A stretch of 64,000 nt of DNA from Phytohabitans suffuscus (GTDB lineage Bacteria > Actinomycetota > Actinomycetes > Mycobacteriales > Micromonosporaceae). Below the pieces are notes generated by a model that saw only the letters and a list, made by a program, of their open reading frames with translations, did not search any database and was not told the DNA's origin. The stretch covers positions 2,664,320 through 2,728,319 of the forward strand of contig NZ_AP022871.1 in NCBI RefSeq assembly GCF_011764565.1. The letters run 5' to 3'. The position numbers and the translations under genes are program-made. Positions within the stretch are counted from its first letter, which is position 1. The number at the start of each line of letters is the position of its first letter. Shown piece by piece: positions 1 to 64,000 of this stretch.

Positions 1-204
1 GACCACGTCGAACGCCACGAAGTGCAGCCGGTCCTGTGCCGGCGTGACGATGCCGGCCTGCCGTTCGCCGTAGAAGTCGACCGCACCCGAGGTCCCGGCC
101 GTGGCCGGCTCGTGGTCACGGGTGAGCGCGGCGGCACCGGCCGCCGCCGCACCGGCCCCGACCACCCCGGCGCCGGCCAGGGCGATGACCTTGCGTCGGT
201 TCAC
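1..204 (-). CDS. efeB: Dyp-type peroxidase EfeB, N-terminal fragment (gene runs off the left edge)
   Basis: Reverse complement of 1-204 translates to VNRRKVIALAGAGVVGAGAAAAGAAALTRDHEPATAGTSGAVDFYGERQAGIVTPAQDRLHFVAFDV. This is a twin-arginine signal plus the conserved Dyp/EfeB N-terminus. GTG start at 204 preceded by GGGAGAG; directly downstream of efeO. Confidence 0.6.
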   Translation of the reverse strand, partial: MNRRKVIALAGAGVVGAGAAAAGAAALTRDHEPATAGTSGAVDFYGERQAGIVTPAQDRLHFVAFDVV

Positions 205-228
205 CGCGCTCTCCCTACGTGGCGATGA

Positions 229-1365
229 CTACTTGGCGATGACCGCCGCGACCTTGCTGATCGGCTCGGCCAGCGCGTTGATCGAGTCGGACAGTTCCTT
301 CAGCTCGTCCTGGTCGAGCTGGTTGTGCAGCTTCCAGCCGTCGCCGGCCCGGTGCCTGCCCAGCGTCGTCTCCACGTTGGCGAACTCGGTGTCAAGCTGC
401 TTGACCAGGTCGGGCGCCCGCTGCTCCAACGCGGGACGCAGCGCCGCGATCGCCGCCTTCGAGCCCTCCAGATTGGCGGCGAAGTCCCACAGGTCGGTGT
501 GCGAGTAGCGGTCCTCCTCACCCGTGATCTTCCCGCTGGCCACCTCGTCGAGCAGCTCCTTGGCACCGTTGGCCAGCTGCAGCGGGGAGAGCTTCTCCGC
601 GTTCGCCCTGGCCACGACCTCGTCGATGTCGGCCATCAGGCGGTCGGCCAGCGGCCCATCCTTGGAGATGTCACCGGTCGTCCACAGGTCCTTCTCGATC
701 CGGTGGAACCCGGTGAACTCCATACCCTCCTCGATGACCTCCTCACGACCGTCGATCTTCGGGTCGAGGTCACCGAAGATCTCCGCGACCGGCTCGATCC
801 GCTCCCAGTACGTACGCGCGACCGGGAACAACTCCTTGGACCTCGCGACGTCACCGGCCTTGACCGCCGTCACGAACTCCCGGGTCTTCTCCAGCAACGC
901 GGCGGTCTGGCTCCTGACGTACCGCTGGTAGCTCTCGGTAGCCGCGGCGAGCGCGGCGTCCGCGGTCAACGGCACGGCCGACCCGTTCACCTTCAGCGCC
1001 CCACGGATGCCCTTGCCCACCATGCCCGGCTTACACGCCGTCTCGTAGCTGCCCGCCGGCAACTCGACGTGCAGCTCACGACTCAGGCCCGGCGCGATGT
1101 TCTCCACCTCGCCCATCACCCGGTCACCCTGCGCATACACGTAAAACTCCGTGACCTTGACACCCTTGTTGGTCACCCTGAAGATCACCGTGCCGGCATC
1201 GACGTCGGTCCTGGCGACCTCACACACACTGTCCGTCGCGTTGACCGCGATCGGGCCGCCGCCGGCGGCCTCCCCGCCGGAGCCGGCATCGTCCGAACAA
1301 GCGGCGAGGACACCACCGGCCAGCGCACCGGCCGCGGCGAGGGCGAGGATTCTGTGAGTACGCAT
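229..1365 (-). CDS. efeO: Iron uptake system lipoprotein EfeO (cupredoxin-like + M75-like domains)
   Basis: 378-aa ORF with lipoprotein signal (LAAC). It sits between efeU and efeB in canonical efeUOB order. Confidence 0.75.
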   Translation of the reverse strand: MRTHRILALAAAGALAGGVLAACSDDAGSGGEAAGGGPIAVNATDSVCEVARTDVDAGTVIFRVTNKGVKVTEFYVYAQGDRVMGEVENIAPGLSRELHVELPAGSYETACKPGMVGKGIRGALKVNGSAVPLTADAALAAATESYQRYVRSQTAALLEKTREFVTAVKAGDVARSKELFPVARTYWERIEPVAEIFGDLDPKIDGREEVIEEGMEFTGFHRIEKDLWTTGDISKDGPLADRLMADIDEVVARANAEKLSPLQLANGAKELLDEVASGKITGEEDRYSHTDLWDFAANLEGSKAAIAALRPALEQRAPDLVKQLDTEFANVETTLGRHRAGDGWKLHNQLDQDELKELSDSINALAEPISKVAAVIAK

Positions 1366-1383
1366 CGTGCGGTCTCCTTGCGG

Positions 1384-2265
1384 TCAAGCTGCCTGCGGCG
1401 CCGCGGGCGCCGGGCTCTCCGGGGAAGGCTTGGGTGGTCCCGGCCGCTTGCGGCCGGGGAGGAGAAAGAGCAGCAGCACGGGTACGCCGTACGCGAGCCA
1501 GGCGACGACCTCCAGCACGCTGGGTGCCGGGGTGACGTTGAACATGCCGGCCAGCAGTGCCGCGTACCAGGTCGACGGGTCGAGGGTGCCGCTGATGTCG
1601 TACGCGAGCGTGTTGAGGCCGGGCAGGATGTCGGCCTCCTGGAAGTCGTGCACGCCGTACTTGAGGATGCCGGCCGCGACCAGCACCAACAGCACTCCGG
1701 TCCAGGTGAAGAAGCGGGTGAGGTTGATCCGGACCGCGCTGGCGTAGAGCAGGACGCCGATCACGATCGAGGTGAGGATGCCGCCCAGGATCGCGAGGAG
1801 CGGGCTGGTGTCGCTGCTCGCACCCTGTACGGCCGCGAAGAACAGCAGCGCGGTCTCCAGCCCTTCGCGGACCACGGCCAGCAACGCGAACAGGACGACC
1901 GCGATCGGCCCGACGGCGATCGCGCGGTCGAGGCCCTCGCGCAGCTCACCCGCGATCGAACGGGCGGCCCGCCGCATCCAGAAGATCATCCAGGTGACGA
2001 AGCAGACCGCCGCGATCGACGTGATCGCCTCGAACAGCTCCCGGTCCCGGTAGTCGGCCAGCAACGTGGTCCGCGTGTACGTCAGCAGGGCGCCGAAGCC
2101 GACCGAGAGCGCCACGGCCACGGTGACGCCGAGGGCGACCCAGGGCAGGCGGTTGCGCCGGTCCGACTTGACGAGGAAGGCGACGAGGATGCTGACCACC
2201 AGCGTGGCCTCAAGCCCCTCGCGTAGCCCGATGAGGTACGTCGCGAACAGAGGGTTGTCGCCCAT
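1384..2265 (-). CDS. efeU: FTR1-family ferrous iron permease EfeU
   Basis: Two REGLE motifs (LREGLEATL, VREGLETAL), polytopic membrane protein, 293 aa. Confidence 0.8.
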   Translation of the reverse strand: MGDNPLFATYLIGLREGLEATLVVSILVAFLVKSDRRNRLPWVALGVTVAVALSVGFGALLTYTRTTLLADYRDRELFEAITSIAAVCFVTWMIFWMRRAARSIAGELREGLDRAIAVGPIAVVLFALLAVVREGLETALLFFAAVQGASSDTSPLLAILGGILTSIVIGVLLYASAVRINLTRFFTWTGVLLVLVAAGILKYGVHDFQEADILPGLNTLAYDISGTLDPSTWYAALLAGMFNVTPAPSVLEVVAWLAYGVPVLLLFLLPGRKRPGPPKPSPESPAPAAPQAA

Positions 2266-2282
2266 GGCGTGGCTCCGGATCC

Positions 2283-2301
2283 TTAGGCACCCCTAACTTA
2301 G
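2283..2301. promoter_or_regulatory. Candidate IdeR/DmdR-type iron box immediately upstream of efeU
   Basis: TTAGGCACCCCTAACTTAG sits 18 nt upstream of the efeU start. It matches the outer halves of the iron-box consensus TTAGGTTAGGCTAACCTAA in about 12 of 19 positions. Weak match, by eye only. Confidence 0.25.
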
Positions 2302-2435
2302 GGCAGCCACACCTTCCCTCCTCGGCTGGGCGGGAGTCAAGCCGGAGCCCTGTGACGCACACCGCCCCGCCCCGCCCCGCCCCGAAAATGCGATCAGGGC
2401 GGCCCGAGAGGGACCGCCCTGAGTATCTATCTGCG

Positions 2436-2651
2436 TCAGGACCGCGGCTGGTCGATCTCCCCTGTCCGAACGTCAGCCACGAACCGCTGCCAGGAACCGG
2501 CGGAAAAGCGCAGGACGGGGCCTCGCGGGTCCTTGGAGTCACGCATGGCGACCGCGCTGGAGCTCACGAACGCCACCTCGACGCAGGCGCCATTGCCCGC
2601 GCTGCGGCTGCTCTTGAACCAGAGCAGCCCATCGTTGAACGCAGGGAACAT
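2436..2651 (-). CDS. DUF397 domain protein
   Basis: WFKSSRSAGNGACVEVAF...RDSKDPRGPVLRF signature; immediately downstream of its usual XRE/DUF5753 partner. Confidence 0.7.
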   Translation of the reverse strand: MFPAFNDGLLWFKSSRSAGNGACVEVAFVSSSAVAMRDSKDPRGPVLRFSAGSWQRFVADVRTGEIDQPRS

Positions 2652-2687
2652 TTCCCCGGTACTTCCTCTCTCGGAATGGTTCGTTGA

Positions 2688-3539
2688 TCAACCGTCGCCG
2701 CGCGCGACCGAGACGATGAAGTCCACCGACTTCCTCGGGTCGAGCGCGGCAGCGCGTAGCGACTCGAAGCTCATCCAGTAGCTCCGTAGCTCGTCCGAGC
2801 GGCTGCGGAAGACGCCGCCGGTCATGCCTTCGCTGTAAACGAGCGGATGCTCTCCGTCCCGGCCGAACTCGAGGATGATGAACGATCCCGCCAAGGCACG
2901 GTGAGCACCGGCCGAAAAGGGGAGGACCTGGATCGTTATCATCGTTCGTTCACTGGCCTCCGCCAGGCCCGTGAGCTGGCGGCGCATGACGTCCAGACCG
3001 CCGATCTGGCGGCGCAGGACCGCCTCGTCAAGGATCACGGACAGGTCGGGCGGCGGATCGCGCGTCAACACTGCCTGACGTGCCATCCGTACGGCCACCC
3101 GCTGGCCGTGCACCTCGTCGTCTTCGTAGATGCCGTCCGCCTGGATGACTGCGCTCGCGTACTCGGCGGTCTGCAACAGGCCCGGCACGATCTGTGCCTC
3201 GTAGTTGTAGATGCCGACCGCTTCCGCCTCGAACCCGATGTATGTCTCGTAGGCGTTCGGCAGGATGTCGCCGTACGCCTCCCACCACGCTCGCTGCCGG
3301 GACTGACCCGCGAGCGCCCGGATCCGTACCCGGGCGTCTTCGGCGACGTCGTACACCTCGAGCAGCCGGTCCAGGTCTTTGGGCCGGACGCCCGTGTGGG
3401 CGGTCTCGATGCGGCTCAGCTTGGATTCTGACCAGCCGAGCTCAGCGGCCACGTCCGCCACCGTGCGGTCGGCACGCAAACGGCGCAACTCGGCGCCCAG
3501 TTGCCGTCGCAGGGTCGTCGGGCTTGGCTTCACTGCCAT
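2688..3539 (-). CDS. XRE-family HTH regulator with DUF5753 C-terminal domain
   Basis: N-terminal HTH (LRRLRADRTVADVAAELGWSESKLSRIE) and the long C-domain typical of the actinomycete DUF397 partner. I chose the internal ATG at 3539 (MAVKPS...) over the ORF-track start at 3605. Confidence 0.7.
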   Translation of the reverse strand: MAVKPSPTTLRRQLGAELRRLRADRTVADVAAELGWSESKLSRIETAHTGVRPKDLDRLLEVYDVAEDARVRIRALAGQSRQRAWWEAYGDILPNAYETYIGFEAEAVGIYNYEAQIVPGLLQTAEYASAVIQADGIYEDDEVHGQRVAVRMARQAVLTRDPPPDLSVILDEAVLRRQIGGLDVMRRQLTGLAEASERTMITIQVLPFSAGAHRALAGSFIILEFGRDGEHPLVYSEGMTGGVFRSRSDELRSYWMSFESLRAAALDPRKSVDFIVSVARGDG

Positions 3540-3696
3540 CGTGGATACCGTACACGCAAGCGGCACAGCCAGGTTGCAACAAGTTGACGTCAGATGCACT
3601 TGCATCTGTGACGCGTGCCATGCACTCTATGGATGTACGACGACAACGGAGTCGACGCGCAGCCACCGAGTCGGGTGAATTCCGAGGGAGGCAGCC

Positions 3697-4005
3697 GTGC
3701 TGGACGAGCAGACGTTGGTCCCCGAGCTTCCTGAGCTGCCCTGGCAGCTGCGACTCGGCCTGGTGTTCGTCGACGAGAAGCCCCTCCTCTTCGCCTTCTA
3801 CCGGCGCGACGAGGAAGGTTCGGGCGGGCGCGTGGTCGCCTGGCTGATGGTTCTCCCCGGCGACCACGTGGTGCTGATCCCGGTCGACGGGACGCCGAGC
3901 CGCCCGATCGTCACGACGCTGGTAAGCGTGCGGCGGCGGTGGCTCCGGCTGTTCGAGTCAGAACTTGTACAGGTCGTAGGACCGCAGACCCAGCACATGC
4001 TCTGA
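3697..4005 (+). CDS. Hypothetical small protein, divergent from the XRE regulator
   Basis: GTG at 3697 preceded by GAGGGAGG at 5-nt spacing; 102 aa; no recognisable motif. Confidence 0.4.
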   Translation: MLDEQTLVPELPELPWQLRLGLVFVDEKPLLFAFYRRDEEGSGGRVVAWLMVLPGDHVVLIPVDGTPSRPIVTTLVSVRRRWLRLFESELVQVVGPQTQHML

Positions 4006-4156
4006 TCGAGCGAACAGGGACTGGACGGCGGGTCGGTGGCGGCAAACACCGGCCCGCCGCTCCTTGTCCCGACCTCACCTTTTGTCCCGACTTCACCTTC
4101 CGCCAGAGCCGTTGCGTCAGCCAGAGCCGTTACCTTCGGCCAGTACCGTTGCGGGG

Positions 4157-4312
4157 GTGAAGGTGCTCCTCCCCTGGCTCGCCGTGCTGGCCGTGGTCCT
4201 GCTGCTCGACGCGATGCACCTCAGCTTCCTGGCCACCGCCGTCGCCGTGAGCTGGCTGGTCTACTGCGTCTGGACCTGGGTCCGCCCGAAAAGCCGAAAT
4301 CGGGCCGGCTAG
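4157..4312 (+). CDS. Possible small membrane peptide (about 51 aa)
   Basis: Hydrophobic stretch LLPWLAVLAVVLLLDAMHLSFLATAVAVSWLVYCVW; weak start context; ends just before a palindromic hairpin. Speculative. Confidence 0.15.
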   Translation: MKVLLPWLAVLAVVLLLDAMHLSFLATAVAVSWLVYCVWTWVRPKSRNRAG

Positions 4313-4326
4313 CAGCCGGCCCGATT
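4298..4326. terminator. Bidirectional stem-loop between the small + ORF and the ahcY 3' end
   Basis: Perfect inverted repeat aatcgggccggct / agccggcccgatt with a 3-nt loop; no T-tract. Confidence 0.4.
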
Positions 4327-4339
4327 CCCGTGGCTCAGC

Positions 4340-5833
<1,494 letters not shown>

Positions 5834-6197
5834 GAAAGCTCCTGTCGAACGCGTCCGTTGCAACGACCACACACCATACGCGGACGAGTGAGCGGAGCGA
5901 GCGCGACCCAACTCAACCCCTGGGCACAGCAGGTAGCGCGCGGGGCGGCGGGTCATGAGCGGTTTTTCCGCTCAACTCCCACCGCCCCGCGCATCCCCCC
6001 GGTTTGGTTCCCCCGCGCGTGACTCGGACCTTAGGTCGCGATAACGCTGCGTGGTTATAGCGTTACATTGCGCTACAGCAGTGTCAAGCTAATCAGGAAA
6101 TTTCTTGATATGCGCCGCTGTGCTGATGGCGCAAACGCCCAGGTGGGGGCGGATACCGCCCAGAGTGGCAGGCCCGCAGCAGGCTACAAGGTCAAAC

Positions 6198-7301
6198 CTA
6201 CGTCGGCACCGACGCGACGTACGCCTCTCCGGCACCTTCGAACGCGAGCGTGGCCTGACCGTCCGCGGCGAAAGCGGCCTCCCCACCGGCCAGCTCGACC
6301 GCGCCGGCACCGTCGTCGACAGCGAGGTCACCGGCGAGGCAGAGCACCGTGCGCGGCCCGCGCACCGGCAGGGTGAGCGCGCCGCCGGCGTCGGCCGGAC
6401 GCACCCGGTGCAGGGCGAACTCCGCGACCGGCGCGGGCCAGGTCACGATCCCGGGCGCCACCGGCTCGGCCCGGACGACGGGGTCGGCCAGCACCTCGAA
6501 GCGGAGCACCTGGAGCAGCTCGGCCACGTCGACGTGCTTGGGCGTGAGGCCGCCGCGCAGCACGTTGTCGCTGGCCGCCATGATCTCCACGCCGGCGCCT
6601 TCGAGGTACGCGTGCAGGTTGCCGGCCGGCATCCAGATCGCCTCGCCGGGCGCGAGCGTCAGCTGGTTGAGCAGCAGCGCCACGAGCACGCCGGGATCGC
6701 CCGGGTAGGCGGCGGCCAGCCGGCGGACGAGCGCGGGCGCGTCCGGCGCCGCCGCGGCCTCGGTGACCACGGCGGCGGGCAGTGCGACCAGGCCGGCCAC
6801 CGCCGCGCGCAGGTCGCCGCGGCCGAGGGCGGACAGGACCGGACCGAGCGCCGGCAGGTCCAGAGTGGACAGCGCGGCCGCCGACGCCGCCGGGTCGCGA
6901 AACCCGCACAGCGCCTCGAACTGCGACACCGCCACGAGCATCTCCGGCTTGTGGTAGGCGTCGACGTAGCTCGGATGCCCGGCCGCGAACCGCTCCCGTG
7001 CCCGCTCCGCGTCGGGGTGCGCCTGAAGCGACAGCGGCGCGGCGGCGGCGAGCACCTTCAGCAGGTACGGCAGCCGCGGCCCGAACCGCCCCGCGACCTC
7101 GCCGCCGAGCAGGCGCTCCGGCTCGGCGGCGATCAGGTCGGCCAGGCTCGCCCCGTCGACCGTGGCCGGGGCGCCCGGGTGGGCGCCCAGCCACAGCTCC
7201 GCCTCCGGCCCCTCGCTGGGGACCGGCCGGCCCTGCAGGCGCGCGAGCACGGTCCGCGAGCCCCAGGCGTACGGACGGACGCGTCCCGACAGGCGACGCA
7301 C
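6198..7301 (-). CDS. manA: Mannose-6-phosphate isomerase, type I
   Basis: YAWGS, LSLQAHP and EAIWMPAGNLHAY motifs. Confidence 0.8.
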   Translation of the reverse strand: MRRLSGRVRPYAWGSRTVLARLQGRPVPSEGPEAELWLGAHPGAPATVDGASLADLIAAEPERLLGGEVAGRFGPRLPYLLKVLAAAAPLSLQAHPDAERARERFAAGHPSYVDAYHKPEMLVAVSQFEALCGFRDPAASAAALSTLDLPALGPVLSALGRGDLRAAVAGLVALPAAVVTEAAAAPDAPALVRRLAAAYPGDPGVLVALLLNQLTLAPGEAIWMPAGNLHAYLEGAGVEIMAASDNVLRGGLTPKHVDVAELLQVLRFEVLADPVVRAEPVAPGIVTWPAPVAEFALHRVRPADAGGALTLPVRGPRTVLCLAGDLAVDDGAGAVELAGGEAAFAADGQATLAFEGAGEAYVASVPT

Positions 7302-7305
7302 GGCG

Positions 7306-8262
7306 TCAGCCCGCGGCGGGCGCCGGCTCGGTGGCCGGCGACGCCGGGACGTGGTAGATGTCGGGCTCCAGGTAGATCACCCGGGCGATCGGCACGGCCT
7401 CGCGGATGCGGGCCTCGGTGGCGTTGATGTGCCGCGCGATGTCTTCGCCGGTCTCGTGCTCGCGTACCGCGATCTTCGCCGCCACGAGCAGCTCCTCCGG
7501 GCCGAGGTGCAGCGTCTTCATGTGGATGACCCGCTCGACCTCGGGACCGGCGGTGATCGCGGCCTCGATCCTGGCCTGGTCTTCCGGGGTGGCGCTCTCG
7601 CCCAGCAGCAGGCTCTTGGTCTCCAGCGCCAGCACGACCGCGATCGTGACCAGCAGGATGCCGATGGCCGCGGTGCCGAGCGCGTCCCAGGTGCCGTCAC
7701 CGGTGATCAGCGTCATCGAGACACCGATGAGCGCGAAGATCAGACCGACCAGCGCGCCGAGGTCTTCCAGCAGTACGACCGGCAGCTCAGGCGCCCGGGC
7801 GCGGCGGACGAAGTGCACCCACGACGCCTTGCCGCGCACGAGGTTGGACTCGACGATCGCGGTACGGAACGAGAACGACTCCATGACGATGGCCGCCGAG
7901 AGCACGACCAGCGGCACCCATTGCCAGCTCTCGATGCCCTCGTGGCGGTGGCCCCACTTGTGGTACGCCTCGTAGAGCGCGAAGCAGCCACCGAGGCTGA
8001 AGAGCACGATCGACACGATGAACGCGTAGATGTAGCGCTCCCGGCCGAAGCCGAAGGGGTGCTGCGGCGTGGCCACCCGCCGCGCGCGCCGGCCGCCGAG
8101 CAGCAGCAGCGCCTGGTTGCCCGAGTCGGCCACCGAGTGGATCGCCTCGGCCAGCATCGACGAGGACTGGGTGAGCAACCACGCGATGAACTTCGTGACC
8201 GCGATGCCCAGGTTTGCCAGCAGCGCCGCGACAATCGCCTTAGTGCCGCCGGAGGTACTCAC
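7306..8262 (-). CDS. Cation diffusion facilitator (CDF) family transporter
   Basis: Six-TM N-domain with HSVADSGNQ and a C-terminal cytoplasmic domain; 318 aa. Confidence 0.8.
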   Translation of the reverse strand: MSTSGGTKAIVAALLANLGIAVTKFIAWLLTQSSSMLAEAIHSVADSGNQALLLLGGRRARRVATPQHPFGFGRERYIYAFIVSIVLFSLGGCFALYEAYHKWGHRHEGIESWQWVPLVVLSAAIVMESFSFRTAIVESNLVRGKASWVHFVRRARAPELPVVLLEDLGALVGLIFALIGVSMTLITGDGTWDALGTAAIGILLVTIAVVLALETKSLLLGESATPEDQARIEAAITAGPEVERVIHMKTLHLGPEELLVAAKIAVREHETGEDIARHINATEARIREAVPIARVIYLEPDIYHVPASPATEPAPAAG

Positions 8263-9443
8263 GGGTTGCTCAGCTCCTTCATCTCTGTGACGGCCGGGAC
8301 GGCCATCGGGTCGAGTCCGTGCGCGAGAGCGAGGTAGATCGAGGCGAAGTCGGGGACGGCGACCAGCGAGGCGAGGCGCTCCAGCGGCGAGCCGCCCTCG
8401 GCGGTGACCACGTCGCAGCGCACGCCACGCCGCTCGGCGAGCGTCTGCACCGCGTCGGCCCGCCGCTCCTCGACCGCGACGGGCTCGTCGGTGTCCTCCT
8501 CGTTGCCGAGGCCGCCGTCCCGGAGCAGCACGACCCGCAGCCGGGTCGCCTCCTGCTCGTCCTCCGGGTCGGCGAAGATGTCACGGGACGACTCCACCAG
8601 GCCGCCGAAGACGCCGTCGAGCAGGCCGACGCGGCCACGGCCGGCCTCGCCGAGCGCGCCGGCGACCACGGGGTAGCGGGCGTTCGCGGAGATCGTGTCG
8701 GCGAAGCGGCGGGCGGCCACGGAGGCCAGCGGCGAGGAGCCCCACACGATCGGCACCGAACCGGCCAGGCCGAGCGCGAGCGACTTGGCCGGGTTGACGA
8801 ACGACTCTGCCGTCGGGCGGCAGCGGTCGGCGTCCGCGTCGAGCCGGGCCGCGGTCTCCGCCAGGTCCGCCTCGTTGACCTTGACCAGGCCGAACGAGCG
8901 GGCGGCGAGCAGCACCGGAACGGTGAGCCCCCACAGGCTCGCGCGGGCCGGCGCGCGGCGCGGCACCGGGATGAACGGCGCCCGGGCGCTCTCCGCGACC
9001 GACTGGAGCAGCGAGTCGGGTGCGCCGACCGCCACGAGGCGGGCACCCCGGCGGGCGGCGGCCTCGGCGGCGCCGAGCGCTTCGGGGCTGCGGCCGGAGG
9101 CGCTGACCGCGATCACCACGTCGGCGGCGCCGACCCAGCCGGGCACGCCGGCGCTGCGGTGGGCGATCACGGGTACGGGGCAGCGCGGCCCGGCGACGGT
9201 GGCCAGGATCTCGCCGGTGCGGCCGGCGGTGCCGATGCCCGCGATCACCACGGCGCGGGGGCGGCCCTCGTCGCTGAGCGCGGCCAGGTTGGCCTCCGCG
9301 GCGAGCGCGGCCGACTCGCGGACCTGCGCTCCGGCGGACGCGGTCGCCCGCAGCATGCCGCCCGGGTCGTTCTCCTCGATGCCGGCCGCGTCGTCCAGCA
9401 GGGACTCGTCGACGGTGCGCCGGCCCCGTACTCCAGCGCTCAT
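8259..9443 (-). CDS. SIS-domain protein conserved between manA and manB in actinobacteria
   Basis: Tandem SIS-like sugar-isomerase folds (VVIAGIGTAGRTGE...AVSASGRSPE); synteny with manA. Confidence 0.7.
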   Translation of the reverse strand: MSAGVRGRRTVDESLLDDAAGIEENDPGGMLRATASAGAQVRESAALAAEANLAALSDEGRPRAVVIAGIGTAGRTGEILATVAGPRCPVPVIAHRSAGVPGWVGAADVVIAVSASGRSPEALGAAEAAARRGARLVAVGAPDSLLQSVAESARAPFIPVPRRAPARASLWGLTVPVLLAARSFGLVKVNEADLAETAARLDADADRCRPTAESFVNPAKSLALGLAGSVPIVWGSSPLASVAARRFADTISANARYPVVAGALGEAGRGRVGLLDGVFGGLVESSRDIFADPEDEQEATRLRVVLLRDGGLGNEEDTDEPVAVEERRADAVQTLAERRGVRCDVVTAEGGSPLERLASLVAVPDFASIYLALAHGLDPMAVPAVTEMKELSNP

Positions 9444-9643
9444 TTGTCGCCTTCAGGGGTGCGTGCCTCGTCCAGCAGCAGCACCGGGATGCCGTCGCGC
9501 ACCTCGAAGATCCGCCCGCACTCGGTGCAGGTCAGGGTCTCGGCGGCGGCGTCGTACTCCAGCGGTGCGTGATGCGTGTCCGGGCACGCGAGGATCTCCA
9601 GCAACTGCGTGTCCAGAGACACCGGACGCTCCTTCCAAAGCAC
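9440..9643 (-). CDS. Trm112-family small protein (DUF343)
   Basis: 67 aa with LEILACP...[18 protein letters not shown] zinc-ribbon-like Trm112 signature; ATGA overlap with the SIS gene. Confidence 0.65.
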
Positions 9644-9722
9644 TGTGCTCCCGCGCTGGTTGGGGGTCGCGGGCCCGCGGCCCGCCCGCCAGCGCCCAAG
9701 GTATCGGGGTGCTGCGATGATC

Positions 9723-10502
9723 CTAAACGTCGCCGGGCAGGCCGGCCGGCAGCGTGGTGAGCAGCCGTTCCACGTAGTCGGCGGTGTCCTGCCAGCGGGT
9801 TACCGCCACGCACCGGATACCCATCGCCTTGACCGGGTAGTCGTTGCCACCCTCGTCGAGGCGGTCGCCGACGAAGAGCACGTCCTCGTTGGTCAGTCCG
9901 AGGTGCTGGACCAGCTTGGTCATCCCGTACGCCTTGTCGACGCCCTTCTTGGTCACGTCGACCGACGTCGAGCCGCCGCTGCGCACCTCCAGGTCGGGCA
10001 GCCGGGCCGCGGCGTAGTCGCGCAGCGCGCCCTTCTTGGCGCCGTCCGGGTCCCACGCGTACTTGGCGTCGACCGGCGCGCGCTGCCCCAGCGCGGAGAA
10101 CGTCACCTGGCTGCCGCGGTCTTCGATGATCTCGCCCCACGGCTCGGGCTCCCAGATGCCGAGCGCCTTCGCCCCCTCGACCAGCACCGAGACGATCCGC
10201 TCCTTGGCCTCGTCGCTGAGATCCTCGGCGTAGACCAGGCCCCAGCCCTCGCCGATCCAGCGGTAGTAGCGGGTGCCGCAGGTGGGCATCAGGTGCAGCC
10301 GGTCACGCACGGCGGCGTCGAGGTCGAGGTGGCGCAGCACCTGGGTGTCGAACTGCTCGAACCGCCCGCCCGAGATGACGCAGACGTCCACCTGGGCCAG
10401 CAGCTCGGCCAGGAGCTTCGCCATGCGGTCGTCGATCTGGGACTTCGACACGGCGAGTGTGTCGTCGAGGTCGAATGCCACGACTCGAATGTTCCCCGCC
10501 AA
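9723..10502 (-). CDS. HAD-IIB family hydrolase (eukaryotic-type phosphomannomutase-like)
   Basis: FDLDDTL motif I, later [12 protein letters not shown] motif; 259 aa; TTG start assumed. Confidence 0.6.
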
Positions 10503-10562
10503 CAGAAGCCTCCCACGCGACTACGATCGAACCCGCTTCCCAACTTCCCGAGAGGATACGTC

Positions 10563-12217
<1,655 letters not shown>

Positions 12218-12340
12218 GGCCCGCGCGACCGCGGAGGGTGAGGCCGCGGGAAAGCAGCTCCACCGCGCTCCACGTTTCCCCGGGGGCCCCCGCGCAACGG
12301 TCCGGACCACCGCGGACGTCGCGGTAGCTCGGATCCCGGT

Positions 12341-13786
12341 CTAAAGGTCGACGCCGGTGAGGACCATGACGCGCGGCTCGGTGTAGTCGTCCATCGCGCT
12401 GCGCAGGCCCTCGCGGCCGACGCCGCTGGCCTTGAGGCCGCCGTAGGGCATCTGGTCGGCGCGGAACGACGGCACGTCGCCGATGATCACGCCGCCCACC
12501 TCCAGCGTGCGGTGGGCGGTGAAGGCGGTCTGCAGGTTGTGCGTGAAGACGCCGGTCTGCAGGCCGAACGCGGAGTCGTTGATCGCGGCGAAGCCGGCGT
12601 CGTCGTCGGTGACCCGCGCGACCGCGAGCACCGGGCCGAAGACCTCTTCGGTGAGCACCTTGGCACCGGCCGGCACGCCGCTCAGCACGGTGGGCGGGTA
12701 GGTCGCGCCCTGCCGGCGGCCGCCGACCAGGACGGTGGCGCCGGCGGCGACGGCCTCCTCGACCCAGCTCTCCACCCTTTTCGCCGCGTCTTCGTTGATC
12801 ATCGGACCGACGTCGACACCTTCGTCGGAGGGGTCGCCGGTCCTGAGCGCCTCGACGGCCGCGACGAGCCGGGGCACGAACGCGTCCTCCAGGTACTCGT
12901 GCACGAACACCCGCTGCACCGCCACGCAGCTCTGCCCGGCCTGGAAGTTGCCGAAGAGCGCGATCCGCCGCGCCGCGTAGTCCAGATCCTCGATCGACGA
13001 CCAGTCGCCGCAGACCAGGGCGGCCGCGTTGCCGCCAAGCTCCAGCGTCACGTGCTTGTGCGGCACCTTCTCGCGGATCGCGTACCCCACCGGGCCCGAG
13101 CCGGTGAACGACACGACCGGCAGGCGCGGGTCTTCGACCAGCGTGCCGGCGCGGTCGTTGGGCACCGGGAGCACCGAGAACATGCCCGCCGGCAGGTCGG
13201 TCTCGGCCAGCAGCGAGCCGAGCAGCAGCGCGGTCAGCGGCGTGGCCGGCGCCGGCTTGAGGATGATCGGCGCGCCCACCGCGATGGCCGGTGCGACCTT
13301 GTGGGCGACGAGGTTGAGCGGGAAGTTGAACGGGCTGATCCCGAGCACCGGCCCGCGCGCGAAGCGGCGCACGAGCGCGATCCGCCCGGCCGCCGACGGG
13401 TCGGTGTCGAGCCTCTGGAGCTCACCCGCGAAGCGGCGCGCCTCCTCGGCGGCCCACCGGAACGTGGAGGCGCCGCGCGCCACCTCGGCCCGGGCCCACT
13501 TGATCGGCTTGCCGTTTTCGGCGGTGATGAGCTGGGCCACCTCGTCGGCCCGCTCGGTGAGCCGGCGGGAGACGTGGTCCAGCGCCGCCGCGCGGGCGGC
13601 GGCGGGGAGCGCCGAGGCTTCGGCCGCCACGTCGGCGGCGGCCGCGACCGCCCGCTCGACCTGTTCGGGAGTGGCGTTCGCGGTACGCCCGACCGTGCGA
13701 CCGTCATAGGGGTGGCGCACATCGAGGAGGTCGTCGCTGGTGCTCTTCTGACCGGCCACGTAGAAGGGCGTGATCTCCATGGCCAA
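12341..13786 (-). CDS. Aldehyde dehydrogenase family protein
   Basis: 481 aa with ELGGNA, catalytic-Cys region FGNFQAGQSCVA and EEVFGPV motifs. Confidence 0.85.
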   Translation of the reverse strand: MAMEITPFYVAGQKSTSDDLLDVRHPYDGRTVGRTANATPEQVERAVAAAADVAAEASALPAAARAAALDHVSRRLTERADEVAQLITAENGKPIKWARAEVARGASTFRWAAEEARRFAGELQRLDTDPSAAGRIALVRRFARGPVLGISPFNFPLNLVAHKVAPAIAVGAPIILKPAPATPLTALLLGSLLAETDLPAGMFSVLPVPNDRAGTLVEDPRLPVVSFTGSGPVGYAIREKVPHKHVTLELGGNAAALVCGDWSSIEDLDYAARRIALFGNFQAGQSCVAVQRVFVHEYLEDAFVPRLVAAVEALRTGDPSDEGVDVGPMINEDAAKRVESWVEEAVAAGATVLVGGRRQGATYPPTVLSGVPAGAKVLTEEVFGPVLAVARVTDDDAGFAAINDSAFGLQTGVFTHNLQTAFTAHRTLEVGGVIIGDVPSFRADQMPYGGLKASGVGREGLRSAMDDYTEPRVMVLTGVDL

Positions 13787-13893
13787 ACTCTAGACCCCAA
13801 ACGGAAACAGTCGCCTGGCACCTTGTCTGCCGCGAATTCAGTCGCGAAGATGGCGGGTGAGATGCGATAACCGCCGTTCACCGGGAGACCTCG

Positions 13894-15326
13894 ATGACTG
13901 ATAAGCAAACCCTGCGCAACTTCGTCAACGGGGAGTACGTCGATCCGGTCGACGGTGGCTACAGCGACCTGGTCGACCCCTGTACCGGCGAGGTCTTCGC
14001 CCAGGCCCCGATCTCCTCCGAGCGCGACGTCGACCTCGCGATGAGCGCCGCCGCCACCGCCTTCGAGTCGTGGCGCGACGCGACGCCGGCCGAGCGGCAG
14101 AAGGCGATGCTGAAGTTCGCCGACGCGGTGGAGTCGCGGGCGGCCGAGCTTGTCGACGCCGAGGTGCGCAACACGGGCAAGCCGCGCCAGCTCACCGCCG
14201 ACGAGGAGCTGCCCCGGCCGTCGACGAGCTGCGCTTCTTCGCCGGCGCCGCCCGGATGCTGGAGGGGCGCTCGGCCGGCGAGTACATGGCGGGCCACACC
14301 TCGTACGTGCGGCGCGAGCCGATCGGCGTCGTCGGCCAGGTGACCCCGTGGAACTACCCGCTGATGATGGCGATCTGGAAGATCGCGCCGGCGCTGGCCG
14401 CGGGCAACGCGGTCGTGCTCAAGCCGTCCGACACCACCCCGGTCTCCACGCTGCTGCTCGCCGAGATCGCGTCGGAGTTCTTCCCGGCGGGCGTCTTCAA
14501 CGTGGTCTGCGGTGACCGCGACACCGGCCGCTCGCTCGTCGCCCACCCGACCCCGCAGCTGGTCTCGATCACCGGCTCCACGCGGGCCGGCAAGGAGGTC
14601 GCCGCGGCGGCCGCACCCGACCTCAAGCGCACTCACCTGGAGCTGGGCGGCAAGGCGCCGGTCGTGATCTTCGACGACGCCGACCTGGCCGCGGCGGCCG
14701 AGGCCATCGCGGTGGGCGGCTACTTCAACGCCGGCCAGGACTGCACCGCCGCCACCCGCGTGCTCGCCGGCCCCGGCGTGTACGACGACTTCGTGGCAGC
14801 GCTGGTCGAGCAGGCGCGGGAGACCAAGACCGGCCTCCCGGACGACGAGGACGTGCTCTACGGCCCGCTCAACAACGCCAACCAACTCGCCCGCGTGACC
14901 GGCTTCGTGGACCGGCTGCCCGACCACGCCGCGCTCGGCATCGGCGGCTCGCGCGTCGGCGACCGCGGCTTCTTCTACGCGCCCACGGTCGTGTCGGGCG
15001 TGCGGCAGCAGGACGAGATCATCCAGGACGAGGTCTTCGGGCCGGTGATCACGGTGCAGCGCTTCACCGACGAGGAGGAGGCGGTGCGCTGGGCGAACGG
15101 CGTCGAGTACGGCCTCTCCGCCTCGGTGTGGACCAAGGACCACGGGCGCGCGATGCGGATGACCCGCCGGCTCGACTTCGGCTGCGTGTGGGTCAACACC
15201 CACATCCCGTTCGTCTCCGAGATGCCGCACGGCGGGTTCAAGCACTCCGGGCACGGCAAGGACCTTTCCGTGTACAGCCTGGAGGACTACACCCGGATCA
15301 AGCACGTCATGCACAACTGGGGTTAG
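13894..15326 (+). CDS. Aldehyde dehydrogenase (gamma-aminobutyraldehyde/succinate-semialdehyde type); apparent -1 frameshift near 14212
   Basis: N-terminal part in frame 13894 (...NTGKPRQLTADEELP), remainder in frame 14070 (AVDELRFFAGAAR...ELGGKAP...GQDCTAA...EVFGPV). Junction lies in a C-run. Confidence 0.75.
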
Positions 15327-15329
15327 GCG

Positions 15330-16679
15330 ATGCCCACTTCGGAGGAAATCCACAAGCGGCGTACGGCGGCGGTGGCCCGCGGCGTCGGCAGCGTCATCAG
15401 CTCCTATGTGGACCACGCGGGCGGCGGCACGCTGACCGATGTGGACGGTCGGGAGTGGATCGACTTCGCTTCCGGCATCGCGGTCACCTCCGTCGGCAAC
15501 TCGGCTCCCCGGGTCGTCGAGGCGGTGCGCGAGCAGGTGGCCCGCTTCACCCACACCTGCTTCATGGTCGCGCCGTACGAGTCCTATGTGGCCGTCGCCG
15601 AGACACTGAACGCGTTGACGCCGGGCGGGTTCGACAAGCGCACGGCGCTCTTCAACTCCGGCGCCGAGGCGGTGGAGAACGCCGTGAAGATCGCCCGGCA
15701 CGCGACCGGGCGGCCGGCCATCGTGGTGTTCGACCACGCGTACCACGGGCGCACCAACCTCACGATGGCGATGACGGCCAAGAACATGCCGTACAAGCAC
15801 CGGTTCGGCCCGTTCGCCGGGGAGATCTACCGGGTGCCGATGTCGTACCCGTTCCGGGACGGCGGCCTCAGCGGTGCGGAGGCCGCCGCCCGCGCGCTGG
15901 ACCAGGTGGACAAGCAGGTCGGCGCGGCCAACGTGGCAGCGGTCATCGCCGAGCCGATCCAGGGCGAGGGCGGCTTCGTCGTCCCCGCGGACGGCTTCCT
16001 GCCCGCGCTGGCCGCCTGGTGCCGCGACGCCGGCGCGCTCTTCGTGGCCGACGAGATCCAGACCGGCTTCTGCCGCACGGGGTCGTGGTTCGCCTGCGAG
16101 TGGGAGGGCGCCGTTTCCGGCGCTGCTGCGCGTGCCCACGTCGCGGACCCGCGACGTGGGCACGCGCGGCGAGAGGAGTGGGCACCCGACCTGGTCACCA
16201 TCGCCAAGGGCATCGCCGGCGGGCTGCCGCTCGGCGGGGTCACCGGGCGCGCGGAGATCATGGACGCGGTGCACCCGGGCGGGCTCGGCGGCACGTACGG
16301 CGGCAACCCGCTCGCCTGCGCCGCCGCCCTGGCCGCGATCGAGACCATGCGCGAGCTGGACCTCGCCGCGGCGGCCCGCCGGATCGAGTCGGTGACGATG
16401 CCGCGCCTGCGCGCCCTGGCCGAGCGCGACCCGCGCATCGGCGACGTACGCGGGCGCGGCGCGATGCTCGCCGTGGAGATCGTCGCGCCCGGCACCATCA
16501 TCCCGGACGCGGCCACGGCCGGCGCTGTCTCGGCCGCCTGCCACCGGTCCGGCCTGCTCACGCTGACCTGCGGCACGTACGGCAACGTGCTCCGCTTCCT
16601 GCCACCCCTGGTGATCGGCGACACGACGCTGGCGCGCGCCCTGGAAATCCTCGACGGGGCCTTCGACACCACCACCTGA
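15330..16679 (+). CDS. gabT: 4-aminobutyrate aminotransferase-like class-III PLP aminotransferase carrying a 22-aa palindromic in-frame insertion
   Basis: Collinear with GabT (DHAYHGRT, ADEIQTGFCRTG, TIAKGIAGG, GTYGGNP). There is extra sequence SGAAARAHVADPRRGHARREEW between FACEWEG and APDL. Confidence 0.8.
   Translation: MPTSEEIHKRRTAAVARGVGSVISSYVDHAGGGTLTDVDGREWIDFASGIAVTSVGNSAPRVVEAVREQVARFTHTCFMVAPYESYVAVAETLNALTPGGFDKRTALFNSGAEAVENAVKIARHATGRPAIVVFDHAYHGRTNLTMAMTAKNMPYKHRFGPFAGEIYRVPMSYPFRDGGLSGAEAAARALDQVDKQVGAANVAAVIAEPIQGEGGFVVPADGFLPALAAWCRDAGALFVADEIQTGFCRTGSWFACEWEGAVSGAAARAHVADPRRGHARREEWAPDLVTIAKGIAGGLPLGGVTGRAEIMDAVHPGGLGGTYGGNPLACAAALAAIETMRELDLAAAARRIESVTMPRLRALAERDPRIGDVRGRGAMLAVEIVAPGTIIPDAATAGAVSAACHRSGLLTLTCGTYGNVLRFLPPLVIGDTTLARALEILDGAFDTTT
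16128..16167. repeat. Perfect 19-bp inverted repeat inside the gabT coding sequence
   Basis: gcgcgtgcccacgtcgcgg-ac-ccgcgacgtgggcacgcgc, flanked by a gagtggg direct repeat (16100 and 16178). Confidence 0.6.
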
Positions 16680-16760
16680 CCACCACACCCACCGCGGGCA
16701 TCGCGTTAGCTCGAATCGCCCTGATCGCCCGGGAGCCGGGCGCGCGGAAAGCCCCGGCCG

Positions 16761-16818
16761 CGCGGGAAGGCGGGCGGTCGCGCGGGAAGGCGGGCGGTCG
16801 CGCGGGAAGGCGGGCGGG
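16761..16818. repeat. 20-bp tandem direct repeat (about 2.9 copies) in a convergent intergenic region
   Basis: cgcgggaaggcgggcggtcg repeated twice exactly, plus a partial third copy. Confidence 0.7.
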
Positions 16819-16835
16819 AGGAAAGACGCGGGCGG

Positions 16836-17243
16836 CTACGAGGCGGCGAGTGCGCTGAAGGCGGGCAGGTGGTGGTCGGCGCGGCCGGCGAAGAGGGCCA
16901 TCTCGTAGGCGATCGCGTCGACGTCGGAGTCGGCTTCGAAGACGACGGCGAGGATGGCGCCGCCGGCGGTGGCGGTGACGAAGAGGAACTTCTCCCGCAT
17001 CTCGATGGTGATCTGGCGGACGCCGCCGCTCTCGGTGTGGCGGCCGGCTGCCACGGCCAGGGCGTACAGGCCGGCGGCCACAGTGGACAGCTGGTCGGCG
17101 GCTATCGGGCCGGCGTGGCGGGAGGCGGCCAGCAGGAGGCCGTCGGGAGAGATGGCCACCGCGTGCTCCGCGCCCGGAACGCGGTCGACGACGTCGTCGA
17201 GAAGCCAGGCCAGGTCTTCGCTCGTTACCGCCGGGTGCGCCAC
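16836..17243 (-). CDS. Roadblock/LC7 (MglB-like) domain protein
   Basis: About 136 aa from the GTG at 17243 (RBS GAGGGGG). C-terminal region matches the roadblock fold pattern (…ISPDGLLLAAS…VFEADSDVDAIAYEMALF). The long Arg/Gly-rich N-terminus in the track is rejected. Confidence 0.6.
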   Translation of the reverse strand: MAHPAVTSEDLAWLLDDVVDRVPGAEHAVAISPDGLLLAASRHAGPIAADQLSTVAAGLYALAVAAGRHTESGGVRQITIEMREKFLFVTATAGGAILAVVFEADSDVDAIAYEMALFAGRADHHLPAFSALAAS

Positions 17244-17269
17244 GTCGTCATTCCCCCTCGTCGTAACCT

Positions 17270-19834
17270 TCAGTCCATCGGGCGTCGCGGCCAAGGTGCC
17301 CGGCGCGACGCTGCGCCCGGCCGGTCCGCGGACATGGCACGCAGCTTGGCCAGCAGGTCGCCGCGGTTGGCGCAGCCCAGTCGCTGGCGCATGCGTGCCA
17401 CGTGGTGCTCGACCGTCTTGGCCGATATGAAGAGGCGGTCGCCGATCTGCCGATACGTCAGCCCGTCGAGTACCAGATCCGCCACCTCCTGTTCCCGCTC
17501 GCTGAGCAGGCTCTCCGCGGGCGCGGTGAACGCCTCTGTGACCTGCGCCACGGCCGGCTGAGCCGCGGTCTGGGCGCCGCCTGCGCGGGCCGAGCCCTGA
17601 AGCAGCCGGGCACAGTCCAGCAGAGCGGTCATGGCCTTGCGGTCCGACGTACGGATCGCGGCCTGCCCCGCCAGCCGTGCTCCGTCCCACCAGAGTCCCG
17701 CACCGTGCAAACCCCTCGCGGCAGCCTCCACTTTGGCCGGATCGACCGCCCCACGCAGTGTCTCCAGCCAGCTCTCCGCGGCTGCCGCTACCACCGCACC
17801 GTACCGGCTGTGCTGGGCGGTCGCCACCAATGCGGCGGCGTGTTCATCGGCAGTTGTTGGTTCCTCGGCGATGATGGCGGCGTGCAGGGCGCACCAGTGC
17901 AGCGGCGCCGTCCACAGTGGTGGGCGGCCGAGGCGGTCGAGAAGCCGCCACGCCTCGGCCAGATGGGTGGCCATCCGGGCCTGCTCCCCCAGTCGGGCGG
18001 CGGCGACAGCCAGCTCACCGAGGGGCAGCAGTGAGTACAGGTCGACGGGGTGCCGCATGACCGCCTCGCGGGCCTGTGCCCAGGCGCGGTGCAGCCCCGC
18101 CAGGTCGCTTTCGCGGCGGGCGATGCCGGCGTCGAGCGCGGTGGCGTAGAGCAGGTCGCGCGGCTCGAGTGGGCCGGTGCCGGCGGCGGCGCGGTGCTCG
18201 GCCGCCGACGCGGTGCGTCCGCGCACCATCTGCATCCAGCCGAGCAACAGACGGTGGCGGCGCGACATCAGGGCGGCACCGACGTCGGCGGCGACCGCCC
18301 GGTCGAGCACGGACTCGCCGGTGTCCAACTCGCCACAGTGGATGGCCACGAGCGCGGCGAGCGCGGCCGGGCTGTCGGGCAGCAGCACCGCCCGGCCGGC
18401 CGGCTCCAGGAGCGCGGCCGCCTGTACCAATGTGGACAATGCCGCCGTGGCCGAGCCGGAAAGGGATTCCCGGATCCCGCTCGCCATCAGGGCGGCCGCG
18501 CCGGTGAGCAGGGTGGGCGGGCCGTCCGGCGGCACCAGGTCGTCGGCCCGTCCGAGCTGCCCGGTGCCGATGAAGCCGATCGCCGCGAACGACACCGACG
18601 ACGTCGTGCCCGACCACCGGTACAGCTCCGCGCTGCGGCCGAGCTGCCCGCGATGGGCGAGCGCGGAGCCCGATACCGCCGCGCCCACCGCGCGGTCGGG
18701 CGAGCCCTCGGCGGCGACGAGGCGGTCGGCGAGGCGGAGGCCGGCGTCGAGGTCGCCGGAGAGCGCGGCGGCCAGCGCGCGGCGCGCGGCGGTGGGCCGC
18801 CCGGCGGACGCGGCGACCGCGAACAGCTCCGCGGCCAGCGCCGGCTCGTCCACCAGTGCCTCTTCGGCCGCGGCCTCGAACATGGCGGCCAGGCCACCGC
18901 CGCCCACCCCGGCGTCGCGCAGGGCCCGCACGAGCGGGAGTACGGCGCCGCCGCGGGCCAGCTGCAGCTCGGCGAGGCGTTGCCACACGGCGGTGCGCTG
19001 CGCGGCGGGGCTGAGCGAGGCGACCGCGCGGCGGGCCACCGGCACCAGCCGGCCGTCGGGCGCCACGAGGCCGGTGGCCCGCGCGGCGTCCAGCAGGTCG
19101 TCGACCGCCTCGGGCGCGCGGTCGAGCAGCGCGCCGAGCAGGTCGGCGGGAAGCTCCACGCCGGTGGCGGCGGCGAGCAGCAGCCCGCGTAGGTCGGCGT
19201 CGAGGTCGTCCAGGTCGGTCCGGAACCGCACGAGCACCTGCGGCGGCAGGCCGGCGTCCGTCCGCTCGACAGTTGGCGCCAGCCGGTCCACCAGCCGGGG
19301 CACGCCACCGGTCTGCGCGAACACGTGCCTGGCGGCCGCGGTGCCAGGCTCGACGCCCAGGTGCTCGGCCGTGCGCTCGGCGGTGAAGGGGCTCAGCACC
19401 AGCGGTGGACCGTCCTGCCGCAGCAGCTCCAGCAGCTCGGCGAGAGCCGCTGGGCGGGGCCACGGCCGGTACGCGAGCACGATCCCCGGCCGCCGTGCCT
19501 CGACGAGCGCGCGCACCTCGCGGAGCCTTTCCTCTCCCACTCTGTGGGCGTCATCCAGGAACAGTACGAACGGACCGTCCTGCGGTGACATCTCCTGCCA
19601 CGCGTCGAGCACCGGCACGTCCGCCCGCCGGTAGATCCGGGTCAGCTCGCGCAGCAGCAGGCTCTTGCCGTACCCGCCGGGGGCCTGGACGGCGACCCGC
19701 AGCGGTGCGTGCGGCGCGACCGTGGCCGCGTCGAGCAACGCCGCGGTCGGCTCGTCCAGGACGAGCCGCGGGGCCGGGACGGTCCGCGAGTCGCGGGGGC
19801 CCCGCGGCGGAGCGCCGGCGTGGGCGGCTTTCAA
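17270..19834 (-). CDS. LAL/STAND-type LuxR-family regulator, candidate IniR-like regulator of iniBAC
   Basis: 854 aa with N-terminal P-loop (GGYGKS), a long helical repeat region and a C-terminal LuxR HTH (LSEREQEVADLVLDGLTYRQIGDRLFISAKTVEHHV). Adjacent and divergent to iniB-iniA-iniC, as is IniR in mycobacteria. Confidence 0.7.
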   Translation of the reverse strand: MKAAHAGAPPRGPRDSRTVPAPRLVLDEPTAALLDAATVAPHAPLRVAVQAPGGYGKSLLLRELTRIYRRADVPVLDAWQEMSPQDGPFVLFLDDAHRVGEERLREVRALVEARRPGIVLAYRPWPRPAALAELLELLRQDGPPLVLSPFTAERTAEHLGVEPGTAAARHVFAQTGGVPRLVDRLAPTVERTDAGLPPQVLVRFRTDLDDLDADLRGLLLAAATGVELPADLLGALLDRAPEAVDDLLDAARATGLVAPDGRLVPVARRAVASLSPAAQRTAVWQRLAELQLARGGAVLPLVRALRDAGVGGGGLAAMFEAAAEEALVDEPALAAELFAVAASAGRPTAARRALAAALSGDLDAGLRLADRLVAAEGSPDRAVGAAVSGSALAHRGQLGRSAELYRWSGTTSSVSFAAIGFIGTGQLGRADDLVPPDGPPTLLTGAAALMASGIRESLSGSATAALSTLVQAAALLEPAGRAVLLPDSPAALAALVAIHCGELDTGESVLDRAVAADVGAALMSRRHRLLLGWMQMVRGRTASAAEHRAAAGTGPLEPRDLLYATALDAGIARRESDLAGLHRAWAQAREAVMRHPVDLYSLLPLGELAVAAARLGEQARMATHLAEAWRLLDRLGRPPLWTAPLHWCALHAAIIAEEPTTADEHAAALVATAQHSRYGAVVAAAAESWLETLRGAVDPAKVEAAARGLHGAGLWWDGARLAGQAAIRTSDRKAMTALLDCARLLQGSARAGGAQTAAQPAVAQVTEAFTAPAESLLSEREQEVADLVLDGLTYRQIGDRLFISAKTVEHHVARMRQRLGCANRGDLLAKLRAMSADRPGAASRRAPWPRRPMD

Positions 19835-21090
19835 GCTAGGCCTCCTACCAGGCCGAAGAGGCGCTGTGTCGGGCGGAGTCGCAACGGGCTGATCTCGACG
19901 GGCGGCCTGGGTGGCGGGCCGGCGTCCATGCCCTCTTGCACGAGCGGCGGCGGCTCATGGTTCGACGCTTCGATGGCCTGTTGCTCCGGAATCCACATTG
20001 GATCCCGCCGCCACGCCCCGGGCGGCGAGACGACCTGCACCGCGGCGAGCGCCCCACCCAGGGCGGCCGTGGTCTGCGGCTCGGCCTCCACGCCGACCGG
20101 GCCGGGCAGTGCGGCGCGGAGCAGCTCCGCGACGAGCGGCATCCGCGCCGCGCCACCCAGCAGGAGGACACCGTCCAGCTCACGCCGCCCCAGGCCGCAG
20201 GAATCGATCACCTGCGCCAGCGTGCCGACGCTCAGCTCCAGCGCCGGCCGGACCAGCTCTTCGAGCTCGGCCCGGGTGACCGGCACCCGCACGTGCCCGT
20301 GAGACGTGCTGAGCACCACCTCGGCCTCGGTGGCCGTGGTCAGCTCCTCCTTCACCCGCCGGCACTCCCGGCGCAGCCCGAAGAGCGCGATCCGGGCCTG
20401 CGGGCCACTCGCGAACACCTCCCGCAGCTCCCGGTCGAGCCGCGACCGCACATGGCCGACGAGAGCCTCGTCGACGTCCGCGCCGCCGAACGGCTCGATC
20501 GCGCCGGCACTGCCGAGGAGTTGGAAACCGATGCCCTCCGCCGATCGCACGACGGAAGCCTCGTAGCCGCTGCCGCCCAGGGAGTACACACCGAACGCAC
20601 GGCCCCTCCAGCCGCGTGCGGCGTGACTCTCGGCAGCGACGACGGGCTCCGGCAGCAACGTGGCGTTGGCCAGGCCGATCTCCCACAGCGCCCGGTGCAG
20701 CAGCTCCCGGCGATACGCGCCCCATGCGGCGGGGTGGCTGATCACCACCTGCTCGGCCGGCTCTCCCTCATGAGCCAGCACCCGCTCGACCACCCACATG
20801 GCCAGCACGGCGGTGAGCGCCTGCGGTGTGCAGGGCTCCCCACCGACGATCTGCGGCACGTCATCGCCGATGCGCCGGACGAAACCGCGGGCCACCCGCC
20901 CCGCGTCCAGCCGCACCGGCTCGCCGACGGTGAGCGCACCGTCGCCAGACACGTGCAGCACCGACGGAACGGCCGTGGACCGCGGTCCCAGCCGTACGAC
21001 CTCAGGCGCCGACCATCCCGCGTTACCCAGCCGCGAGACGGCGGCGGTCGTGGTCGTCCCACCGATGTCGATCCCCAGCACGTATGGCAT
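19831..21090 (-). CDS. Hsp70/actin-fold ATPase-like protein
   Basis: LGIDIGGTTTTAAV phosphate-1 motif and a DnaK-like NBD pattern; 419 aa; ATGA overlap with the LAL regulator start. Confidence 0.6.
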   Translation of the reverse strand: MPYVLGIDIGGTTTTAAVSRLGNAGWSAPEVVRLGPRSTAVPSVLHVSGDGALTVGEPVRLDAGRVARGFVRRIGDDVPQIVGGEPCTPQALTAVLAMWVVERVLAHEGEPAEQVVISHPAAWGAYRRELLHRALWEIGLANATLLPEPVVAAESHAARGWRGRAFGVYSLGGSGYEASVVRSAEGIGFQLLGSAGAIEPFGGADVDEALVGHVRSRLDRELREVFASGPQARIALFGLRRECRRVKEELTTATEAEVVLSTSHGHVRVPVTRAELEELVRPALELSVGTLAQVIDSCGLGRRELDGVLLLGGAARMPLVAELLRAALPGPVGVEAEPQTTAALGGALAAVQVVSPPGAWRRDPMWIPEQQAIEASNHEPPPLVQEGMDAGPPPRPPVEISPLRLRPTQRLFGLVGGLA

Positions 21091-21249
21091 CCGAACGCTC
21101 TCCTCCCAGCGGACCCATACGTTCGTACCAGAGATGTTCGTGCAGCTGAGCCACTAATTCTGGGGCGGCGGACCCCCTAATCCCCTAACCCGGAAACCCG
21201 GCGCGGTCCCCGATGCCCGGGGGATCACCGCACTCCTACGGTCTGCGAC

Positions 21250-22158
21250 ATGGAATCGACCCAGACACTGCACGACTTCGTGCTTAACCTCCTCACCAAC
21301 CCTGAGGCGCGCTCGGCGTTCGAGCTGGACCCAGAGGGCACGCTGAACGCCGCGGGGCTCGGTGACATCACCGCCGCGGACGTGCAGGACGTGGTCCCCC
21401 TGGTCGTGGACTACGCGCCCGTACAGGGGATCACCGGCCTGGTCCCGGGCGACCTGGGCTTGGGCCAGATCGGCGCGCTCGACGGTGACGCCACCAACGT
21501 GATCGGCCAGCTCCAGACGGTCACCCAGCAGCTTTCCGCCGGCGTACCCACCCCCAGCGCCGACGCCAACGTCAACGTCGCCGCGGTCGGCGCGATCACC
21601 GTCGACACCAGCGGTGTCAGCCTCGCGACCACCGGGCTCATCCCCGGTCTCGGCGTCGCGGCCAGCACGTCCGGCGCCTCGGTCGACCTCTCCGGCGCGC
21701 ACGACCTGGCCGGCACGCTCGACTCCGACATCGTCGGTACGGTCGGCGCGGACGCGACCGGCACGGTCGACGCGACGCTGGGCACGGCCACCGGCCTGGT
21801 CCCGGGCGCGCCGGTGGACAGCGTGCTCGGCACCACCGACGACACCCTGGGCACCGTCGACGCGCAGCTCGACGGCGTGACCGGCCTGGTCGGCTCGCTG
21901 ACCGCCCCGCTCGGCGTCCCGCCGGTCGACCTGCCGGAGCTGGACGACACCCTGGGCAACGACTCGCTGCTGGGCGGCGCCACGGGCACTGTGAACAGCA
22001 CGCTCGACGGCGTCGGCGTGGGCGGCATCCTCGGCGGCGGCGCGGAGGCGCACGGATCGGCGAGCGCGGCCGGCCTGCACGGCACGGTCCACGGCTCGGC
22101 GAGCGCCGACGCGCACGCCAACGGCGGCCTGCTCGGCGTCACCGACATCCTGTTCTGA
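21250..22158 (+). CDS. iniB: IniB N-terminal-domain protein with Gly/Thr/Val-rich repeats
   Basis: N-terminus MESTQTLHDFVLNLLTNPEARSAFELDPEGTLNAAGL matches the conserved IniB N-domain. The remainder is a low-complexity G/A/T/V repeat as in mycobacterial IniB. Confidence 0.65.
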   Translation: MESTQTLHDFVLNLLTNPEARSAFELDPEGTLNAAGLGDITAADVQDVVPLVVDYAPVQGITGLVPGDLGLGQIGALDGDATNVIGQLQTVTQQLSAGVPTPSADANVNVAAVGAITVDTSGVSLATTGLIPGLGVAASTSGASVDLSGAHDLAGTLDSDIVGTVGADATGTVDATLGTATGLVPGAPVDSVLGTTDDTLGTVDAQLDGVTGLVGSLTAPLGVPPVDLPELDDTLGNDSLLGGATGTVNSTLDGVGVGGILGGGAEAHGSASAAGLHGTVHGSASADAHANGGLLGVTDILF

Positions 22159-22265
22159 ACCCGTCCGGAGAACCAGGCGTCACGGCTGGTTCTCGCAGCG
22201 TCACCGCGGTGCCAGGGATGGGAGGCCGGACTCGGGCCCGGCCTCCCATCCCACTTGATATATGA

Positions 22266-24110
22266 GTGGAAATCAGCAGACTTGGTCCGGTGATGGCACC
22301 GATCTGGCTCGACACCCTCGACGAGACGGCTCGGGTATGCGCGGCGCACAGCCGCACCGACCTCGTCCGGCGCCTCCTGCAAAAGCGGGAGCAGCTGCTG
22401 GACCCCACCCTGCGGGTGCTTGTCGTCGGCGAGCCCAAGCAGGGCAAGAGCCAGCTCGTCAACGCACTGATCAACGCGCCGGTCTGCCCCGTGGGCGACG
22501 GCCTGACCACCGCCATCCCCACGGTCGTGCGGCACGCGGAGACGCCCTCGGCGGCCCTGGTGCACGAGGGGGACGAAGACGAGCGCGTGCCGATGCCGGT
22601 GGCCGACATCGCCGCCCGGATCAGCGCCACGACCCCGGGCCGCCGGCCGGGCGTGAGCGAGGTGCACGCCGAGATCGGTGTCCCTCGTGGACTCCTGGCG
22701 AGCGGCATCGTGCTCATCGACACCCCCGGAGCGGACGGCGACGACCCGACCACCGGCAGCGGTGTGTCGGCCCTCCCCCGCGCCGACGTCGTCGTGATGG
22801 TCACCGACGCGACCCGCGAGCTCTCCGTCTCCGAGGTCAACCTGCTGCTGCACATCGTCCAGTCGCACCCGCGGGTGGTCGTCGCGCTCACCAAAATCGA
22901 CATCTCGCCGCACTGGCGCGCGGTCGCCGAGCGCAATCGGGAGCACCTCGCGAGCGCCGGCGTGCCCGCCGTGCTCGTGCCGGTGTCGGCGACGCTGCGG
23001 CTGCAGGCCGCGCGCACCAACGACAAGGCGGTCAACGCGGAGTCCGGCTTTCCGGACCTGATCGCCCGGCTCAAGCGGGAGCAGGGCGCCAAGGGGCAGG
23101 TGCTCGCGCCGGCCGCGGTGGGGCTGATCGCGAGCACGGTCGTCGAGCAGCTCGCCGCGCCGCTGCGCGCCGAGCTGTCCACTGAGGACTCCGGCTCCCT
23201 GCACCGGCTGTACGAGGCGCAGCGCGGGCTCGACGAGCTGCGCCGCTGCTCCACCCGCTGGCAGAACACGCTGGCCGACGAGATGACGGATCTGATCTCC
23301 GACATGGAGTACGACCTGCGCGACCGCACGCGGCAGATCATGCGCAAGGTCGACGAGGCGTTCGAGACGGCCGACCCGCTGAAGACCTGGGACGACTACC
23401 AGGCGTGGATGGAGCAGAGCCTGACCGAGGCGGCCGAGGCCAACTTCGCCTGGCTGCTGCAACGCTGCGACTGGGTCACCGGACGGGTCGCCGACCACTT
23501 CGTCCGGTACGGGGCCGACATCCTCCCCGAGTGGCGGGCCGGCATCCCGGACCGGCTGGCCGAGCAGCTGGAGGAGCTCGAGCGGCCCAGCGTGGAAAAG
23601 TTCACGCCGGTGCAGAAGGTCTTCAGCGGCCTCCGCGGCTCGTACGGCGGCCTGCTCATGTTCGGCCTCGCCACGACGCTCGCCGGCATGCCGCTGATCA
23701 ACCCGGTCTCGCTCGGCGCGGGCGCGCTCTTCGGCGGCAAGACCATCCGCGACGAGGGCAAGACGATGCTGCGCCGGCGGCAGGCAACCGCCAAGATGGC
23801 CTCGCAGCGGCACGTCGACGACTTCTTCCTCCGGCTCAACAAGGAGTGCAAGGACACCGCGCGGTGGGTGCAGCGGGCGCTGCGCGACCACTTCACCGGG
23901 CTGACCGAGCAGCTGCAGGAGGCGATCGTCCACTCGCTGCGCAGCGCCAAGCAGGCCGCGGACGCCGACGCGCTGGAGCGCGAGCAGCGCAAGCGGGAGG
24001 TGCAGCAGCAGATGCGCCGGCTGGCCGCGCTGTACGACCGGGCGCAGGCCCTGACCGCGCTGGGTGGCTCCCCGGCACAGCCGCAGCGCCGCCTGGAGCC
24101 CGTCGGATGA
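22266..24110 (+). CDS. iniA: Dynamin-like GTPase, IniA-like
   Basis: G1 GEPKQGKS, G3 DTPG, G4 TKID; 614 aa; long helical stalk. Start may instead be the ATG at 22293. Confidence 0.75.
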   Translation: MEISRLGPVMAPIWLDTLDETARVCAAHSRTDLVRRLLQKREQLLDPTLRVLVVGEPKQGKSQLVNALINAPVCPVGDGLTTAIPTVVRHAETPSAALVHEGDEDERVPMPVADIAARISATTPGRRPGVSEVHAEIGVPRGLLASGIVLIDTPGADGDDPTTGSGVSALPRADVVVMVTDATRELSVSEVNLLLHIVQSHPRVVVALTKIDISPHWRAVAERNREHLASAGVPAVLVPVSATLRLQAARTNDKAVNAESGFPDLIARLKREQGAKGQVLAPAAVGLIASTVVEQLAAPLRAELSTEDSGSLHRLYEAQRGLDELRRCSTRWQNTLADEMTDLISDMEYDLRDRTRQIMRKVDEAFETADPLKTWDDYQAWMEQSLTEAAEANFAWLLQRCDWVTGRVADHFVRYGADILPEWRAGIPDRLAEQLEELERPSVEKFTPVQKVFSGLRGSYGGLLMFGLATTLAGMPLINPVSLGAGALFGGKTIRDEGKTMLRRRQATAKMASQRHVDDFFLRLNKECKDTARWVQRALRDHFTGLTEQLQEAIVHSLRSAKQAADADALEREQRKREVQQQMRRLAALYDRAQALTALGGSPAQPQRRLEPVG

Positions 24111-24120
24111 AGCACCCCGC

Positions 24121-25548
24121 GTGACTTCGGTACTCGAAGAGTCGGTGTGGCGCCTCATGCACGGGGCGCTCGACCTCTACCACGACAGCCCGCCCGCCGC
24201 CGAGCAGCTCCGCCACCACCTGAGCCGGTTCGACGAGCCGCTGCGCATCGCCATCGCGGGGCCCTGGCAGGCGGGCAAGTCCACATTGGTCAACGCGATC
24301 GTCGGCGAGGAGGTCGCGCCCATCGAGGTGCCGGACGCCGAGCAGGTCTTCACCTGGTACCAGGACGGCCCCGAACCGCACGCCACCGCCTACCCGGCGG
24401 GGATCGAGCTGCCGGTCGCCCGGACCGCCAACGGGCTGCGGGTGGACATCCGGCGGTGGCGGCCGGCACCGGTGAACGACCTGGTTATCACCTGGCCGAG
24501 CCGGGCACTGCGCAACGCCACCCTTGTGGACACTCCGGCGCTGCCCGACTCCGGCGACAAGGTGCTGCGGGACGCGGACGCGGTGCTCTACCTGACCCGT
24601 GACGGGCGCGGCACCGACCTGGAGTGGCTGGAGTCGGCGCAGGACGGCACGGTCGCGCGGGCCGCCCCGGTCAACGTGATCCTCGTGCTCTCCCGCGCCG
24701 ACGAGATCGGCGGCGGCCGCATCGACGCGCTGCTCGCCGCCAAGCAGCTCGCCCGCAAGCACCACCGCGACCACCACGTCGGCTCGCTCTGCCTCGCGGT
24801 GGTGGCGCTCGGCGGCCTGGTCGCGCTCGCCGGCCGGGTCCTCGGCGACCGCGACTACACAGCACTGTCCACACTGGCCGGTACCCCGCGCCCGGAGCTG
24901 GAGCCATATTTGCTCACCACCGACCGGTTCGTGGGTGAGGACTTTCCCGCGCCGGTCGACGTGCGGACCCGGGAGGACCTGCTCGACCGGCTCGGCATCT
25001 TCGGCGTACGGCTGGCCACGACGCTGATCCGCGCCGGCACGGGCACCGACACCCGGGCCGGGCTGGCGGCCGAGCTGGTGCGCCGCAGCGGCCTGAGCGA
25101 GCTGCGCGAGGCGGTCGGCCGGTGCTTCGTCGACCGGGCCGACGCGCTCAAGGCCCGCTCGGCGCTCGCCGCGCTGGAGGCCGTGCTCCGCACCGAGCCC
25201 CGGCCGGGCAGTGAAAAGCTCCTCGCCGACCTGGAACACACGCTGACCAACGCGCACGACTTCCGCGAGCTGCGGCTCGTCGCGGCGCTCCAGGGCCACC
25301 GGATCAAGTTCGGCGCGGAGCTGGAGGCCGAGGCGCGGCGGCTCGTCGGCGAGGGCGGCACCTCGCCCGCGACCCGGCTGGGCGTCGACCCGCGCACGAA
25401 CCCGGGCCAGCTGTGGGAGCTGGCCTCGGGCGCGCTGGCCCGGTGGCAGGAGCAGACCGAAGACCCCCTGCTGAGCCTGGAGCAGCGCCGGGCCGCGGCC
25501 GTCGTCGTGCGCAGCTGCGAAGGCATCCTGCACGCTCTGTCGTCGTAG
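24121..25548 (+). CDS. iniC: Dynamin-like GTPase, IniC-like
   Basis: G1 GPWQAGKS, G3 DTPAL, G4 SRAD; GTG start 10 nt after the iniA stop; 475 aa. Confidence 0.7.
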   Translation: MTSVLEESVWRLMHGALDLYHDSPPAAEQLRHHLSRFDEPLRIAIAGPWQAGKSTLVNAIVGEEVAPIEVPDAEQVFTWYQDGPEPHATAYPAGIELPVARTANGLRVDIRRWRPAPVNDLVITWPSRALRNATLVDTPALPDSGDKVLRDADAVLYLTRDGRGTDLEWLESAQDGTVARAAPVNVILVLSRADEIGGGRIDALLAAKQLARKHHRDHHVGSLCLAVVALGGLVALAGRVLGDRDYTALSTLAGTPRPELEPYLLTTDRFVGEDFPAPVDVRTREDLLDRLGIFGVRLATTLIRAGTGTDTRAGLAAELVRRSGLSELREAVGRCFVDRADALKARSALAALEAVLRTEPRPGSEKLLADLEHTLTNAHDFRELRLVAALQGHRIKFGAELEAEARRLVGEGGTSPATRLGVDPRTNPGQLWELASGALARWQEQTEDPLLSLEQRRAAAVVVRSCEGILHALSS

Positions 25549-25603
25549 CGGATCGACCGCCGCGCCGCCGGCGGCGTCGAGGTCTGCGGCCCGCCGCGGT
25601 TTC

Positions 25604-25632
25604 TCGACATCCACCAGCCGCGCGATGTCGAG
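25604..25632. terminator. Hairpin 55 nt downstream of iniC
   Basis: ctcgacatc ... gatgtcgag, 9-bp arms with a 12-nt loop; no T-tract. Confidence 0.25.
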
Positions 25633-25709
25633 AATCCGGCGCTGGCTGCGTCCCAGGGAGGTAGCGTCCCACGACGGGCCGCACCACGAGGAGTATGGAG
25701 GGCGTAGCG

Positions 25710-26054
25710 GTGAGCGAGATTCAGGGTATCGCCCGGTTCAGGTTTCACGAGGGCCTGATCGGGGAGTTCAAGCGCCTGTCCGAGGAGTGCATGGAGATCG
25801 TGCGGGCCAAGGACACCGGGACCCTGCAGTACGAGATCTACTTCAACGACGACCAGTCCGAGGCCATCGTCCTCGAGCGGTACCGGGACTCCGAGGCGCT
25901 CGTCGAGCACCTGGCGAACGTCGGTCACCTCATGGAGGCGATCCTCGCGACGGCCTCGGTCTCCGGCGAGGTCCTCGGTGAGGCGAACGCCGAGCTACGA
26001 GCGATGCTGGCCGGCAGCGAGGTCCGCCTCTTCGCGCCCTTCCAGTCGATGTAG
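25710..26054 (+). CDS. Antibiotic-biosynthesis-monooxygenase (ABM/Dabb) family protein
   Basis: About 114 aa ferredoxin-like ABM pattern (IARFRFHEG...LERYRDSEALVEH). I prefer the GTG at 25710 (GGAGGG 7 nt upstream) over the ATG at 25695. Confidence 0.55.
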   Translation: MSEIQGIARFRFHEGLIGEFKRLSEECMEIVRAKDTGTLQYEIYFNDDQSEAIVLERYRDSEALVEHLANVGHLMEAILATASVSGEVLGEANAELRAMLAGSEVRLFAPFQSM

Positions 26055-26055
26055 C

Positions 26056-29000
26056 TCAGGATACGGGGCCCTGGATGCGGTCGGCGGCGCGTTCTATCGC
26101 CGACTCGACCGCTCCGACCCGGTCGGCGAGCAGGCCCACGGCGCCGACGGCGCGACTCATCGGGTCGTCCTCGGCGCCGCCGAGGGCCTTGGCCTTCAGG
26201 TAGCCGGCCTTCACCTCGTCCCACCGGGCGGCCCGCTCCGGAGTGAGCCGGCCACGCAGCTCGGCCAGCTTGAGCAGGTTGGCCTCGGCGTTGGCGGCCA
26301 GCGTCTGCGCCTCGCCCAGGTAGTGGTCGTCGATGACCGCGTCCAGCTCGGCGTCGTTCATCACCGGCACGATCCGCTCGGCCAGCTTGTTCATGTTTCG
26401 GTACGAGCCCTGCAGCTGGTACGGCGGCTCGGTGCGGGACGCGTCGGACTGGGCGGCCGAGGCGATGTACGCCAGGTTGTTGGTGAGCACCACCTGCTGC
26501 ACCCGGAGCAGCTTGCGCAGCACCGCGAGGATCTGATCCAGCTCGACCGCCGAGTACGGGTGGGCGAGCTGGTCGGGGCGCACCGACCCGTCACCCTTGG
26601 CGAGCCGCACGAGCAGCTCCAGGTCGCTACGGTCCCTTGTGGACAGCGCGGCGAGCACCTGGTTGGCGGTCAGCGAGTTTTCGATGTAGCTGAGCGCGAA
26701 GAGCTGCTCCTTGCCGGAGAGCACGTCGCCGAGGTTCCACACGTCGGCGCGGTTGGCGAGCATGTCCGGGATCCGGAAGCGCTTGCCCGACTCCGTGTAC
26801 GGGTTGCCCGCCATGCACACCGCGAAGCGCTTGCCCCGCAGGTCGTACGTGCGGGTGCGCCCCTCCCACACACCCTCCATCCGGCGCTGCGCGTCGCAGA
26901 GCGAGATGAACTTCTGCAGCAGCTCCGGCGAGGTGTGCTGGATGTCGTCGAGGTAGAGCAGCACGTTGTTGCCCATCTCCAGGGCGAACGAGATCTTCTC
27001 CACCTCCTGCCGGGCGGTGGCGTTGGGCGCCTCGGCCGGGTCGACGGAGGTGACCGCGTGCCCCAGGGCCGGGCCGTTCACCTTGACGAAGACCAGGCCG
27101 AGGCGGCTCGCCACGTACTCCATCAGGGTGGTCTTGCCGTAGCCGGGCGGCGAGATGAGCAGCAGCAGGCCCATCTGGTCGGTGCGCTTGGCGTCACCCA
27201 CCGCGCCGAGCTGGCGGGCCAGGTTGTCGCCGATCAGCGGCAGGTAGACCTCGTCCAGCAGCCGGTTGCGGACGAACGCGCTCATCACCTTCGGCTGGTG
27301 CTCGGCGAGGCGCAGGCGGGTGCGCTCGCGCGCGATGAGGTCGTTGCGCTGCCGCTGGTACGCCCGGAAGGCCGGCACCCGCTCGTCGCGGAAGCGGCGG
27401 ACGCGGGTGAGCGCCTCGTCGAGCCGCAGCTCCAGCTGGCGGCTCGCGATCCGCGGGTGGGTGCCGAGCAGACCCTCCACAGTGGCCGACAGCACCGCCG
27501 ACGAGTCGTGGCGCGGCAGGTCGGCGCCGCACAGCTCGATGGCGATCGCCTCGGGCAGCTCGGGCGCGGGCTTTTCGCCCACGAACGCGTCGAGCCAGGC
27601 CGACACGAGCTGGTGCCGCGCGGCCAGGTCACCGCCGAGCGCGCGCAGGTCGTCGTCGAACGACTCCACCTTCGGCCCGCCGAGGGCGCGGTGGAAGCGG
27701 TCGAGCAGTTCGCGGGCGCCGGCGCTGGTGACGAAGCCGGAGGGCGCGCTCGCCAGCTCCTCGAAGAGGTACTCGCCGGCGAGGTGGCCGTCCAGCGGGA
27801 GGCGTCGTTCGCCCAGGAAACGGCCGACCGCCCCGGAGAGCTCGGCGGTCAGCTCCGCGATCGCCGGTCCCGGGCCGAACGCCGCGCGGGCCCGGGCCAT
27901 CGAACCGGCCCGCGTGGACCATGCGCCGCGGGACGCCTCGTCGGTGCCGTACGCCCAGAAGAGCTGCGCGGCGGCACGGGCGACCGGCGGGTAGCGCAGC
28001 AGCCCCGCACCGGCGTGCAGGCGGAGCAGCGCGTCGAGGATCGCGGCCGCGTCCTGGTCGTGCACGCCCCGCTCGTACCCCTCGTCGTAGCGCGTCTCGG
28101 CCGCACGCCGCACCAGGTCGCGCAGCCCACCCTCGGCGACGGCCACCTCGTGCAGGTCGTCCAGGTCGCCGTCGAGCAGGATCGACGCGGCGAGGAACTC
28201 GGCCCGGTACACCTCCGGCGTCTCCGAGACCAGCAGCTGCTCCCAGTACGGCCGGGTGGCCTCGAACGCCTCGTCGCGCACCGCCGCCCGGTAGTCGGTG
28301 CCGGTGACCGCGACCGCCATCCGGCCGTCGTGCGGCACGAGCGTGAGGTCGATCGCCTGGGTGTTGACCGCGAAGCGGTGCCGGCCCAGCGCGATCGTCT
28401 CGCCACCGTCGCTGTAGAGGTCGAGCCGGTCGCGCAGGCTCCGGCCGGCCTCCTGGCGGGCCGCCTTGATCCGGCCGTCCAGCTCCTCGGCGCGCACCGC
28501 GTCACCGAGGTCGCGCAGCTCCTGCGCCACCGAGCGGAGCTTGGCCACCATGGGGTCGCCGGCGAAGTACGTGTTGACCTCGTCGATCGTCTTCAGCGTG
28601 GCGATCCGCCGCTGCACGCTGGCGAGGATGCGGTCGGCGGAGTCGACCAGCCGGTCGGAGCGGCGGGCCCGCTCGTCCAGCAGCGCCTGCTTGCGCGCGG
28701 AGAACACCTCGTAGACATCGGTGCGCTTGGCACCCAGGTCGGCCAGGAAGTCGTCGAACTCGCCGAACCGCGACTCCAGGTTTTCCAGCTGTAGCAGCAG
28801 CCGGCCAAGCTGCTCGTCGCAGCGCTCCGGGGTGTCGGCGACCGCGAGCGCGCCGGTGATCGCCTGGCCGAGCAGCGCGAACTCGGCCGCGAACTCGGCC
28901 CGCCCCTCGGTGGCGAGCAGCTCCTTGCGCCGACCCTCCAATGTGGCCCGGGCGCGGTTGACGCCGCCCAGCACCTCGCCGATCCGCTCCAGGATCGAGG

Positions 29001-30969
29001 TGCGCACGGTCGCGTCGGCGATGTCGAGCGAGCCGACCACCTCGGTGATGACCTGCATCCCCTCGGCCTGCGCGGCGAGCCGCTGGCCGAGCGGCTCGGC
29101 CGCCGCGACGGTCCGGATGCCTCCGGCGTCGGCGACCAGCCGCTCGATCTCGCTGTGGTAGCCGGCGAACGCGTCGTCCCGCCGCAGGAACGACACCGCG
29201 CGCTGGGCGGCGGAGGCCAGCTCCTCGTCGAGTACCCGGGAAAGCTCGTCGATCCGCGCGGTGTCCACATAGCGCAGCTCGCGGATCGTCACCAGGTGGC
29301 CCTGCGCCGAGCGGAGGTCGGCCAGCTGCGTCACCCAGCCGTCCGTCGACTGTGGAGCCTCGCCGCGCGTGCGCCGGACGAGGGACTGGATCCCCGCGGC
29401 GGCCTCGTCCAGCGCGGTGGCGGCCTGCTCGGTGAGCGCCTGCACCTTTTCGAACTCGTCCAGCACCTGCTCGGCGGTGGACCGCACCTCCGACAGCGGC
29501 GTACGCAGGTCGCCCAGCTCCGGCTCGCCCAGCCAGTGGTAGTGGTCGAAGATGCGGGCGCAGGTGGCGATCAGGCTCTCGAACACACCTGTCGAGGGCT
29601 TCATCTCGTCGGTCATCCGGGCCACCGAGAGGCAGTCCGAGATGCCGCGCACGAGGTCGGCGTTGCCCACCCGCTCCAGCGGCCCGGTGCCGACCGGCTG
29701 GGCCGCGGCGTACGTGTCCGACAGGTAGGGCGTCTGCCACACCTGCATCGGGTGCACCCGGGTCGGCTCCTCGGAGGTGGCCCGGAACACGACAAGCGTC
29801 CCGTCGTCGAAGAGCGAGTAGCCGTGGCACGGGATCGGCGTGGCGACCTCTTTGCGGATCACGTTGTACGGCAACAGCAGCGAGCGCCCCTCGGCCCGCG
29901 CGTGGAAGACGTAGAGCACGTCTTCGCCGTTGGTGGAGCGGATGACCTGGTCGAACTCCAGGCTCGCCACGTCGGTGTCGAACGTCTTGTTGACGCCGGT
30001 CGCCAGGTAGTAGCCGCCCGGGAAGATGATGCCGTGGTCCTCCGGCAGCCGCTGGCACGCCTGCCCGATGCCGTCGAGCCGCACCACCGTCCTGGTCCGC
30101 GTGTTGAAGACCAGGTGCCGCCAGACCGTCTCCCGGTACGGCCGCACGCGCAGCAGGATCAGCGGGCCGACCCGCGCGTAGTGGATGTCGGCGTCGGCGA
30201 GGCTCTGCAACGGCTCCTCGACCGGCTCGGCGTAGATGCCCTCGCCGGTCTCGGTGTTGTTCTCCACCTTGACCGTCAGGTTGCCGCCGACCGTCTCGAC
30301 GAAGACCTCGTCGCCGATGGAGATGTGCGGGTGGCGGCCGAGCACGTGGTTTTCCCGCGTCGTCTCCACCCACTCGAAGTCGTGGGCCGGGGGAAACGTG
30401 TGGTCGCGCTCGCCCCGGTTGTCTATGTAGGACACCGCGCCGTCGTTGCCGACCTGCCACCGCAGCACGCGGATGTCTTCGAGGTTGGGCCCGGTCTGGA
30501 AGATGGCGAGCAGCCGCCCGTCGAGCCGGCGCAGCTGGAGCAGCCGGGTCTCCCGGTAGTACCGGTACAGCTCGCCGAAGTCGCGCAGGAACTGCTGCTC
30601 GCGCAGCCACGGCACCTCGGCCGCCGGCTCGAAGCGGAACGCCTCGCCGTCGCGGCTGAAGGCGTGCACCGCGAACACGTCGTCGACGGTGGTCTCCGGC
30701 TTCAGCCCGATGAAGACGTTGTAGCCGAAGAGCATCAGCCCGCCGATCGACACGATGTCGCGCGGGACGCAGTTGTTCTCCGTACGGATCCGCTCGGTGC
30801 CGACCAACCGCATCTCCGCGCTGCCGAACACCTCCAGGCGGTGCGCGTTGAGCGCCTCCGCCCGGCGGGCCAGCTCCGCCGACCGGTCGGCCAGCCGCGT
30901 GCGCAGGACCTCGTAGGTGCCGACGTCCAGCGCGGGCGCGGCCGCGGCTTTCTCGTCGACCTGGGTCAC
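26056..30969 (-). CDS. Large (1637 aa) protein with C-terminal AAA_5 (MoxR/dynein-related)-type ATPase domain, translationally coupled to flotillin
   Basis: Walker A ISPPGYGKTT, Walker B LLYLDDIQ, then AVCMAGNPY...GKRFRIPDMLANRA, the AAA_5 pattern. N-terminal ~1200 aa has no recognised motif and is partly helical. GTG start overlaps the flotillin stop (GTGA). Uninterrupted 4.9-kb frame. Confidence 0.7.
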   Translation of the reverse strand: MTQVDEKAAAAPALDVGTYEVLRTRLADRSAELARRAEALNAHRLEVFGSAEMRLVGTERIRTENNCVPRDIVSIGGLMLFGYNVFIGLKPETTVDDVFAVHAFSRDGEAFRFEPAAEVPWLREQQFLRDFGELYRYYRETRLLQLRRLDGRLLAIFQTGPNLEDIRVLRWQVGNDGAVSYIDNRGERDHTFPPAHDFEWVETTRENHVLGRHPHISIGDEVFVETVGGNLTVKVENNTETGEGIYAEPVEEPLQSLADADIHYARVGPLILLRVRPYRETVWRHLVFNTRTRTVVRLDGIGQACQRLPEDHGIIFPGGYYLATGVNKTFDTDVASLEFDQVIRSTNGEDVLYVFHARAEGRSLLLPYNVIRKEVATPIPCHGYSLFDDGTLVVFRATSEEPTRVHPMQVWQTPYLSDTYAAAQPVGTGPLERVGNADLVRGISDCLSVARMTDEMKPSTGVFESLIATCARIFDHYHWLGEPELGDLRTPLSEVRSTAEQVLDEFEKVQALTEQAATALDEAAAGIQSLVRRTRGEAPQSTDGWVTQLADLRSAQGHLVTIRELRYVDTARIDELSRVLDEELASAAQRAVSFLRRDDAFAGYHSEIERLVADAGGIRTVAAAEPLGQRLAAQAEGMQVITEVVGSLDIADATVRTSILERIGEVLGGVNRARATLEGRRKELLATEGRAEFAAEFALLGQAITGALAVADTPERCDEQLGRLLLQLENLESRFGEFDDFLADLGAKRTDVYEVFSARKQALLDERARRSDRLVDSADRILASVQRRIATLKTIDEVNTYFAGDPMVAKLRSVAQELRDLGDAVRAEELDGRIKAARQEAGRSLRDRLDLYSDGGETIALGRHRFAVNTQAIDLTLVPHDGRMAVAVTGTDYRAAVRDEAFEATRPYWEQLLVSETPEVYRAEFLAASILLDGDLDDLHEVAVAEGGLRDLVRRAAETRYDEGYERGVHDQDAAAILDALLRLHAGAGLLRYPPVARAAAQLFWAYGTDEASRGAWSTRAGSMARARAAFGPGPAIAELTAELSGAVGRFLGERRLPLDGHLAGEYLFEELASAPSGFVTSAGARELLDRFHRALGGPKVESFDDDLRALGGDLAARHQLVSAWLDAFVGEKPAPELPEAIAIELCGADLPRHDSSAVLSATVEGLLGTHPRIASRQLELRLDEALTRVRRFRDERVPAFRAYQRQRNDLIARERTRLRLAEHQPKVMSAFVRNRLLDEVYLPLIGDNLARQLGAVGDAKRTDQMGLLLLISPPGYGKTTLMEYVASRLGLVFVKVNGPALGHAVTSVDPAEAPNATARQEVEKISFALEMGNNVLLYLDDIQHTSPELLQKFISLCDAQRRMEGVWEGRTRTYDLRGKRFAVCMAGNPYTESGKRFRIPDMLANRADVWNLGDVLSGKEQLFALSYIENSLTANQVLAALSTRDRSDLELLVRLAKGDGSVRPDQLAHPYSAVELDQILAVLRKLLRVQQVVLTNNLAYIASAAQSDASRTEPPYQLQGSYRNMNKLAERIVPVMNDAELDAVIDDHYLGEAQTLAANAEANLLKLAELRGRLTPERAARWDEVKAGYLKAKALGGAEDDPMSRAVGAVGLLADRVGAVESAIERAADRIQGPVS

Positions 30970-33035
30970 TTGGCGTTCAGCTCGGCGAGGGGGGCGTCCG
31001 CGAGGCCGAGCCGCTTGGCGGCCTGGAGCAGCTCCTTCAGCTTCGTCGAGTCGGCGTTGCCGGCCTTGATCTGCTGGAGCAGGAACGCGGAGAGCGTCAG
31101 GTTCTGCACATCGCCGGTGTTGAGCGACCTGAGCAGCTCGGCGAGGTCCTTGGTGAAGTCGGCCGAACCCTCCAGCCACGGCTTGGCGAGCGCCTGCGCG
31201 ACGTCGGAGTGGCCGACGAAACCGTCGACCGCCTTGCCCGCGGCGATCGAGCTCATCAGCCGGTCGAAGAAGACGCTGTCGCCGCCGACGATGTCGATGT
31301 TCGCCTTCTCCAGGCCCTTCGACACGACGCTCGCCTGCGACTCGGCGATCTGCCGCTGCACGTCCAGGCCGGCGAGCCGGATCTCCTTCTCCGCCTCCAG
31401 CCGCAGGCGGTACTCCTCGTGCTCGCGGGTCGCCTCGTCGAGCGCGGCCATCGCGGCGGCCTTCTCGGTGAGACCCTCGGCCTCGCCCTTCAGCTTTTCG
31501 CGCACCGCGTCGGCCAGGGCCAGGGCCTTCTCCCGCTCGACCGTGGCTTCGGCCTTGCCGACCTTCTCCGCGCCCTCGGCCGCGGCGAGCGCCTTCTCCC
31601 GCTCCACGGCCGCCTCGGCGCGACCCACCTTCTCGATGGCCACCGCGTCCCGCTCGCGCACCTGCACGTCGGCCAGGCCGGCCGCGGCCGCCTCGGCCTG
31701 CACGCCCTCGGCCAGCCGGATCTTCGCCCGGGTGTCGAGCTCGGCCGCCTGCTGCCGGGCTTCGGCGAGCACCAGCGCCTCGCGCGCCTTGTGCTTGGCC
31801 GCCTGCTCCGCCGCCTCGGCCGCCTTGATGTCCTTGACCAGCGCCTCCTGCGCCTCGGCCTCGGCCTGGATGACGGTCGCCTGGCGCACCCGCTCGGCCT
31901 CTTCGACCACGCGCAGGCGCTTGATGTTCTCCTCCTGCTCGGCGACGGTCTTTTCGACCGCGATCCGCTCGCGGACCACCTCGGCGATGGACCGCTTCTC
32001 GGCCTCGACCTCCTTGTCCTTGGAGATCGTGGTCAGCTCGGTCTCCCGCTGCCGGGAGATGACCTCCAGCATGCGGTCCTTTTCGATCCGCTCGGTCTCG
32101 ATCGCGATGACCCGTTCCCGGTTCTTCTCCGCGACCGCGATCTCCCGCGCCTTGTTCTCCGCCTGGACGCCCAGCTGCTCCTCGGCCCGGAGGTTGGCGG
32201 CCTCGGCCTTCTGCCGCTCCTCCGCGCGCACCCGGGCGATCTCCGCCTCTTCGCGCGCCCGCATCGTCTCGACCTCGCGGCGCTGCTTGATCTCCGCCTC
32301 GGCCTGCTGGCGCTCCAGCTCCAGGATCGCCTGGCGGGCGTCGACGTTCTGGCGGGTGATCTCCTTCTGCTCGGTCTTCTGGAACTCGTTGGTCCGCACG
32401 TGCTCGATCGCGGTCAGCTCGGTGATCTTCCGGATGCCCTGCGCGTCGAGGATGTTGGCCGGGTCGAGCCGCGACATCGGCGTCTGCTCCAGGAAGTCGA
32501 TGGCCGCGTCCTCGAGGCTGTAGCCGTTGAGGTCGGTGCCGATCACCGCGATGATCTGGTCGCGGAACTCGTCGCGCTTGGTGTACAGGTCGACGAAGTC
32601 GAGCTGCTTGCCGACGGTCTTCAGCGCCTCGGAGAACTTCGCGTTGAACAGCTCCTGCAGCGTCTCCTGGTCGCTGGCCCGTGCGGTGCCGATCGCCTGC
32701 GCCACCTTGATGACGTCTTCGGTGGTCTTGTTGACCCGCACGAAGAACGTGATTTTGATGTCGGCCCGGATGTTGTCGCGACAGATGAGCCCCTCGTTGC
32801 CGGTGCGCTCGATGTCGATCGTCTTGACCGAGATGTCCATGATCTCGGCCTTGTTGAAGACCGGCAGCACGACCGCGCCGGTGAACGTGACGTCGACCTT
32901 CCGGATCTTCGAGATGATGAGCGCCTTGCCCTGCTCCACCTTGCGGAACAGCCGGCTCACCATGAAGAGCAGCACGATGACGACGAGCAGTACGACGGCG
33001 ACGAGCACGCCGAAGCCGGTGGTGATGGCGTCCAT
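30966..33035 (-). CDS. Flotillin-family SPFH/band-7 protein (FloT/YqiK-like)
   Basis: N-terminal TM, SPFH domain, and a long EA-rich coiled coil with repeated AEAE/ERQKAE heptads; 689 aa. RBS GAGGGA 6 nt upstream of the ATG. Confidence 0.85.
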   Translation of the reverse strand: MDAITTGFGVLVAVVLLVVIVLLFMVSRLFRKVEQGKALIISKIRKVDVTFTGAVVLPVFNKAEIMDISVKTIDIERTGNEGLICRDNIRADIKITFFVRVNKTTEDVIKVAQAIGTARASDQETLQELFNAKFSEALKTVGKQLDFVDLYTKRDEFRDQIIAVIGTDLNGYSLEDAAIDFLEQTPMSRLDPANILDAQGIRKITELTAIEHVRTNEFQKTEQKEITRQNVDARQAILELERQQAEAEIKQRREVETMRAREEAEIARVRAEERQKAEAANLRAEEQLGVQAENKAREIAVAEKNRERVIAIETERIEKDRMLEVISRQRETELTTISKDKEVEAEKRSIAEVVRERIAVEKTVAEQEENIKRLRVVEEAERVRQATVIQAEAEAQEALVKDIKAAEAAEQAAKHKAREALVLAEARQQAAELDTRAKIRLAEGVQAEAAAAGLADVQVRERDAVAIEKVGRAEAAVEREKALAAAEGAEKVGKAEATVEREKALALADAVREKLKGEAEGLTEKAAAMAALDEATREHEEYRLRLEAEKEIRLAGLDVQRQIAESQASVVSKGLEKANIDIVGGDSVFFDRLMSSIAAGKAVDGFVGHSDVAQALAKPWLEGSADFTKDLAELLRSLNTGDVQNLTLSAFLLQQIKAGNADSTKLKELLQAAKRLGLADAPLAELNAK

Positions 33036-33046
33036 GAGGGTCCCTC

Positions 33047-33636
33047 TTATCCGTGTGGTTCGGGGTGTGGGACGGGGTGACCCAGAAGAACTCCCCGTCG
33101 GCGTCGTAGTCGTAGATCAGCGCGGTCGTGCCGGCCTTGAACGTGTCGCTGCCGGTCTGCCGCACCTGGATGATCGCGGACGAACCGTCCGCGGAGGTAA
33201 CCTCCGCTTGGCCGAATGTCTGGCTGACCCGCCCGGTGCGGATGACACACACCGATCCGACGAAGTCGGCGCGGGACGCCTCAGGCCCGGTGGGAAAGAG
33301 CCGCCGCAGCGGAATCACGAGCAGCCGCGTGGCGAGCCACGCCAACGCGAGCGCCACGAGCAACGCGAGGATCGCGAGCAACAGCACACCGCCGGAAATC
33401 ACCGTGCCGGCGAGGCTGAGGAACCAGGCGATCGCGATCAGAAGCGAGGCGGTGACGGCGACGGGCACCCCGGCGAACCCGAGACCGCCCAACACGTCAC
33501 CGTCGCCGTCGAAGTCGAGGGCCTCGATGTCGAGCGCACCGAGAAGCACCAGGATCCAGTAGCCGACGACGACCACGAGGAGGAAAGTGAACAGCACAGC
33601 CGGGAAACCGAGCGCCGCGTCCACAAACTCACCCAT
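33047..33636 (-). CDS. NfeD-like (YqiJ/YuaF-type) membrane protein with C-terminal OB/beta-barrel; stop hidden by a probable homopolymer indel
   Basis: Three TM helices, then GSVCVIRTGRVSQTFGQAEVTSADGSSAIIQVRQ...ALIYDYDADGEFFWVTP. The observed frame has no stop and runs into flotillin. The neighbouring frame gives TAA 12 nt before the flotillin ATG if one C is restored in a C4 run. Confidence 0.6.
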
Positions 33637-33737
33637 CGGCCCGCGCCTACCCCCGCTGCGAAAGTGCCCAACCCGTAGTCAGGATCATGACATGGCTGGT
33701 CAACCCCTGGCAGCACCGGCCCGGGTGGGCAAGGGCC

Positions 33738-34734
33738 TCAGCGGCCGTCGAGCAAGGGTTGGCGGGGATCCCAGGGCTCGCCGCCGCGGCGGCGGGCGAT
33801 CGCGGACAGGGCCTCCAGCACGACGCGGTTGCCCAGGTAGGCCGTGATGTCGGCGTGGTCGTACGGCGGGGAGACCTCGACCACGTCGACGCCGACGACC
33901 GGCAGCTCCAGGCAGCAGCGCCGGACCGCGTCGAGCAGCTGGCGCGCGGTCAGCCCGCCTGGCTCCGGGTGCCGGTGCCGGGCGCCATGCCGGGATCCAC
34001 CACGTCGATGTCGACGGACAGGAAGACACCCTCGCACCCGTCGACCGCGATCCCGAACGCCTCGGTCAGGCACTCGTCGACGCCGCGGGCCACGATCTCG
34101 CTCATCTCGTACGAGCGCATGCGCCGCTCGGCCATCCAGCTCAGCACGGCAGGGCCGGGCCAGTAGCCGCGCAGTCCAATTTGGAGGAAGCGGTCGCCGC
34201 GGATGGCGCCGGACTCGATGAGGCGGCGCATCGGGAGGCCGTGGCCGTACAGCGAGCCGAACTCGATCTCGCCGGTGTCGGCGTGCGCGTCGAAATGCAC
34301 CATCGACACGTTGCCGTAGCCGTGGTGCCGGGCCACACCCTTGGCGTCCGGCAGGGTGATGGAGTGGTCGCCGCCGAGCACCAGGGGATCGCGCCGGACG
34401 CGGCCACCGCCGCGACCGCCTCCTCCAGCGCGCCCAGCGCCCGCTCGATGTCGCCGCTGAACATCTCGACGTCGCCGGCGTCGTACACCTTCAGGTCGCG
34501 CAGGCCGTCGGTGCGCAGCGCGAGCGACGGACGGCTGCCGTCGTGTTCGAGATAGCACGCCTGGCGCATCGCGGTCGGCCCGAAGCGGGTGCCGGGACGG
34601 TTGGTGGTGCCGCCGTCGAAGGGCGCGCCGACGATGACGACGTCGGCGTCCGCGTACGACTCCGGCGCGCCGATGTCGCATCGCTCGACCCCGAGAAACG
34701 TCACGTCCGGACCGAACATCGGGCCGTACCTCAC
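33738..34734 (-). CDS. speB: Agmatinase/arginase-family ureohydrolase; two apparent -1 frameshifts
   Basis: Pieces in three frames join collinearly: ...NRPGTRFGPTAMR...ASGAIP | LVLGGDHSITLP...HFDAHADTG...SVDIDVVDPGMAPGTGT | PEPGGLT...VGVDVVEVSPPYDHADITA. Both junctions lie at C/G runs (about 34385 and 33975). GTG start overlaps the upstream stop (GTGA). Confidence 0.7.
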
Positions 34735-35933
34735 CGCTCCTCCATCCCCCACGGCGAGCCGTACCCGGTCAGCAGGTCGAGGAACGGCCGGGCCGGGAAC
34801 GCCTCCGGGCCCAGCACGCCGGTGCCCGACCAGGTGCCGGCGGCGAGCAGTTCGAGCGCGACGATCGGGTTGATGGCGGTCTGCCACACGACGGCCTGGT
34901 GACCGTACTCGCGCATCGACCACTCGTTGTCGACCACGTGGTAGAGGTAGACGGCGCGCGGCCCGCCGGACTTTCCGGTGCCGCGCACCCACGTGCCGGC
35001 GCAGGTCTTGCCGCGCATCTTGTCGCCGAGCGTGGCCGGGTCGGGCAGGCAGGCGGCGACCACGTCGCGCGGCGCCACCGACACCCCGCCCACCCGCACC
35101 GGGTCGGTGCCGTCCAGGCCGAGCTTGTGCAGGATACGGAGCACGTCGATGAACTCGCTGCCCAGCCCGTACTTGAACGTGACCCGCTTGGCGTCGACCC
35201 AGCGCGGGATCAGCAGCACCTCTTCGTGCTCGACGTTGACGCACTCGACCGGGCCGATGCCCTCCGGGAAGTCGAAGACCTCCGGCTCGGAGAACGGCTC
35301 GGTGGTGTGCCAGCCCTTGCCCGCCTCCCAGATCACCGGCGGGTTGAGGCACTCCTCGATGGTGGTCCAGATGGAGAAGGAGGGCGCGAAGTCGTACCCG
35401 TCCACGACCAGGTTGGCGCCGTCACGCACACCGATCTCGTCGATCTCGCTGAAGAGCTCGTCGGCCGCGTACCGCGCGAAGACGTCGGAGAGGCCCGGCT
35501 CGACGCCCATGCCGACCAGCGCCAGCCGCCCGCTCCGCGCCCACCGCTCGGCCTGGGCGAACTGGTCGTCGCCGAGCTTCACGCCGGTCTGCGCGTGCGG
35601 CCGCTCGGGGTGCGGCTTGGACAGCGACATCGCCATGTCGAGGTAGCCGGCGCCGGCGGCGTACGCGCCGTCGAAGATGGGCATGACGAACCGCGGGTCG
35701 ACCGCGTTGAGCACGTGGGTGATGCGGTGCTCGCGGCAGAGCGCGGCCACCGCCTCGGCCGAGGAGGCGTCGACCCGGGCCGCCGTGAAGCGGTCGTCCA
35801 CAGTGGATACCGCGCGGGCGGCGCGGTCCGGGTCGTAGTCGGCGACCACCATCGCCTCGAAGAACTCGCGGCGGGCGGCGATGGGCACGGCGGCCGAGCC
35901 CACCCCGCCGGCACCGACCAGCAGGATGCGCAT
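34731..35933 (-). CDS. Saccharopine-dehydrogenase-family NAD(P) oxidoreductase (homospermidine/carboxynorspermidine-synthase-like)
   Basis: N-terminal Rossmann MRILLVGAGGVGSA; 400 aa; ATGA overlap with potC. Confidence 0.7.
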   Translation of the reverse strand: MRILLVGAGGVGSAAVPIAARREFFEAMVVADYDPDRAARAVSTVDDRFTAARVDASSAEAVAALCREHRITHVLNAVDPRFVMPIFDGAYAAGAGYLDMAMSLSKPHPERPHAQTGVKLGDDQFAQAERWARSGRLALVGMGVEPGLSDVFARYAADELFSEIDEIGVRDGANLVVDGYDFAPSFSIWTTIEECLNPPVIWEAGKGWHTTEPFSEPEVFDFPEGIGPVECVNVEHEEVLLIPRWVDAKRVTFKYGLGSEFIDVLRILHKLGLDGTDPVRVGGVSVAPRDVVAACLPDPATLGDKMRGKTCAGTWVRGTGKSGGPRAVYLYHVVDNEWSMREYGHQAVVWQTAINPIVALELLAAGTWSGTGVLGPEAFPARPFLDLLTGYGSPWGMEER

Positions 35934-36721
35934 CAGACGGCCCTCCTCCGGCGTACCGACGTGCCGAGCACGAGCAGCAGCGCGATCAGGAACATCGCGG
36001 TGCCGATGACGTTCACCTCCGGCGGGATGCCACGCTGGGCGGCGCCCCAGACGTACATCGGGAACGTCACCGTGGTGCCCGAGTTGAAGTTCGTGATGAT
36101 GAAGTCGTCGAACGACAGCGAGAACGCCAGCAGCGCGGCCGCGACGATGCCCGGCAGGACCAGCGGCAGCGTCACCTTGCGGAAGGTCTGGAGCTCGCTG
36201 GCGTACAGGTCCATCGCCGCCTCCTCCAGCCGGCTGTCCAACCCGGACAGTCGCGCCTTAACGGTGACGACGACGAACGAGACGCAGAACATCACGTGCG
36301 CGATGACCACCGTCCAGAAGCCGAGCGGCAACCCGCCGGCCACGAAGAGCGCGAGCAGCGAGGAGCCCATCACCACCTCGGGCGTCGCCATCGGCAGGAA
36401 GATGAGCAGGTTTGTCGCGCCACGGCCGCGGAAGCGGTGGCGTACGAGCGCGAACGCCATCAGCGTGCCGAGAAGCGTGGCCACGACGGTGGCGATGAAG
36501 CCGATCTGCACGCTGCGCACGACCGCGTCACACATGTCGCCCGGACCGCAGGGGTTGGTCCAGTTGTCCAGGGTGAACTTGTTGAAGTCGTACGACAGGC
36601 GGCTCGACGGCTCGTTGAACGAGAGCCCCACGACCACGGCGATGGGCAGGAAGAGGTAGGCGAGGACGAGCACGCCCACGCCCATCACCCAGTGGTCGGA
36701 CAGCCAGCGCCCGAGTCTCAT
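35933..36721 (-). CDS. potC: Spermidine/putrescine ABC transporter permease
   Basis: MRLGRWLSDHW...; EAA-like loop region; six TM; ATGA overlap with potB. Confidence 0.75.
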   Translation of the reverse strand: MRLGRWLSDHWVMGVGVLVLAYLFLPIAVVVGLSFNEPSSRLSYDFNKFTLDNWTNPCGPGDMCDAVVRSVQIGFIATVVATLLGTLMAFALVRHRFRGRGATNLLIFLPMATPEVVMGSSLLALFVAGGLPLGFWTVVIAHVMFCVSFVVVTVKARLSGLDSRLEEAAMDLYASELQTFRKVTLPLVLPGIVAAALLAFSLSFDDFIITNFNSGTTVTFPMYVWGAAQRGIPPEVNVIGTAMFLIALLLVLGTSVRRRRAV

Positions 36722-37631
36722 CAGAGCACCTCGTCCGTTCCGGCCCGCTTCACGTACACGAACACCATCGCCAGGATGATCGCCATCAGGATGAACGACA
36801 GGGCCGCCGCCTGCGGGTAGTCGAGCCGTACGAGGAAGGCGGAGTCGATCACGTTGCCGATCATGTACTGGTTGGGCGTGCCGAGCAGCTCCGCGTTGAT
36901 GTAGTCGCCGGCCGCGGGGATGAACGTGAGCAGCGTGCCGGCCACCACGCCGGGCATCGACAGCGGCAGCGTCACCTTGGCGAACGCGCGCACCGGGCTC
37001 GCGTACAGGTCGTTGGCCGCCTCCAGCAGCCGGCCGTCGAGGCGGTCCAGGCTGGCGTAGAGCGGCAGCACCATGAACGGCAGGAAGTTGTAGGTCAGGC
37101 CGAGCACCACCGCCGCCGACGTCGCCAGCACCCGGCCGTCGGAGCCGACGACGCCGATGTCGCGCAGGATGCCGACCACGAAGCCGTTGTCCGACAGGAT
37201 CGTCTTCCAGGCCAGCGTGCGCACGAGAAAGCTGGTGAAGAACGGGGCGATGACGCAGACCAGCATGAGGTTCTTGAAGCGGGTGGCCTTCTGCGCGATC
37301 GCGTACGCCAGCGGGTAGCCCAGCAGCAGGCAGAGCAGCGTGGCGATGCCCGCGTAGACCAGCGAGCGCACGAAGTGCGGCCAGTACGCGGAGAGCGCGT
37401 CGGCGTAGTTGCCGAACTCCCACGTCATCGCGTACCCCGTCTGCAGCGACCCGTTCGGGTCGTACAGGCTGGTGGCGGCGAGCTGCACCGCGGGCACCGC
37501 GAAGAAGACGGTCAGCCACAGGCCGCCGGGAGCAGCAGCAGGTACGGCAGGAGCCGCCGCCCCTTCCGCGGGGGCGGTGGAGGTGTCTCATGTGGACCGA
37601 CGGCGGTGCCGATGTGCCCTACGACACTCAC
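36721..37631 (-). CDS. potB: Spermidine/putrescine ABC transporter permease; apparent -1 frameshift near 37527
   Basis: N-terminus ...RKGRRLLPYLLLLP in one frame continues GGLWLTVFFAVPAVQL... in the next. GTG start overlaps the potA stop (GTGA). Confidence 0.7.
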
Positions 37632-38754
37632 GGTACGGGCTCCAGCAGGGGTTGAGTCGCGTCGCCGGCGCCGGCCTGGCGGCTGAGCAGGAACGCGTGG
37701 TCGGGCCGCCAGTACGCCACCACGTGGGCGCCGACCGGCACCTGGGCGAGCACACCGGCGTTCGAGGCGAACGCGGAGACCTCGGTGCCCCACGGCGTGC
37801 GCACGAGGTACTGCGTGCTGACACCCACGTAGGACGAGTCGGAGACGACGCCGGTCACCCACTGGTGGCCCGCCGGCACCGAGTCGGTGTTCGGCGCGAG
37901 GTGCAGCTTTTCCGGCCGTACCCCAGATAGACGTCTCCGTCGACGGCCCGGCAGCGGGCCGCGGGCAGCGAGAAGCGCGAACCGTACGCCGAGACCATCA
38001 CGTCTTCGCCGCTCCGGCCGGACACCTCCCCGGCCAGCAGGTTGGACTGGCCGAGGAAGTTGGCGACGAACGGCGTGGACGGGAACTCGTAGATCTCGGC
38101 CGGCGCGCCCAGCTGCTCGATCCGCCCCGCGTTCATCACGGCGACCGTGTCGGCCATCGTCATGGCCTCCTCCTGGTCGTGCGTGACGTGCACGAAGGTC
38201 AGCCCGACCTCGGTCTGGATGCGCTTGAGCTCGATCTGCATCTGCCGGCGCAGCTTGAGGTCGAGCGCGCCGAGCGGCTCGTCCAGCAGCAGCACCTGCG
38301 GGTGGTTGATGAGCGCGCGGGCGAGCGCCACCCGCTGCTGCTGGCCGCCGGAGAGCTGGGCCGGGCGGCGCTTGCCGTACCCCTCCAGCTGCACCAGCGC
38401 GAGCATCCGCTCGACCTGCGCCCGGATGTCGCCGACACCGCGCCGGCGCAGGCCGAACGCGACGTTCTCGAAGACGTCCAGGTGCGGGAAGAGCGCGTAG
38501 CTCTGGAACACGGTGTTGACCGGGCGCTTGTACGGCCGGAGCCGGCTGATGTCCTTGCCGCCGAGCAGCACCTTGCCGCTCGTCGGCTCCTCCAGGCCGG
38601 CCACCATCCGCAGCGTGGTGGTCTTGCCGCAGCCGGACGCGCCGAGCAGCGCGAAGAACCCGCCCTGCGGGATCGTGAGGCTGAGGTCGTCGACGGCGGT
38701 GAAGATCCCGAACCGCTTCGTCAGGTTGACCAGCCGCAGGTCGCTATCGCTCAT
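37628..38754 (-). CDS. potA: Spermidine/putrescine ABC transporter ATPase; apparent -1 frameshift near 37922
   Basis: Walker [10 protein letters not shown], signature [15 protein letters not shown], Walker B LLLDEP. C-terminal TOBE domain continues in ORF 37628-37879 (G4 run should be G5). Confidence 0.75.
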
Positions 38755-38764
38755 CTCTCCGCCA

Positions 38765-39988
38765 TCACGCGCCGATTGCCTGCTGGAACTTGGTCGAGTA
38801 CGACCGCTCCTGCGCCTCGTCGAGCGCCATGAAGACCTTGGTCTTGTTGAGCGTCGCGTCGTCCGGGAAGATCAGCGGGTTTTCGGCCAGCTCGGGGTCG
38901 ATCTCGGTGATCTTCTCCTGGGCGCCCTGCACGGGGCAGATGTAGTTGACGTACGCGGCGAGCTCGGCGGCCACACTCGGGTCGTAGTAGTAGTCGATCA
39001 GCTTCTCGGCGTTCGCCTTGTGCGCCGCCTTGTTGGGGACCAGCATGTTGTCCGACCAGAGCATGAGCCCCGAGTCCGGCGCCACAAACTTGATCTTGTC
39101 GTTTTCGGCGGACAGCTGGATCACGTCACCGGACCAGGCCACGCAGGCGGCGATGTCGCCCTTGGTGAGCTCGCTGGTGTAGTCGTTGCCGGTGAACTTG
39201 CGGATCTGGCCGGACGAGACGCCCCGCTTGAGCTTCTCCAGCGAGTCGTCGAACTGCGCCTCGGTGAAGTTGCTCGGGTCGTGCCCGCTGGACAGCAGCA
39301 TCAGGCCCATCGTGTCGCGCATCTCGGTCAGGAAGGTGACCTTGCCCTTGAGGTCGGCCCGGGTGAGCAGCTCGTCGATCGTGCGCACCTCGCCGGTCAC
39401 GCTGCCGTTGTAGGCGATGCCGGTGAGGCCGGACTGCCACGGCACCGCGTACTCGTCGTTCTTGTCGAACGGCCGGGCGCGCAGCGAGCGCAGGAGGTTG
39501 GCCTGCACGTTGGGCAGGTTGGCCTTGTTGAGCTTCTGCAGCCAGCCGAGCCGGATCAGGCGGGCGGCCATCCAGTCGGTGAGCACGAAGATGTCGCGGT
39601 CGGTGGGCTGGCAGCCGGAGAGCTGGTTTTGCACCTTGCCGAAGAACTCGTCGTTGTCGTTGACGTCCTCGGTGTAGGTGACCTGGATGCCGGCGCTCTC
39701 CTGGAAGGAGATCAGCGTGGGGTGCTTGGACTCGTCCTTCTCGTCGACGTCCAGGTACTGCGGCCAGTTGGAGAAGGCCAGCTTCTTGTCGGTGGCAGAG
39801 GTGTCCTCGCTGACACAACTGTCGGCGGACTGGGCGGTGCCCTCAGTGCCGCACGCGGTGAGGAGGCCACCCGCGGTGGCCAGTGCGCCCGTGGCCATGG
39901 CCCCGCGCACGAGGGTGCGCCGGGAAAGCCGGGACGCTGAGACCAGGGCCATGGCTTCGGGCGAGAGGGAGCTATGTGAGGGGCGCAT
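38765..39988 (-). CDS. potD: Polyamine ABC transporter substrate-binding lipoprotein (PotD/PotF-like) with Tat-type signal
   Basis: [11 protein letters not shown]...LLTAC signal/lipobox; PotD-like fold pattern. ATG at 39988 (GGAG 8 nt upstream) preferred over the ORF-track start at 40090. Confidence 0.75.
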
Positions 39989-40137
39989 GTGCGACTCCAG
40001 GGTGGTTCGCGAGAATGCTTCGTACGATCCGACGCCTGATCCTGGCATGATGTATGCCCAGTCACAAGGATTCCGTTGCAGAAGAGCCAATTCGCAACGA
40101 AATACGAACGTAACAGTGCTCTCGCAGGAGGCAACGG

Positions 40138-40623
40138 ATGGTGAAACCGCGGCAGGGCGTGGGCGAGGGTATGGCCCACGTACTGCTCGATGACGTCGGC
40201 AAGCAGATCATCGAGCAACTGCAGGAGGACGGACGGCGCCCGTACGCCACGATAGGCAAGGCGGTGGGGCTCTCCGAGGCCGCGGTGCGGCAGCGCGTGC
40301 AGCGGCTCCTCGACGCCGGCGTGATGCAGATCGTGGCGGTCACCGACCCGCTCCAGCTGGGCTTCCCCCGCCAGGCCATGATCGGTCTGCGCACGCGGGG
40401 GGACCTCGAGGCGATCGCCGACCGGCTCGCCGAGGTCGAGGAGCTCGACTACGTGGTGATCACCGCAGGCTCGTTCGACCTGCTGACCGAGGTGGTCTGC
40501 CGCAACGACGACCACCTGCTGGAGATCATCAGCCGGCTACGCCAGGTCGAGGGCGTGATCGCGACCGAGGCCTTCGTCTACCTCAAGCTCCGGAAACAGA
40601 CATACACCTGGGGTACGGCATGA
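40138..40623 (+). CDS. Lrp/AsnC-family transcriptional regulator
   Basis: HTH_AsnC pattern (LDDVGKQIIEQLQEDGRRPYATIGKAVGLSEAAVRQRVQRL) plus RAM domain; strong RBS AGGAGG 6 nt upstream; divergent from potD. Confidence 0.75.
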   Translation: MVKPRQGVGEGMAHVLLDDVGKQIIEQLQEDGRRPYATIGKAVGLSEAAVRQRVQRLLDAGVMQIVAVTDPLQLGFPRQAMIGLRTRGDLEAIADRLAEVEELDYVVITAGSFDLLTEVVCRNDDHLLEIISRLRQVEGVIATEAFVYLKLRKQTYTWGTA

Positions 40624-40633
40624 AGCGCTCGCC

Positions 40634-41220
40634 CTAGGAGCCGGCGACGGTCCGGGGGCGGCGGGCGTGGTAGACGAGCGCGGGGGCACGTTGCGCCAGA
40701 CGGTCCGGCCGATCACGACCTCCTCGAAGGCCGTGCGGACGGCAGAGCGGAGGCGCCGGGCCGGCGGGGCCCAGAGCGCGTGGACGTACGCGAACGTCGT
40801 GAACGCGCCGTCGGGAGCCATCGCCTGCCGCACCGCGTCCAGGACGCTCCCCTGCCGCCGGGCGGAGAACGCGGCCCACGGCAGGCCGCTCACGATCACG
40901 TCAGCCCGGCCCAGGCCGCGCTCGCCCAGCAGGTCGCCCAGGTGCGCCGCGTCGCCGACCGCGATGTCCACACCCGGGTACCGGTCGGCGAGGCGGTTGG
41001 CGAAGACCGGGTTCAGCTCGACCGCGAGGTGGTGACCGCGGCCGCCGAGCCGGCGCTGGATGACGTCGGTGAACGCGCCGGTGCCGGGACCGAGCTCGAC
41101 CACCACCGGGTCGCCGCTCTCGGGTACGGCGGCGCAGATGTGGCGGGCCAGGACGGCGGAGCTCGGGGCGATCGCACCCACCGAGAGGGGAGCGCGGGCG
41201 AACTCGCGGAAGAAGCGCAT
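40634..41220 (-). CDS. Class I SAM-dependent methyltransferase; apparent -1 frameshift near 40684
   Basis: ELGPGTG motif I; the C-terminus WRNVPP|ALVYHARRP continues in the neighbouring frame at a C5/C6 run. Confidence 0.5.
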
Positions 41221-41451
41221 CGCGTCGTCGGTCACGCCGCCCAGTCTCGTGAGCGCGAAGGCGATCACCCTCCTCCATACGGACCGGGAGGCCGGCCAGT
41301 TGGAGGAGACGGCGGCAGGCCGCGGGAGTACACGGTCCGGGACGGCTACGCGGGCCCAATTAGGCGGAGAGTCAACGAAATCCGTTGCGTCCGGTTTCTC
41401 GCGTGACGGATTCGCTTGCATGGCACGCTGGTGCTGTGCGGTAATCGTCGC

Positions 41452-42798
41452 ATGGGCAACGCGACTGATCACCTCTGGATGCACTTCACCCGCATGGCCA
41501 GCTACCGCGAGGGCGAGGTGCCCACGATCGTCCGCGGTGAGGGTGCCTACGTCTGGGACGCCCAGGGCCGGCGCTACCTCGACGGCCTCGCCGGCCTCTT
41601 CGTCGTGAACGCCGGCCACGGCCGCACCGAGCTGGCCGAGGCGTCCGCCAAGCAGGCCGCCGAGTTGGCCTTCTTCCCGCTGTGGTCGTACGCGCACCCG
41701 ACCGCGGTCGAGCTGGCCGAGCGGATCGCCGCGCTCACGCCCGGCGACCTCAACCGGGTCTTCTTCACCACCGGCGGCTCCGAGGCGGTCGAGGCCGCGT
41801 GGAAGCTGGCCCGCGCCTACTACAAGCGGGTCGGCAAGCCGACCAAGCACAAGGTGGTCAGCCGGTTCATCGCGTACCACGGCACCTCGATGGGCGCCCT
41901 GTCGATCACCGGGCTGCCCGGCATCAAGAGCGACTTCGAGCCGCTGGTGCCCGGCGGGATCAAGGTGCCGAACACGAACTTCTACCGGGCTCCCGAGCAC
42001 GGCGACGACATCGAGGCGTTCGGGCGGTGGGCGGCCGACGAGATCGCCCGCGCGATCGAGCGGGAGGGTCCGGAGACGGTCGCGGCGGTCTTCCTGGAGC
42101 CGGTGCAGAACTCCGGTGGCTGCTTCCCACCGCCGCCCGGCTACTTCCAGCGGGTCCGGGAGATCTGCGACGAGTACGACGTACTGCTCGTCTCCGACGA
42201 GGTGATCTGCGCCTGGGGCCGGCTCGGCGAGTACTTCGGCGCGGTGCGCTACGGCTACCAGCCCGACATCATCACCACCGCCAAGGGGCTCACCTCCGGC
42301 TACTCGCCGCTCGGTGCGATGATCGCCTCGGACCGGCTGATGGAGCCGTTCCTGGCCGAGACCGGCATGTTCGCCCACGGCGTGACCTTCGGCGGCCACC
42401 CGGTCTCCTGCGCGGTGGCCCTGGCCAACCTCGACATCTTCGCCCGCGAAGACCTCACCGGGCACGTGCGGGCCAACGAGGGCGCGTTCCGGGCGACGCT
42501 GGAGAAGCTCAACGACCTGCCGATCGTCGGCGAGGTCCGGGGCGACGGCTACTTCTACGGCATCGAGCTGGTCAAGGACAAGCAGACCCGGGCGACGTTC
42601 GACGACGACGAGTCCGAGCGGCTGCTGCGCGGCTTCCTCTCCACCGCGCTCTTCCAGGCCGGGCTCTACTGCCGGGCCGACGACCGGGGCGACCCGGTGG
42701 TCCAGCTCGCGCCGCCGCTGACCGCCGGCCAGGAGCAGTTCGACGAGATGGAGCAGATCCTTCGCGCCGTACTGGCCGAGGCATGGCGACGTCTCTGA
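41452..42798 (+). CDS. Class-III PLP aminotransferase (putrescine/omega-amino-acid transaminase-like)
   Basis: HLWMHFT, YHGTS, SDEVICAWGRLGEYFG, TTAKGLTSGY (Schiff-base Lys). ATG at 41452 chosen. Confidence 0.8.
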   Translation: MGNATDHLWMHFTRMASYREGEVPTIVRGEGAYVWDAQGRRYLDGLAGLFVVNAGHGRTELAEASAKQAAELAFFPLWSYAHPTAVELAERIAALTPGDLNRVFFTTGGSEAVEAAWKLARAYYKRVGKPTKHKVVSRFIAYHGTSMGALSITGLPGIKSDFEPLVPGGIKVPNTNFYRAPEHGDDIEAFGRWAADEIARAIEREGPETVAAVFLEPVQNSGGCFPPPPGYFQRVREICDEYDVLLVSDEVICAWGRLGEYFGAVRYGYQPDIITTAKGLTSGYSPLGAMIASDRLMEPFLAETGMFAHGVTFGGHPVSCAVALANLDIFAREDLTGHVRANEGAFRATLEKLNDLPIVGEVRGDGYFYGIELVKDKQTRATFDDDESERLLRGFLSTALFQAGLYCRADDRGDPVVQLAPPLTAGQEQFDEMEQILRAVLAEAWRRL

Positions 42799-44108
42799 AG
42801 GCGGACAGCCTCTGGATGTCCACTGTGGACGACGACCTGACGCCGAGACCGGCGCTGGGTGGCTCACTGGTGGCCGACGTCGCGATCGTCGGCGCCGGCT
42901 ACACCGGCCTGTGGACCGCGTACTACCTGGCCGCCGCCGCGCCCTCGCTGCGCATCGTGGTGCTGGAGAGGGAGTTCGCCGGCTACGGCGCGTCCGGGCG
43001 CAACGGCGGCTGGTGCTCGGCGCTGTTTCCCACGCCGGTACGGCTGATGACCCACCGCCACGGGCGGCACGGCGTGGTCGCGATGCAGCGCGCGATGAAC
43101 TCCACAGTGGACGAGGTGGGCCGGGTGGCGGCGGCCGAAGGCATCGACTGCCACTGGAGCAAGGGCGGCACGGTCGTCGTGGCCCGTACGCCGGCGCAGC
43201 TGCGCCGGGCCCAGAAGGCGGTGGAAGAGGCCCGGGAGTACGGCTTCGGCGAGGACGACCTGGCCCTGCTCGGCGCCGAGGAGGCGGCGGAGCGGTGCGG
43301 GGCCACGAGCGTGCTGGGCGGCACCTACACCCCGCACTGCGCGGCGGTCCACCCGGCGCGGCTGGTGCGCGGCCTGGCCCGCGCGGTGGAGCGGCGGGGC
43401 GTCACCGTCTACGAGGGCACGCCGGTCATCGGGCTGCGCAAGGGCGCGGCCGACACCCCGGTCGGCACGGTGCGGGCCCCGGTGATCGTGCGGGCGACCG
43501 AGGCGTACACGCCGGAGCTGCCCGGTGCCCGCCGCGCGATCGCGCCGGTGTACTCGCTGATGATCTCCACGCCGCCGCTGCCGGACGACTTTTGGGCCAC
43601 GGCGGGGCTGGCCGGGCGGGAGACGTTCGCGGACTTCCGCCGGCTCATCGTGTACGGGCAGCGCACGGCGGACGGGCGGCTGGCGTTCGGCGGGCGCGGC
43701 GCGCCGTACCACTTCGGGTCGAAGACCAGCGCGGCCTACGACAGCGAGCCGCGCGTCTTCGCCGCGCTGTACAAGGCGCTGGTCGAGCTCTTCCCCGCGC
43801 TCGCCGGGGTGCCGATCACGCACAGCTGGGGCGGCGCGGTAGGGGTGGCGAGCGACTGGTCCGCGTCGGTGGGGCTCGACCGGGAGACCGGGCTGGCCTG
43901 GGCCGGCGGCTACGTCGGTGACGGCGTCGGCACGACCAACCTGGCCGGTCGCACCCTCGCCGACCTGGTCCTCGGCGTGGAAAGCGAGCTGACCTCGCTC
44001 CCCTGGGTCGGGCACGAGTCGCCACGGTGGCCGCCGGAGCCGCTGCGCTGGATGGGCATCAACACGGTCCGCAAGATCGTTACGTGGGCTGACTCAGCCA
44101 GGTTGTGA
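42783..44108 (+). CDS. FAD-dependent oxidoreductase, PuuB (gamma-glutamylputrescine oxidase)-like
   Basis: Collinear with E. coli PuuB: VAIVGAGYTGLWTA, GASGRNGG, C-terminal HSWGG. Start may be the ATG at 42816. Confidence 0.7.
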   Translation: MATSLKADSLWMSTVDDDLTPRPALGGSLVADVAIVGAGYTGLWTAYYLAAAAPSLRIVVLEREFAGYGASGRNGGWCSALFPTPVRLMTHRHGRHGVVAMQRAMNSTVDEVGRVAAAEGIDCHWSKGGTVVVARTPAQLRRAQKAVEEAREYGFGEDDLALLGAEEAAERCGATSVLGGTYTPHCAAVHPARLVRGLARAVERRGVTVYEGTPVIGLRKGAADTPVGTVRAPVIVRATEAYTPELPGARRAIAPVYSLMISTPPLPDDFWATAGLAGRETFADFRRLIVYGQRTADGRLAFGGRGAPYHFGSKTSAAYDSEPRVFAALYKALVELFPALAGVPITHSWGGAVGVASDWSASVGLDRETGLAWAGGYVGDGVGTTNLAGRTLADLVLGVESELTSLPWVGHESPRWPPEPLRWMGINTVRKIVTWADSARL

Positions 44109-44838
44109 TCTGGTCCTGGCGGGTCGCCTCGTCGAGCTTGGGGCAGACCCGCTCGCAGTGCTCCAGCCCGGGTCGCTTGTAGGCGAGGCAGCAGGCGGAC
44201 GCGAGCGGCACCGGACCGATCCACCGCCGCCGCATCGCGAGCGGTCCGGCACCGGCGAGCAACCGCTCCGCCTCGGTCGCGGCGGCGTGCGCCGGCCCGG
44301 GTGGCAGCTCGCCGGCGAACGCGCTCACGACGGTGTCGGCGACCAGCGCCCAGGCCGTACGCCGGCCGAGCCGCGAGACGCCGCGCAGCGTGTCGACGAC
44401 CGGCGTGGACAGGGCGAGGATGGTGGCGACGAGCTGGGCGTCCATTGTGGAGGTCACCTCGACCCCGGGCGTACCCGCGAGCGGGTCACCGGGGAGCACC
44501 GCGAGCGCGGGCGCGCCCACCGCCAGCCCGTTGAACCAGCCGCCCTCGTCCACCCGCAGCGCCGTACCGTCCACTGTGAGCAGTGGCAGCCGCCGCTCCC
44601 GCCGGTACGCGTAGACGAGCAGCCGGATGAACGAACCGGTCACCCAGCCGGCCATGTGCGTGGCAGCGGTCTCCGAGGGGCAGCCGGACGAGGCCACGAA
44701 CGCCCGCATCTGCGCGGACAGCACGCTCCCGTCCATGTCCCGGAGGGTGTGCCAGCCGCCGCCGTCCCGGCCCGCGCCCGCGGGCGGGTAGCCGTCGGCC
44801 GCGTTGTAGCGGTCGAGGAGGGCGTCGGCCGGCGGCAT
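44080..44838 (-). CDS. FhuF-like siderophore-iron reductase ((2Fe-2S) C-terminal cluster)
   Basis: C-terminal Cys cluster ACCLAYKRPGLEHCERVCPK (C-C-x10-C-x2-C); adjacent to the siderophore ABC importer. Confidence 0.55.
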   Translation of the reverse strand: MPPADALLDRYNAADGYPPAGAGRDGGGWHTLRDMDGSVLSAQMRAFVASSGCPSETAATHMAGWVTGSFIRLLVYAYRRERRLPLLTVDGTALRVDEGGWFNGLAVGAPALAVLPGDPLAGTPGVEVTSTMDAQLVATILALSTPVVDTLRGVSRLGRRTAWALVADTVVSAFAGELPPGPAHAAATEAERLLAGAGPLAMRRRWIGPVPLASACCLAYKRPGLEHCERVCPKLDEATRQDQITTWLSQPT

Positions 44839-44845
44839 GGCGGGC

Positions 44846-45859
44846 TCAGGCGACGGTCTCGAACGTGCTCAGCTTGGCGGTGAGGTCGCGCAGCGCCGCC
44901 CCGAACGCGGCCCAGGTGGAGGGCGTCTCCGGGTTCCACGCGACGGCCTGGTTGGCCTTCACGGCCGGCAGGTTGGCGACCGTGGGGTACCGGGACAGGT
45001 CGGTGGTGAAGTACGACGGGTTGCGCGAGTCGTAGAGCAGCACGTCGGCCGGGTACTTGCCAGCCTGCTCCCAGGAGAGCACCTCCCAGTGCGGCTCGGC
45101 CGGCGGCACGGTCGGCTGCACGAAGCCGACGCCGAGGTTCTGCAGGTACGCCAGGTCGGAGAAGATCCTCGCGTTGCCGAGGTACATGTTCTCCTTGGTG
45201 CCGCTCACGAAGGCGACCCGCAGGCCCGGCTTGGCCGTGACCGCCTCGGCGAGCGCCTTGCCGGCCGCGTCGAACTCGGTCCTGGCGGTGGTGACCGCGC
45301 TGGCGTTCAGGTCGGCGCCGAGCGATCCGGCCAGCTCGGCGAAGCGGCCGATCACCTGGTCGACCGGCACCTCGAAGAGGTTGATGCCCACGCTCGGGCA
45401 GAGCGGCTCGACCTTGGCGACCGCGTCCTCCGGCACGTACCAGAGCTGGTCCTTGGTCTGCATCGGCGCGACCAGCAGGTCGGGGGTGAGCGACGCGAGC
45501 TTCTCGATGTTGAACTCGCCCCAGGTCTGGCCCACCCACTGCACCGCGCCGACGTCGACGTTGCCCTTGAGCACGTCGTTGCCCTTCGCCTCACCGAAGA
45601 CGCCGACCGGACGGATGCCGAAGTCCCAGAGCGTCGCGGCGGCGCCGAGCTGGGCGACGATCCTGGTGGGCCGGCTGTCCCGGGTCGCCTTCCTGCCCCG
45701 GTCGTCGGTGAACTCCCACGGGCCGCCGTCGCCGGCTCCGGCGGGCGCCTCGCCGCCGTCCTCGCCACCGCACCCGGCCAGCACGAACAGCGCCGCGCCA
45801 CCACCTGTCAACAGCCGCCGCCGGCTCAGTCCACTCACGTCGCAGCCTCTCCTCGCCAA
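44846..45859 (-). CDS. Fe3+-siderophore ABC transporter substrate-binding lipoprotein
   Basis: Tat/lipoprotein signal SRRRLLTGGGAALFVLAGC; class-III SBP pattern. Confidence 0.7.
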   Translation of the reverse strand: MARRGCDVSGLSRRRLLTGGGAALFVLAGCGGEDGGEAPAGAGDGGPWEFTDDRGRKATRDSRPTRIVAQLGAAATLWDFGIRPVGVFGEAKGNDVLKGNVDVGAVQWVGQTWGEFNIEKLASLTPDLLVAPMQTKDQLWYVPEDAVAKVEPLCPSVGINLFEVPVDQVIGRFAELAGSLGADLNASAVTTARTEFDAAGKALAEAVTAKPGLRVAFVSGTKENMYLGNARIFSDLAYLQNLGVGFVQPTVPPAEPHWEVLSWEQAGKYPADVLLYDSRNPSYFTTDLSRYPTVANLPAVKANQAVAWNPETPSTWAAFGAALRDLTAKLSTFETVA

Positions 45860-45891
45860 GATAAGGGCAGGCTAAGCTAACCCGCACCACG

Positions 45892-46962
45892 ATGTCGAGG
45901 AGGGATCTTGTGACGGCGACCGCAGCGGGTACCTCCGCCGCCTCCGCGGCGAGCGTGCGGTCGCGGCCCGTGCTCGCCTGGGGCCTGGCCGCGGCCGGTG
46001 CCGCCCTGGTGGCCGCGGCGCTGCTGTCGATCGCGGTCGGCTCCAAGTCGATCCCGGTCGGCACGGTCCTCGACGCGCTCCTGCACTACGACGCGCGGAT
46101 CGACGACCACGTGGTGATCCGTGACCTGCGGCTGCCGCGCACGCTGCTCGGGCTCGTCGTCGGCGCCGCACTGGGGCTCGCCGGGGCGCTGATCCAGGCG
46201 CTCACCCGCAACCCGCTCGCCGACCCGGGCATCCTCGGCATCAACGAGGGCGCCGGCCTGGGTGTGCTGGTGGCGATCGGCATCGTCGGGCTGACCAGCC
46301 CGTGGGCGTACGTGTGGTTCGCCTTCGCCGGCGCGGCGGCCAGCGCGGCGCTCGTCTACGCGATCGGCGCGCGCGGCCGGGAGGGGGCCAGCCCGGTGCG
46401 GCTCGTGCTGGCCGGCATCGCCTTCACATACGTGCTGCACGCCATCGGCCGGGCGATCCTGCTCACCGACTCGACCACCTTCGACCGGTGGCGCAACTGG
46501 GTGGTGGGCTCGCTGGCCAGCGCCGACCCGGGCGTGATCGTCAGCGTACTGCCGTTCGCGGCGGTCGGCGCGGCGGTCGCGCTGGGGCTGACGCCGTCGC
46601 TCAACGCGCTGGCGCTGGGCGAGGAGGCGGGGCAGGCGCTGGGCGTCCACCGTGGACGGACGCGGGCGCTCGGGGCGGTGGCGGTCACGCTGCTGTGCGG
46701 CTCGGCGACCGCGGCGGCCGGGCCGATCGCGTTCGTCGGGCTGATGGTGCCGTACGCCGCCCGCATGATCACCGGACCGGACTACCGCTGGCTCGTGCCG
46801 TACTCCCTGGTGCTCGCCCCGATCCTGCTGCTCGTCGCGGACGTCGTGGGTCGCGTGGTCACCCGCCCGAGCGAGGTGGGCGTCGGCGTGGTGACCGCGG
46901 TCGTCGGCGCCCCGCTGCTCATCGCGCTGGTGCGCCGCCGTGGAAGGCTGCCCCGGCTGTGA
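45892..46962 (+). CDS. FecCD-family iron-siderophore ABC permease
   Basis: RLPRTLLGLVVGAALGLAGALIQALTRNPLADPGILGI signature; 356 aa. Confidence 0.75.
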   Translation: MSRRDLVTATAAGTSAASAASVRSRPVLAWGLAAAGAALVAAALLSIAVGSKSIPVGTVLDALLHYDARIDDHVVIRDLRLPRTLLGLVVGAALGLAGALIQALTRNPLADPGILGINEGAGLGVLVAIGIVGLTSPWAYVWFAFAGAAASAALVYAIGARGREGASPVRLVLAGIAFTYVLHAIGRAILLTDSTTFDRWRNWVVGSLASADPGVIVSVLPFAAVGAAVALGLTPSLNALALGEEAGQALGVHRGRTRALGAVAVTLLCGSATAAAGPIAFVGLMVPYAARMITGPDYRWLVPYSLVLAPILLLVADVVGRVVTRPSEVGVGVVTAVVGAPLLIALVRRRGRLPRL

Positions 46963-47936
46963 GGCGCTCCTTCGCCGTCGGTCTGGCGCTGCTCGCCACC
47001 TGCGCCGCCGTCGCCGTGGTCGCGCTCGGCACCGGCGACTACCCGATCTCGCCCGCCGGGGTGCTGCGCACGCTCGTGGGGCGGGGCAACCCGGCGACCG
47101 AGTACATCGTGATCGACCTGAGGCTGCCCCGGGTGCTGACCGCGCTCGCGGTGGGCGCGGCGTTCGGCGCGAGCGGGGCGATCTTCCAGAGCCTGACCCG
47201 CAACCCGCTCGGCAGCCCGGACGTCATCGGCTTCACGGCCGGTGCGAGCGTGGGCGCGCTCATCATGATCATCCTGGTCGGCGGCGGCCTGCTGGAGATC
47301 GCCTCCGGCGCCGTGCTCGGCGGCGCGCTCGCCGCCGCGGCGGTCTACCTGCTCGCCTACCGCCGCGGCTCCCAGGGCTACCGGCTCGTGATCATCGGGG
47401 TCGCCGTACAGGCGCTGCTCACCGCCGTGATCACGTACCTGCTGGCACGGGCGAACATCTTCGACTCCCAGCGCGCCGCCCTCTGGATCATGGGCAGCCT
47501 GAACGCCCGCGGCTGGGCACACGCGGCCGTGGCCGGCGGCGCCCTCGCCGTACTGCTGCCGGTCGTGCTGGCCCTGCACCGGCGCACGCTGGTCCTGGAG
47601 CTGGGCGACGAGACCGCCCGCTCGCTCGGCGTGTCCGTGGAGCGCGTCCGCCTGACCCTGATCGCCACGGCGGTCGCCCTGGCCGCGGTCGGCACCGCCT
47701 GCGCCGGCCCGATCGCCTTCGTCGCGCTGGCCGCACCACAACTCGCCCGGCGCCTCACCCGGGCCACCGGCCCCAACCCCCTGCCGTCCGCCGCGATGGG
47801 CGCCGGACTGCTGCTCGCCAGCGACCTGCTGGCGCAGCGGGCCCTCGCCCCGACCCAGCTTCCGGTCGGCGTCGTCACGGCCGCGCTGGGTGGCGCCTAC
47901 CTGATCTGGCTGCTGGGCTGGCGCCGCACCGCCTAG
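46959..47936 (+). CDS. FecCD-family iron-siderophore ABC permease (second subunit)
   Basis: RLPRVLTALAVGAAFGASGAIFQSLTRNPLGSPDVIGF; GTG start overlaps the upstream stop (GTGA). The ORF-track N-terminus from 46302 is a shadow. Confidence 0.75.
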   Translation: MRRSFAVGLALLATCAAVAVVALGTGDYPISPAGVLRTLVGRGNPATEYIVIDLRLPRVLTALAVGAAFGASGAIFQSLTRNPLGSPDVIGFTAGASVGALIMIILVGGGLLEIASGAVLGGALAAAAVYLLAYRRGSQGYRLVIIGVAVQALLTAVITYLLARANIFDSQRAALWIMGSLNARGWAHAAVAGGALAVLLPVVLALHRRTLVLELGDETARSLGVSVERVRLTLIATAVALAAVGTACAGPIAFVALAAPQLARRLTRATGPNPLPSAAMGAGLLLASDLLAQRALAPTQLPVGVVTAALGGAYLIWLLGWRRTA

Positions 47937-47975
47937 ACGATCCCTCCCAAGGACAGGGCTCCCTTTTAGGAGATT

Positions 47976-48002
47976 TGGGCTACCGCGACGCCCGCGGTAG
48001 CC
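47976..48002. terminator. Stem-loop 40 nt downstream of the permease operon
   Basis: gggctaccgcg acgc ccgcggtagccc, perfect 11-bp stem. Confidence 0.35.
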
Positions 48003-48186
48003 CGGATCTCAGGGTTTGGGATCTATGGAGCTTTCGCGGTCGAGGTCCGAGCGGATCGCGCGTCGCTGGTCGCGGTGGGGCGCCGGTAGTCCAGAGACGT
48101 CCCGATGGGCGACGCGGTGTGTGATCGTGATCCCGGTGGGCCGGCGCAGCCGCCCCGGGCTCGCTCTCTCTAGTGGCTGGGTGGGA

Positions 48187-48534
48187 TCACGCGGAGGTGG
48201 CCGCGGCGGCCGGTCTGGTGGCCCGACGACGGGTCGTTGGGGAAGTCGTCCAGCCGGGGGTGGGCCGGGCGGCTTCGCGGACGGCCTCGGCGAGTGCGAC
48301 GAGGTCGTCCGTGGTGGGGGGTGGGGGTGCGAACTCGCCGTCGTGGCGCACCAGCTCCCAGCCGCGGGGGGCGGTCAGGCTGCGGGCGTGCGGCTCACAG
48401 AGGTCGTACGTGTGCGGCTCGGCGAAGGCCGCCAAAGGCCCGACGACCGCGGTGGAGTCGTTGTAGACATAGGTCAACGTCGCGACGGCCTGACGCGGGC
48501 AGCCGTTTCGGGAGCAACGCCGTGGTGACCTCAC
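48187..48534 (-). CDS. DUF3499 domain protein (Rv3258c-like)
   Basis: RRCSRNGCPRQAVATLTYVYNDSTAVVGPLAAFAEPHTYDLCEPHARSLTAPRGWELVR. Confidence 0.65.
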   Translation of the reverse strand: MRSPRRCSRNGCPRQAVATLTYVYNDSTAVVGPLAAFAEPHTYDLCEPHARSLTAPRGWELVRHDGEFAPPPPTTDDLVALAEAVREAARPTPGWTTSPTTRRRATRPAAAATSA

Positions 48535-48670
48535 GGCGGCACGTTATCTCCCCTACCCCTCCACCGGTCCCGATGCGACCGCGACACGCCGACCACGAGT
48601 GATCACGATATGAAGACGCAGGTTGGACACGGGGTGAGTTGGGTCGCCTCCGGGCCACTACGCTCTTGAC

Positions 48671-49120
48671 GTGAGCAGTCCAGAACCACGGCGCCCGGGT
48701 CCCGGCCGCCGGTCCCACCGCGATCGTCACGGTCGCGGCCTGCGCGGGCGCCTGGTGCCGGCCACGGTGCCGCTCGCCCGCACCAAGGCAGAGATCTTCG
48801 ACGACCTCGTGCTCGACACGGTGGAGGCCCTGGAGCGGCGCTTCGCCAAGGAGCTGGCGGGTGTCGAGTTCGCCGTCGAGGATGTGCCACCCGACCTCAA
48901 CGTCTACGACTCGGACGTGCTCGAAGACGGCGAGGTGCCGCTGGCCAGGCTGCTGCCCGGGCGGCCCGGTCGGCAGGAGGTGCCGCCGCGCATCGTCCTG
49001 TATCGCCGGCCGCTCGAGTTTCGCGCCATGGATCGGGAAGACCTGGCCGACCTCGTGCACGACGTGATCATCGAGCAGGTCGCCAACCTCCTGGGTGTCG
49101 ACCCGGACGAGCTGGCCTGA
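48671..49120 (+). CDS. Small conserved metallopeptidase-like protein (Rv3259-like neighbour of whiB2)
   Basis: 149 aa; position between DUF3499 and whiB2 as in other actinobacteria; acidic C-terminal half. Confidence 0.5.
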   Translation: MSSPEPRRPGPGRRSHRDRHGRGLRGRLVPATVPLARTKAEIFDDLVLDTVEALERRFAKELAGVEFAVEDVPPDLNVYDSDVLEDGEVPLARLLPGRPGRQEVPPRIVLYRRPLEFRAMDREDLADLVHDVIIEQVANLLGVDPDELA

Positions 49121-49196
49121 GCGTCCCGTGCCCCCTGGTGGGCCAGCACTCCCCCCATGGTGCGCTGGCCCAGCCGGGCAGGGCGAAGCTCAGGGC

Positions 49197-49454
49197 TCAG
49201 GCGACGCGGCGCTTGAGCTTGCGGCGCTCGCGCTCCGAGAGCCCGCCCCAGATGCCGAAGCGCTCGTCGTGACCCAGCGCGTACTCCAAGCACTCGGCCT
49301 TGACCTCGCAACGGGAGCAGATGCGCTTCGCCTCGCGGGTCGAGCCGCCCTTCTCCGGAAAGAACGCCTCCGGGTCGGTCTGCGAGCACAGGGCCCGCTC
49401 CTGCCACTCCGGCGCGTCTCCGATCAGGTCGGCCACCTCCAGTGGGCCGTCCAT
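49197..49454 (-). CDS. whiB2: WhiB-family transcriptional regulator WhiB2/WhmD type
   Basis: 85 aa from the ATG at 49454. Near-identical pattern to Streptomyces WhiB (WQERALC..DPE.FFPEKGGSTREAK..C..C.V..ECLEYAL..DERFGIWGGLSERERR). Confidence 0.85.
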   Translation of the reverse strand: MDGPLEVADLIGDAPEWQERALCSQTDPEAFFPEKGGSTREAKRICSRCEVKAECLEYALGHDERFGIWGGLSERERRKLKRRVA

Positions 49455-49592
49455 CAGCCTGCCTCCTTCTTGCGCACCGACCGCGTCGCCGGCGCAACCC
49501 CCCACGCGGAAGGCGTGTCTTTTGTCCGAACGGTGTAGTTTCAGATGATCCTAGGGAACAACTGAAGATCCTATTCGAACAACCCCACTGAA

Positions 49593-49608
49593 ATTACACG
49601 CGTGTAAT
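49593..49608. promoter_or_regulatory. 16-bp perfect palindrome in the whiB2 upstream region
   Basis: ATTACACGCGTGTAAT lies about 140 nt upstream of the whiB2 start in a locally AT-richer stretch. Confidence 0.3.
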
Positions 49609-49755
49609 GCGTGCGTCGTCAAGCCGAACCTGATAAAAGGCCCGCTTTATCGGCGCGCCGCGCGCGACTCGCGGAAAATGCGCGCGAGGCGCCATCGCCC
49701 CTATCGATTCAGCCCCTCCCGGGGTAACGCTCGCCGCCGGAAGTCACCCGCGGCA

Positions 49756-52316
49756 CTATCGTGGCGCGTACGCCGTGGTGCGCTCCCGCGCCGGGCGACC
49801 GGCCGCGCTGGCGATCGAGCGGAGCTGCTCGACCGTGCGCGCGGAACCGTTCGCCGAGCCCGCCATCCGCGAGATCGTCTCCTCCATCAGCGTGCCGCCC
49901 AGATCATTGCAGCCGCCCTGGAGCATCGCCACGGTGCCCTCGTCGCCGAGCTTCACCCAGGAGCACTGTATGTTGGCGATCCGCTCGTGCAGCAGGATCC
50001 GCGCCATGGCGTGCACGACCCGATTTTCCCGCCAGGTGGGACCGGGGCGGGCGATGCCGGCGAGGTAGATCGGCGCGTTGGTGTGCACGAACGGCAGCGC
50101 CACGAACTCGGTGAAGCCACCCGTACGGTCCTGGATGTCGGCCAGCACCCGAAAGTGTCCCAGCCAGTGGCGCGGGTGGTCGACGTGGCCGTACATCATC
50201 GTGGAGCTGGACCGGATGCCGACCTCGTGCGCGGTCGAGACCACCTCGACCCAGGTGGCGGTCGGGAGCTTGCCCTTGGTGAGCACCCAGCGCACCTCGT
50301 CGTCGAGGATCTCCGCGGCGGTGCCGGGGATCGTGTCGAGCCCCGCCTCGCGGAGCATGGTCAGCCAGTCCCGGATGGACGTGCCGGCCTTGCTCGCGGC
50401 GGTCACGATCTCCATCGGCGAGAACGCGTGGACGTGCATCCGCGGCACCCGCTCCTTGACCGCACGCACCAGGTCGGCGTACACGGTGACCGGCAGCTTG
50501 GGGTCGATGCCACCCTGCATGCACACCTCGGTCGCGCCGGCCCGCCACGCCTCCTCGGCCCGGTCGGCCACCTGCTCCACGGAGAGCCGGTAGGCGTCGG
50601 CGTCCCGCTCGCGCTGGGCGAACGCGCAGAAGCGGCACCCCACGTAGCAGACGTTGGAGAAGTTGATGTTGCGGTTGACGACGTACGTGACGTCGTCGCC
50701 GACCGCCTCCCGCCGCAGCCCGTCCGCGATCCGGCACAGCTCGTCGAGCGCCGCACCGTCCGCCCCGAACAGCGCCAGCGCCGCCCCTCGTTCCGCGGAA
50801 GCAGCAGGCTGCCCGGCCGGCTCCCCGCCAGCCTCAGCCCTTCCCGCAGTTGGTCAGGGAGTTCGTGGTGCGGCGCGCCGGACGGCACGCCCACGGAGTC
50901 CCTGACCAACGACCAGTCGCCGTACACGGAGTCGAAGTCGCCGCGGCGGTCCTCGGTGCGGCCCTCGGTGTCGATCTCCTTGTGCAGGTCGACGCGTCCG
51001 GACGCGACCGTGTCGTCGGGCTCCTGCCAGGGGTGGCCGGTCGGCGCGGCCTCCGGGTCGGCCAGGCCGGAGTCCAGGGACAGGGCGGCCACGTGTGGCA
51101 GGACACGGGGGTCGAGCCACGGGTCGCCGCGCACCACGTACTCGGGGTAGACGGCGAGGCGCTCGCGCATGGTGAAGCCGGCGGCGGCCGTGTGGCGGGC
51201 CAGCTCCTCGATCTGCGGCCAGGGGCGCTCAGGGCTGACGTGGTCGGGCGTCACCGGCGACACGCCGCCCCAGTCGTCGATGCCGGCGCGCAGCAGCAGG
51301 TCGTACTCGCCGGCGATCAGGTTGGGCGGGGCCTGGATGCGGGCCCGCGGGCCGAGCAGGATGCGGGCGACGGCCACCGTGGCGGCGAGGTCGTGCAGCT
51401 CGGCGTCGGGCATGCCGCGCATCGCGGTGTCCGGCTTGGCGCGGAAGTTCTGCACGATGACTTCCTGGATGTGGCCGTACTGCCGGGCCACCCGCCGGAT
51501 CGCGAAGAGCGAGTCGGCCCGCTCGGCCAGCGTCTCGCCGATGCCGATCAGGATGCCAGTGGTGAACGGCACGCCCACCCGCCCGGCGTCCTCCAGCACG
51601 CGCAGGCGGACCGCGGGCTCCTTGTCCGGCGAGCCGTAGTGCGGGCCGCCCGGCTCGCTCCACAGCCGCGTGGCCGTCGTCTCCAGCATCATGCCCATGC
51701 TGGCCGCGACGGGCTTGAGCCGCTGCAGGTCGGCCCAGGAGAGCACGCCGGGGTTGAGGTGGGGCAGCAGGCCGGTCTCTTCGAGCACCGCGATCGCGCT
51801 GGCCCGCACGTAGTCCAGAGTGGAGTCGTAGCCCCGCTCGTGCAGCCACTCGCGGGCCGCCGGCCACCGCTCCTCAGGCCGGTCGCCGAGCGTGAAGAGC
51901 GCCTCCTTGCACCCTTGCGCGGCGCCGTCGCGGGCGATCTGGAGCACCTCGTCGCGCTCCAGGAACGCCGCCGGCAGCCGGTGCGGGACCGTCGCGAACG
52001 TGCAGTAGTGGCACCGGTCGCGGCAGAGTCGGGTGAGCGGGATGAAGACGTTCTTGGAGAACGTGACGACGCCCGGCCGACCCGCGTCGCGCAGCCCGGC
52101 GTCGCGGACGCCGCCGGCGATCGCCAGGAGCTGGTCGAGCGGCTCGCCGCGTGCGGTCAGGAGCGTGGCCGCTTCGTCCACGTCGAGCGCCCGCCCGTCG
52201 GCGGCCCGGTGCAGCGCACGCCGGAGGCTGGCCTCGGTGGGCGGAGCGTCGTTGTGATCAGCCACCCGAAGAAGCCTACGGCGATACGGCGTGGGGAGGG
52301 CAGTTGCCCTCCCCAC
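49756..52316 (-). CDS. fbiC: FO synthase (bifunctional CofG/CofH); apparent -1 frameshift near 50828
   Basis: N-terminal radical-SAM CofG domain ([10 protein letters not shown]) in frame 50403. C-terminal CofH domain ([13 protein letters not shown]) in frame 49756. Linker LREGLRLAG|EPAGQPAAS spans a C4/C5 run. Confidence 0.8.
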
Positions 52317-52359
52317 ACGTTGATCGGGAATCTTTCGGCGGCTCAGCGAGCCGCGCTTG

Positions 52360-53274
52360 TCAGCGCTGGACGGGCCGCGTCGGGTCGTCGCCCAGCCCAG
52401 CCGGCGGAGGCGGCGGGAAGCCGGCCGAGGGCTGCTGGCTGGCCGGGTTGATCAGCTGGGTCTGCTGGCCCGGCTCGACCGGCGGCGGCTGCTCGTGGCT
52501 CGGCGGGGTGCTGGTCGGCGCGTGCGGCGGGGCGGCCGGCATGGGCGGCACCGGTGCGGTGGGACCCGCGCCGTAGGGCTGCGCGGGCTGCTGGGCGGGC
52601 TGCTGTGCGGGCTGGCCGTACGCCTGCGGGTAGGCGGCCGTGGGCTGCCCGTACGCCTGGGGGTACCCCTGCTGCGGGTAGCCCGGCTGCTGGCCGTAGC
52701 CCTGCGGGTAACCGGGCTGCTGGCCGTACGCCGGCTGCCCGTACATGCCCGGCTGGGGCTTGGGCTTCGGCACGAAGTAGAGGCCGCGGGCGACCCGGAC
52801 CAGGGCGTACGCCGCGATGGCGAGCACCGCCAGGACGGCGATCCGGCTGAGGAAAGCCTTCAACGCGTTGAAGACGCTGTCGTCGGCGATCTTCACGACG
52901 CCGATGAAGAGGCCGAAGATCACCCCGAAGAAGGCGGCGGCCGCGTACTCGATCAGGGCCACCAGCGTGATGACCTTGGCCCGCCCCAGCGCCGGCTGGA
53001 CGTGGTTGGCCAGGAGCACCGCGAGGAAGGGCAGCCCGATCGTGCCGAGGTTGACGAAGCCGTCGAAGCTGCCGGCGGCGTTTCCGGTGAACGTCTCGAA
53101 GTCACCGGTCGGGATGAGGTTGAGAATCGCCACGAAGAGCAGCACCGCGGTGGCGCCGAGGAGCACCAGGGCGGCTAGCTCGCGCAACGGCTTGGTGAAC
53201 TGGCTGGCCGACGTCCCGTCGCTCGGCGTGGCCTCGGGTTGGGTGGTCAAGGCTCCCCCTGGGGTGGCGGACAA
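52360..53274 (-). CDS. Membrane protein with a C-terminal Pro/Gln/Tyr-rich low-complexity tail
   Basis: Four predicted TM helices, then (GYPQ/YGQP) repeats. Start uncertain (TTG candidates at 53250 or 53274) because the ORF-track N-terminus overlaps cofD antisense. Confidence 0.45.
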
Positions 53275-53370
53275 AGCGGTCTGCGACCGTGAGCCTAGCG
53301 GTCCGGGGGTAGCGCCGCTGCTCTCGCCTGGCCTGCGGGAGGATATGTGGACCTGCGGGAGGATGTGGAC

Positions 53371-54306
53371 ATGCGGATCGTGGTACTGGCCGGAGGCATC
53401 GGCGGGGCTCGCTTCCTGGTCGGCGTGCGCGCGTACGCCCGCGAGGTGGGCGCCGAGGTGACCGCCGTCGTGAATGTCGGGGACGACGCGTCCATGCACG
53501 GGCTCCGGATTTGCCCCGATTTGGATAGTGTCATGTATACGCTCGGTGGCGGCGCCGACCCGGAACGCGGCTGGGGACGGGCCGGCGAGACCTGGACGGT
53601 CAAGGGTGAGCTGGCCGCGTACGGCGCCGAGCCCACGTGGTTCGGCCTCGGCGACAAGGACATCGCCACCCACCTGGTGCGCGGCACGATGCTGACCGCC
53701 GGCTACCCGCTCTCCGCGGTGACCGAGGCGCTCTGCGACCGGTGGCGGCCCGGCGTGCGGCTGCTGCCGGCCAGCGACGACCGGCTGGAGACCCACGCCG
53801 TGGTCGAGGTCAACGGCGAGCAGCGGGCGATCCACTTCCAGGAGTGGTGGGTGCGGTACCGGGGAGACCTGCCGACCGAGCGCTTCGTCTTCGTCGGCGC
53901 GGAGTCGGCCAAGCCGGCGCCCGGCGTGCTCGACGCGCTCGCCGCGGCCGACGTGGTGCTGCTCGCGCCGAGCAACCCGGTGGTGAGCATCGCGCCGATC
54001 CTGGCCGTGCCGGGGCTGCGCGAGGCGGTCGCCACGAGCGCCGCGCCGGTGGTCGGGATCTCCCCCATCATCGGCGGCGCGCCGGTGCGCGGCATGGCCG
54101 ACAAGTGCCTGTCGATCGTGGGCGTGGAGTGCACGGCGGGTGGCGTCGGCGCGCTCTACGGCCCCGACCTCCTCGACGGCTGGCTGGTCGACACGACCGA
54201 CGAGGGCGCGGAGGTGCCGGGCGTGCCGGTCCGCGCTGTTCCACTGTGGATGAACGACGAGCAGGCGACCGCCGCGATGGTGCGCGCCGCGATGGAGCTG
54301 GCGTGA
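53371..54306 (+). CDS. cofD: 2-phospho-L-lactate transferase
   Basis: MRIVVLAGGIGGARFL...; CofD/FbiA pattern; RBS GGGAGGA 7 nt upstream of the ATG at 53371. Confidence 0.8.
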   Translation: MRIVVLAGGIGGARFLVGVRAYAREVGAEVTAVVNVGDDASMHGLRICPDLDSVMYTLGGGADPERGWGRAGETWTVKGELAAYGAEPTWFGLGDKDIATHLVRGTMLTAGYPLSAVTEALCDRWRPGVRLLPASDDRLETHAVVEVNGEQRAIHFQEWWVRYRGDLPTERFVFVGAESAKPAPGVLDALAAADVVLLAPSNPVVSIAPILAVPGLREAVATSAAPVVGISPIIGGAPVRGMADKCLSIVGVECTAGGVGALYGPDLLDGWLVDTTDEGAEVPGVPVRAVPLWMNDEQATAAMVRAAMELA

Positions 54307-55313
54307 GGTTGGAAGTACTGCCGGTCACCGGCATCGGCGACGTCTCCCCCGGTGACGACCTGGCCGCGCTGATCGCGGGTGCCGCACCGTGGCTGCGCGA
54401 CGGCGACGTGCTCGTCGTCACCAGCAAGATCGTGTCCAAAGCGGAGGGTCAGCTTGTCGACGTGCCGGCCGAGGGGCCCGAGCGGGCCGCCGCGCGCGAC
54501 GAGGTACTGGCCGCCGAGACCGCGCGCCGGGTGGCGACCCGCGGCCAGACCCGGATCGTGCAGACCCACCACGGCTTCGTGATGGCCTCCGCCGGGATCG
54601 ACGCCTCCAATGTGGACCGCCAGCGGCTCGTGCTGCTCCCCAAGGACCCGGACGCCTCCGCCCGCGCGCTGCGGGCCGCGCTGCGCGAGCGGCACGGCGT
54701 CGACGTGGCCGTGGTCGTCTCCGACACGATGGGCCGCCCGTGGCGCAACGGCCTCACCGACGTGGCGCTCGGCGCGGCCGGCATCGCGCCGGTCCGCGAC
54801 CACCGGGGCGAGACCGACCCGTACGGCAACGAGCTGCACATCACCCAGATGGCCGTCGTCGACGAGCTGGCCGCCGCGAGCGAGCTGGTCAAGGGCAAGA
54901 CCGACCAGGTGCCGGTCGCGGTCGTGCGCGGCTACCTGTCCCGGCCGGGCGACGACGGCCCGGGGGCGGTCACGCTCGTGCGCGAGGCGGCGGCCGACAT
55001 GTTCTCGCTCGGCACGGCCGAGGCCCGCGCGGCCGGCCTCCGCGAGGCGGCACTGCTCCCGCTCGACCCGCCGGCGGCCGAGGAGCCGGCCGAGCCGGCC
55101 GCGGTGGAGCGCGCGATCGCCGCGGTGGCCGGCGTGGTCGCGCCCGGCACGGTCTTCACCCACGTTCCAGGCGAAGGGGTACGGGCTACGCCGCCCCGGT
55201 CCACGGACGCCGCGACGCTCGTGCGCTTCGGCACCGACCTGCACCGCCTGCGGGCCGCCCTGGCCGCCGAGGGCGCCGCGAGCCTGCCCGTGCGGCCGGT
55301 CCTGCCCGGCTGA
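54303..55313 (+). CDS. cofE: Coenzyme F420-0:L-glutamate ligase (CofE domain) with a short C-terminal tail
   Basis: CofE pattern (VVTSKIVSKAEG...SAGIDASN...); GTGA overlap with cofD; 336 aa. Confidence 0.75.
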   Translation: MRLEVLPVTGIGDVSPGDDLAALIAGAAPWLRDGDVLVVTSKIVSKAEGQLVDVPAEGPERAAARDEVLAAETARRVATRGQTRIVQTHHGFVMASAGIDASNVDRQRLVLLPKDPDASARALRAALRERHGVDVAVVVSDTMGRPWRNGLTDVALGAAGIAPVRDHRGETDPYGNELHITQMAVVDELAAASELVKGKTDQVPVAVVRGYLSRPGDDGPGAVTLVREAAADMFSLGTAEARAAGLREAALLPLDPPAAEEPAEPAAVERAIAAVAGVVAPGTVFTHVPGEGVRATPPRSTDAATLVRFGTDLHRLRAALAAEGAASLPVRPVLPG

Positions 55314-55527
55314 GCCTGCCCGCCTGATCCTTCCCCGCCCGGGTCTTCTCGCGCGGCCTCGTTTTCGTGGGCCGGGTGGTGGCTCGCGAGTTTCGACGGC
55401 GGCTGCCAGCCGTACCGGAACAGTATTGACATGTTTCGGTCTCTCGGTCGAAACTTGTCGATGTCGGCATCGGTGATCTTCGATCGCGGCGCCGCGCCCA
55501 CCACCCCACCTCGGAAGGAGAGCCCAA

Positions 55528-57201
55528 GTGACCATCAGCTCGGGCCGCTCTAAGTTCCGATCGACGGTCATCGTGCTGGCAGTAGCGGTGCTCGCGGTCA
55601 CCGGAACGGTAGCTGTGTTGACGAGAACCACCCCCGCGTTCGCCGCGGTGGGTGTCGAGGACGACGGCGCCGACTGCCCGGTGGCCAGCAGCCCCTCGAC
55701 GTCCAGCGCCAGACTGCCCGATCCTTTCCGGAAGATTGACGGTAGTCGCGTCACCTCCAAGGCGGACTGGCGGTGCCGCCGAGCCGAGATCCGGGAGATG
55801 GCCGAGCGGTCCGTATACGGACAGAAGCCACCAAAGCCCGCATCCGTCACGGGCACCGTCTCGACCAGCGGCATCACCGTGAACGTCTCGGACCAGGGCC
55901 GCAGCGCGAGCTTCTCGGCGAGCGTCCAGCTGCCGACGACCGGCTCCGCGCCGTACCCGGCGGTCTTCGTCGTCGGCGGGTTCGGCGCCGACACCGCGAC
56001 CATCCGCAGCTCGGGCGCCGCGGTCATCAGCTACGACCCGCTCGCCGTCGGCCGCGAGGGCACCCCGCGCAACAACAAGCAGGGCGCGTTCTACAGCATC
56101 TACGGCGCGTCGAGCAGCACCGGCATCCTGATGGCCTGGGCCTGGGGCGTGAGCCGCCTCATCGACGTCATCGAGTCGTCCGGCAGCGGCGTCTTCCGGG
56201 CTGACGGGCTGGGCGTCACGGGCTGTTCCCGGTACGGCAAGGGCGCCTTCACGATCGGCGTCTTCGACCAGCGCATCGCCCTGACCATGCCGATCGAGTC
56301 CGGCAGCGGCGGCGCACCCATCTTCCGCGGGATACCTGGCGAGTCCGGCTCCCAGCCGCTGAGCAGCGCGTACAGCGAGCAGCCGTGGCTGGGTGACGCG
56401 TTCAGCTCGTACACCGGCAACCCGAACTCGCTGCCCGTGGACACCCACGAGATGGTCGGCATGATCGCGCCACGCGGCCTTCTCCTCATGGAGAACCCGC
56501 ACATCGACTGGCTGGCCGCGAGGTCCGGCAGCAACGCGGCGCTCGCCGGTGCCGAGATCTACAAGGCGCTCGGCGTGGGCGGCAACATCACGTACTGGTC
56601 CGACGTGTCGGACGGGACGCACTGCGCCGCCCGGAGCGAGTGGCGCACCCCGATCCAGCAGTTCATCCAGAAGTTCCTGCTGAAGACGGGCAACGCGGCC
56701 GGCACGATCCGGATCTCCAGCCGCAAGCAGGGCAACCTGGCCGAGTGGCGGGACTGGACGACCCCGACCCTGACCGACGGGCCGACCACCCCGCCGCCGA
56801 CGACCCCGCCGCCCACCACGCCCCCACCCACGACGCCCCCGCCCACCACACCGCCGCCGACCACCCCGCCGCCCACGACGCCACCGCCCACGACCCCGCC
56901 GCCAGCGGGTAACGGCTGCACGGCGACGGTCTCGCTCAACCAGTGGACGGGCGGGTTCGTGGCGACGATACGGGTGACCGCCGGCTCCGCGGCGATCAGC
57001 GGCTGGACGGTCGCGGCGACCCTGCCGTCGGGCGCCAGCGTCACCAACCACTGGAACGCCAACCGCACCGGCACCAGCGGAAACGTCCAGTTCACCAACG
57101 TCAGCTACAACGGCTCGATCGGCGCCGGCCAGTCGACCGCGTTCGGCTTCCAGGGCACGGGCACCGGCACCGGCCTCACCCCCACCTGCACAGCGCGGTA
57201 A
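55528..57201 (+). CDS. Secreted CE15 glucuronoyl esterase with Pro/Thr linker and C-terminal CBM2
   Basis: Signal peptide; CE15 catalytic motif GCSRYGKGA; (PTTPP)x8 linker; CBM2 (CTATVSLNQWTGGF...W...NVSYNGSIGAGQSTAFGFQG...PTCTA). Confidence 0.75.
   Translation: MTISSGRSKFRSTVIVLAVAVLAVTGTVAVLTRTTPAFAAVGVEDDGADCPVASSPSTSSARLPDPFRKIDGSRVTSKADWRCRRAEIREMAERSVYGQKPPKPASVTGTVSTSGITVNVSDQGRSASFSASVQLPTTGSAPYPAVFVVGGFGADTATIRSSGAAVISYDPLAVGREGTPRNNKQGAFYSIYGASSSTGILMAWAWGVSRLIDVIESSGSGVFRADGLGVTGCSRYGKGAFTIGVFDQRIALTMPIESGSGGAPIFRGIPGESGSQPLSSAYSEQPWLGDAFSSYTGNPNSLPVDTHEMVGMIAPRGLLLMENPHIDWLAARSGSNAALAGAEIYKALGVGGNITYWSDVSDGTHCAARSEWRTPIQQFIQKFLLKTGNAAGTIRISSRKQGNLAEWRDWTTPTLTDGPTTPPPTTPPPTTPPPTTPPPTTPPPTTPPPTTPPPTTPPPAGNGCTATVSLNQWTGGFVATIRVTAGSAAISGWTVAATLPSGASVTNHWNANRTGTSGNVQFTNVSYNGSIGAGQSTAFGFQGTGTGTGLTPTCTAR
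56782..56904. repeat. 15-nt tandem repeat encoding the (PTTPP)8 linker
   Basis: ccgaccaccccgccg-type units repeated about 8 times inside the CE15 gene. Confidence 0.8.
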
Positions 57202-57252
57202 CCAGCCGGGCCTCTCCCCGGGTCTCGCGCGCGCCGCGCGACCCGGGGGCGA

Positions 57253-58299
57253 TCAGCTCAGCCAGACGGCCACCCGGTGGTCCTCGTCGGTGACGTAGAC
57301 GTGCTGGCCGCCGGCGACCGCCAGGCCCTCGACGTTGTGAAAGGGGGCCAGGTCGGCGATGAGCTCGGCGGCCACCTGCCGGCCGCCGTCCGGGGTCGGG
57401 AGGCGGAAGCGGATGTGCCGGCTGGTCACGTCGCCGCCCTCGGGGTGGTCGTCGAGCAGCACCGAGCCCTTGCCCAGCGCGTCGATCGAGCCGACCACCG
57501 CCTCGTACATGCCGTCGCCGACCGCGGTCAGCGCCCGGAACCCGACGAGCGCGCCGGGCGGTGTGACGCCGGTCAGGGCGTAGGCCCGCACGACCTCGGG
57601 CCAGGTCCGCGAGTCGTCGTCGAACATGCCCTCCACGCCCGCCACCTCCACCAGCACCGGCTCGCCCTTTTCGGTCACCGGGAAGCGGAGCCCGAGCAGC
57701 AGCGTGCCGGACGGGGTGAAGGCGGCCGCCTCGACGTTGAGCGGGAGGTCACCGGGGGTGAGGCGGGTGGCCCAGGTCTTCTCCCGCGCCGTGCCTCGGT
57801 TGATGGTCTCCACGATGAACCTGGTCCGCACCCGGTTGCCCGGCGGCAGCGGCGTGATGTCGGCGGCCGCCAGCGCGTCGTTGACCAGCCGGTGCAGCCG
57901 GAACTGGTTGCGGACGATCTGCAGGCCCGCCGCGCCGGGGCGACCCGCGTCGGCCTCCCGGAAGCGGGCGAAGAACGCGCGCTTCGGGCGCAGCGGGCCG
58001 CCCTTGGAGCCGAAGTGCGAGCCGATCACGTACACCCACTCGCCGGAACGGGCGAGCGCCTCGCCATCCTCGGTGCGGCCGGTCTCCACCCCCGCGTCGA
58101 ACGCGGCGTGATGTGCCGTCCAGATGCCGTCCTGGCGCTCCAGCAGCAGCGCCAGGCACTGCTCGACGGTGCCCTCGTCGAGCACCGTCCAGAACGCCCG
58201 CCGCGCGCCGTGCGCCGCCAGCACCTCGGGCGCGAGCACGGGAAGCAGGTCGCTCGCCTCGTTGCATCCGACGGCGAGCTCTACCGAGGTCAGGGTCAT
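57253..58299 (-). CDS. Hypothetical protein
   Basis: 348 aa from the internal ATG at 58299 (MTLTSVELAVG...) chosen instead of the ORF-track start at 58338, giving 13 fewer residues. No motif I can name with confidence. Confidence 0.4.
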   Translation of the reverse strand: MTLTSVELAVGCNEASDLLPVLAPEVLAAHGARRAFWTVLDEGTVEQCLALLLERQDGIWTAHHAAFDAGVETGRTEDGEALARSGEWVYVIGSHFGSKGGPLRPKRAFFARFREADAGRPGAAGLQIVRNQFRLHRLVNDALAAADITPLPPGNRVRTRFIVETINRGTAREKTWATRLTPGDLPLNVEAAAFTPSGTLLLGLRFPVTEKGEPVLVEVAGVEGMFDDDSRTWPEVVRAYALTGVTPPGALVGFRALTAVGDGMYEAVVGSIDALGKGSVLLDDHPEGGDVTSRHIRFRLPTPDGGRQVAAELIADLAPFHNVEGLAVAGGQHVYVTDEDHRVAVWLS

Positions 58300-58353
58300 T
58301 GATCCAGCGTAGGGGCATTCCACTGGTCCGGCCGGCACGGGCCGGTCCGGCCG

Positions 58354-58841
58354 TCACGGGGCGTTGAACGTGTGGCACAGCAGCAACGCCGCGACCGAAG
58401 ACTGCTCGGTGACGACGCCGGCTCGTACGAGATCGAGTGCCGATGACCACCGGGTGAGCCCGACGGAGGGCTTGTCAGGCTCATCCGCGTCGGGACGGCA
58501 GCCCACGCCTTCGACTCTCCCGCGAGCGAGAAACACGAAGATCCTTGCCGCCGAGCTGGCCGCGTCACGTTCGAGCACGGCGACCTGGACCAGGGTGGAC
58601 GCCTGGAATCCGGCCTCCTCGCGCAGCTCTCGCCGAGCCGCGTCGACGGCGTCCTCCCCCTCCTCCAGAGCGCCTCCGGGGAGCTCCCAGTCTCCCGCCC
58701 GATCCCGCACCTGAACTGGCGCACGAGCACGAGATCGCCGGCCTCGGTGACCGCGCAGGCGATCGCGACGTCTGGCCGGCTGACGATGTAGTAGTCGTCC
58801 ATCCGCCGACCCCGCGGATCGACGAAACTGACGTTCTCCAC
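58354..58841 (-). CDS. NUDIX hydrolase; apparent -1 frameshift near 58697
   Basis: N-terminus (...DLVLVRQFR) in frame 58296, then NUDIX box GGALEEGEDAVDAARRELREEAGF in frame 58354. Junction lies at a C3/C4 run. Confidence 0.6.
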
Positions 58842-58925
58842 TGAAAGCCATCGAGATCGCAGGACAGTCTCCGCGGCCTCCGGCAGCCACGGAACCGGCT
58901 CGGTGCCGCCCAGCCCCGGATCAGC

Positions 58926-59810
58926 TCACTGTCCCGTGACATCGCGGCTCACGCTCCACAGTTCCTCGTACTGGCGCGCGAAGAAGGCGAAAAGGTCGTC
59001 GTCACCCGACCCCGATCCCGGCCGGAGGAGCAGGCCCGGCCGGAGGTTGGCCGAAGCCCGGTACGGCAGTATCTCCACCTGTATGCGGCCCTCGCCCGAG
59101 CCCGGATCCACGATGATCACATTAACGGTCGGCGTCGTGTCGTAGGCGCGGACGTCGAATCGGCCGCCCTGGGCCCTCGCCTCTCGGGCCAGCTCGACCA
59201 TCGCGCTCTGACTACGGCGCAGCTCCCGGTGAAACGAGTCCTCTTCACCGAAGTGGCGCCCCAGAGCGAGGTGGATCTGGCGCAGGTTGGTGCCACCGTC
59301 CAGCAGCAGGATCCGCACCGGGCACTCGAGCGACTTCTCGATCAGGAAGGTCCGGTAGTGCTGGGCGAAATGGATCAACGTCGTACCGGCGATGAGGATC
59401 AGGCTGCGCGCCGGCGAAAGAAGCGGCAGCAGCGGAATCTCCCGGCGGGTACTCCGCACCATCGACTCCACCTCGGCGGGAAAGCGCGAGTTTGCCGCTA
59501 TCTGCCGCTCCAGCTCGGCGAACTTCCGGTCGGACCGATGTGCCGCCGCCACTACCGCCCGATGCGTACGTTCGAGGACGCTCTTCCGCTCCAGGATGTT
59601 CGACCCGAAGAACAGTCCCAACGCGAGCAGGGTTATGACCGGCACCCGTGGAGCGAGCCACGGAAGGCGATCCAGGCCGACACTCAGGTCGATCGCGGAA
59701 ATCGCCAGTGCGGTCGCGAGCAGCAGCAGGACGACCGCGTCTGAAACCCGGCGAGCCACGACCTCCCACCGGGAGACCTCGTCCTCAAGAGTGTCTGGAC
59801 CGGAAACCAT
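58926..59810 (-). CDS. Hypothetical membrane-anchored protein (two N-terminal TM helices)
   Basis: 294 aa; no recognisable catalytic motif. Confidence 0.4.
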   Translation of the reverse strand: MVSGPDTLEDEVSRWEVVARRVSDAVVLLLLATALAISAIDLSVGLDRLPWLAPRVPVITLLALGLFFGSNILERKSVLERTHRAVVAAAHRSDRKFAELERQIAANSRFPAEVESMVRSTRREIPLLPLLSPARSLILIAGTTLIHFAQHYRTFLIEKSLECPVRILLLDGGTNLRQIHLALGRHFGEEDSFHRELRRSQSAMVELAREARAQGGRFDVRAYDTTPTVNVIIVDPGSGEGRIQVEILPYRASANLRPGLLLRPGSGSGDDDLFAFFARQYEELWSVSRDVTGQ

Positions 59811-59816
59811 TGCCCG

Positions 59817-60569
59817 TCACCAGAGCCCTGCGCCGAGCGTCACCGGCAGATCGGCACCGCAGATGCCTGACGCGGAATCGCTGGCCAGGAAGGCGACAAC
59901 CGCCGCGACCTCCCCGGTGGTGAGAAGGCGACCCTCAAGTGTGGCCCGACGATAGGCATCGAGCACCGCCTCGTCGCCCACTCCGGTCCTTTCGCCCAAG
60001 CCCGCGGCGGACGATCGCAGCATCGCCGTGTCAACCGGGCCGGGCGCGACAGAGTTGACCGTGACGCCCGTTCCCGCCAGCTCAAGTGCCAAGGTGCGGG
60101 TGAGCACGCCAAGCGCGGCCTTCGACGCGGCGTACGAGCCGTTGTGAGCCTCGGCCAGGCGAGCGGCCTGAGACGAGATATTGATGATCCGTCCACTTCC
60201 CGACGCCAACATGACCCTCAGCACCGCCTTGGTCACCGTAAGCGCGCCGAACACGTTGACCTCGAAGGTGCGGCGCCAACTGTCCAGGTCGGCACCGCCA
60301 ACATCGCCGATCTCGCAAATCCCCGCGTTATTGACCAGAAGGTCGATCCCGCCAAGCGAGTCCACAGTCTGCACCACGACCTGACCCACCTCAGCCGCGT
60401 CCGTGACGTCCATCCGCACGACCCGAAACCGGCGACTCATCGCGGTCGCCCTCGAGTCCATCCTGTGGACCGCCGCGACGACGTCATAACCACCCTCCGC
60501 CAGCGCTTGGCAGGTGGCATTCCCGATGCCGCCCGACGCCCCGGTAACGATGGCGACCCGGCCGCTCAT
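59817..60569 (-). CDS. Short-chain dehydrogenase/reductase (SDR)
   Basis: TGASGGIG Rossmann motif, NNAG, catalytic YxxxK (YAASK); starts 8 nt after the restored stop of the upstream gene. Confidence 0.7.
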   Translation of the reverse strand: MSGRVAIVTGASGGIGNATCQALAEGGYDVVAAVHRMDSRATAMSRRFRVVRMDVTDAAEVGQVVVQTVDSLGGIDLLVNNAGICEIGDVGGADLDSWRRTFEVNVFGALTVTKAVLRVMLASGSGRIINISSQAARLAEAHNGSYAASKAALGVLTRTLALELAGTGVTVNSVAPGPVDTAMLRSSAAGLGERTGVGDEAVLDAYRRATLEGRLLTTGEVAAVVAFLASDSASGICGADLPVTLGAGLW

Positions 60570-60576
60570 GAACTGG

Positions 60577-61670
60577 TCACAAAATGCCCGCAGCGGCACC
60601 GCGCAGCTCTTCGATCGTGACCCCTTCGATACCGACGCGGAACCGATCCCATCTGGCAGCACCACACGCATGCTGCCGCCGCGCACCAGGGCTATCTGCC
60701 GCAGCGCGGCGTCGAACCGGCCGGCGGCGGCAGGGGGCAGCTCGAAGTGGGTGGGCAGCTCGTACCGCGCCAGCACTTCCATGATCCGGTGGCTGTTGTG
60801 GCCCGTGAGGTAGCCACGCGCCTCCGCGATCCGGGTTGCGGCCGCGATTCCGATCGCCACCGCCTCACCATGCTCAATGCCGTGATCCGTCGCGATCTCA
60901 AGCGCGTGGGCCGTCTCGTGTCCGAAGTTCAGAAGACGGTCGAGATCGTTCTCGTAAGGGTCAGGTGTCAGCAGGCGCAGCTTGGCCATCAGCGCTCGTC
61001 CGACTATCTCCTCGATTCTCGCGCTCCCGGCGAAAGCCTCCGACGGTCCGGCCTCCACCATCTCGAACAGTGCCCGGTCGGTGATTGTCGCCACCTTGAT
61101 GATCTCGGCCATCCCGGCCCTGAGGACGTCTCGCGGAGCGTCCTCCACGATCGCCGGATCCACGACGACGGCCGACGGGTGGTAGAACGCGCCGATGAGG
61201 TTCTTTGCCCACGGCGTGTTGACGGCTACCTTCCCACCGACCGCGGCGTCGACCTGCGCCGTCAGCGTGGTGGGCAGGCAGACGTACGGGATGCCACGCA
61301 TGTAGCAGGCCGCCACGAACCCGACCGTGTCCGTCACACTCCCGCCGCCGACAGCGACCAGGGTTGTGGTCCGGTCCGCGCTCAGAGCGTGTAGTCGCTC
61401 GATGAGCTGAGCGAACCCGTCGAGTGTCTTCGCGGCCTCACCCGCACTGATGGTGATCGCGTCGACCCGCTCGAACGCGCCGCCGAGCACCTGATTCACG
61501 ACCGGTCCCAAAACGGCGCCGACCTTGGCGTCGGAGATCCAGATCGCCCTTCGCCCACTCGTCCGTGACGCGAAGATCACGCCGCTGCGGCTCAGGCTGC
61601 CGTGGCCGACCACGATCCGGCAGAGCGCTGGTCTCCCGACATTCAATGTGATGTCGAGGTCGCCGCCCAT
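60577..61670 (-). CDS. 3-dehydroquinate-synthase-like sugar-phosphate cyclase (EEVS/DDGS/DHQS family); apparent -1 frameshift near 60650
   Basis: DHQS-family pattern (GGGSVTD, metal-binding His region HETAHALE...HGEAVAIG). True C-terminus ...EELRGAAAGIL* lies in the neighbouring frame. An alternative TTG start at 61646 overlaps the GHMP kinase stop (TTGA). Confidence 0.7.
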
Positions 61671-62713
61671 TCGACCACCAGCCCTTCCCGTTCGACTGAC
61701 GCGGTCAACGGCTCTACCCCACCTTGACCGAGGATCTCCCGCCATCTGGTGCGCACCCGGTCTCTGCTCTCCGGAGGCACCAGAGCCCAGACGGCACCAC
61801 CGCGCCCGCCGCCCGCGAACCTCGCCGCACCGCCACCGGCCAGCGCCGCTTCACGCAGAGCGCGCGCCGTCTCGGTCATCGTTTCCGGCCAGGCCCGGAT
61901 CCTGATCTGGCACTCCCGGTCGAGCGAGTCATGAGCTCCGGACCAGTCACGCCGCTCAAGGCAACCGGCGAGCTCTCTCGTGGTGGCCGAGGTCGCTTTC
62001 CAGGCCGGCATCGCGCCTTGCCGGACAGAGGCGACCCACTCGGCGGTCATCCCGCCATCGACGTGTCCCTCCGCGGTCAGCGCGACAAGGAGTCGACGGC
62101 CAAGCTCGTCGAGCAGATCCGGATCCGAGAGGCTGAGCCGCCGAAAGGGATGCGCGTAGTCTCTGGAGTTCCAGGTCCACAGTGACGCGCCACCGAACGC
62201 CGCGGCGAGGTGGTCCTGAAACCCGACCGCCGTAGGGGTGACCGCGGCTTCCAGTCGCTGTGCCAGCAGGGCACACGCCGCGAGGTCGGGAAGGCCCGAT
62301 CCGGCGTCGTGATCCGCCCTCGTGACCGCCTCGCAGGCCGCGACGAGGCACAACGACACCGCACCCGAACCGCCGAGCCCCATCCCTCTCGGCAGTACGC
62401 TTCTGATCTGGATCGATACGCCACTGAGCTGGTAGTGATGCAGCGCAGCGGCCGCCAGCCGGTGCGAACCTCCCAGCGGTACCTCGGCGTACGAGCTGAA
62501 CTCACCGGCCTCAGCGCCGTCGTCGACCGACACCCTGCCGTCGTCGCGCGGCGCGACGACGACCTCGACCCGCGGTCCAATGGCGATATTCAGCGTGCAG
62601 GGGTCGTACGGCTGAAGCAGCACCGACAATCCCTGCAGGTCCAAGGCATTGCCGCAGTCCACTCGCAACGGTGCGGTCGCTCGAACCCCCGCGATGGAGC
62701 GGATCCCGCCCAC
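61643..62713 (-). CDS. GHMP-family sugar kinase (HddA-like heptose-7-phosphate kinase candidate)
   Basis: GHMP motif II PRGMGLGGSGAVSLCLVAA and motif III LAGGGAARFAGGGRGGAV. Confidence 0.7.
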   Translation of the reverse strand: MGGIRSIAGVRATAPLRVDCGNALDLQGLSVLLQPYDPCTLNIAIGPRVEVVVAPRDDGRVSVDDGAEAGEFSSYAEVPLGGSHRLAAAALHHYQLSGVSIQIRSVLPRGMGLGGSGAVSLCLVAACEAVTRADHDAGSGLPDLAACALLAQRLEAAVTPTAVGFQDHLAAAFGGASLWTWNSRDYAHPFRRLSLSDPDLLDELGRRLLVALTAEGHVDGGMTAEWVASVRQGAMPAWKATSATTRELAGCLERRDWSGAHDSLDRECQIRIRAWPETMTETARALREAALAGGGAARFAGGGRGGAVWALVPPESRDRVRTRWREILGQGGVEPLTASVEREGLVVEWAATSTSH

Positions 62714-62811
62714 CGTGCCTCCGTCAGCCGTCTCGCCGTGTCATGCAAGATTCGGCCATGGCGAAGACGTCGTCAAGAGTGGTTGGCAGCCCCTGTCAGC
62801 TACCGGACCGA

Positions 62812-63927
62812 TCACAGGTAGCGGGAACCGCCATCCTCCTGGAGGCGGGCCACCAACCGCCGCACGTCCTGCGCCTTGGCGCGGTCACAGACCATCAGGA
62901 CGTCCGGCGTATCGACGATGACCAGGTCGTGGACGCCGAGGGCGGCCACCAACCGGCCCGAGTGGGGCAGCACCACCAAGCGGTCGCTCTCTTCCAGCAG
63001 GACCGGGGTGATGTCACCGCCGCCGGACTCCCCCGCGCCGGCGGCGCGGATCACGACGTTCGCGTCCGGTCCCTCGGCCAGTGCCTCGCCAAGAGTGTGG
63101 AAGTGCCCGACGTCGGTCCAGCCGAAGTCCGACGGCACCGCACCGACGATGCCGGCCTTCGCGGCACCCTCCATCACCGCGAAGTCCACAGAGATCCTCG
63201 GTAGCGTGGGCCAGACCTCACCCAGCACCTCCTGCTGGCGCGGCCCGTCCCAGGCAGCGGCGATCTCCAGCAGCGCGTCGTGCATCTGAGGCTGCTGCCT
63301 CTTCAGCTCGCCCAGGAAGACATCGACCCGCCAGACGAACATCGAGGCGTTCCAGTAGTACCGGCCGGAGCGCACGTACTCTTCCGCCACGTCGGCGGTC
63401 GGCTTCTCCTTGAAGGTCGTGACCCGGCGGATCGGACCCTGGCCGACCGCCTCGTCACACTCCACATAGCCGTATCCGGTCTCGGCGTGGGTGGGGTCGA
63501 TCCCGAAGACGACCAGCAGCCCTTCCTCGGCACCCGCCACCGCCGCCCTGACGCACTCGACGAACCGGCGCTCGTCGCGAACGATGTGGTCGGCCGAGAA
63601 GGCGCCCATGAGCGCGGCCGGGTCCTTCCGGGCGATCAGGGCCGCCGCCAGGCCGATCGCACCGCAGGAGTCGCGACCGAAGGGCTCGACGAGGATGTTT
63701 TCGTCGGGCACCTGCGGGATCTGGCGAGCGACCGCGGGCGCGTGAGCCGTACCGGTGACGATGTAGGTCATGTCGTCACTCGTGACCGGGGCCAGCCGGT
63801 TGACCGTCGCCTGCAGAAGGGTGGCGGGCGTGCCGTCCAAGGCGTGCAGGAACTTCGGGTAGTTGGCCCTCGACAACGGCCATAGCCTCGTGCCGCTTCC
63901 GCCGGCCGGAATCACGATGTGCAGCAT
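62812..63927 (-). CDS. Sugar-1-phosphate guanylyltransferase (ManC/HddC-like)
   Basis: IPAGGSGTRLWPLSR nucleotidyltransferase motif. The ATG at 63927 (MLHIVIPAGG...) is preferred over 63972. Confidence 0.75.
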   Translation of the reverse strand: MLHIVIPAGGSGTRLWPLSRANYPKFLHALDGTPATLLQATVNRLAPVTSDDMTYIVTGTAHAPAVARQIPQVPDENILVEPFGRDSCGAIGLAAALIARKDPAALMGAFSADHIVRDERRFVECVRAAVAGAEEGLLVVFGIDPTHAETGYGYVECDEAVGQGPIRRVTTFKEKPTADVAEEYVRSGRYYWNASMFVWRVDVFLGELKRQQPQMHDALLEIAAAWDGPRQQEVLGEVWPTLPRISVDFAVMEGAAKAGIVGAVPSDFGWTDVGHFHTLGEALAEGPDANVVIRAAGAGESGGGDITPVLLEESDRLVVLPHSGRLVAALGVHDLVIVDTPDVLMVCDRAKAQDVRRLVARLQEDGGSRYL

Positions 63928-64000
63928 CGGGCTATCATGCCCCACCGGTCGAACCCCCAGAATTTCCCCCACAGTGTCCCCGGTCAGGCCGCGGCCCGGC

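What the first reader, a model, noticed from the sequence alone, without database searches (positions are those of the whole stretch)
59817..63972. Partial C7-sugar/cyclitol nucleotide cluster at the window edge
Four consecutive genes run off the window on the minus strand: a DHQS-like sugar-phosphate cyclase (EEVS/DDGS/DHQS family, which use sedoheptulose-7-P), an SDR, a GHMP kinase resembling HddA, and a ManC/HddC-like guanylyltransferase.

This combination fits either GDP-heptose formation or NDP-pseudosugar (C7-cyclitol) biosynthesis, as in aminoglycoside or valienamine-type natural products. The cluster probably continues beyond 64000.
Basis: partly seen in the sequence, partly recalled or inferred. 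Interest (0 to 1): 0.6.

Follow-up and report, generated by a model that had tools for sequence, protein, structure and literature searches.

The report
Rare GDP-carbasugar cassette replacing manC
A rare six-gene cassette in the actinomycete Phytohabitans suffuscus has replaced the ordinary GDP-mannose gene and most likely turns a seven-carbon sugar phosphate into a GDP-activated carbocyclic "pseudo-mannose" by an enzyme combination not described before; its product is unknown.

Summary
In the window the cyclase and SDR read as one 642-aa ORF. This is an artefact of missing G's in homopolymer runs; the deposited assembly and a 99% identical strain have two genes.

The unit extends downstream rather than past 64000. 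It also includes a 294-aa membrane protein with a PLD-like, HKD-less domain and an NDP-sugar-type NUDIX hydrolase (58354-59810).

The sister species P. flavus has the empty site: GT4, manC, then the 348-aa gene. Its flanking proteins are 92.5-98.5% identical, but ManC is only 61% identical. So ManC*, kinase, cyclase, SDR, membrane protein and NUDIX form one cassette that replaced the resident manC. The cassette is very rare: Micromonospora okii, two Kribbella species and a few metagenome fragments.

The cyclase is not AroB. It forms its own clade, and its nearest characterised relatives are 2-epi-valiolone synthases (37-39% identity).

Best reading (about 0.5): a carbocyclic analogue of the GDP-manno-heptose route, yielding a GDP-C7-cyclitol. 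GDP-heptose itself is not supported because GmhA and GmhB are absent. This is a new variant of a known kind.

The parts
62812..63927 (-). ManC* : cassette-type mannose-1-phosphate guanylyltransferase-like NTP transferase, 371 aa (the ORF also extends to a GTG at 63972)
   Evidence: Pfam NTP_transferase plus ManC_GMP_beta-helix. TIGR01479 N-terminal part, 263 bits. PDB 2x5s 1e-55. Only 60.9% identical to P. flavus ManC, while flanking proteins are 92.5-98.5% identical; 68-72% identical to the ManC of the other cassette carriers. Its 90%-identity cluster has one member, against 44 for the adjacent GT4.
62714..62811 (-). 98-nt gap between ManC* and the kinase gene; the only sizeable intergenic gap in the cassette
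   Evidence: Read from the sequence. No Rfam match and no promoter or terminator consensus site here.
61643..62713 (-). HddA-like GHMP kinase, 356 aa; proposed pseudo-anomeric (C1-OH) kinase
   Evidence: GHMP_kinases_N and _C. Motif 'GLGGSG' and the C-terminal Gly-rich motif are conserved. The profile best matches heptose-phosphate kinases 3k85, 4n3o and 4usk. Close homologues occur only in cassette carriers.
60566..61670 (-). Sugar-phosphate cyclase (DHQS-like, novel clade), 364-368 aa. Its reading frame is broken in the window by a missing G at 60620 (and at 60586 relative to L001). Its start overlaps the kinase stop by 28 nt.
   Evidence: DHQ_synthase plus DHQS_C. Below the aroB cutoff. Metal and catalytic residues are kept; R264D, T272E and K/R356A/M are changed. 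The clade has 100% bootstrap support; nearest characterised enzymes are EVS at 37-39% identity. Indels mapped.
59817..60569 (-). Classical SDR oxidoreductase, 250 aa; proposed ketoreductase. Present in the P. suffuscus, M. okii and metagenome L092 versions; absent from the Kribbella versions.
   Evidence: adh_short 4.9e-53. Separate gene in L001 and L002. M. okii orthologue 50% identical. L092 orthologue 41% identical. No orthologue in the Kribbella loci.
58926..59810 (-). 294-aa membrane protein: long N-terminal helices with two hydrophobic stretches, plus a C-terminal PLD-fold, HKD-less (DUF5919-like) domain. Function unknown. It is among the best-conserved cassette proteins.
   Evidence: Only 5 homologue clusters among 5.8 billion proteins, all in cassettes. 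AF2 model pLDDT 64.7. Foldseek hits SauUSI, FAM83, F13, PssA and BfiI. Weak DUF5919 match. The motif column reads T-x-N...D...SAN in place of HxK...D...GSxN. 70% identical between P. suffuscus and M. okii.
58354..58942 (-). NUDIX hydrolase of the ADP-ribose / NDP-sugar pyrophosphatase type, 196 aa. Broken in the window by missing bases at 58913 and 58693. Overlaps the preceding gene by 17 nt.
   Evidence: Pfam NUDIX 2.5e-16 on the corrected sequence. NudE and YffH/AdpP-family NCBIfam hits. Best PDB matches are ADP-ribose / ADP-sugar pyrophosphatases. Orthologues in L092 and a second contig carry the NDPSase_N domain. Absent from the P. flavus empty site.
63928..63983 (.). Left boundary of the cassette (GT4-ManC* intergenic region)
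   Evidence: Nucleotide identity to P. flavus falls from about 0.92 to 0.66 at the GT4 stop. The same step is seen against M. okii, from 0.88 to about 0.7.
58300..58353 (.). Right boundary of the cassette (between NUDIX and the core 348-aa gene)
   Evidence: In P. flavus, ManC is followed directly by the 348-aa gene, which is 92.5% identical. No flanking direct or inverted repeats of note.

Best explanation
The feature is a six-gene cassette: ManC*, HddA-like GHMP kinase, novel sugar-phosphate cyclase, SDR, membrane PLD-fold protein and NDP-sugar-type NUDIX. It replaced the resident manC of Phytohabitans suffuscus.

It most likely encodes a short pathway to a GDP-activated carbocyclic sugar. 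This would be a carbocyclic counterpart of the GDP-D-glycero-alpha-D-manno-heptose route. The proposed steps are all inferred.

(1) The cyclase converts a sugar phosphate, most likely sedoheptulose 7-phosphate, into a 2-epi-valiolone-like ketocyclitol and eliminates the phosphate. By the stereochemistry of sedoheptulose, such products are manno-configured at C2-C4.
(2) The SDR reduces the C1 ketone.
(3) The HddA-like kinase phosphorylates the pseudo-anomeric C1-OH.
(4) ManC* couples the cyclitol 1-phosphate to GTP, giving a GDP-cyclitol ('GDP-pseudo-mannose/heptose').
(5) The NUDIX enzyme hydrolyses or proof-reads the NDP-cyclitol.

The role of the membrane protein is unknown. It may sense the product or hand it over at the membrane.

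What is shown: the gene content, the cassette boundaries, the co-inheritance of the genes, the family assignments and purifying selection. What is inferred: the substrate, the order of steps and the product.
For: Unit and co-inheritance:
- The empty site in P. flavus, with flanking proteins 92.5-98.5% identical and ManC 60.9%, shows that ManC* through NUDIX are one inserted or replaced block.
- The same block lies at the manC-fbiB site in M. okii and in two Kribbella species.
- Cassette ManCs are closer to each other (68-72%) than to P. flavus ManC (61-64%).
- A distant version (59% G+C) has the order cyclase 3' end - SDR - membrane protein - NUDIX - ManC. A second contig repeats the order membrane protein - NUDIX - NTP transferase. 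The linkage therefore survives rearrangement.
- Overlapping or near-abutting reading frames from the kinase to NUDIX indicate one operon.
- Between two strains there are 27 synonymous and 7 non-synonymous differences, which indicates purifying selection.

Enzymology:
- The cyclase keeps all metal and catalytic residues but has R264D, T272E and K356A/M. It is below the aroB cutoff. It sits in the group holding the sedoheptulose-7-P cyclases EVS, EEVS and DDGS (80% bootstrap). It is nearest to EVS.
- Related EVS-like cyclases sit in clusters with NTP transferases, kinases, epimerases and GT20/GT4 transferases. This is the cyclitol to cyclitol-P to NDP-cyclitol logic.
- The kinase's closest solved relatives are C1-OH kinases of manno-heptose phosphates.
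- ManC* is a full-length mannose-1-P guanylyltransferase homologue.
- There is precedent for cyclitol 1-phosphate going to a GDP-cyclitol with GTP preferred: AcbU/AcbR and VldB (PMC9200736).
- The cassette holds no 2-epimerase. That fits a pathway that stays in the manno series and uses manno-type enzymes (inference).
Against: - No enzyme activity has been tested.
- The cyclase's substrate is unknown. Three fingerprint positions differ from EVS, and identity to EVS is only 37-39%.
- The Kribbella cassettes lack the SDR, so either the reduction is done elsewhere or the kinase acts on another hydroxyl.
- The cassette has no glycosyltransferase or pseudoglycosyltransferase, so the fate of a GDP-cyclitol is unexplained.
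- The membrane protein lacks the HKD catalytic residues.
- ManC* occupies the ancestral manC position. It may simply be a divergent housekeeping GDP-mannose enzyme carried along by recombination. I could not check whether the genome has another manC.
- The kinase scores only 17 bits against the HddA equivalog model, whose cutoff is 600.
Confidence: 0.5

Rival explanations
1. The cyclase, SDR and kinase make a free or phosphorylated cyclitol, for example an osmolyte, signal or inhibitor. ManC* is only the organism's GDP-mannose enzyme, swept along because manC served as a homologous anchor when the island recombined in.
For: ManC* sits at the ancestral manC position next to fbiAB and whiB. A 98-nt gap separates it from the tightly packed kinase-to-NUDIX genes. 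Its GC3 (0.86-0.90) lies between that of the flanks (0.93-0.99) and that of the island genes (0.78-0.85). No att-like repeats or integrase are present, which fits homologous replacement.
Against: In the distant versions the ManC-type gene is again adjacent, but on the other side of the module, after NUDIX. That is hard to explain by hitch-hiking at one chromosomal site. Cassette ManCs form their own similarity group. An NDP-sugar-type NUDIX in the cassette implies a nucleotide-linked intermediate.
Confidence: 0.2
2. A variant shikimate/quinate-type route: the cyclase is a DHQS paralogue, the SDR acts as a quinate/shikimate dehydrogenase, and the GHMP kinase acts as an archaeal-type shikimate kinase.
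For: The best NCBIfam model for the cyclase is aroB, at 285.6 bits. The best solved hits are DHQS (3okf, 1e-53). The kinase has a weak hit to the archaeal GHMP shikimate kinase TIGR01920 (2.5e-06).
Against: The score is below the aroB cutoff of 305. Every DHQS and aminoDHQS in the alignment has Arg at position 264 (A. nidulans numbering); here it is Asp, and K356 is lost. The clade falls outside DHQS with 80% bootstrap support. With a family profile, the kinase matches heptose kinases far better than any other GHMP class. ManC* and NUDIX would have no role.
Confidence: 0.07
3. A true GDP-heptose (GDP-D-glycero-alpha-D-manno-heptose) pathway for a cell-surface glycan.
For: The kinase is HddA-like, the guanylyltransferase is ManC/HddC-like, and a GT4 lies upstream.
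Against: No GmhA isomerase or GmhB phosphatase is present in or near any version of the cassette. A cyclase that eliminates the phosphate takes their place. The GT4 is a core gene also present in P. flavus, which lacks the cassette, and it is absent from the Kribbella loci.
Confidence: 0.03
4. The cassette feeds a cyclitol phosphate into the cell envelope. The membrane PLD-fold protein would transfer a cyclitol-phosphate head group from the GDP-cyclitol to a lipid or glycan, by analogy with phosphatidylserine synthase using CDP-diacylglycerol.
For: The membrane protein's C-terminal domain has a PLD-like fold; matches include PssA (3hsi, 8yr6). It has an N-terminal membrane anchor. It is among the most conserved cassette proteins and occurs nowhere else.
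Against: The HKD His and Lys are replaced by Thr and Asn, and the wider DUF5919-like family also lacks them. The model has only moderate confidence (pLDDT 64.7). In Pfam, DUF5919 is a domain of unknown function; my recollection, not checked here, is that it often accompanies HTH regulators, which would suggest ligand binding rather than catalysis.
Confidence: 0.15

Closest known systems
GDP-valienol branch of acarbose and validamycin biosynthesis (AcbU kinase, AcbJ phosphatase, AcbR/VldB guanylyltransferase; PMC9200736)
   Same: The logic is the same: sugar-phosphate cyclase product, then cyclitol 1-phosphate, then GDP-cyclitol, with GTP as the preferred nucleotide. The organisms are actinomycetes.
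   Different: - The kinase here is an HddA-like GHMP enzyme. ValC is described as ROK-like in PMC9200736. From my own knowledge, not checked here, AcbM is also of that sugar-kinase type.
- The transferase here is a full-length ManC type. From my own knowledge, not checked here, VldB and AcbR are glucose-1-P adenylyltransferase-like.
- There is no 2-epimerase, dehydratase, aminotransferase or pseudoglycosyltransferase.
- The cyclase is neither EEVS nor its close kin (27-30% identity).
- The cassette has only 5-6 genes and carries a NUDIX and a PLD-fold membrane protein.
2-epi-valiolone synthase (EVS; Amir_2000, Staur_3140; sequences from eLife 2015 e05919 source data)
   Same: These are the nearest characterised enzymes (37-39% identity). 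The 'DP[YF]E.DL.R' motif is shared. N268, H275 and K250 are kept as in EVS and DHQS.
   Different: The cassette cyclase forms a separate clade with 100% support, not nested in either EVS group. R264 is Asp (as in DDGS), T272 is Glu (seen here only in this clade and in P0009), and R356 is Ala/Met.
GDP-D-glycero-alpha-D-manno-heptose pathway (GmhA, HddA, GmhB, HddC)
   Same: It starts from sedoheptulose 7-P. It uses an HddA-type C1 kinase and a GDP-forming nucleotidyltransferase acting on manno-configured substrates.
   Different: GmhA and GmhB are absent. A phosphate-eliminating cyclase replaces the isomerase, and this also removes the need for a 7-phosphatase. The transferase is the long ManC type rather than short HddC (my own knowledge for HddC length). 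The product would be a carbasugar, not a heptose.
Uncharacterised EVS-like cyclitol clusters
   Same: A cyclase is clustered with an NTP transferase, one or more kinases and SDR/epimerase genes.
   Different: Those clusters use ROK, BcrAD/BadFG or APH kinases and short NTP transferases. They also carry GT20 or GT4 transferases, methyltransferases and AP_endonuc_2 enzymes. None has the GHMP kinase, the PLD-fold membrane protein or the NUDIX.
DUF5919 (Pfam PF19319) / PLD-fold superfamily
   Same: The C-terminal domain of the 294-aa protein gives weak DUF5919 matches and a PLD-like predicted fold.
   Different: The match is below Pfam's gathering score (18.8 against 23.5). The HKD motif is missing. 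The protein has an N-terminal membrane anchor. Close relatives occur only in this cassette.

Membership tests
Sugar-phosphate cyclase (DHQS-like) superfamily | DHQ_synthase N- and C-terminal domains | tested here: met
   PF01761 1e-38 and PF24621 5.9e-31.
Sugar-phosphate cyclase (DHQS-like) superfamily | Metal ligands E194, H271, H287 and catalytic/phosphate residues R130, D146, K152, N162, K197 (A. nidulans numbering) | tested here: met
   All are conserved in P0001-P0006 in the alignment with reference enzymes.
True 3-dehydroquinate synthase (AroB) | Score at or above the curated cutoff of the aroB equivalog model TIGR01357 | tested here: not met
   285.6 bits against a cutoff of 305.
True 3-dehydroquinate synthase (AroB) | Arg264 and Lys356, which are invariant in all DHQS/aDHQS references used | tested here: not met
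   Asp at 264 and Ala/Met at 356 throughout the clade.
True 3-dehydroquinate synthase (AroB) | Groups phylogenetically with DHQS | tested here: not met
   Falls in the non-DHQS group (80% NJ bootstrap). Identity to DHQS is 28-34%. The tree is NJ only, not ML.
2-epi-valiolone synthase (EVS) | Groups with Amir_2000 or Staur_3140 and shares their active-site pattern (R264, R265, N268, T/S272, H275, R356) | tested here: not met
   Forms its own clade (100% bootstrap) and differs at positions 264, 272 and 356. It is the nearest characterised family but this protein is not a member.
2-epi-valiolone synthase (EVS) | Converts sedoheptulose 7-P to 2-epi-valiolone | not testable with these tools
   Needs an enzyme assay.
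EEVS / DDGS | Asp (EEVS) or Ala (DDGS) at position 268, Pro at 275, Met at 250 | tested here: not met
   N268, H275 and K250 are retained. Only D264 is shared with DDGS.
GDP-D-glycero-alpha-D-manno-heptose pathway | GmhA isomerase and GmhB phosphatase alongside HddA and HddC | tested here: not met
   Neither appears among the called genes of the loci from P. suffuscus, M. okii, Kribbella or L092.
GDP-D-glycero-alpha-D-manno-heptose pathway | HddA equivalog (NF049969) | tested here: not met
   17.2 bits against a cutoff of 600. The resemblance is at subfamily and structure level only.
GHMP kinase superfamily | GHMP N- and C-terminal domains with the Pro-x3-Gly-Leu-Gly-Ser-Ser-Ala-type motif II and the Gly-rich motif III | tested here: met
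   PF00288 3.2e-09 and PF08544 2.3e-04. 'GLGGSG' and 'GGG.GGAVWAL' are conserved.
Mannose-1-phosphate guanylyltransferase (ManC) | NTP_transferase domain plus ManC beta-helix domain; full-length similarity to a solved GMP | tested here: met
   2x5s 1e-55 over residues 4-362. Sugar specificity was not tested.
Mannose-1-phosphate guanylyltransferase (ManC) | Orthology with the vertically inherited manC of the Micromonosporaceae | tested here: not met
   60.9% identical to P. flavus ManC, against 92.5-98.5% for neighbouring proteins. It is the sole member of its 90%-identity cluster.
C7N-aminocyclitol / pseudo-oligosaccharide gene clusters (acarbose, validamycin type) | Cyclase plus cyclitol kinase plus NDP transferase | tested here: met
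   All three functions are represented, but by different protein families.
C7N-aminocyclitol / pseudo-oligosaccharide gene clusters (acarbose, validamycin type) | Pseudoglycosyltransferase, aminotransferase, 2-epimerase | tested here: not met
   None is present in the cassette or its flanks.
PLD superfamily (catalytic) | HxK(x)4D...GSxN motif | tested here: not met
   The motif reads T-x-N-x4-D...(A/G)SAN. His and Lys are absent here and in 40 distant relatives. Only the fold is PLD-like.
NUDIX NDP-sugar / ADP-ribose pyrophosphatases | NUDIX box, and best similarity to ADPRase / YffH-type enzymes | tested here: met
   PF00293 2.5e-16. NudE and TIGR00052 hits are below their cutoffs. The best PDB hits are ADP-ribose / ADP-sugar pyrophosphatases. 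Substrate was not tested.

The most novel reading that the evidence does not exclude
The cassette makes a previously unknown metabolite, a GDP-linked manno-configured C7 carbasugar. It would do so by a route new to cyclitol biochemistry: an HddA-type GHMP kinase, a ManC-type guanylyltransferase and a new cyclase class. Having displaced the housekeeping manC, the cassette would feed this non-hydrolysable mannose mimic into GDP-mannose-dependent envelope glycosylation or into its regulation. The PLD-fold membrane protein would act as a dedicated acceptor-side or sensing component.
Probability: 0.2. Interest if true: 0.75.

Novelty: new variant of a known kind. Interest (0 to 1): 0.55.

Why it matters
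Sugar-phosphate cyclases start the pathways to acarbose, validamycin, aminoglycosides, gadusol and mycosporines. Each new clade so far has brought a new product or new chemistry.

This locus offers three things. It has a cyclase clade with a distinct active-site pattern. It pairs that cyclase with a kinase and a nucleotidyltransferase from the manno-heptose/mannose world. And it is compact enough, at 5-6 genes, to express as one piece. A clean natural control exists, because P. flavus has the empty site.

If the product is a GDP-carbamannose analogue, it would be a natural, glycosidase-resistant mimic of the donor used for essential actinobacterial mannoglycolipids. That would interest both natural-product discovery and inhibitor design.

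The locus also shows a metabolic island replacing a core gene in place at the conserved manC-fbiAB site. The same site is occupied in distantly related actinomycetes: Micromonosporaceae (P. suffuscus, M. okii) and Kribbella.

Tried and rejected
- The 642-aa cyclase-SDR 'fusion' was taken seriously at first, because epimerase-cyclase fusions such as P0018, P0030 and P0040 exist. It was rejected: it results from missing G's in homopolymer runs.
- The frameshifted NUDIX gene, which looks like a pseudogene in the window, has the same cause.
- GmhA, GmhB or extra cyclitol genes beyond 64000: not there.
- An orthologous SDR near the Kribbella cassette: the only nearby SDR is 33% identical, which is generic similarity.
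- Anti-phage defence: PADLOC gave only a generic NUDIX hit.
- RNA elements, promoters and terminators in 57000-64000: nothing above chance.
- att-like flanking repeats or an integrase in P. suffuscus: none, only chance-level short repeats.
- The GHMP kinases of Desulfobacterales (28-36% identity, more than 200 loci): in the one locus I examined (L005/L006) the gene follows recO, with no cyclase nearby. They appear to be a different system.
- Literature: no held paper links a GHMP kinase with valiolone-type cyclitols. Kean 2014, Wu 2007 and Asamizu 2012 were not available. The active-site comparison was therefore rebuilt from reference sequences in the eLife 2015 source data.
- A first Biopython distance run timed out. 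It was redone with a hand-written Kimura-corrected NJ and 200 bootstraps.
- More context for distant relatives of the membrane protein: the contigs were too short.

Full report
**What is in the sequence**

The window is high-G+C actinomycete DNA. On the minus strand between 59817 and 63972 there are three long ORFs.

- 62812-63972 is a ManC-type nucleotidyltransferase. It has NTP_transferase (1.3e-42) and ManC_GMP_beta-helix (4.5e-14) domains.
- 61643-62713 is a GHMP kinase.
- 59817-61745 is a 642-aa ORF. Its N-terminal part is DHQS-like (DHQ_synthase 1e-38, DHQS_C 5.9e-31). Its C-terminal part is a classical SDR (adh_short 4.9e-53).

**The cyclase-SDR fusion is an artefact**

A 99%-identical protein in the public collection (P0001) is a stand-alone 368-aa cyclase. 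On its contig (L001) a 250-aa SDR gene starts at an ATGA overlap with the cyclase stop.

The window matches NCBI assembly GCA_054778935.1 (contig BAAGZC010000002.1) without a single mismatch over 12.4 kb. It differs only by five missing bases. All five lie in G or C homopolymer runs, at window positions 60620, 58913, 58693, 58311 and 57215. L001 has a further extra G at 60586.

Restoring them has three effects.
- The cyclase and SDR become separate genes (364/368 aa and 260/250 aa).
- The cyclase gets a C-terminus ('GVTIEEL') that matches the Kribbella homologues ('VTIEDL').
- The NUDIX gene downstream is repaired to 196 aa.

fbiC, further along the window, is also split between two frames. 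The window sequence therefore seems to carry systematic homopolymer under-calls.

**Organism and extent of the unit**

Exact-sequence look-up names the organism as Phytohabitans suffuscus, a member of the Micromonosporaceae. The proteins are BCB85094-BCB85098, on a 10.15-Mb record.

Extending the window (L002, L003) shows the gene order GT4 - ManC - GHMP kinase - cyclase - SDR - 294-aa protein - NUDIX - 348-aa protein. After these come, on the other strand, a CE15 esterase, fbiB and cofD, followed by fbiC.

From the kinase to NUDIX the genes overlap or nearly abut:
- kinase/cyclase: 28-nt overlap;
- cyclase/SDR: 4-nt overlap in L001 (23 nt as annotated in L002);
- SDR/294-aa gene: 6-nt gap;
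- 294-aa gene/NUDIX: 17-nt overlap.

A 98-nt gap separates ManC from the kinase.

**The empty site**

The decisive comparison is with the sister species P. flavus. Its locus reads GT4 - ManC (366 aa) - 348-aa protein - CE15 - fbiB - cofD.

Eight flanking proteins are 92.5-98.5% identical between the two species, but ManC is only 60.9% identical. Nucleotide identity drops from about 0.92 to 0.66 exactly at the GT4 stop codon.

The 90%-identity cluster of the GT4 has 44 members from Phytohabitans, Micromonospora and Asanoa. The cluster of this ManC has one member.

Hence the inserted segment is not just kinase-to-NUDIX. It is a block of six genes, from ManC* through NUDIX, that replaced the resident manC. 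I found no integrase and no flanking repeats, which fits replacement by homologous recombination. That last point is inference.

**Distribution**

The kinase has only a handful of close homologues among 5.8 billion proteins. The 294-aa protein has five clusters in all.

Among 185,579 species genomes the close kinase occurs in Micromonospora okii TP-A0468, Kribbella catacumbae and Kribbella sp. CA-294648. One metagenome contig adds a fragment.

In all three genomes the block is ManC - kinase - cyclase - (SDR) - 294-aa protein - NUDIX. It sits at the same chromosomal place, between manC's upstream neighbour and fbiB/cofD/whiB. The SDR is present in M. okii and absent in both Kribbella species.

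Cassette genes have lower third-position G+C (0.78-0.86) than the flanking genes (0.93-0.99), most clearly in M. okii.

Cassette proteins of P. suffuscus and M. okii are 49-72% identical, against 91% for the adjacent GT4. They are no closer to each other than either is to Kribbella. The three cassette ManCs are 68-72% identical to one another and 61-64% identical to P. flavus ManC.

A much more distant version lies on a 59% G+C metagenome contig (L092). Its order is cyclase 3' end - SDR - 294-aa homologue - NUDIX - ManC-type gene, with 37-43% identity. A second contig repeats the order 294-aa homologue - NUDIX - NTP transferase. The linkage of the ManC-type gene with the other components thus survives a change of gene order. 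That argues for function rather than hitch-hiking.

Between two P. suffuscus-like strains the cassette shows 27 synonymous and 7 non-synonymous differences, which indicates purifying selection.

**The cyclase**

It scores 285.6 bits on the aroB equivalog model, below the cutoff of 305.

I aligned it with reference sugar-phosphate cyclases taken from the source data of eLife 2015 e05919. It keeps the metal ligands (E194, H271, H287) and also R130, D146, K152, N162, K197, K250, N268 and H275 (A. nidulans numbering).

It has Asp in place of Arg264, Glu in place of Thr/Ser272, and Ala/Met in place of Lys/Arg356.
- All DHQS and aminoDHQS references have R264 and K356.
- Among the characterised enzymes, D264 is shared only with DDGS.
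- E272 is seen only in this clade and in P0009.

In a neighbour-joining tree (200 bootstraps) the six close sequences form a 100%-supported clade. That clade lies inside a group (80% support) holding EVS, EEVS, DDGS and an EboD-like protein, apart from DHQS. The nearest characterised enzymes by identity are 2-epi-valiolone synthases at 37-39%. DHQS is at 28-34% and EEVS/DDGS at 27-30%.

The tree is NJ only, and deeper nodes are weakly supported.

Two related EVS-like cyclases sit in clusters with NTP transferases, ROK, BcrAD or APH kinases, epimerases and GT20/GT4 transferases. This is the familiar cyclitol to cyclitol phosphate to NDP-cyclitol layout.

**The other proteins**

A profile of the kinase family best matches solved D-glycero-D-manno-heptose phosphate kinases over almost its full length: 3k85 (2.4e-17), 4n3o, and WcbL 4usk. 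Mevalonate kinases, galactokinases and fucokinases score lower. It fails the HddA equivalog model by a wide margin, at 17 bits against 600.

ManC* aligns end to end with Thermotoga mannose-1-P guanylyltransferase (2x5s, 1e-55).

The NUDIX protein is closest to ADP-ribose / ADP-sugar pyrophosphatases and to NudE. Its distant orthologues carry Pfam's NDPSase_N domain.

The 294-aa protein has long N-terminal helices with two hydrophobic stretches. Its C-terminal domain has a predicted structure of only moderate confidence (mean pLDDT 64.7). That structure matches PLD-superfamily folds: SauUSI, FAM83/BJ-TSA-9, vaccinia F13, phosphatidylserine synthase and BfiI. It gives sub-threshold DUF5919 matches.

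Where the HKD motif should be, it reads T-x-N-x4-D...SAN. About 40 distant relatives found by an exhaustive HMM search also lack the His and Lys. Its function is open.

**How it most likely works (inferred)**

Sedoheptulose is D-altro-heptulose. In the DHQS-type mechanism C7 attacks C2, and C5, C4 and C3 become C2, C3 and C4 of the cyclitol. This gives the manno arrangement, which is why the products are called '2-epi' valiolones. This is established stereochemistry, applied here by me.

The cassette holds no 2-epimerase. Its kinase and nucleotidyltransferase both descend from enzymes that act on alpha-manno-configured substrates.

The simplest scheme is therefore:
1. the cyclase makes a 2-epi-valiolone-like ketocyclitol and eliminates the phosphate, so no GmhB-type phosphatase is needed;
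2. the SDR reduces C1;
3. the HddA-like kinase makes the 1-phosphate;
4. ManC* makes the GDP-cyclitol.

The last two steps have experimental precedent in acarbose and validamycin biosynthesis. There AcbU makes valienol 1-phosphates, and AcbR/VldB make GDP-valienol with GTP preferred (PMC9200736).

The NUDIX enzyme would hydrolyse or police the NDP-cyclitol.

Several things remain unexplained: what accepts the cyclitol, what the membrane protein does, how Kribbella manages without the SDR, and whether ManC* also supplies GDP-mannose.

**Rivals**

- ManC* could be only a housekeeping enzyme dragged along with the island. This remains possible (about 0.2) but is weakened by the rearranged distant versions.
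- A shikimate-like route is disfavoured by the active-site changes, the tree and the kinase's affinities.
- A true GDP-heptose pathway is disfavoured by the absence of GmhA and GmhB.
- A phospho-cyclitol transfer to the envelope by the PLD-fold protein is a variant of the main model. The missing catalytic motif counts against it.

**Novelty**

I found no paper in the held library linking a GHMP kinase or a ManC-type enzyme to valiolone-type cyclitols. The recent review of cyclitol classes lists DHQS, aDHQS, DOIS, DEIS, EEVS, EVS and DDGS (PMC12904256).

This cassette follows the known 'NDP-pseudosugar' logic. It uses a new cyclase clade, different kinase and transferase families and two unexplained accessory proteins, and it has an unusual genomic history. 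I rate it a new variant of a known kind, of moderate to good interest (0.55). It is readily testable because the cassette is small and a natural empty-site control exists.

Noticed in passing
window 60620, 60586, 58913, 58693, 58311, 57215; also about 50787-50871: The window lacks single bases in G/C homopolymer runs relative to the deposited assembly of the same strain (0 mismatches and 5 gaps in 12.4 kb) and to a 99% identical strain. This falsely fuses or breaks the cyclase/SDR, NUDIX and 348-aa genes. fbiC is likewise split between two frames. Other ORF calls in this window may be affected in the same way.
   Followed up: partly
window 49756-55313: F420 biosynthesis genes are present: fbiC (FO synthase, split by a frameshift), cofD/fbiA (53347-54306) and fbiB/cofE (about 54300-55313). 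The manC-fbiAB-whiB neighbourhood is shared between the Micromonosporaceae loci and Kribbella, and it is the site where the cassette sits in every genome that carries it.
   Followed up: partly
window 55528-57201 (+): A secreted CE15 glucuronoyl esterase (GCE_fung 2.3e-76) is joined by a (TTPPP)n linker to a CBM2 cellulose-binding domain. It is conserved in P. flavus.
   Followed up: no
window 57253-58299 (-): A 348-aa conserved hypothetical protein lies directly downstream of the cassette. It is a core gene (92.5% identical in P. flavus), has no Pfam family, and gives only faint NHL / phytase-like (beta-propeller) hints.
   Followed up: no
loci L005, L006 and L010-L086: More than 200 Desulfobacterales and related genomes encode a GHMP kinase 28-36% identical to the cassette kinase. 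In the one locus examined (L005/L006) it lies directly after recO and before glyQ/glyS, with no cyclase nearby. This looks like an uncharacterised, widespread kinase family.
   Followed up: partly
L092 (JGI metagenome 3300056906, 9.9-kb contig, 59% G+C): A distant, rearranged version of the module (cyclase end - SDR - membrane protein - NUDIX - ManC-type gene) is followed by topoisomerase I and a tyrosine recombinase. The part that would hold the kinase is cut off by the contig end.
   Followed up: partly
P0018, P0030, P0040 (locus L088): Genuine fusions of an N-terminal NAD-dependent epimerase/dehydratase with an EVS-like cyclase (720-743 aa) occur in clusters with a ROK kinase, an NTP transferase, a GT4, a methyltransferase and a GH4. 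These look like another uncharacterised cyclitol pathway.
   Followed up: no
L008 14312-14950 (M. okii): M. okii carries a second NUDIX gene on the opposite strand right after the cassette NUDIX. Its third-position G+C (0.93) is like that of the core genes, whereas the cassette NUDIX has 0.85.
   Followed up: no
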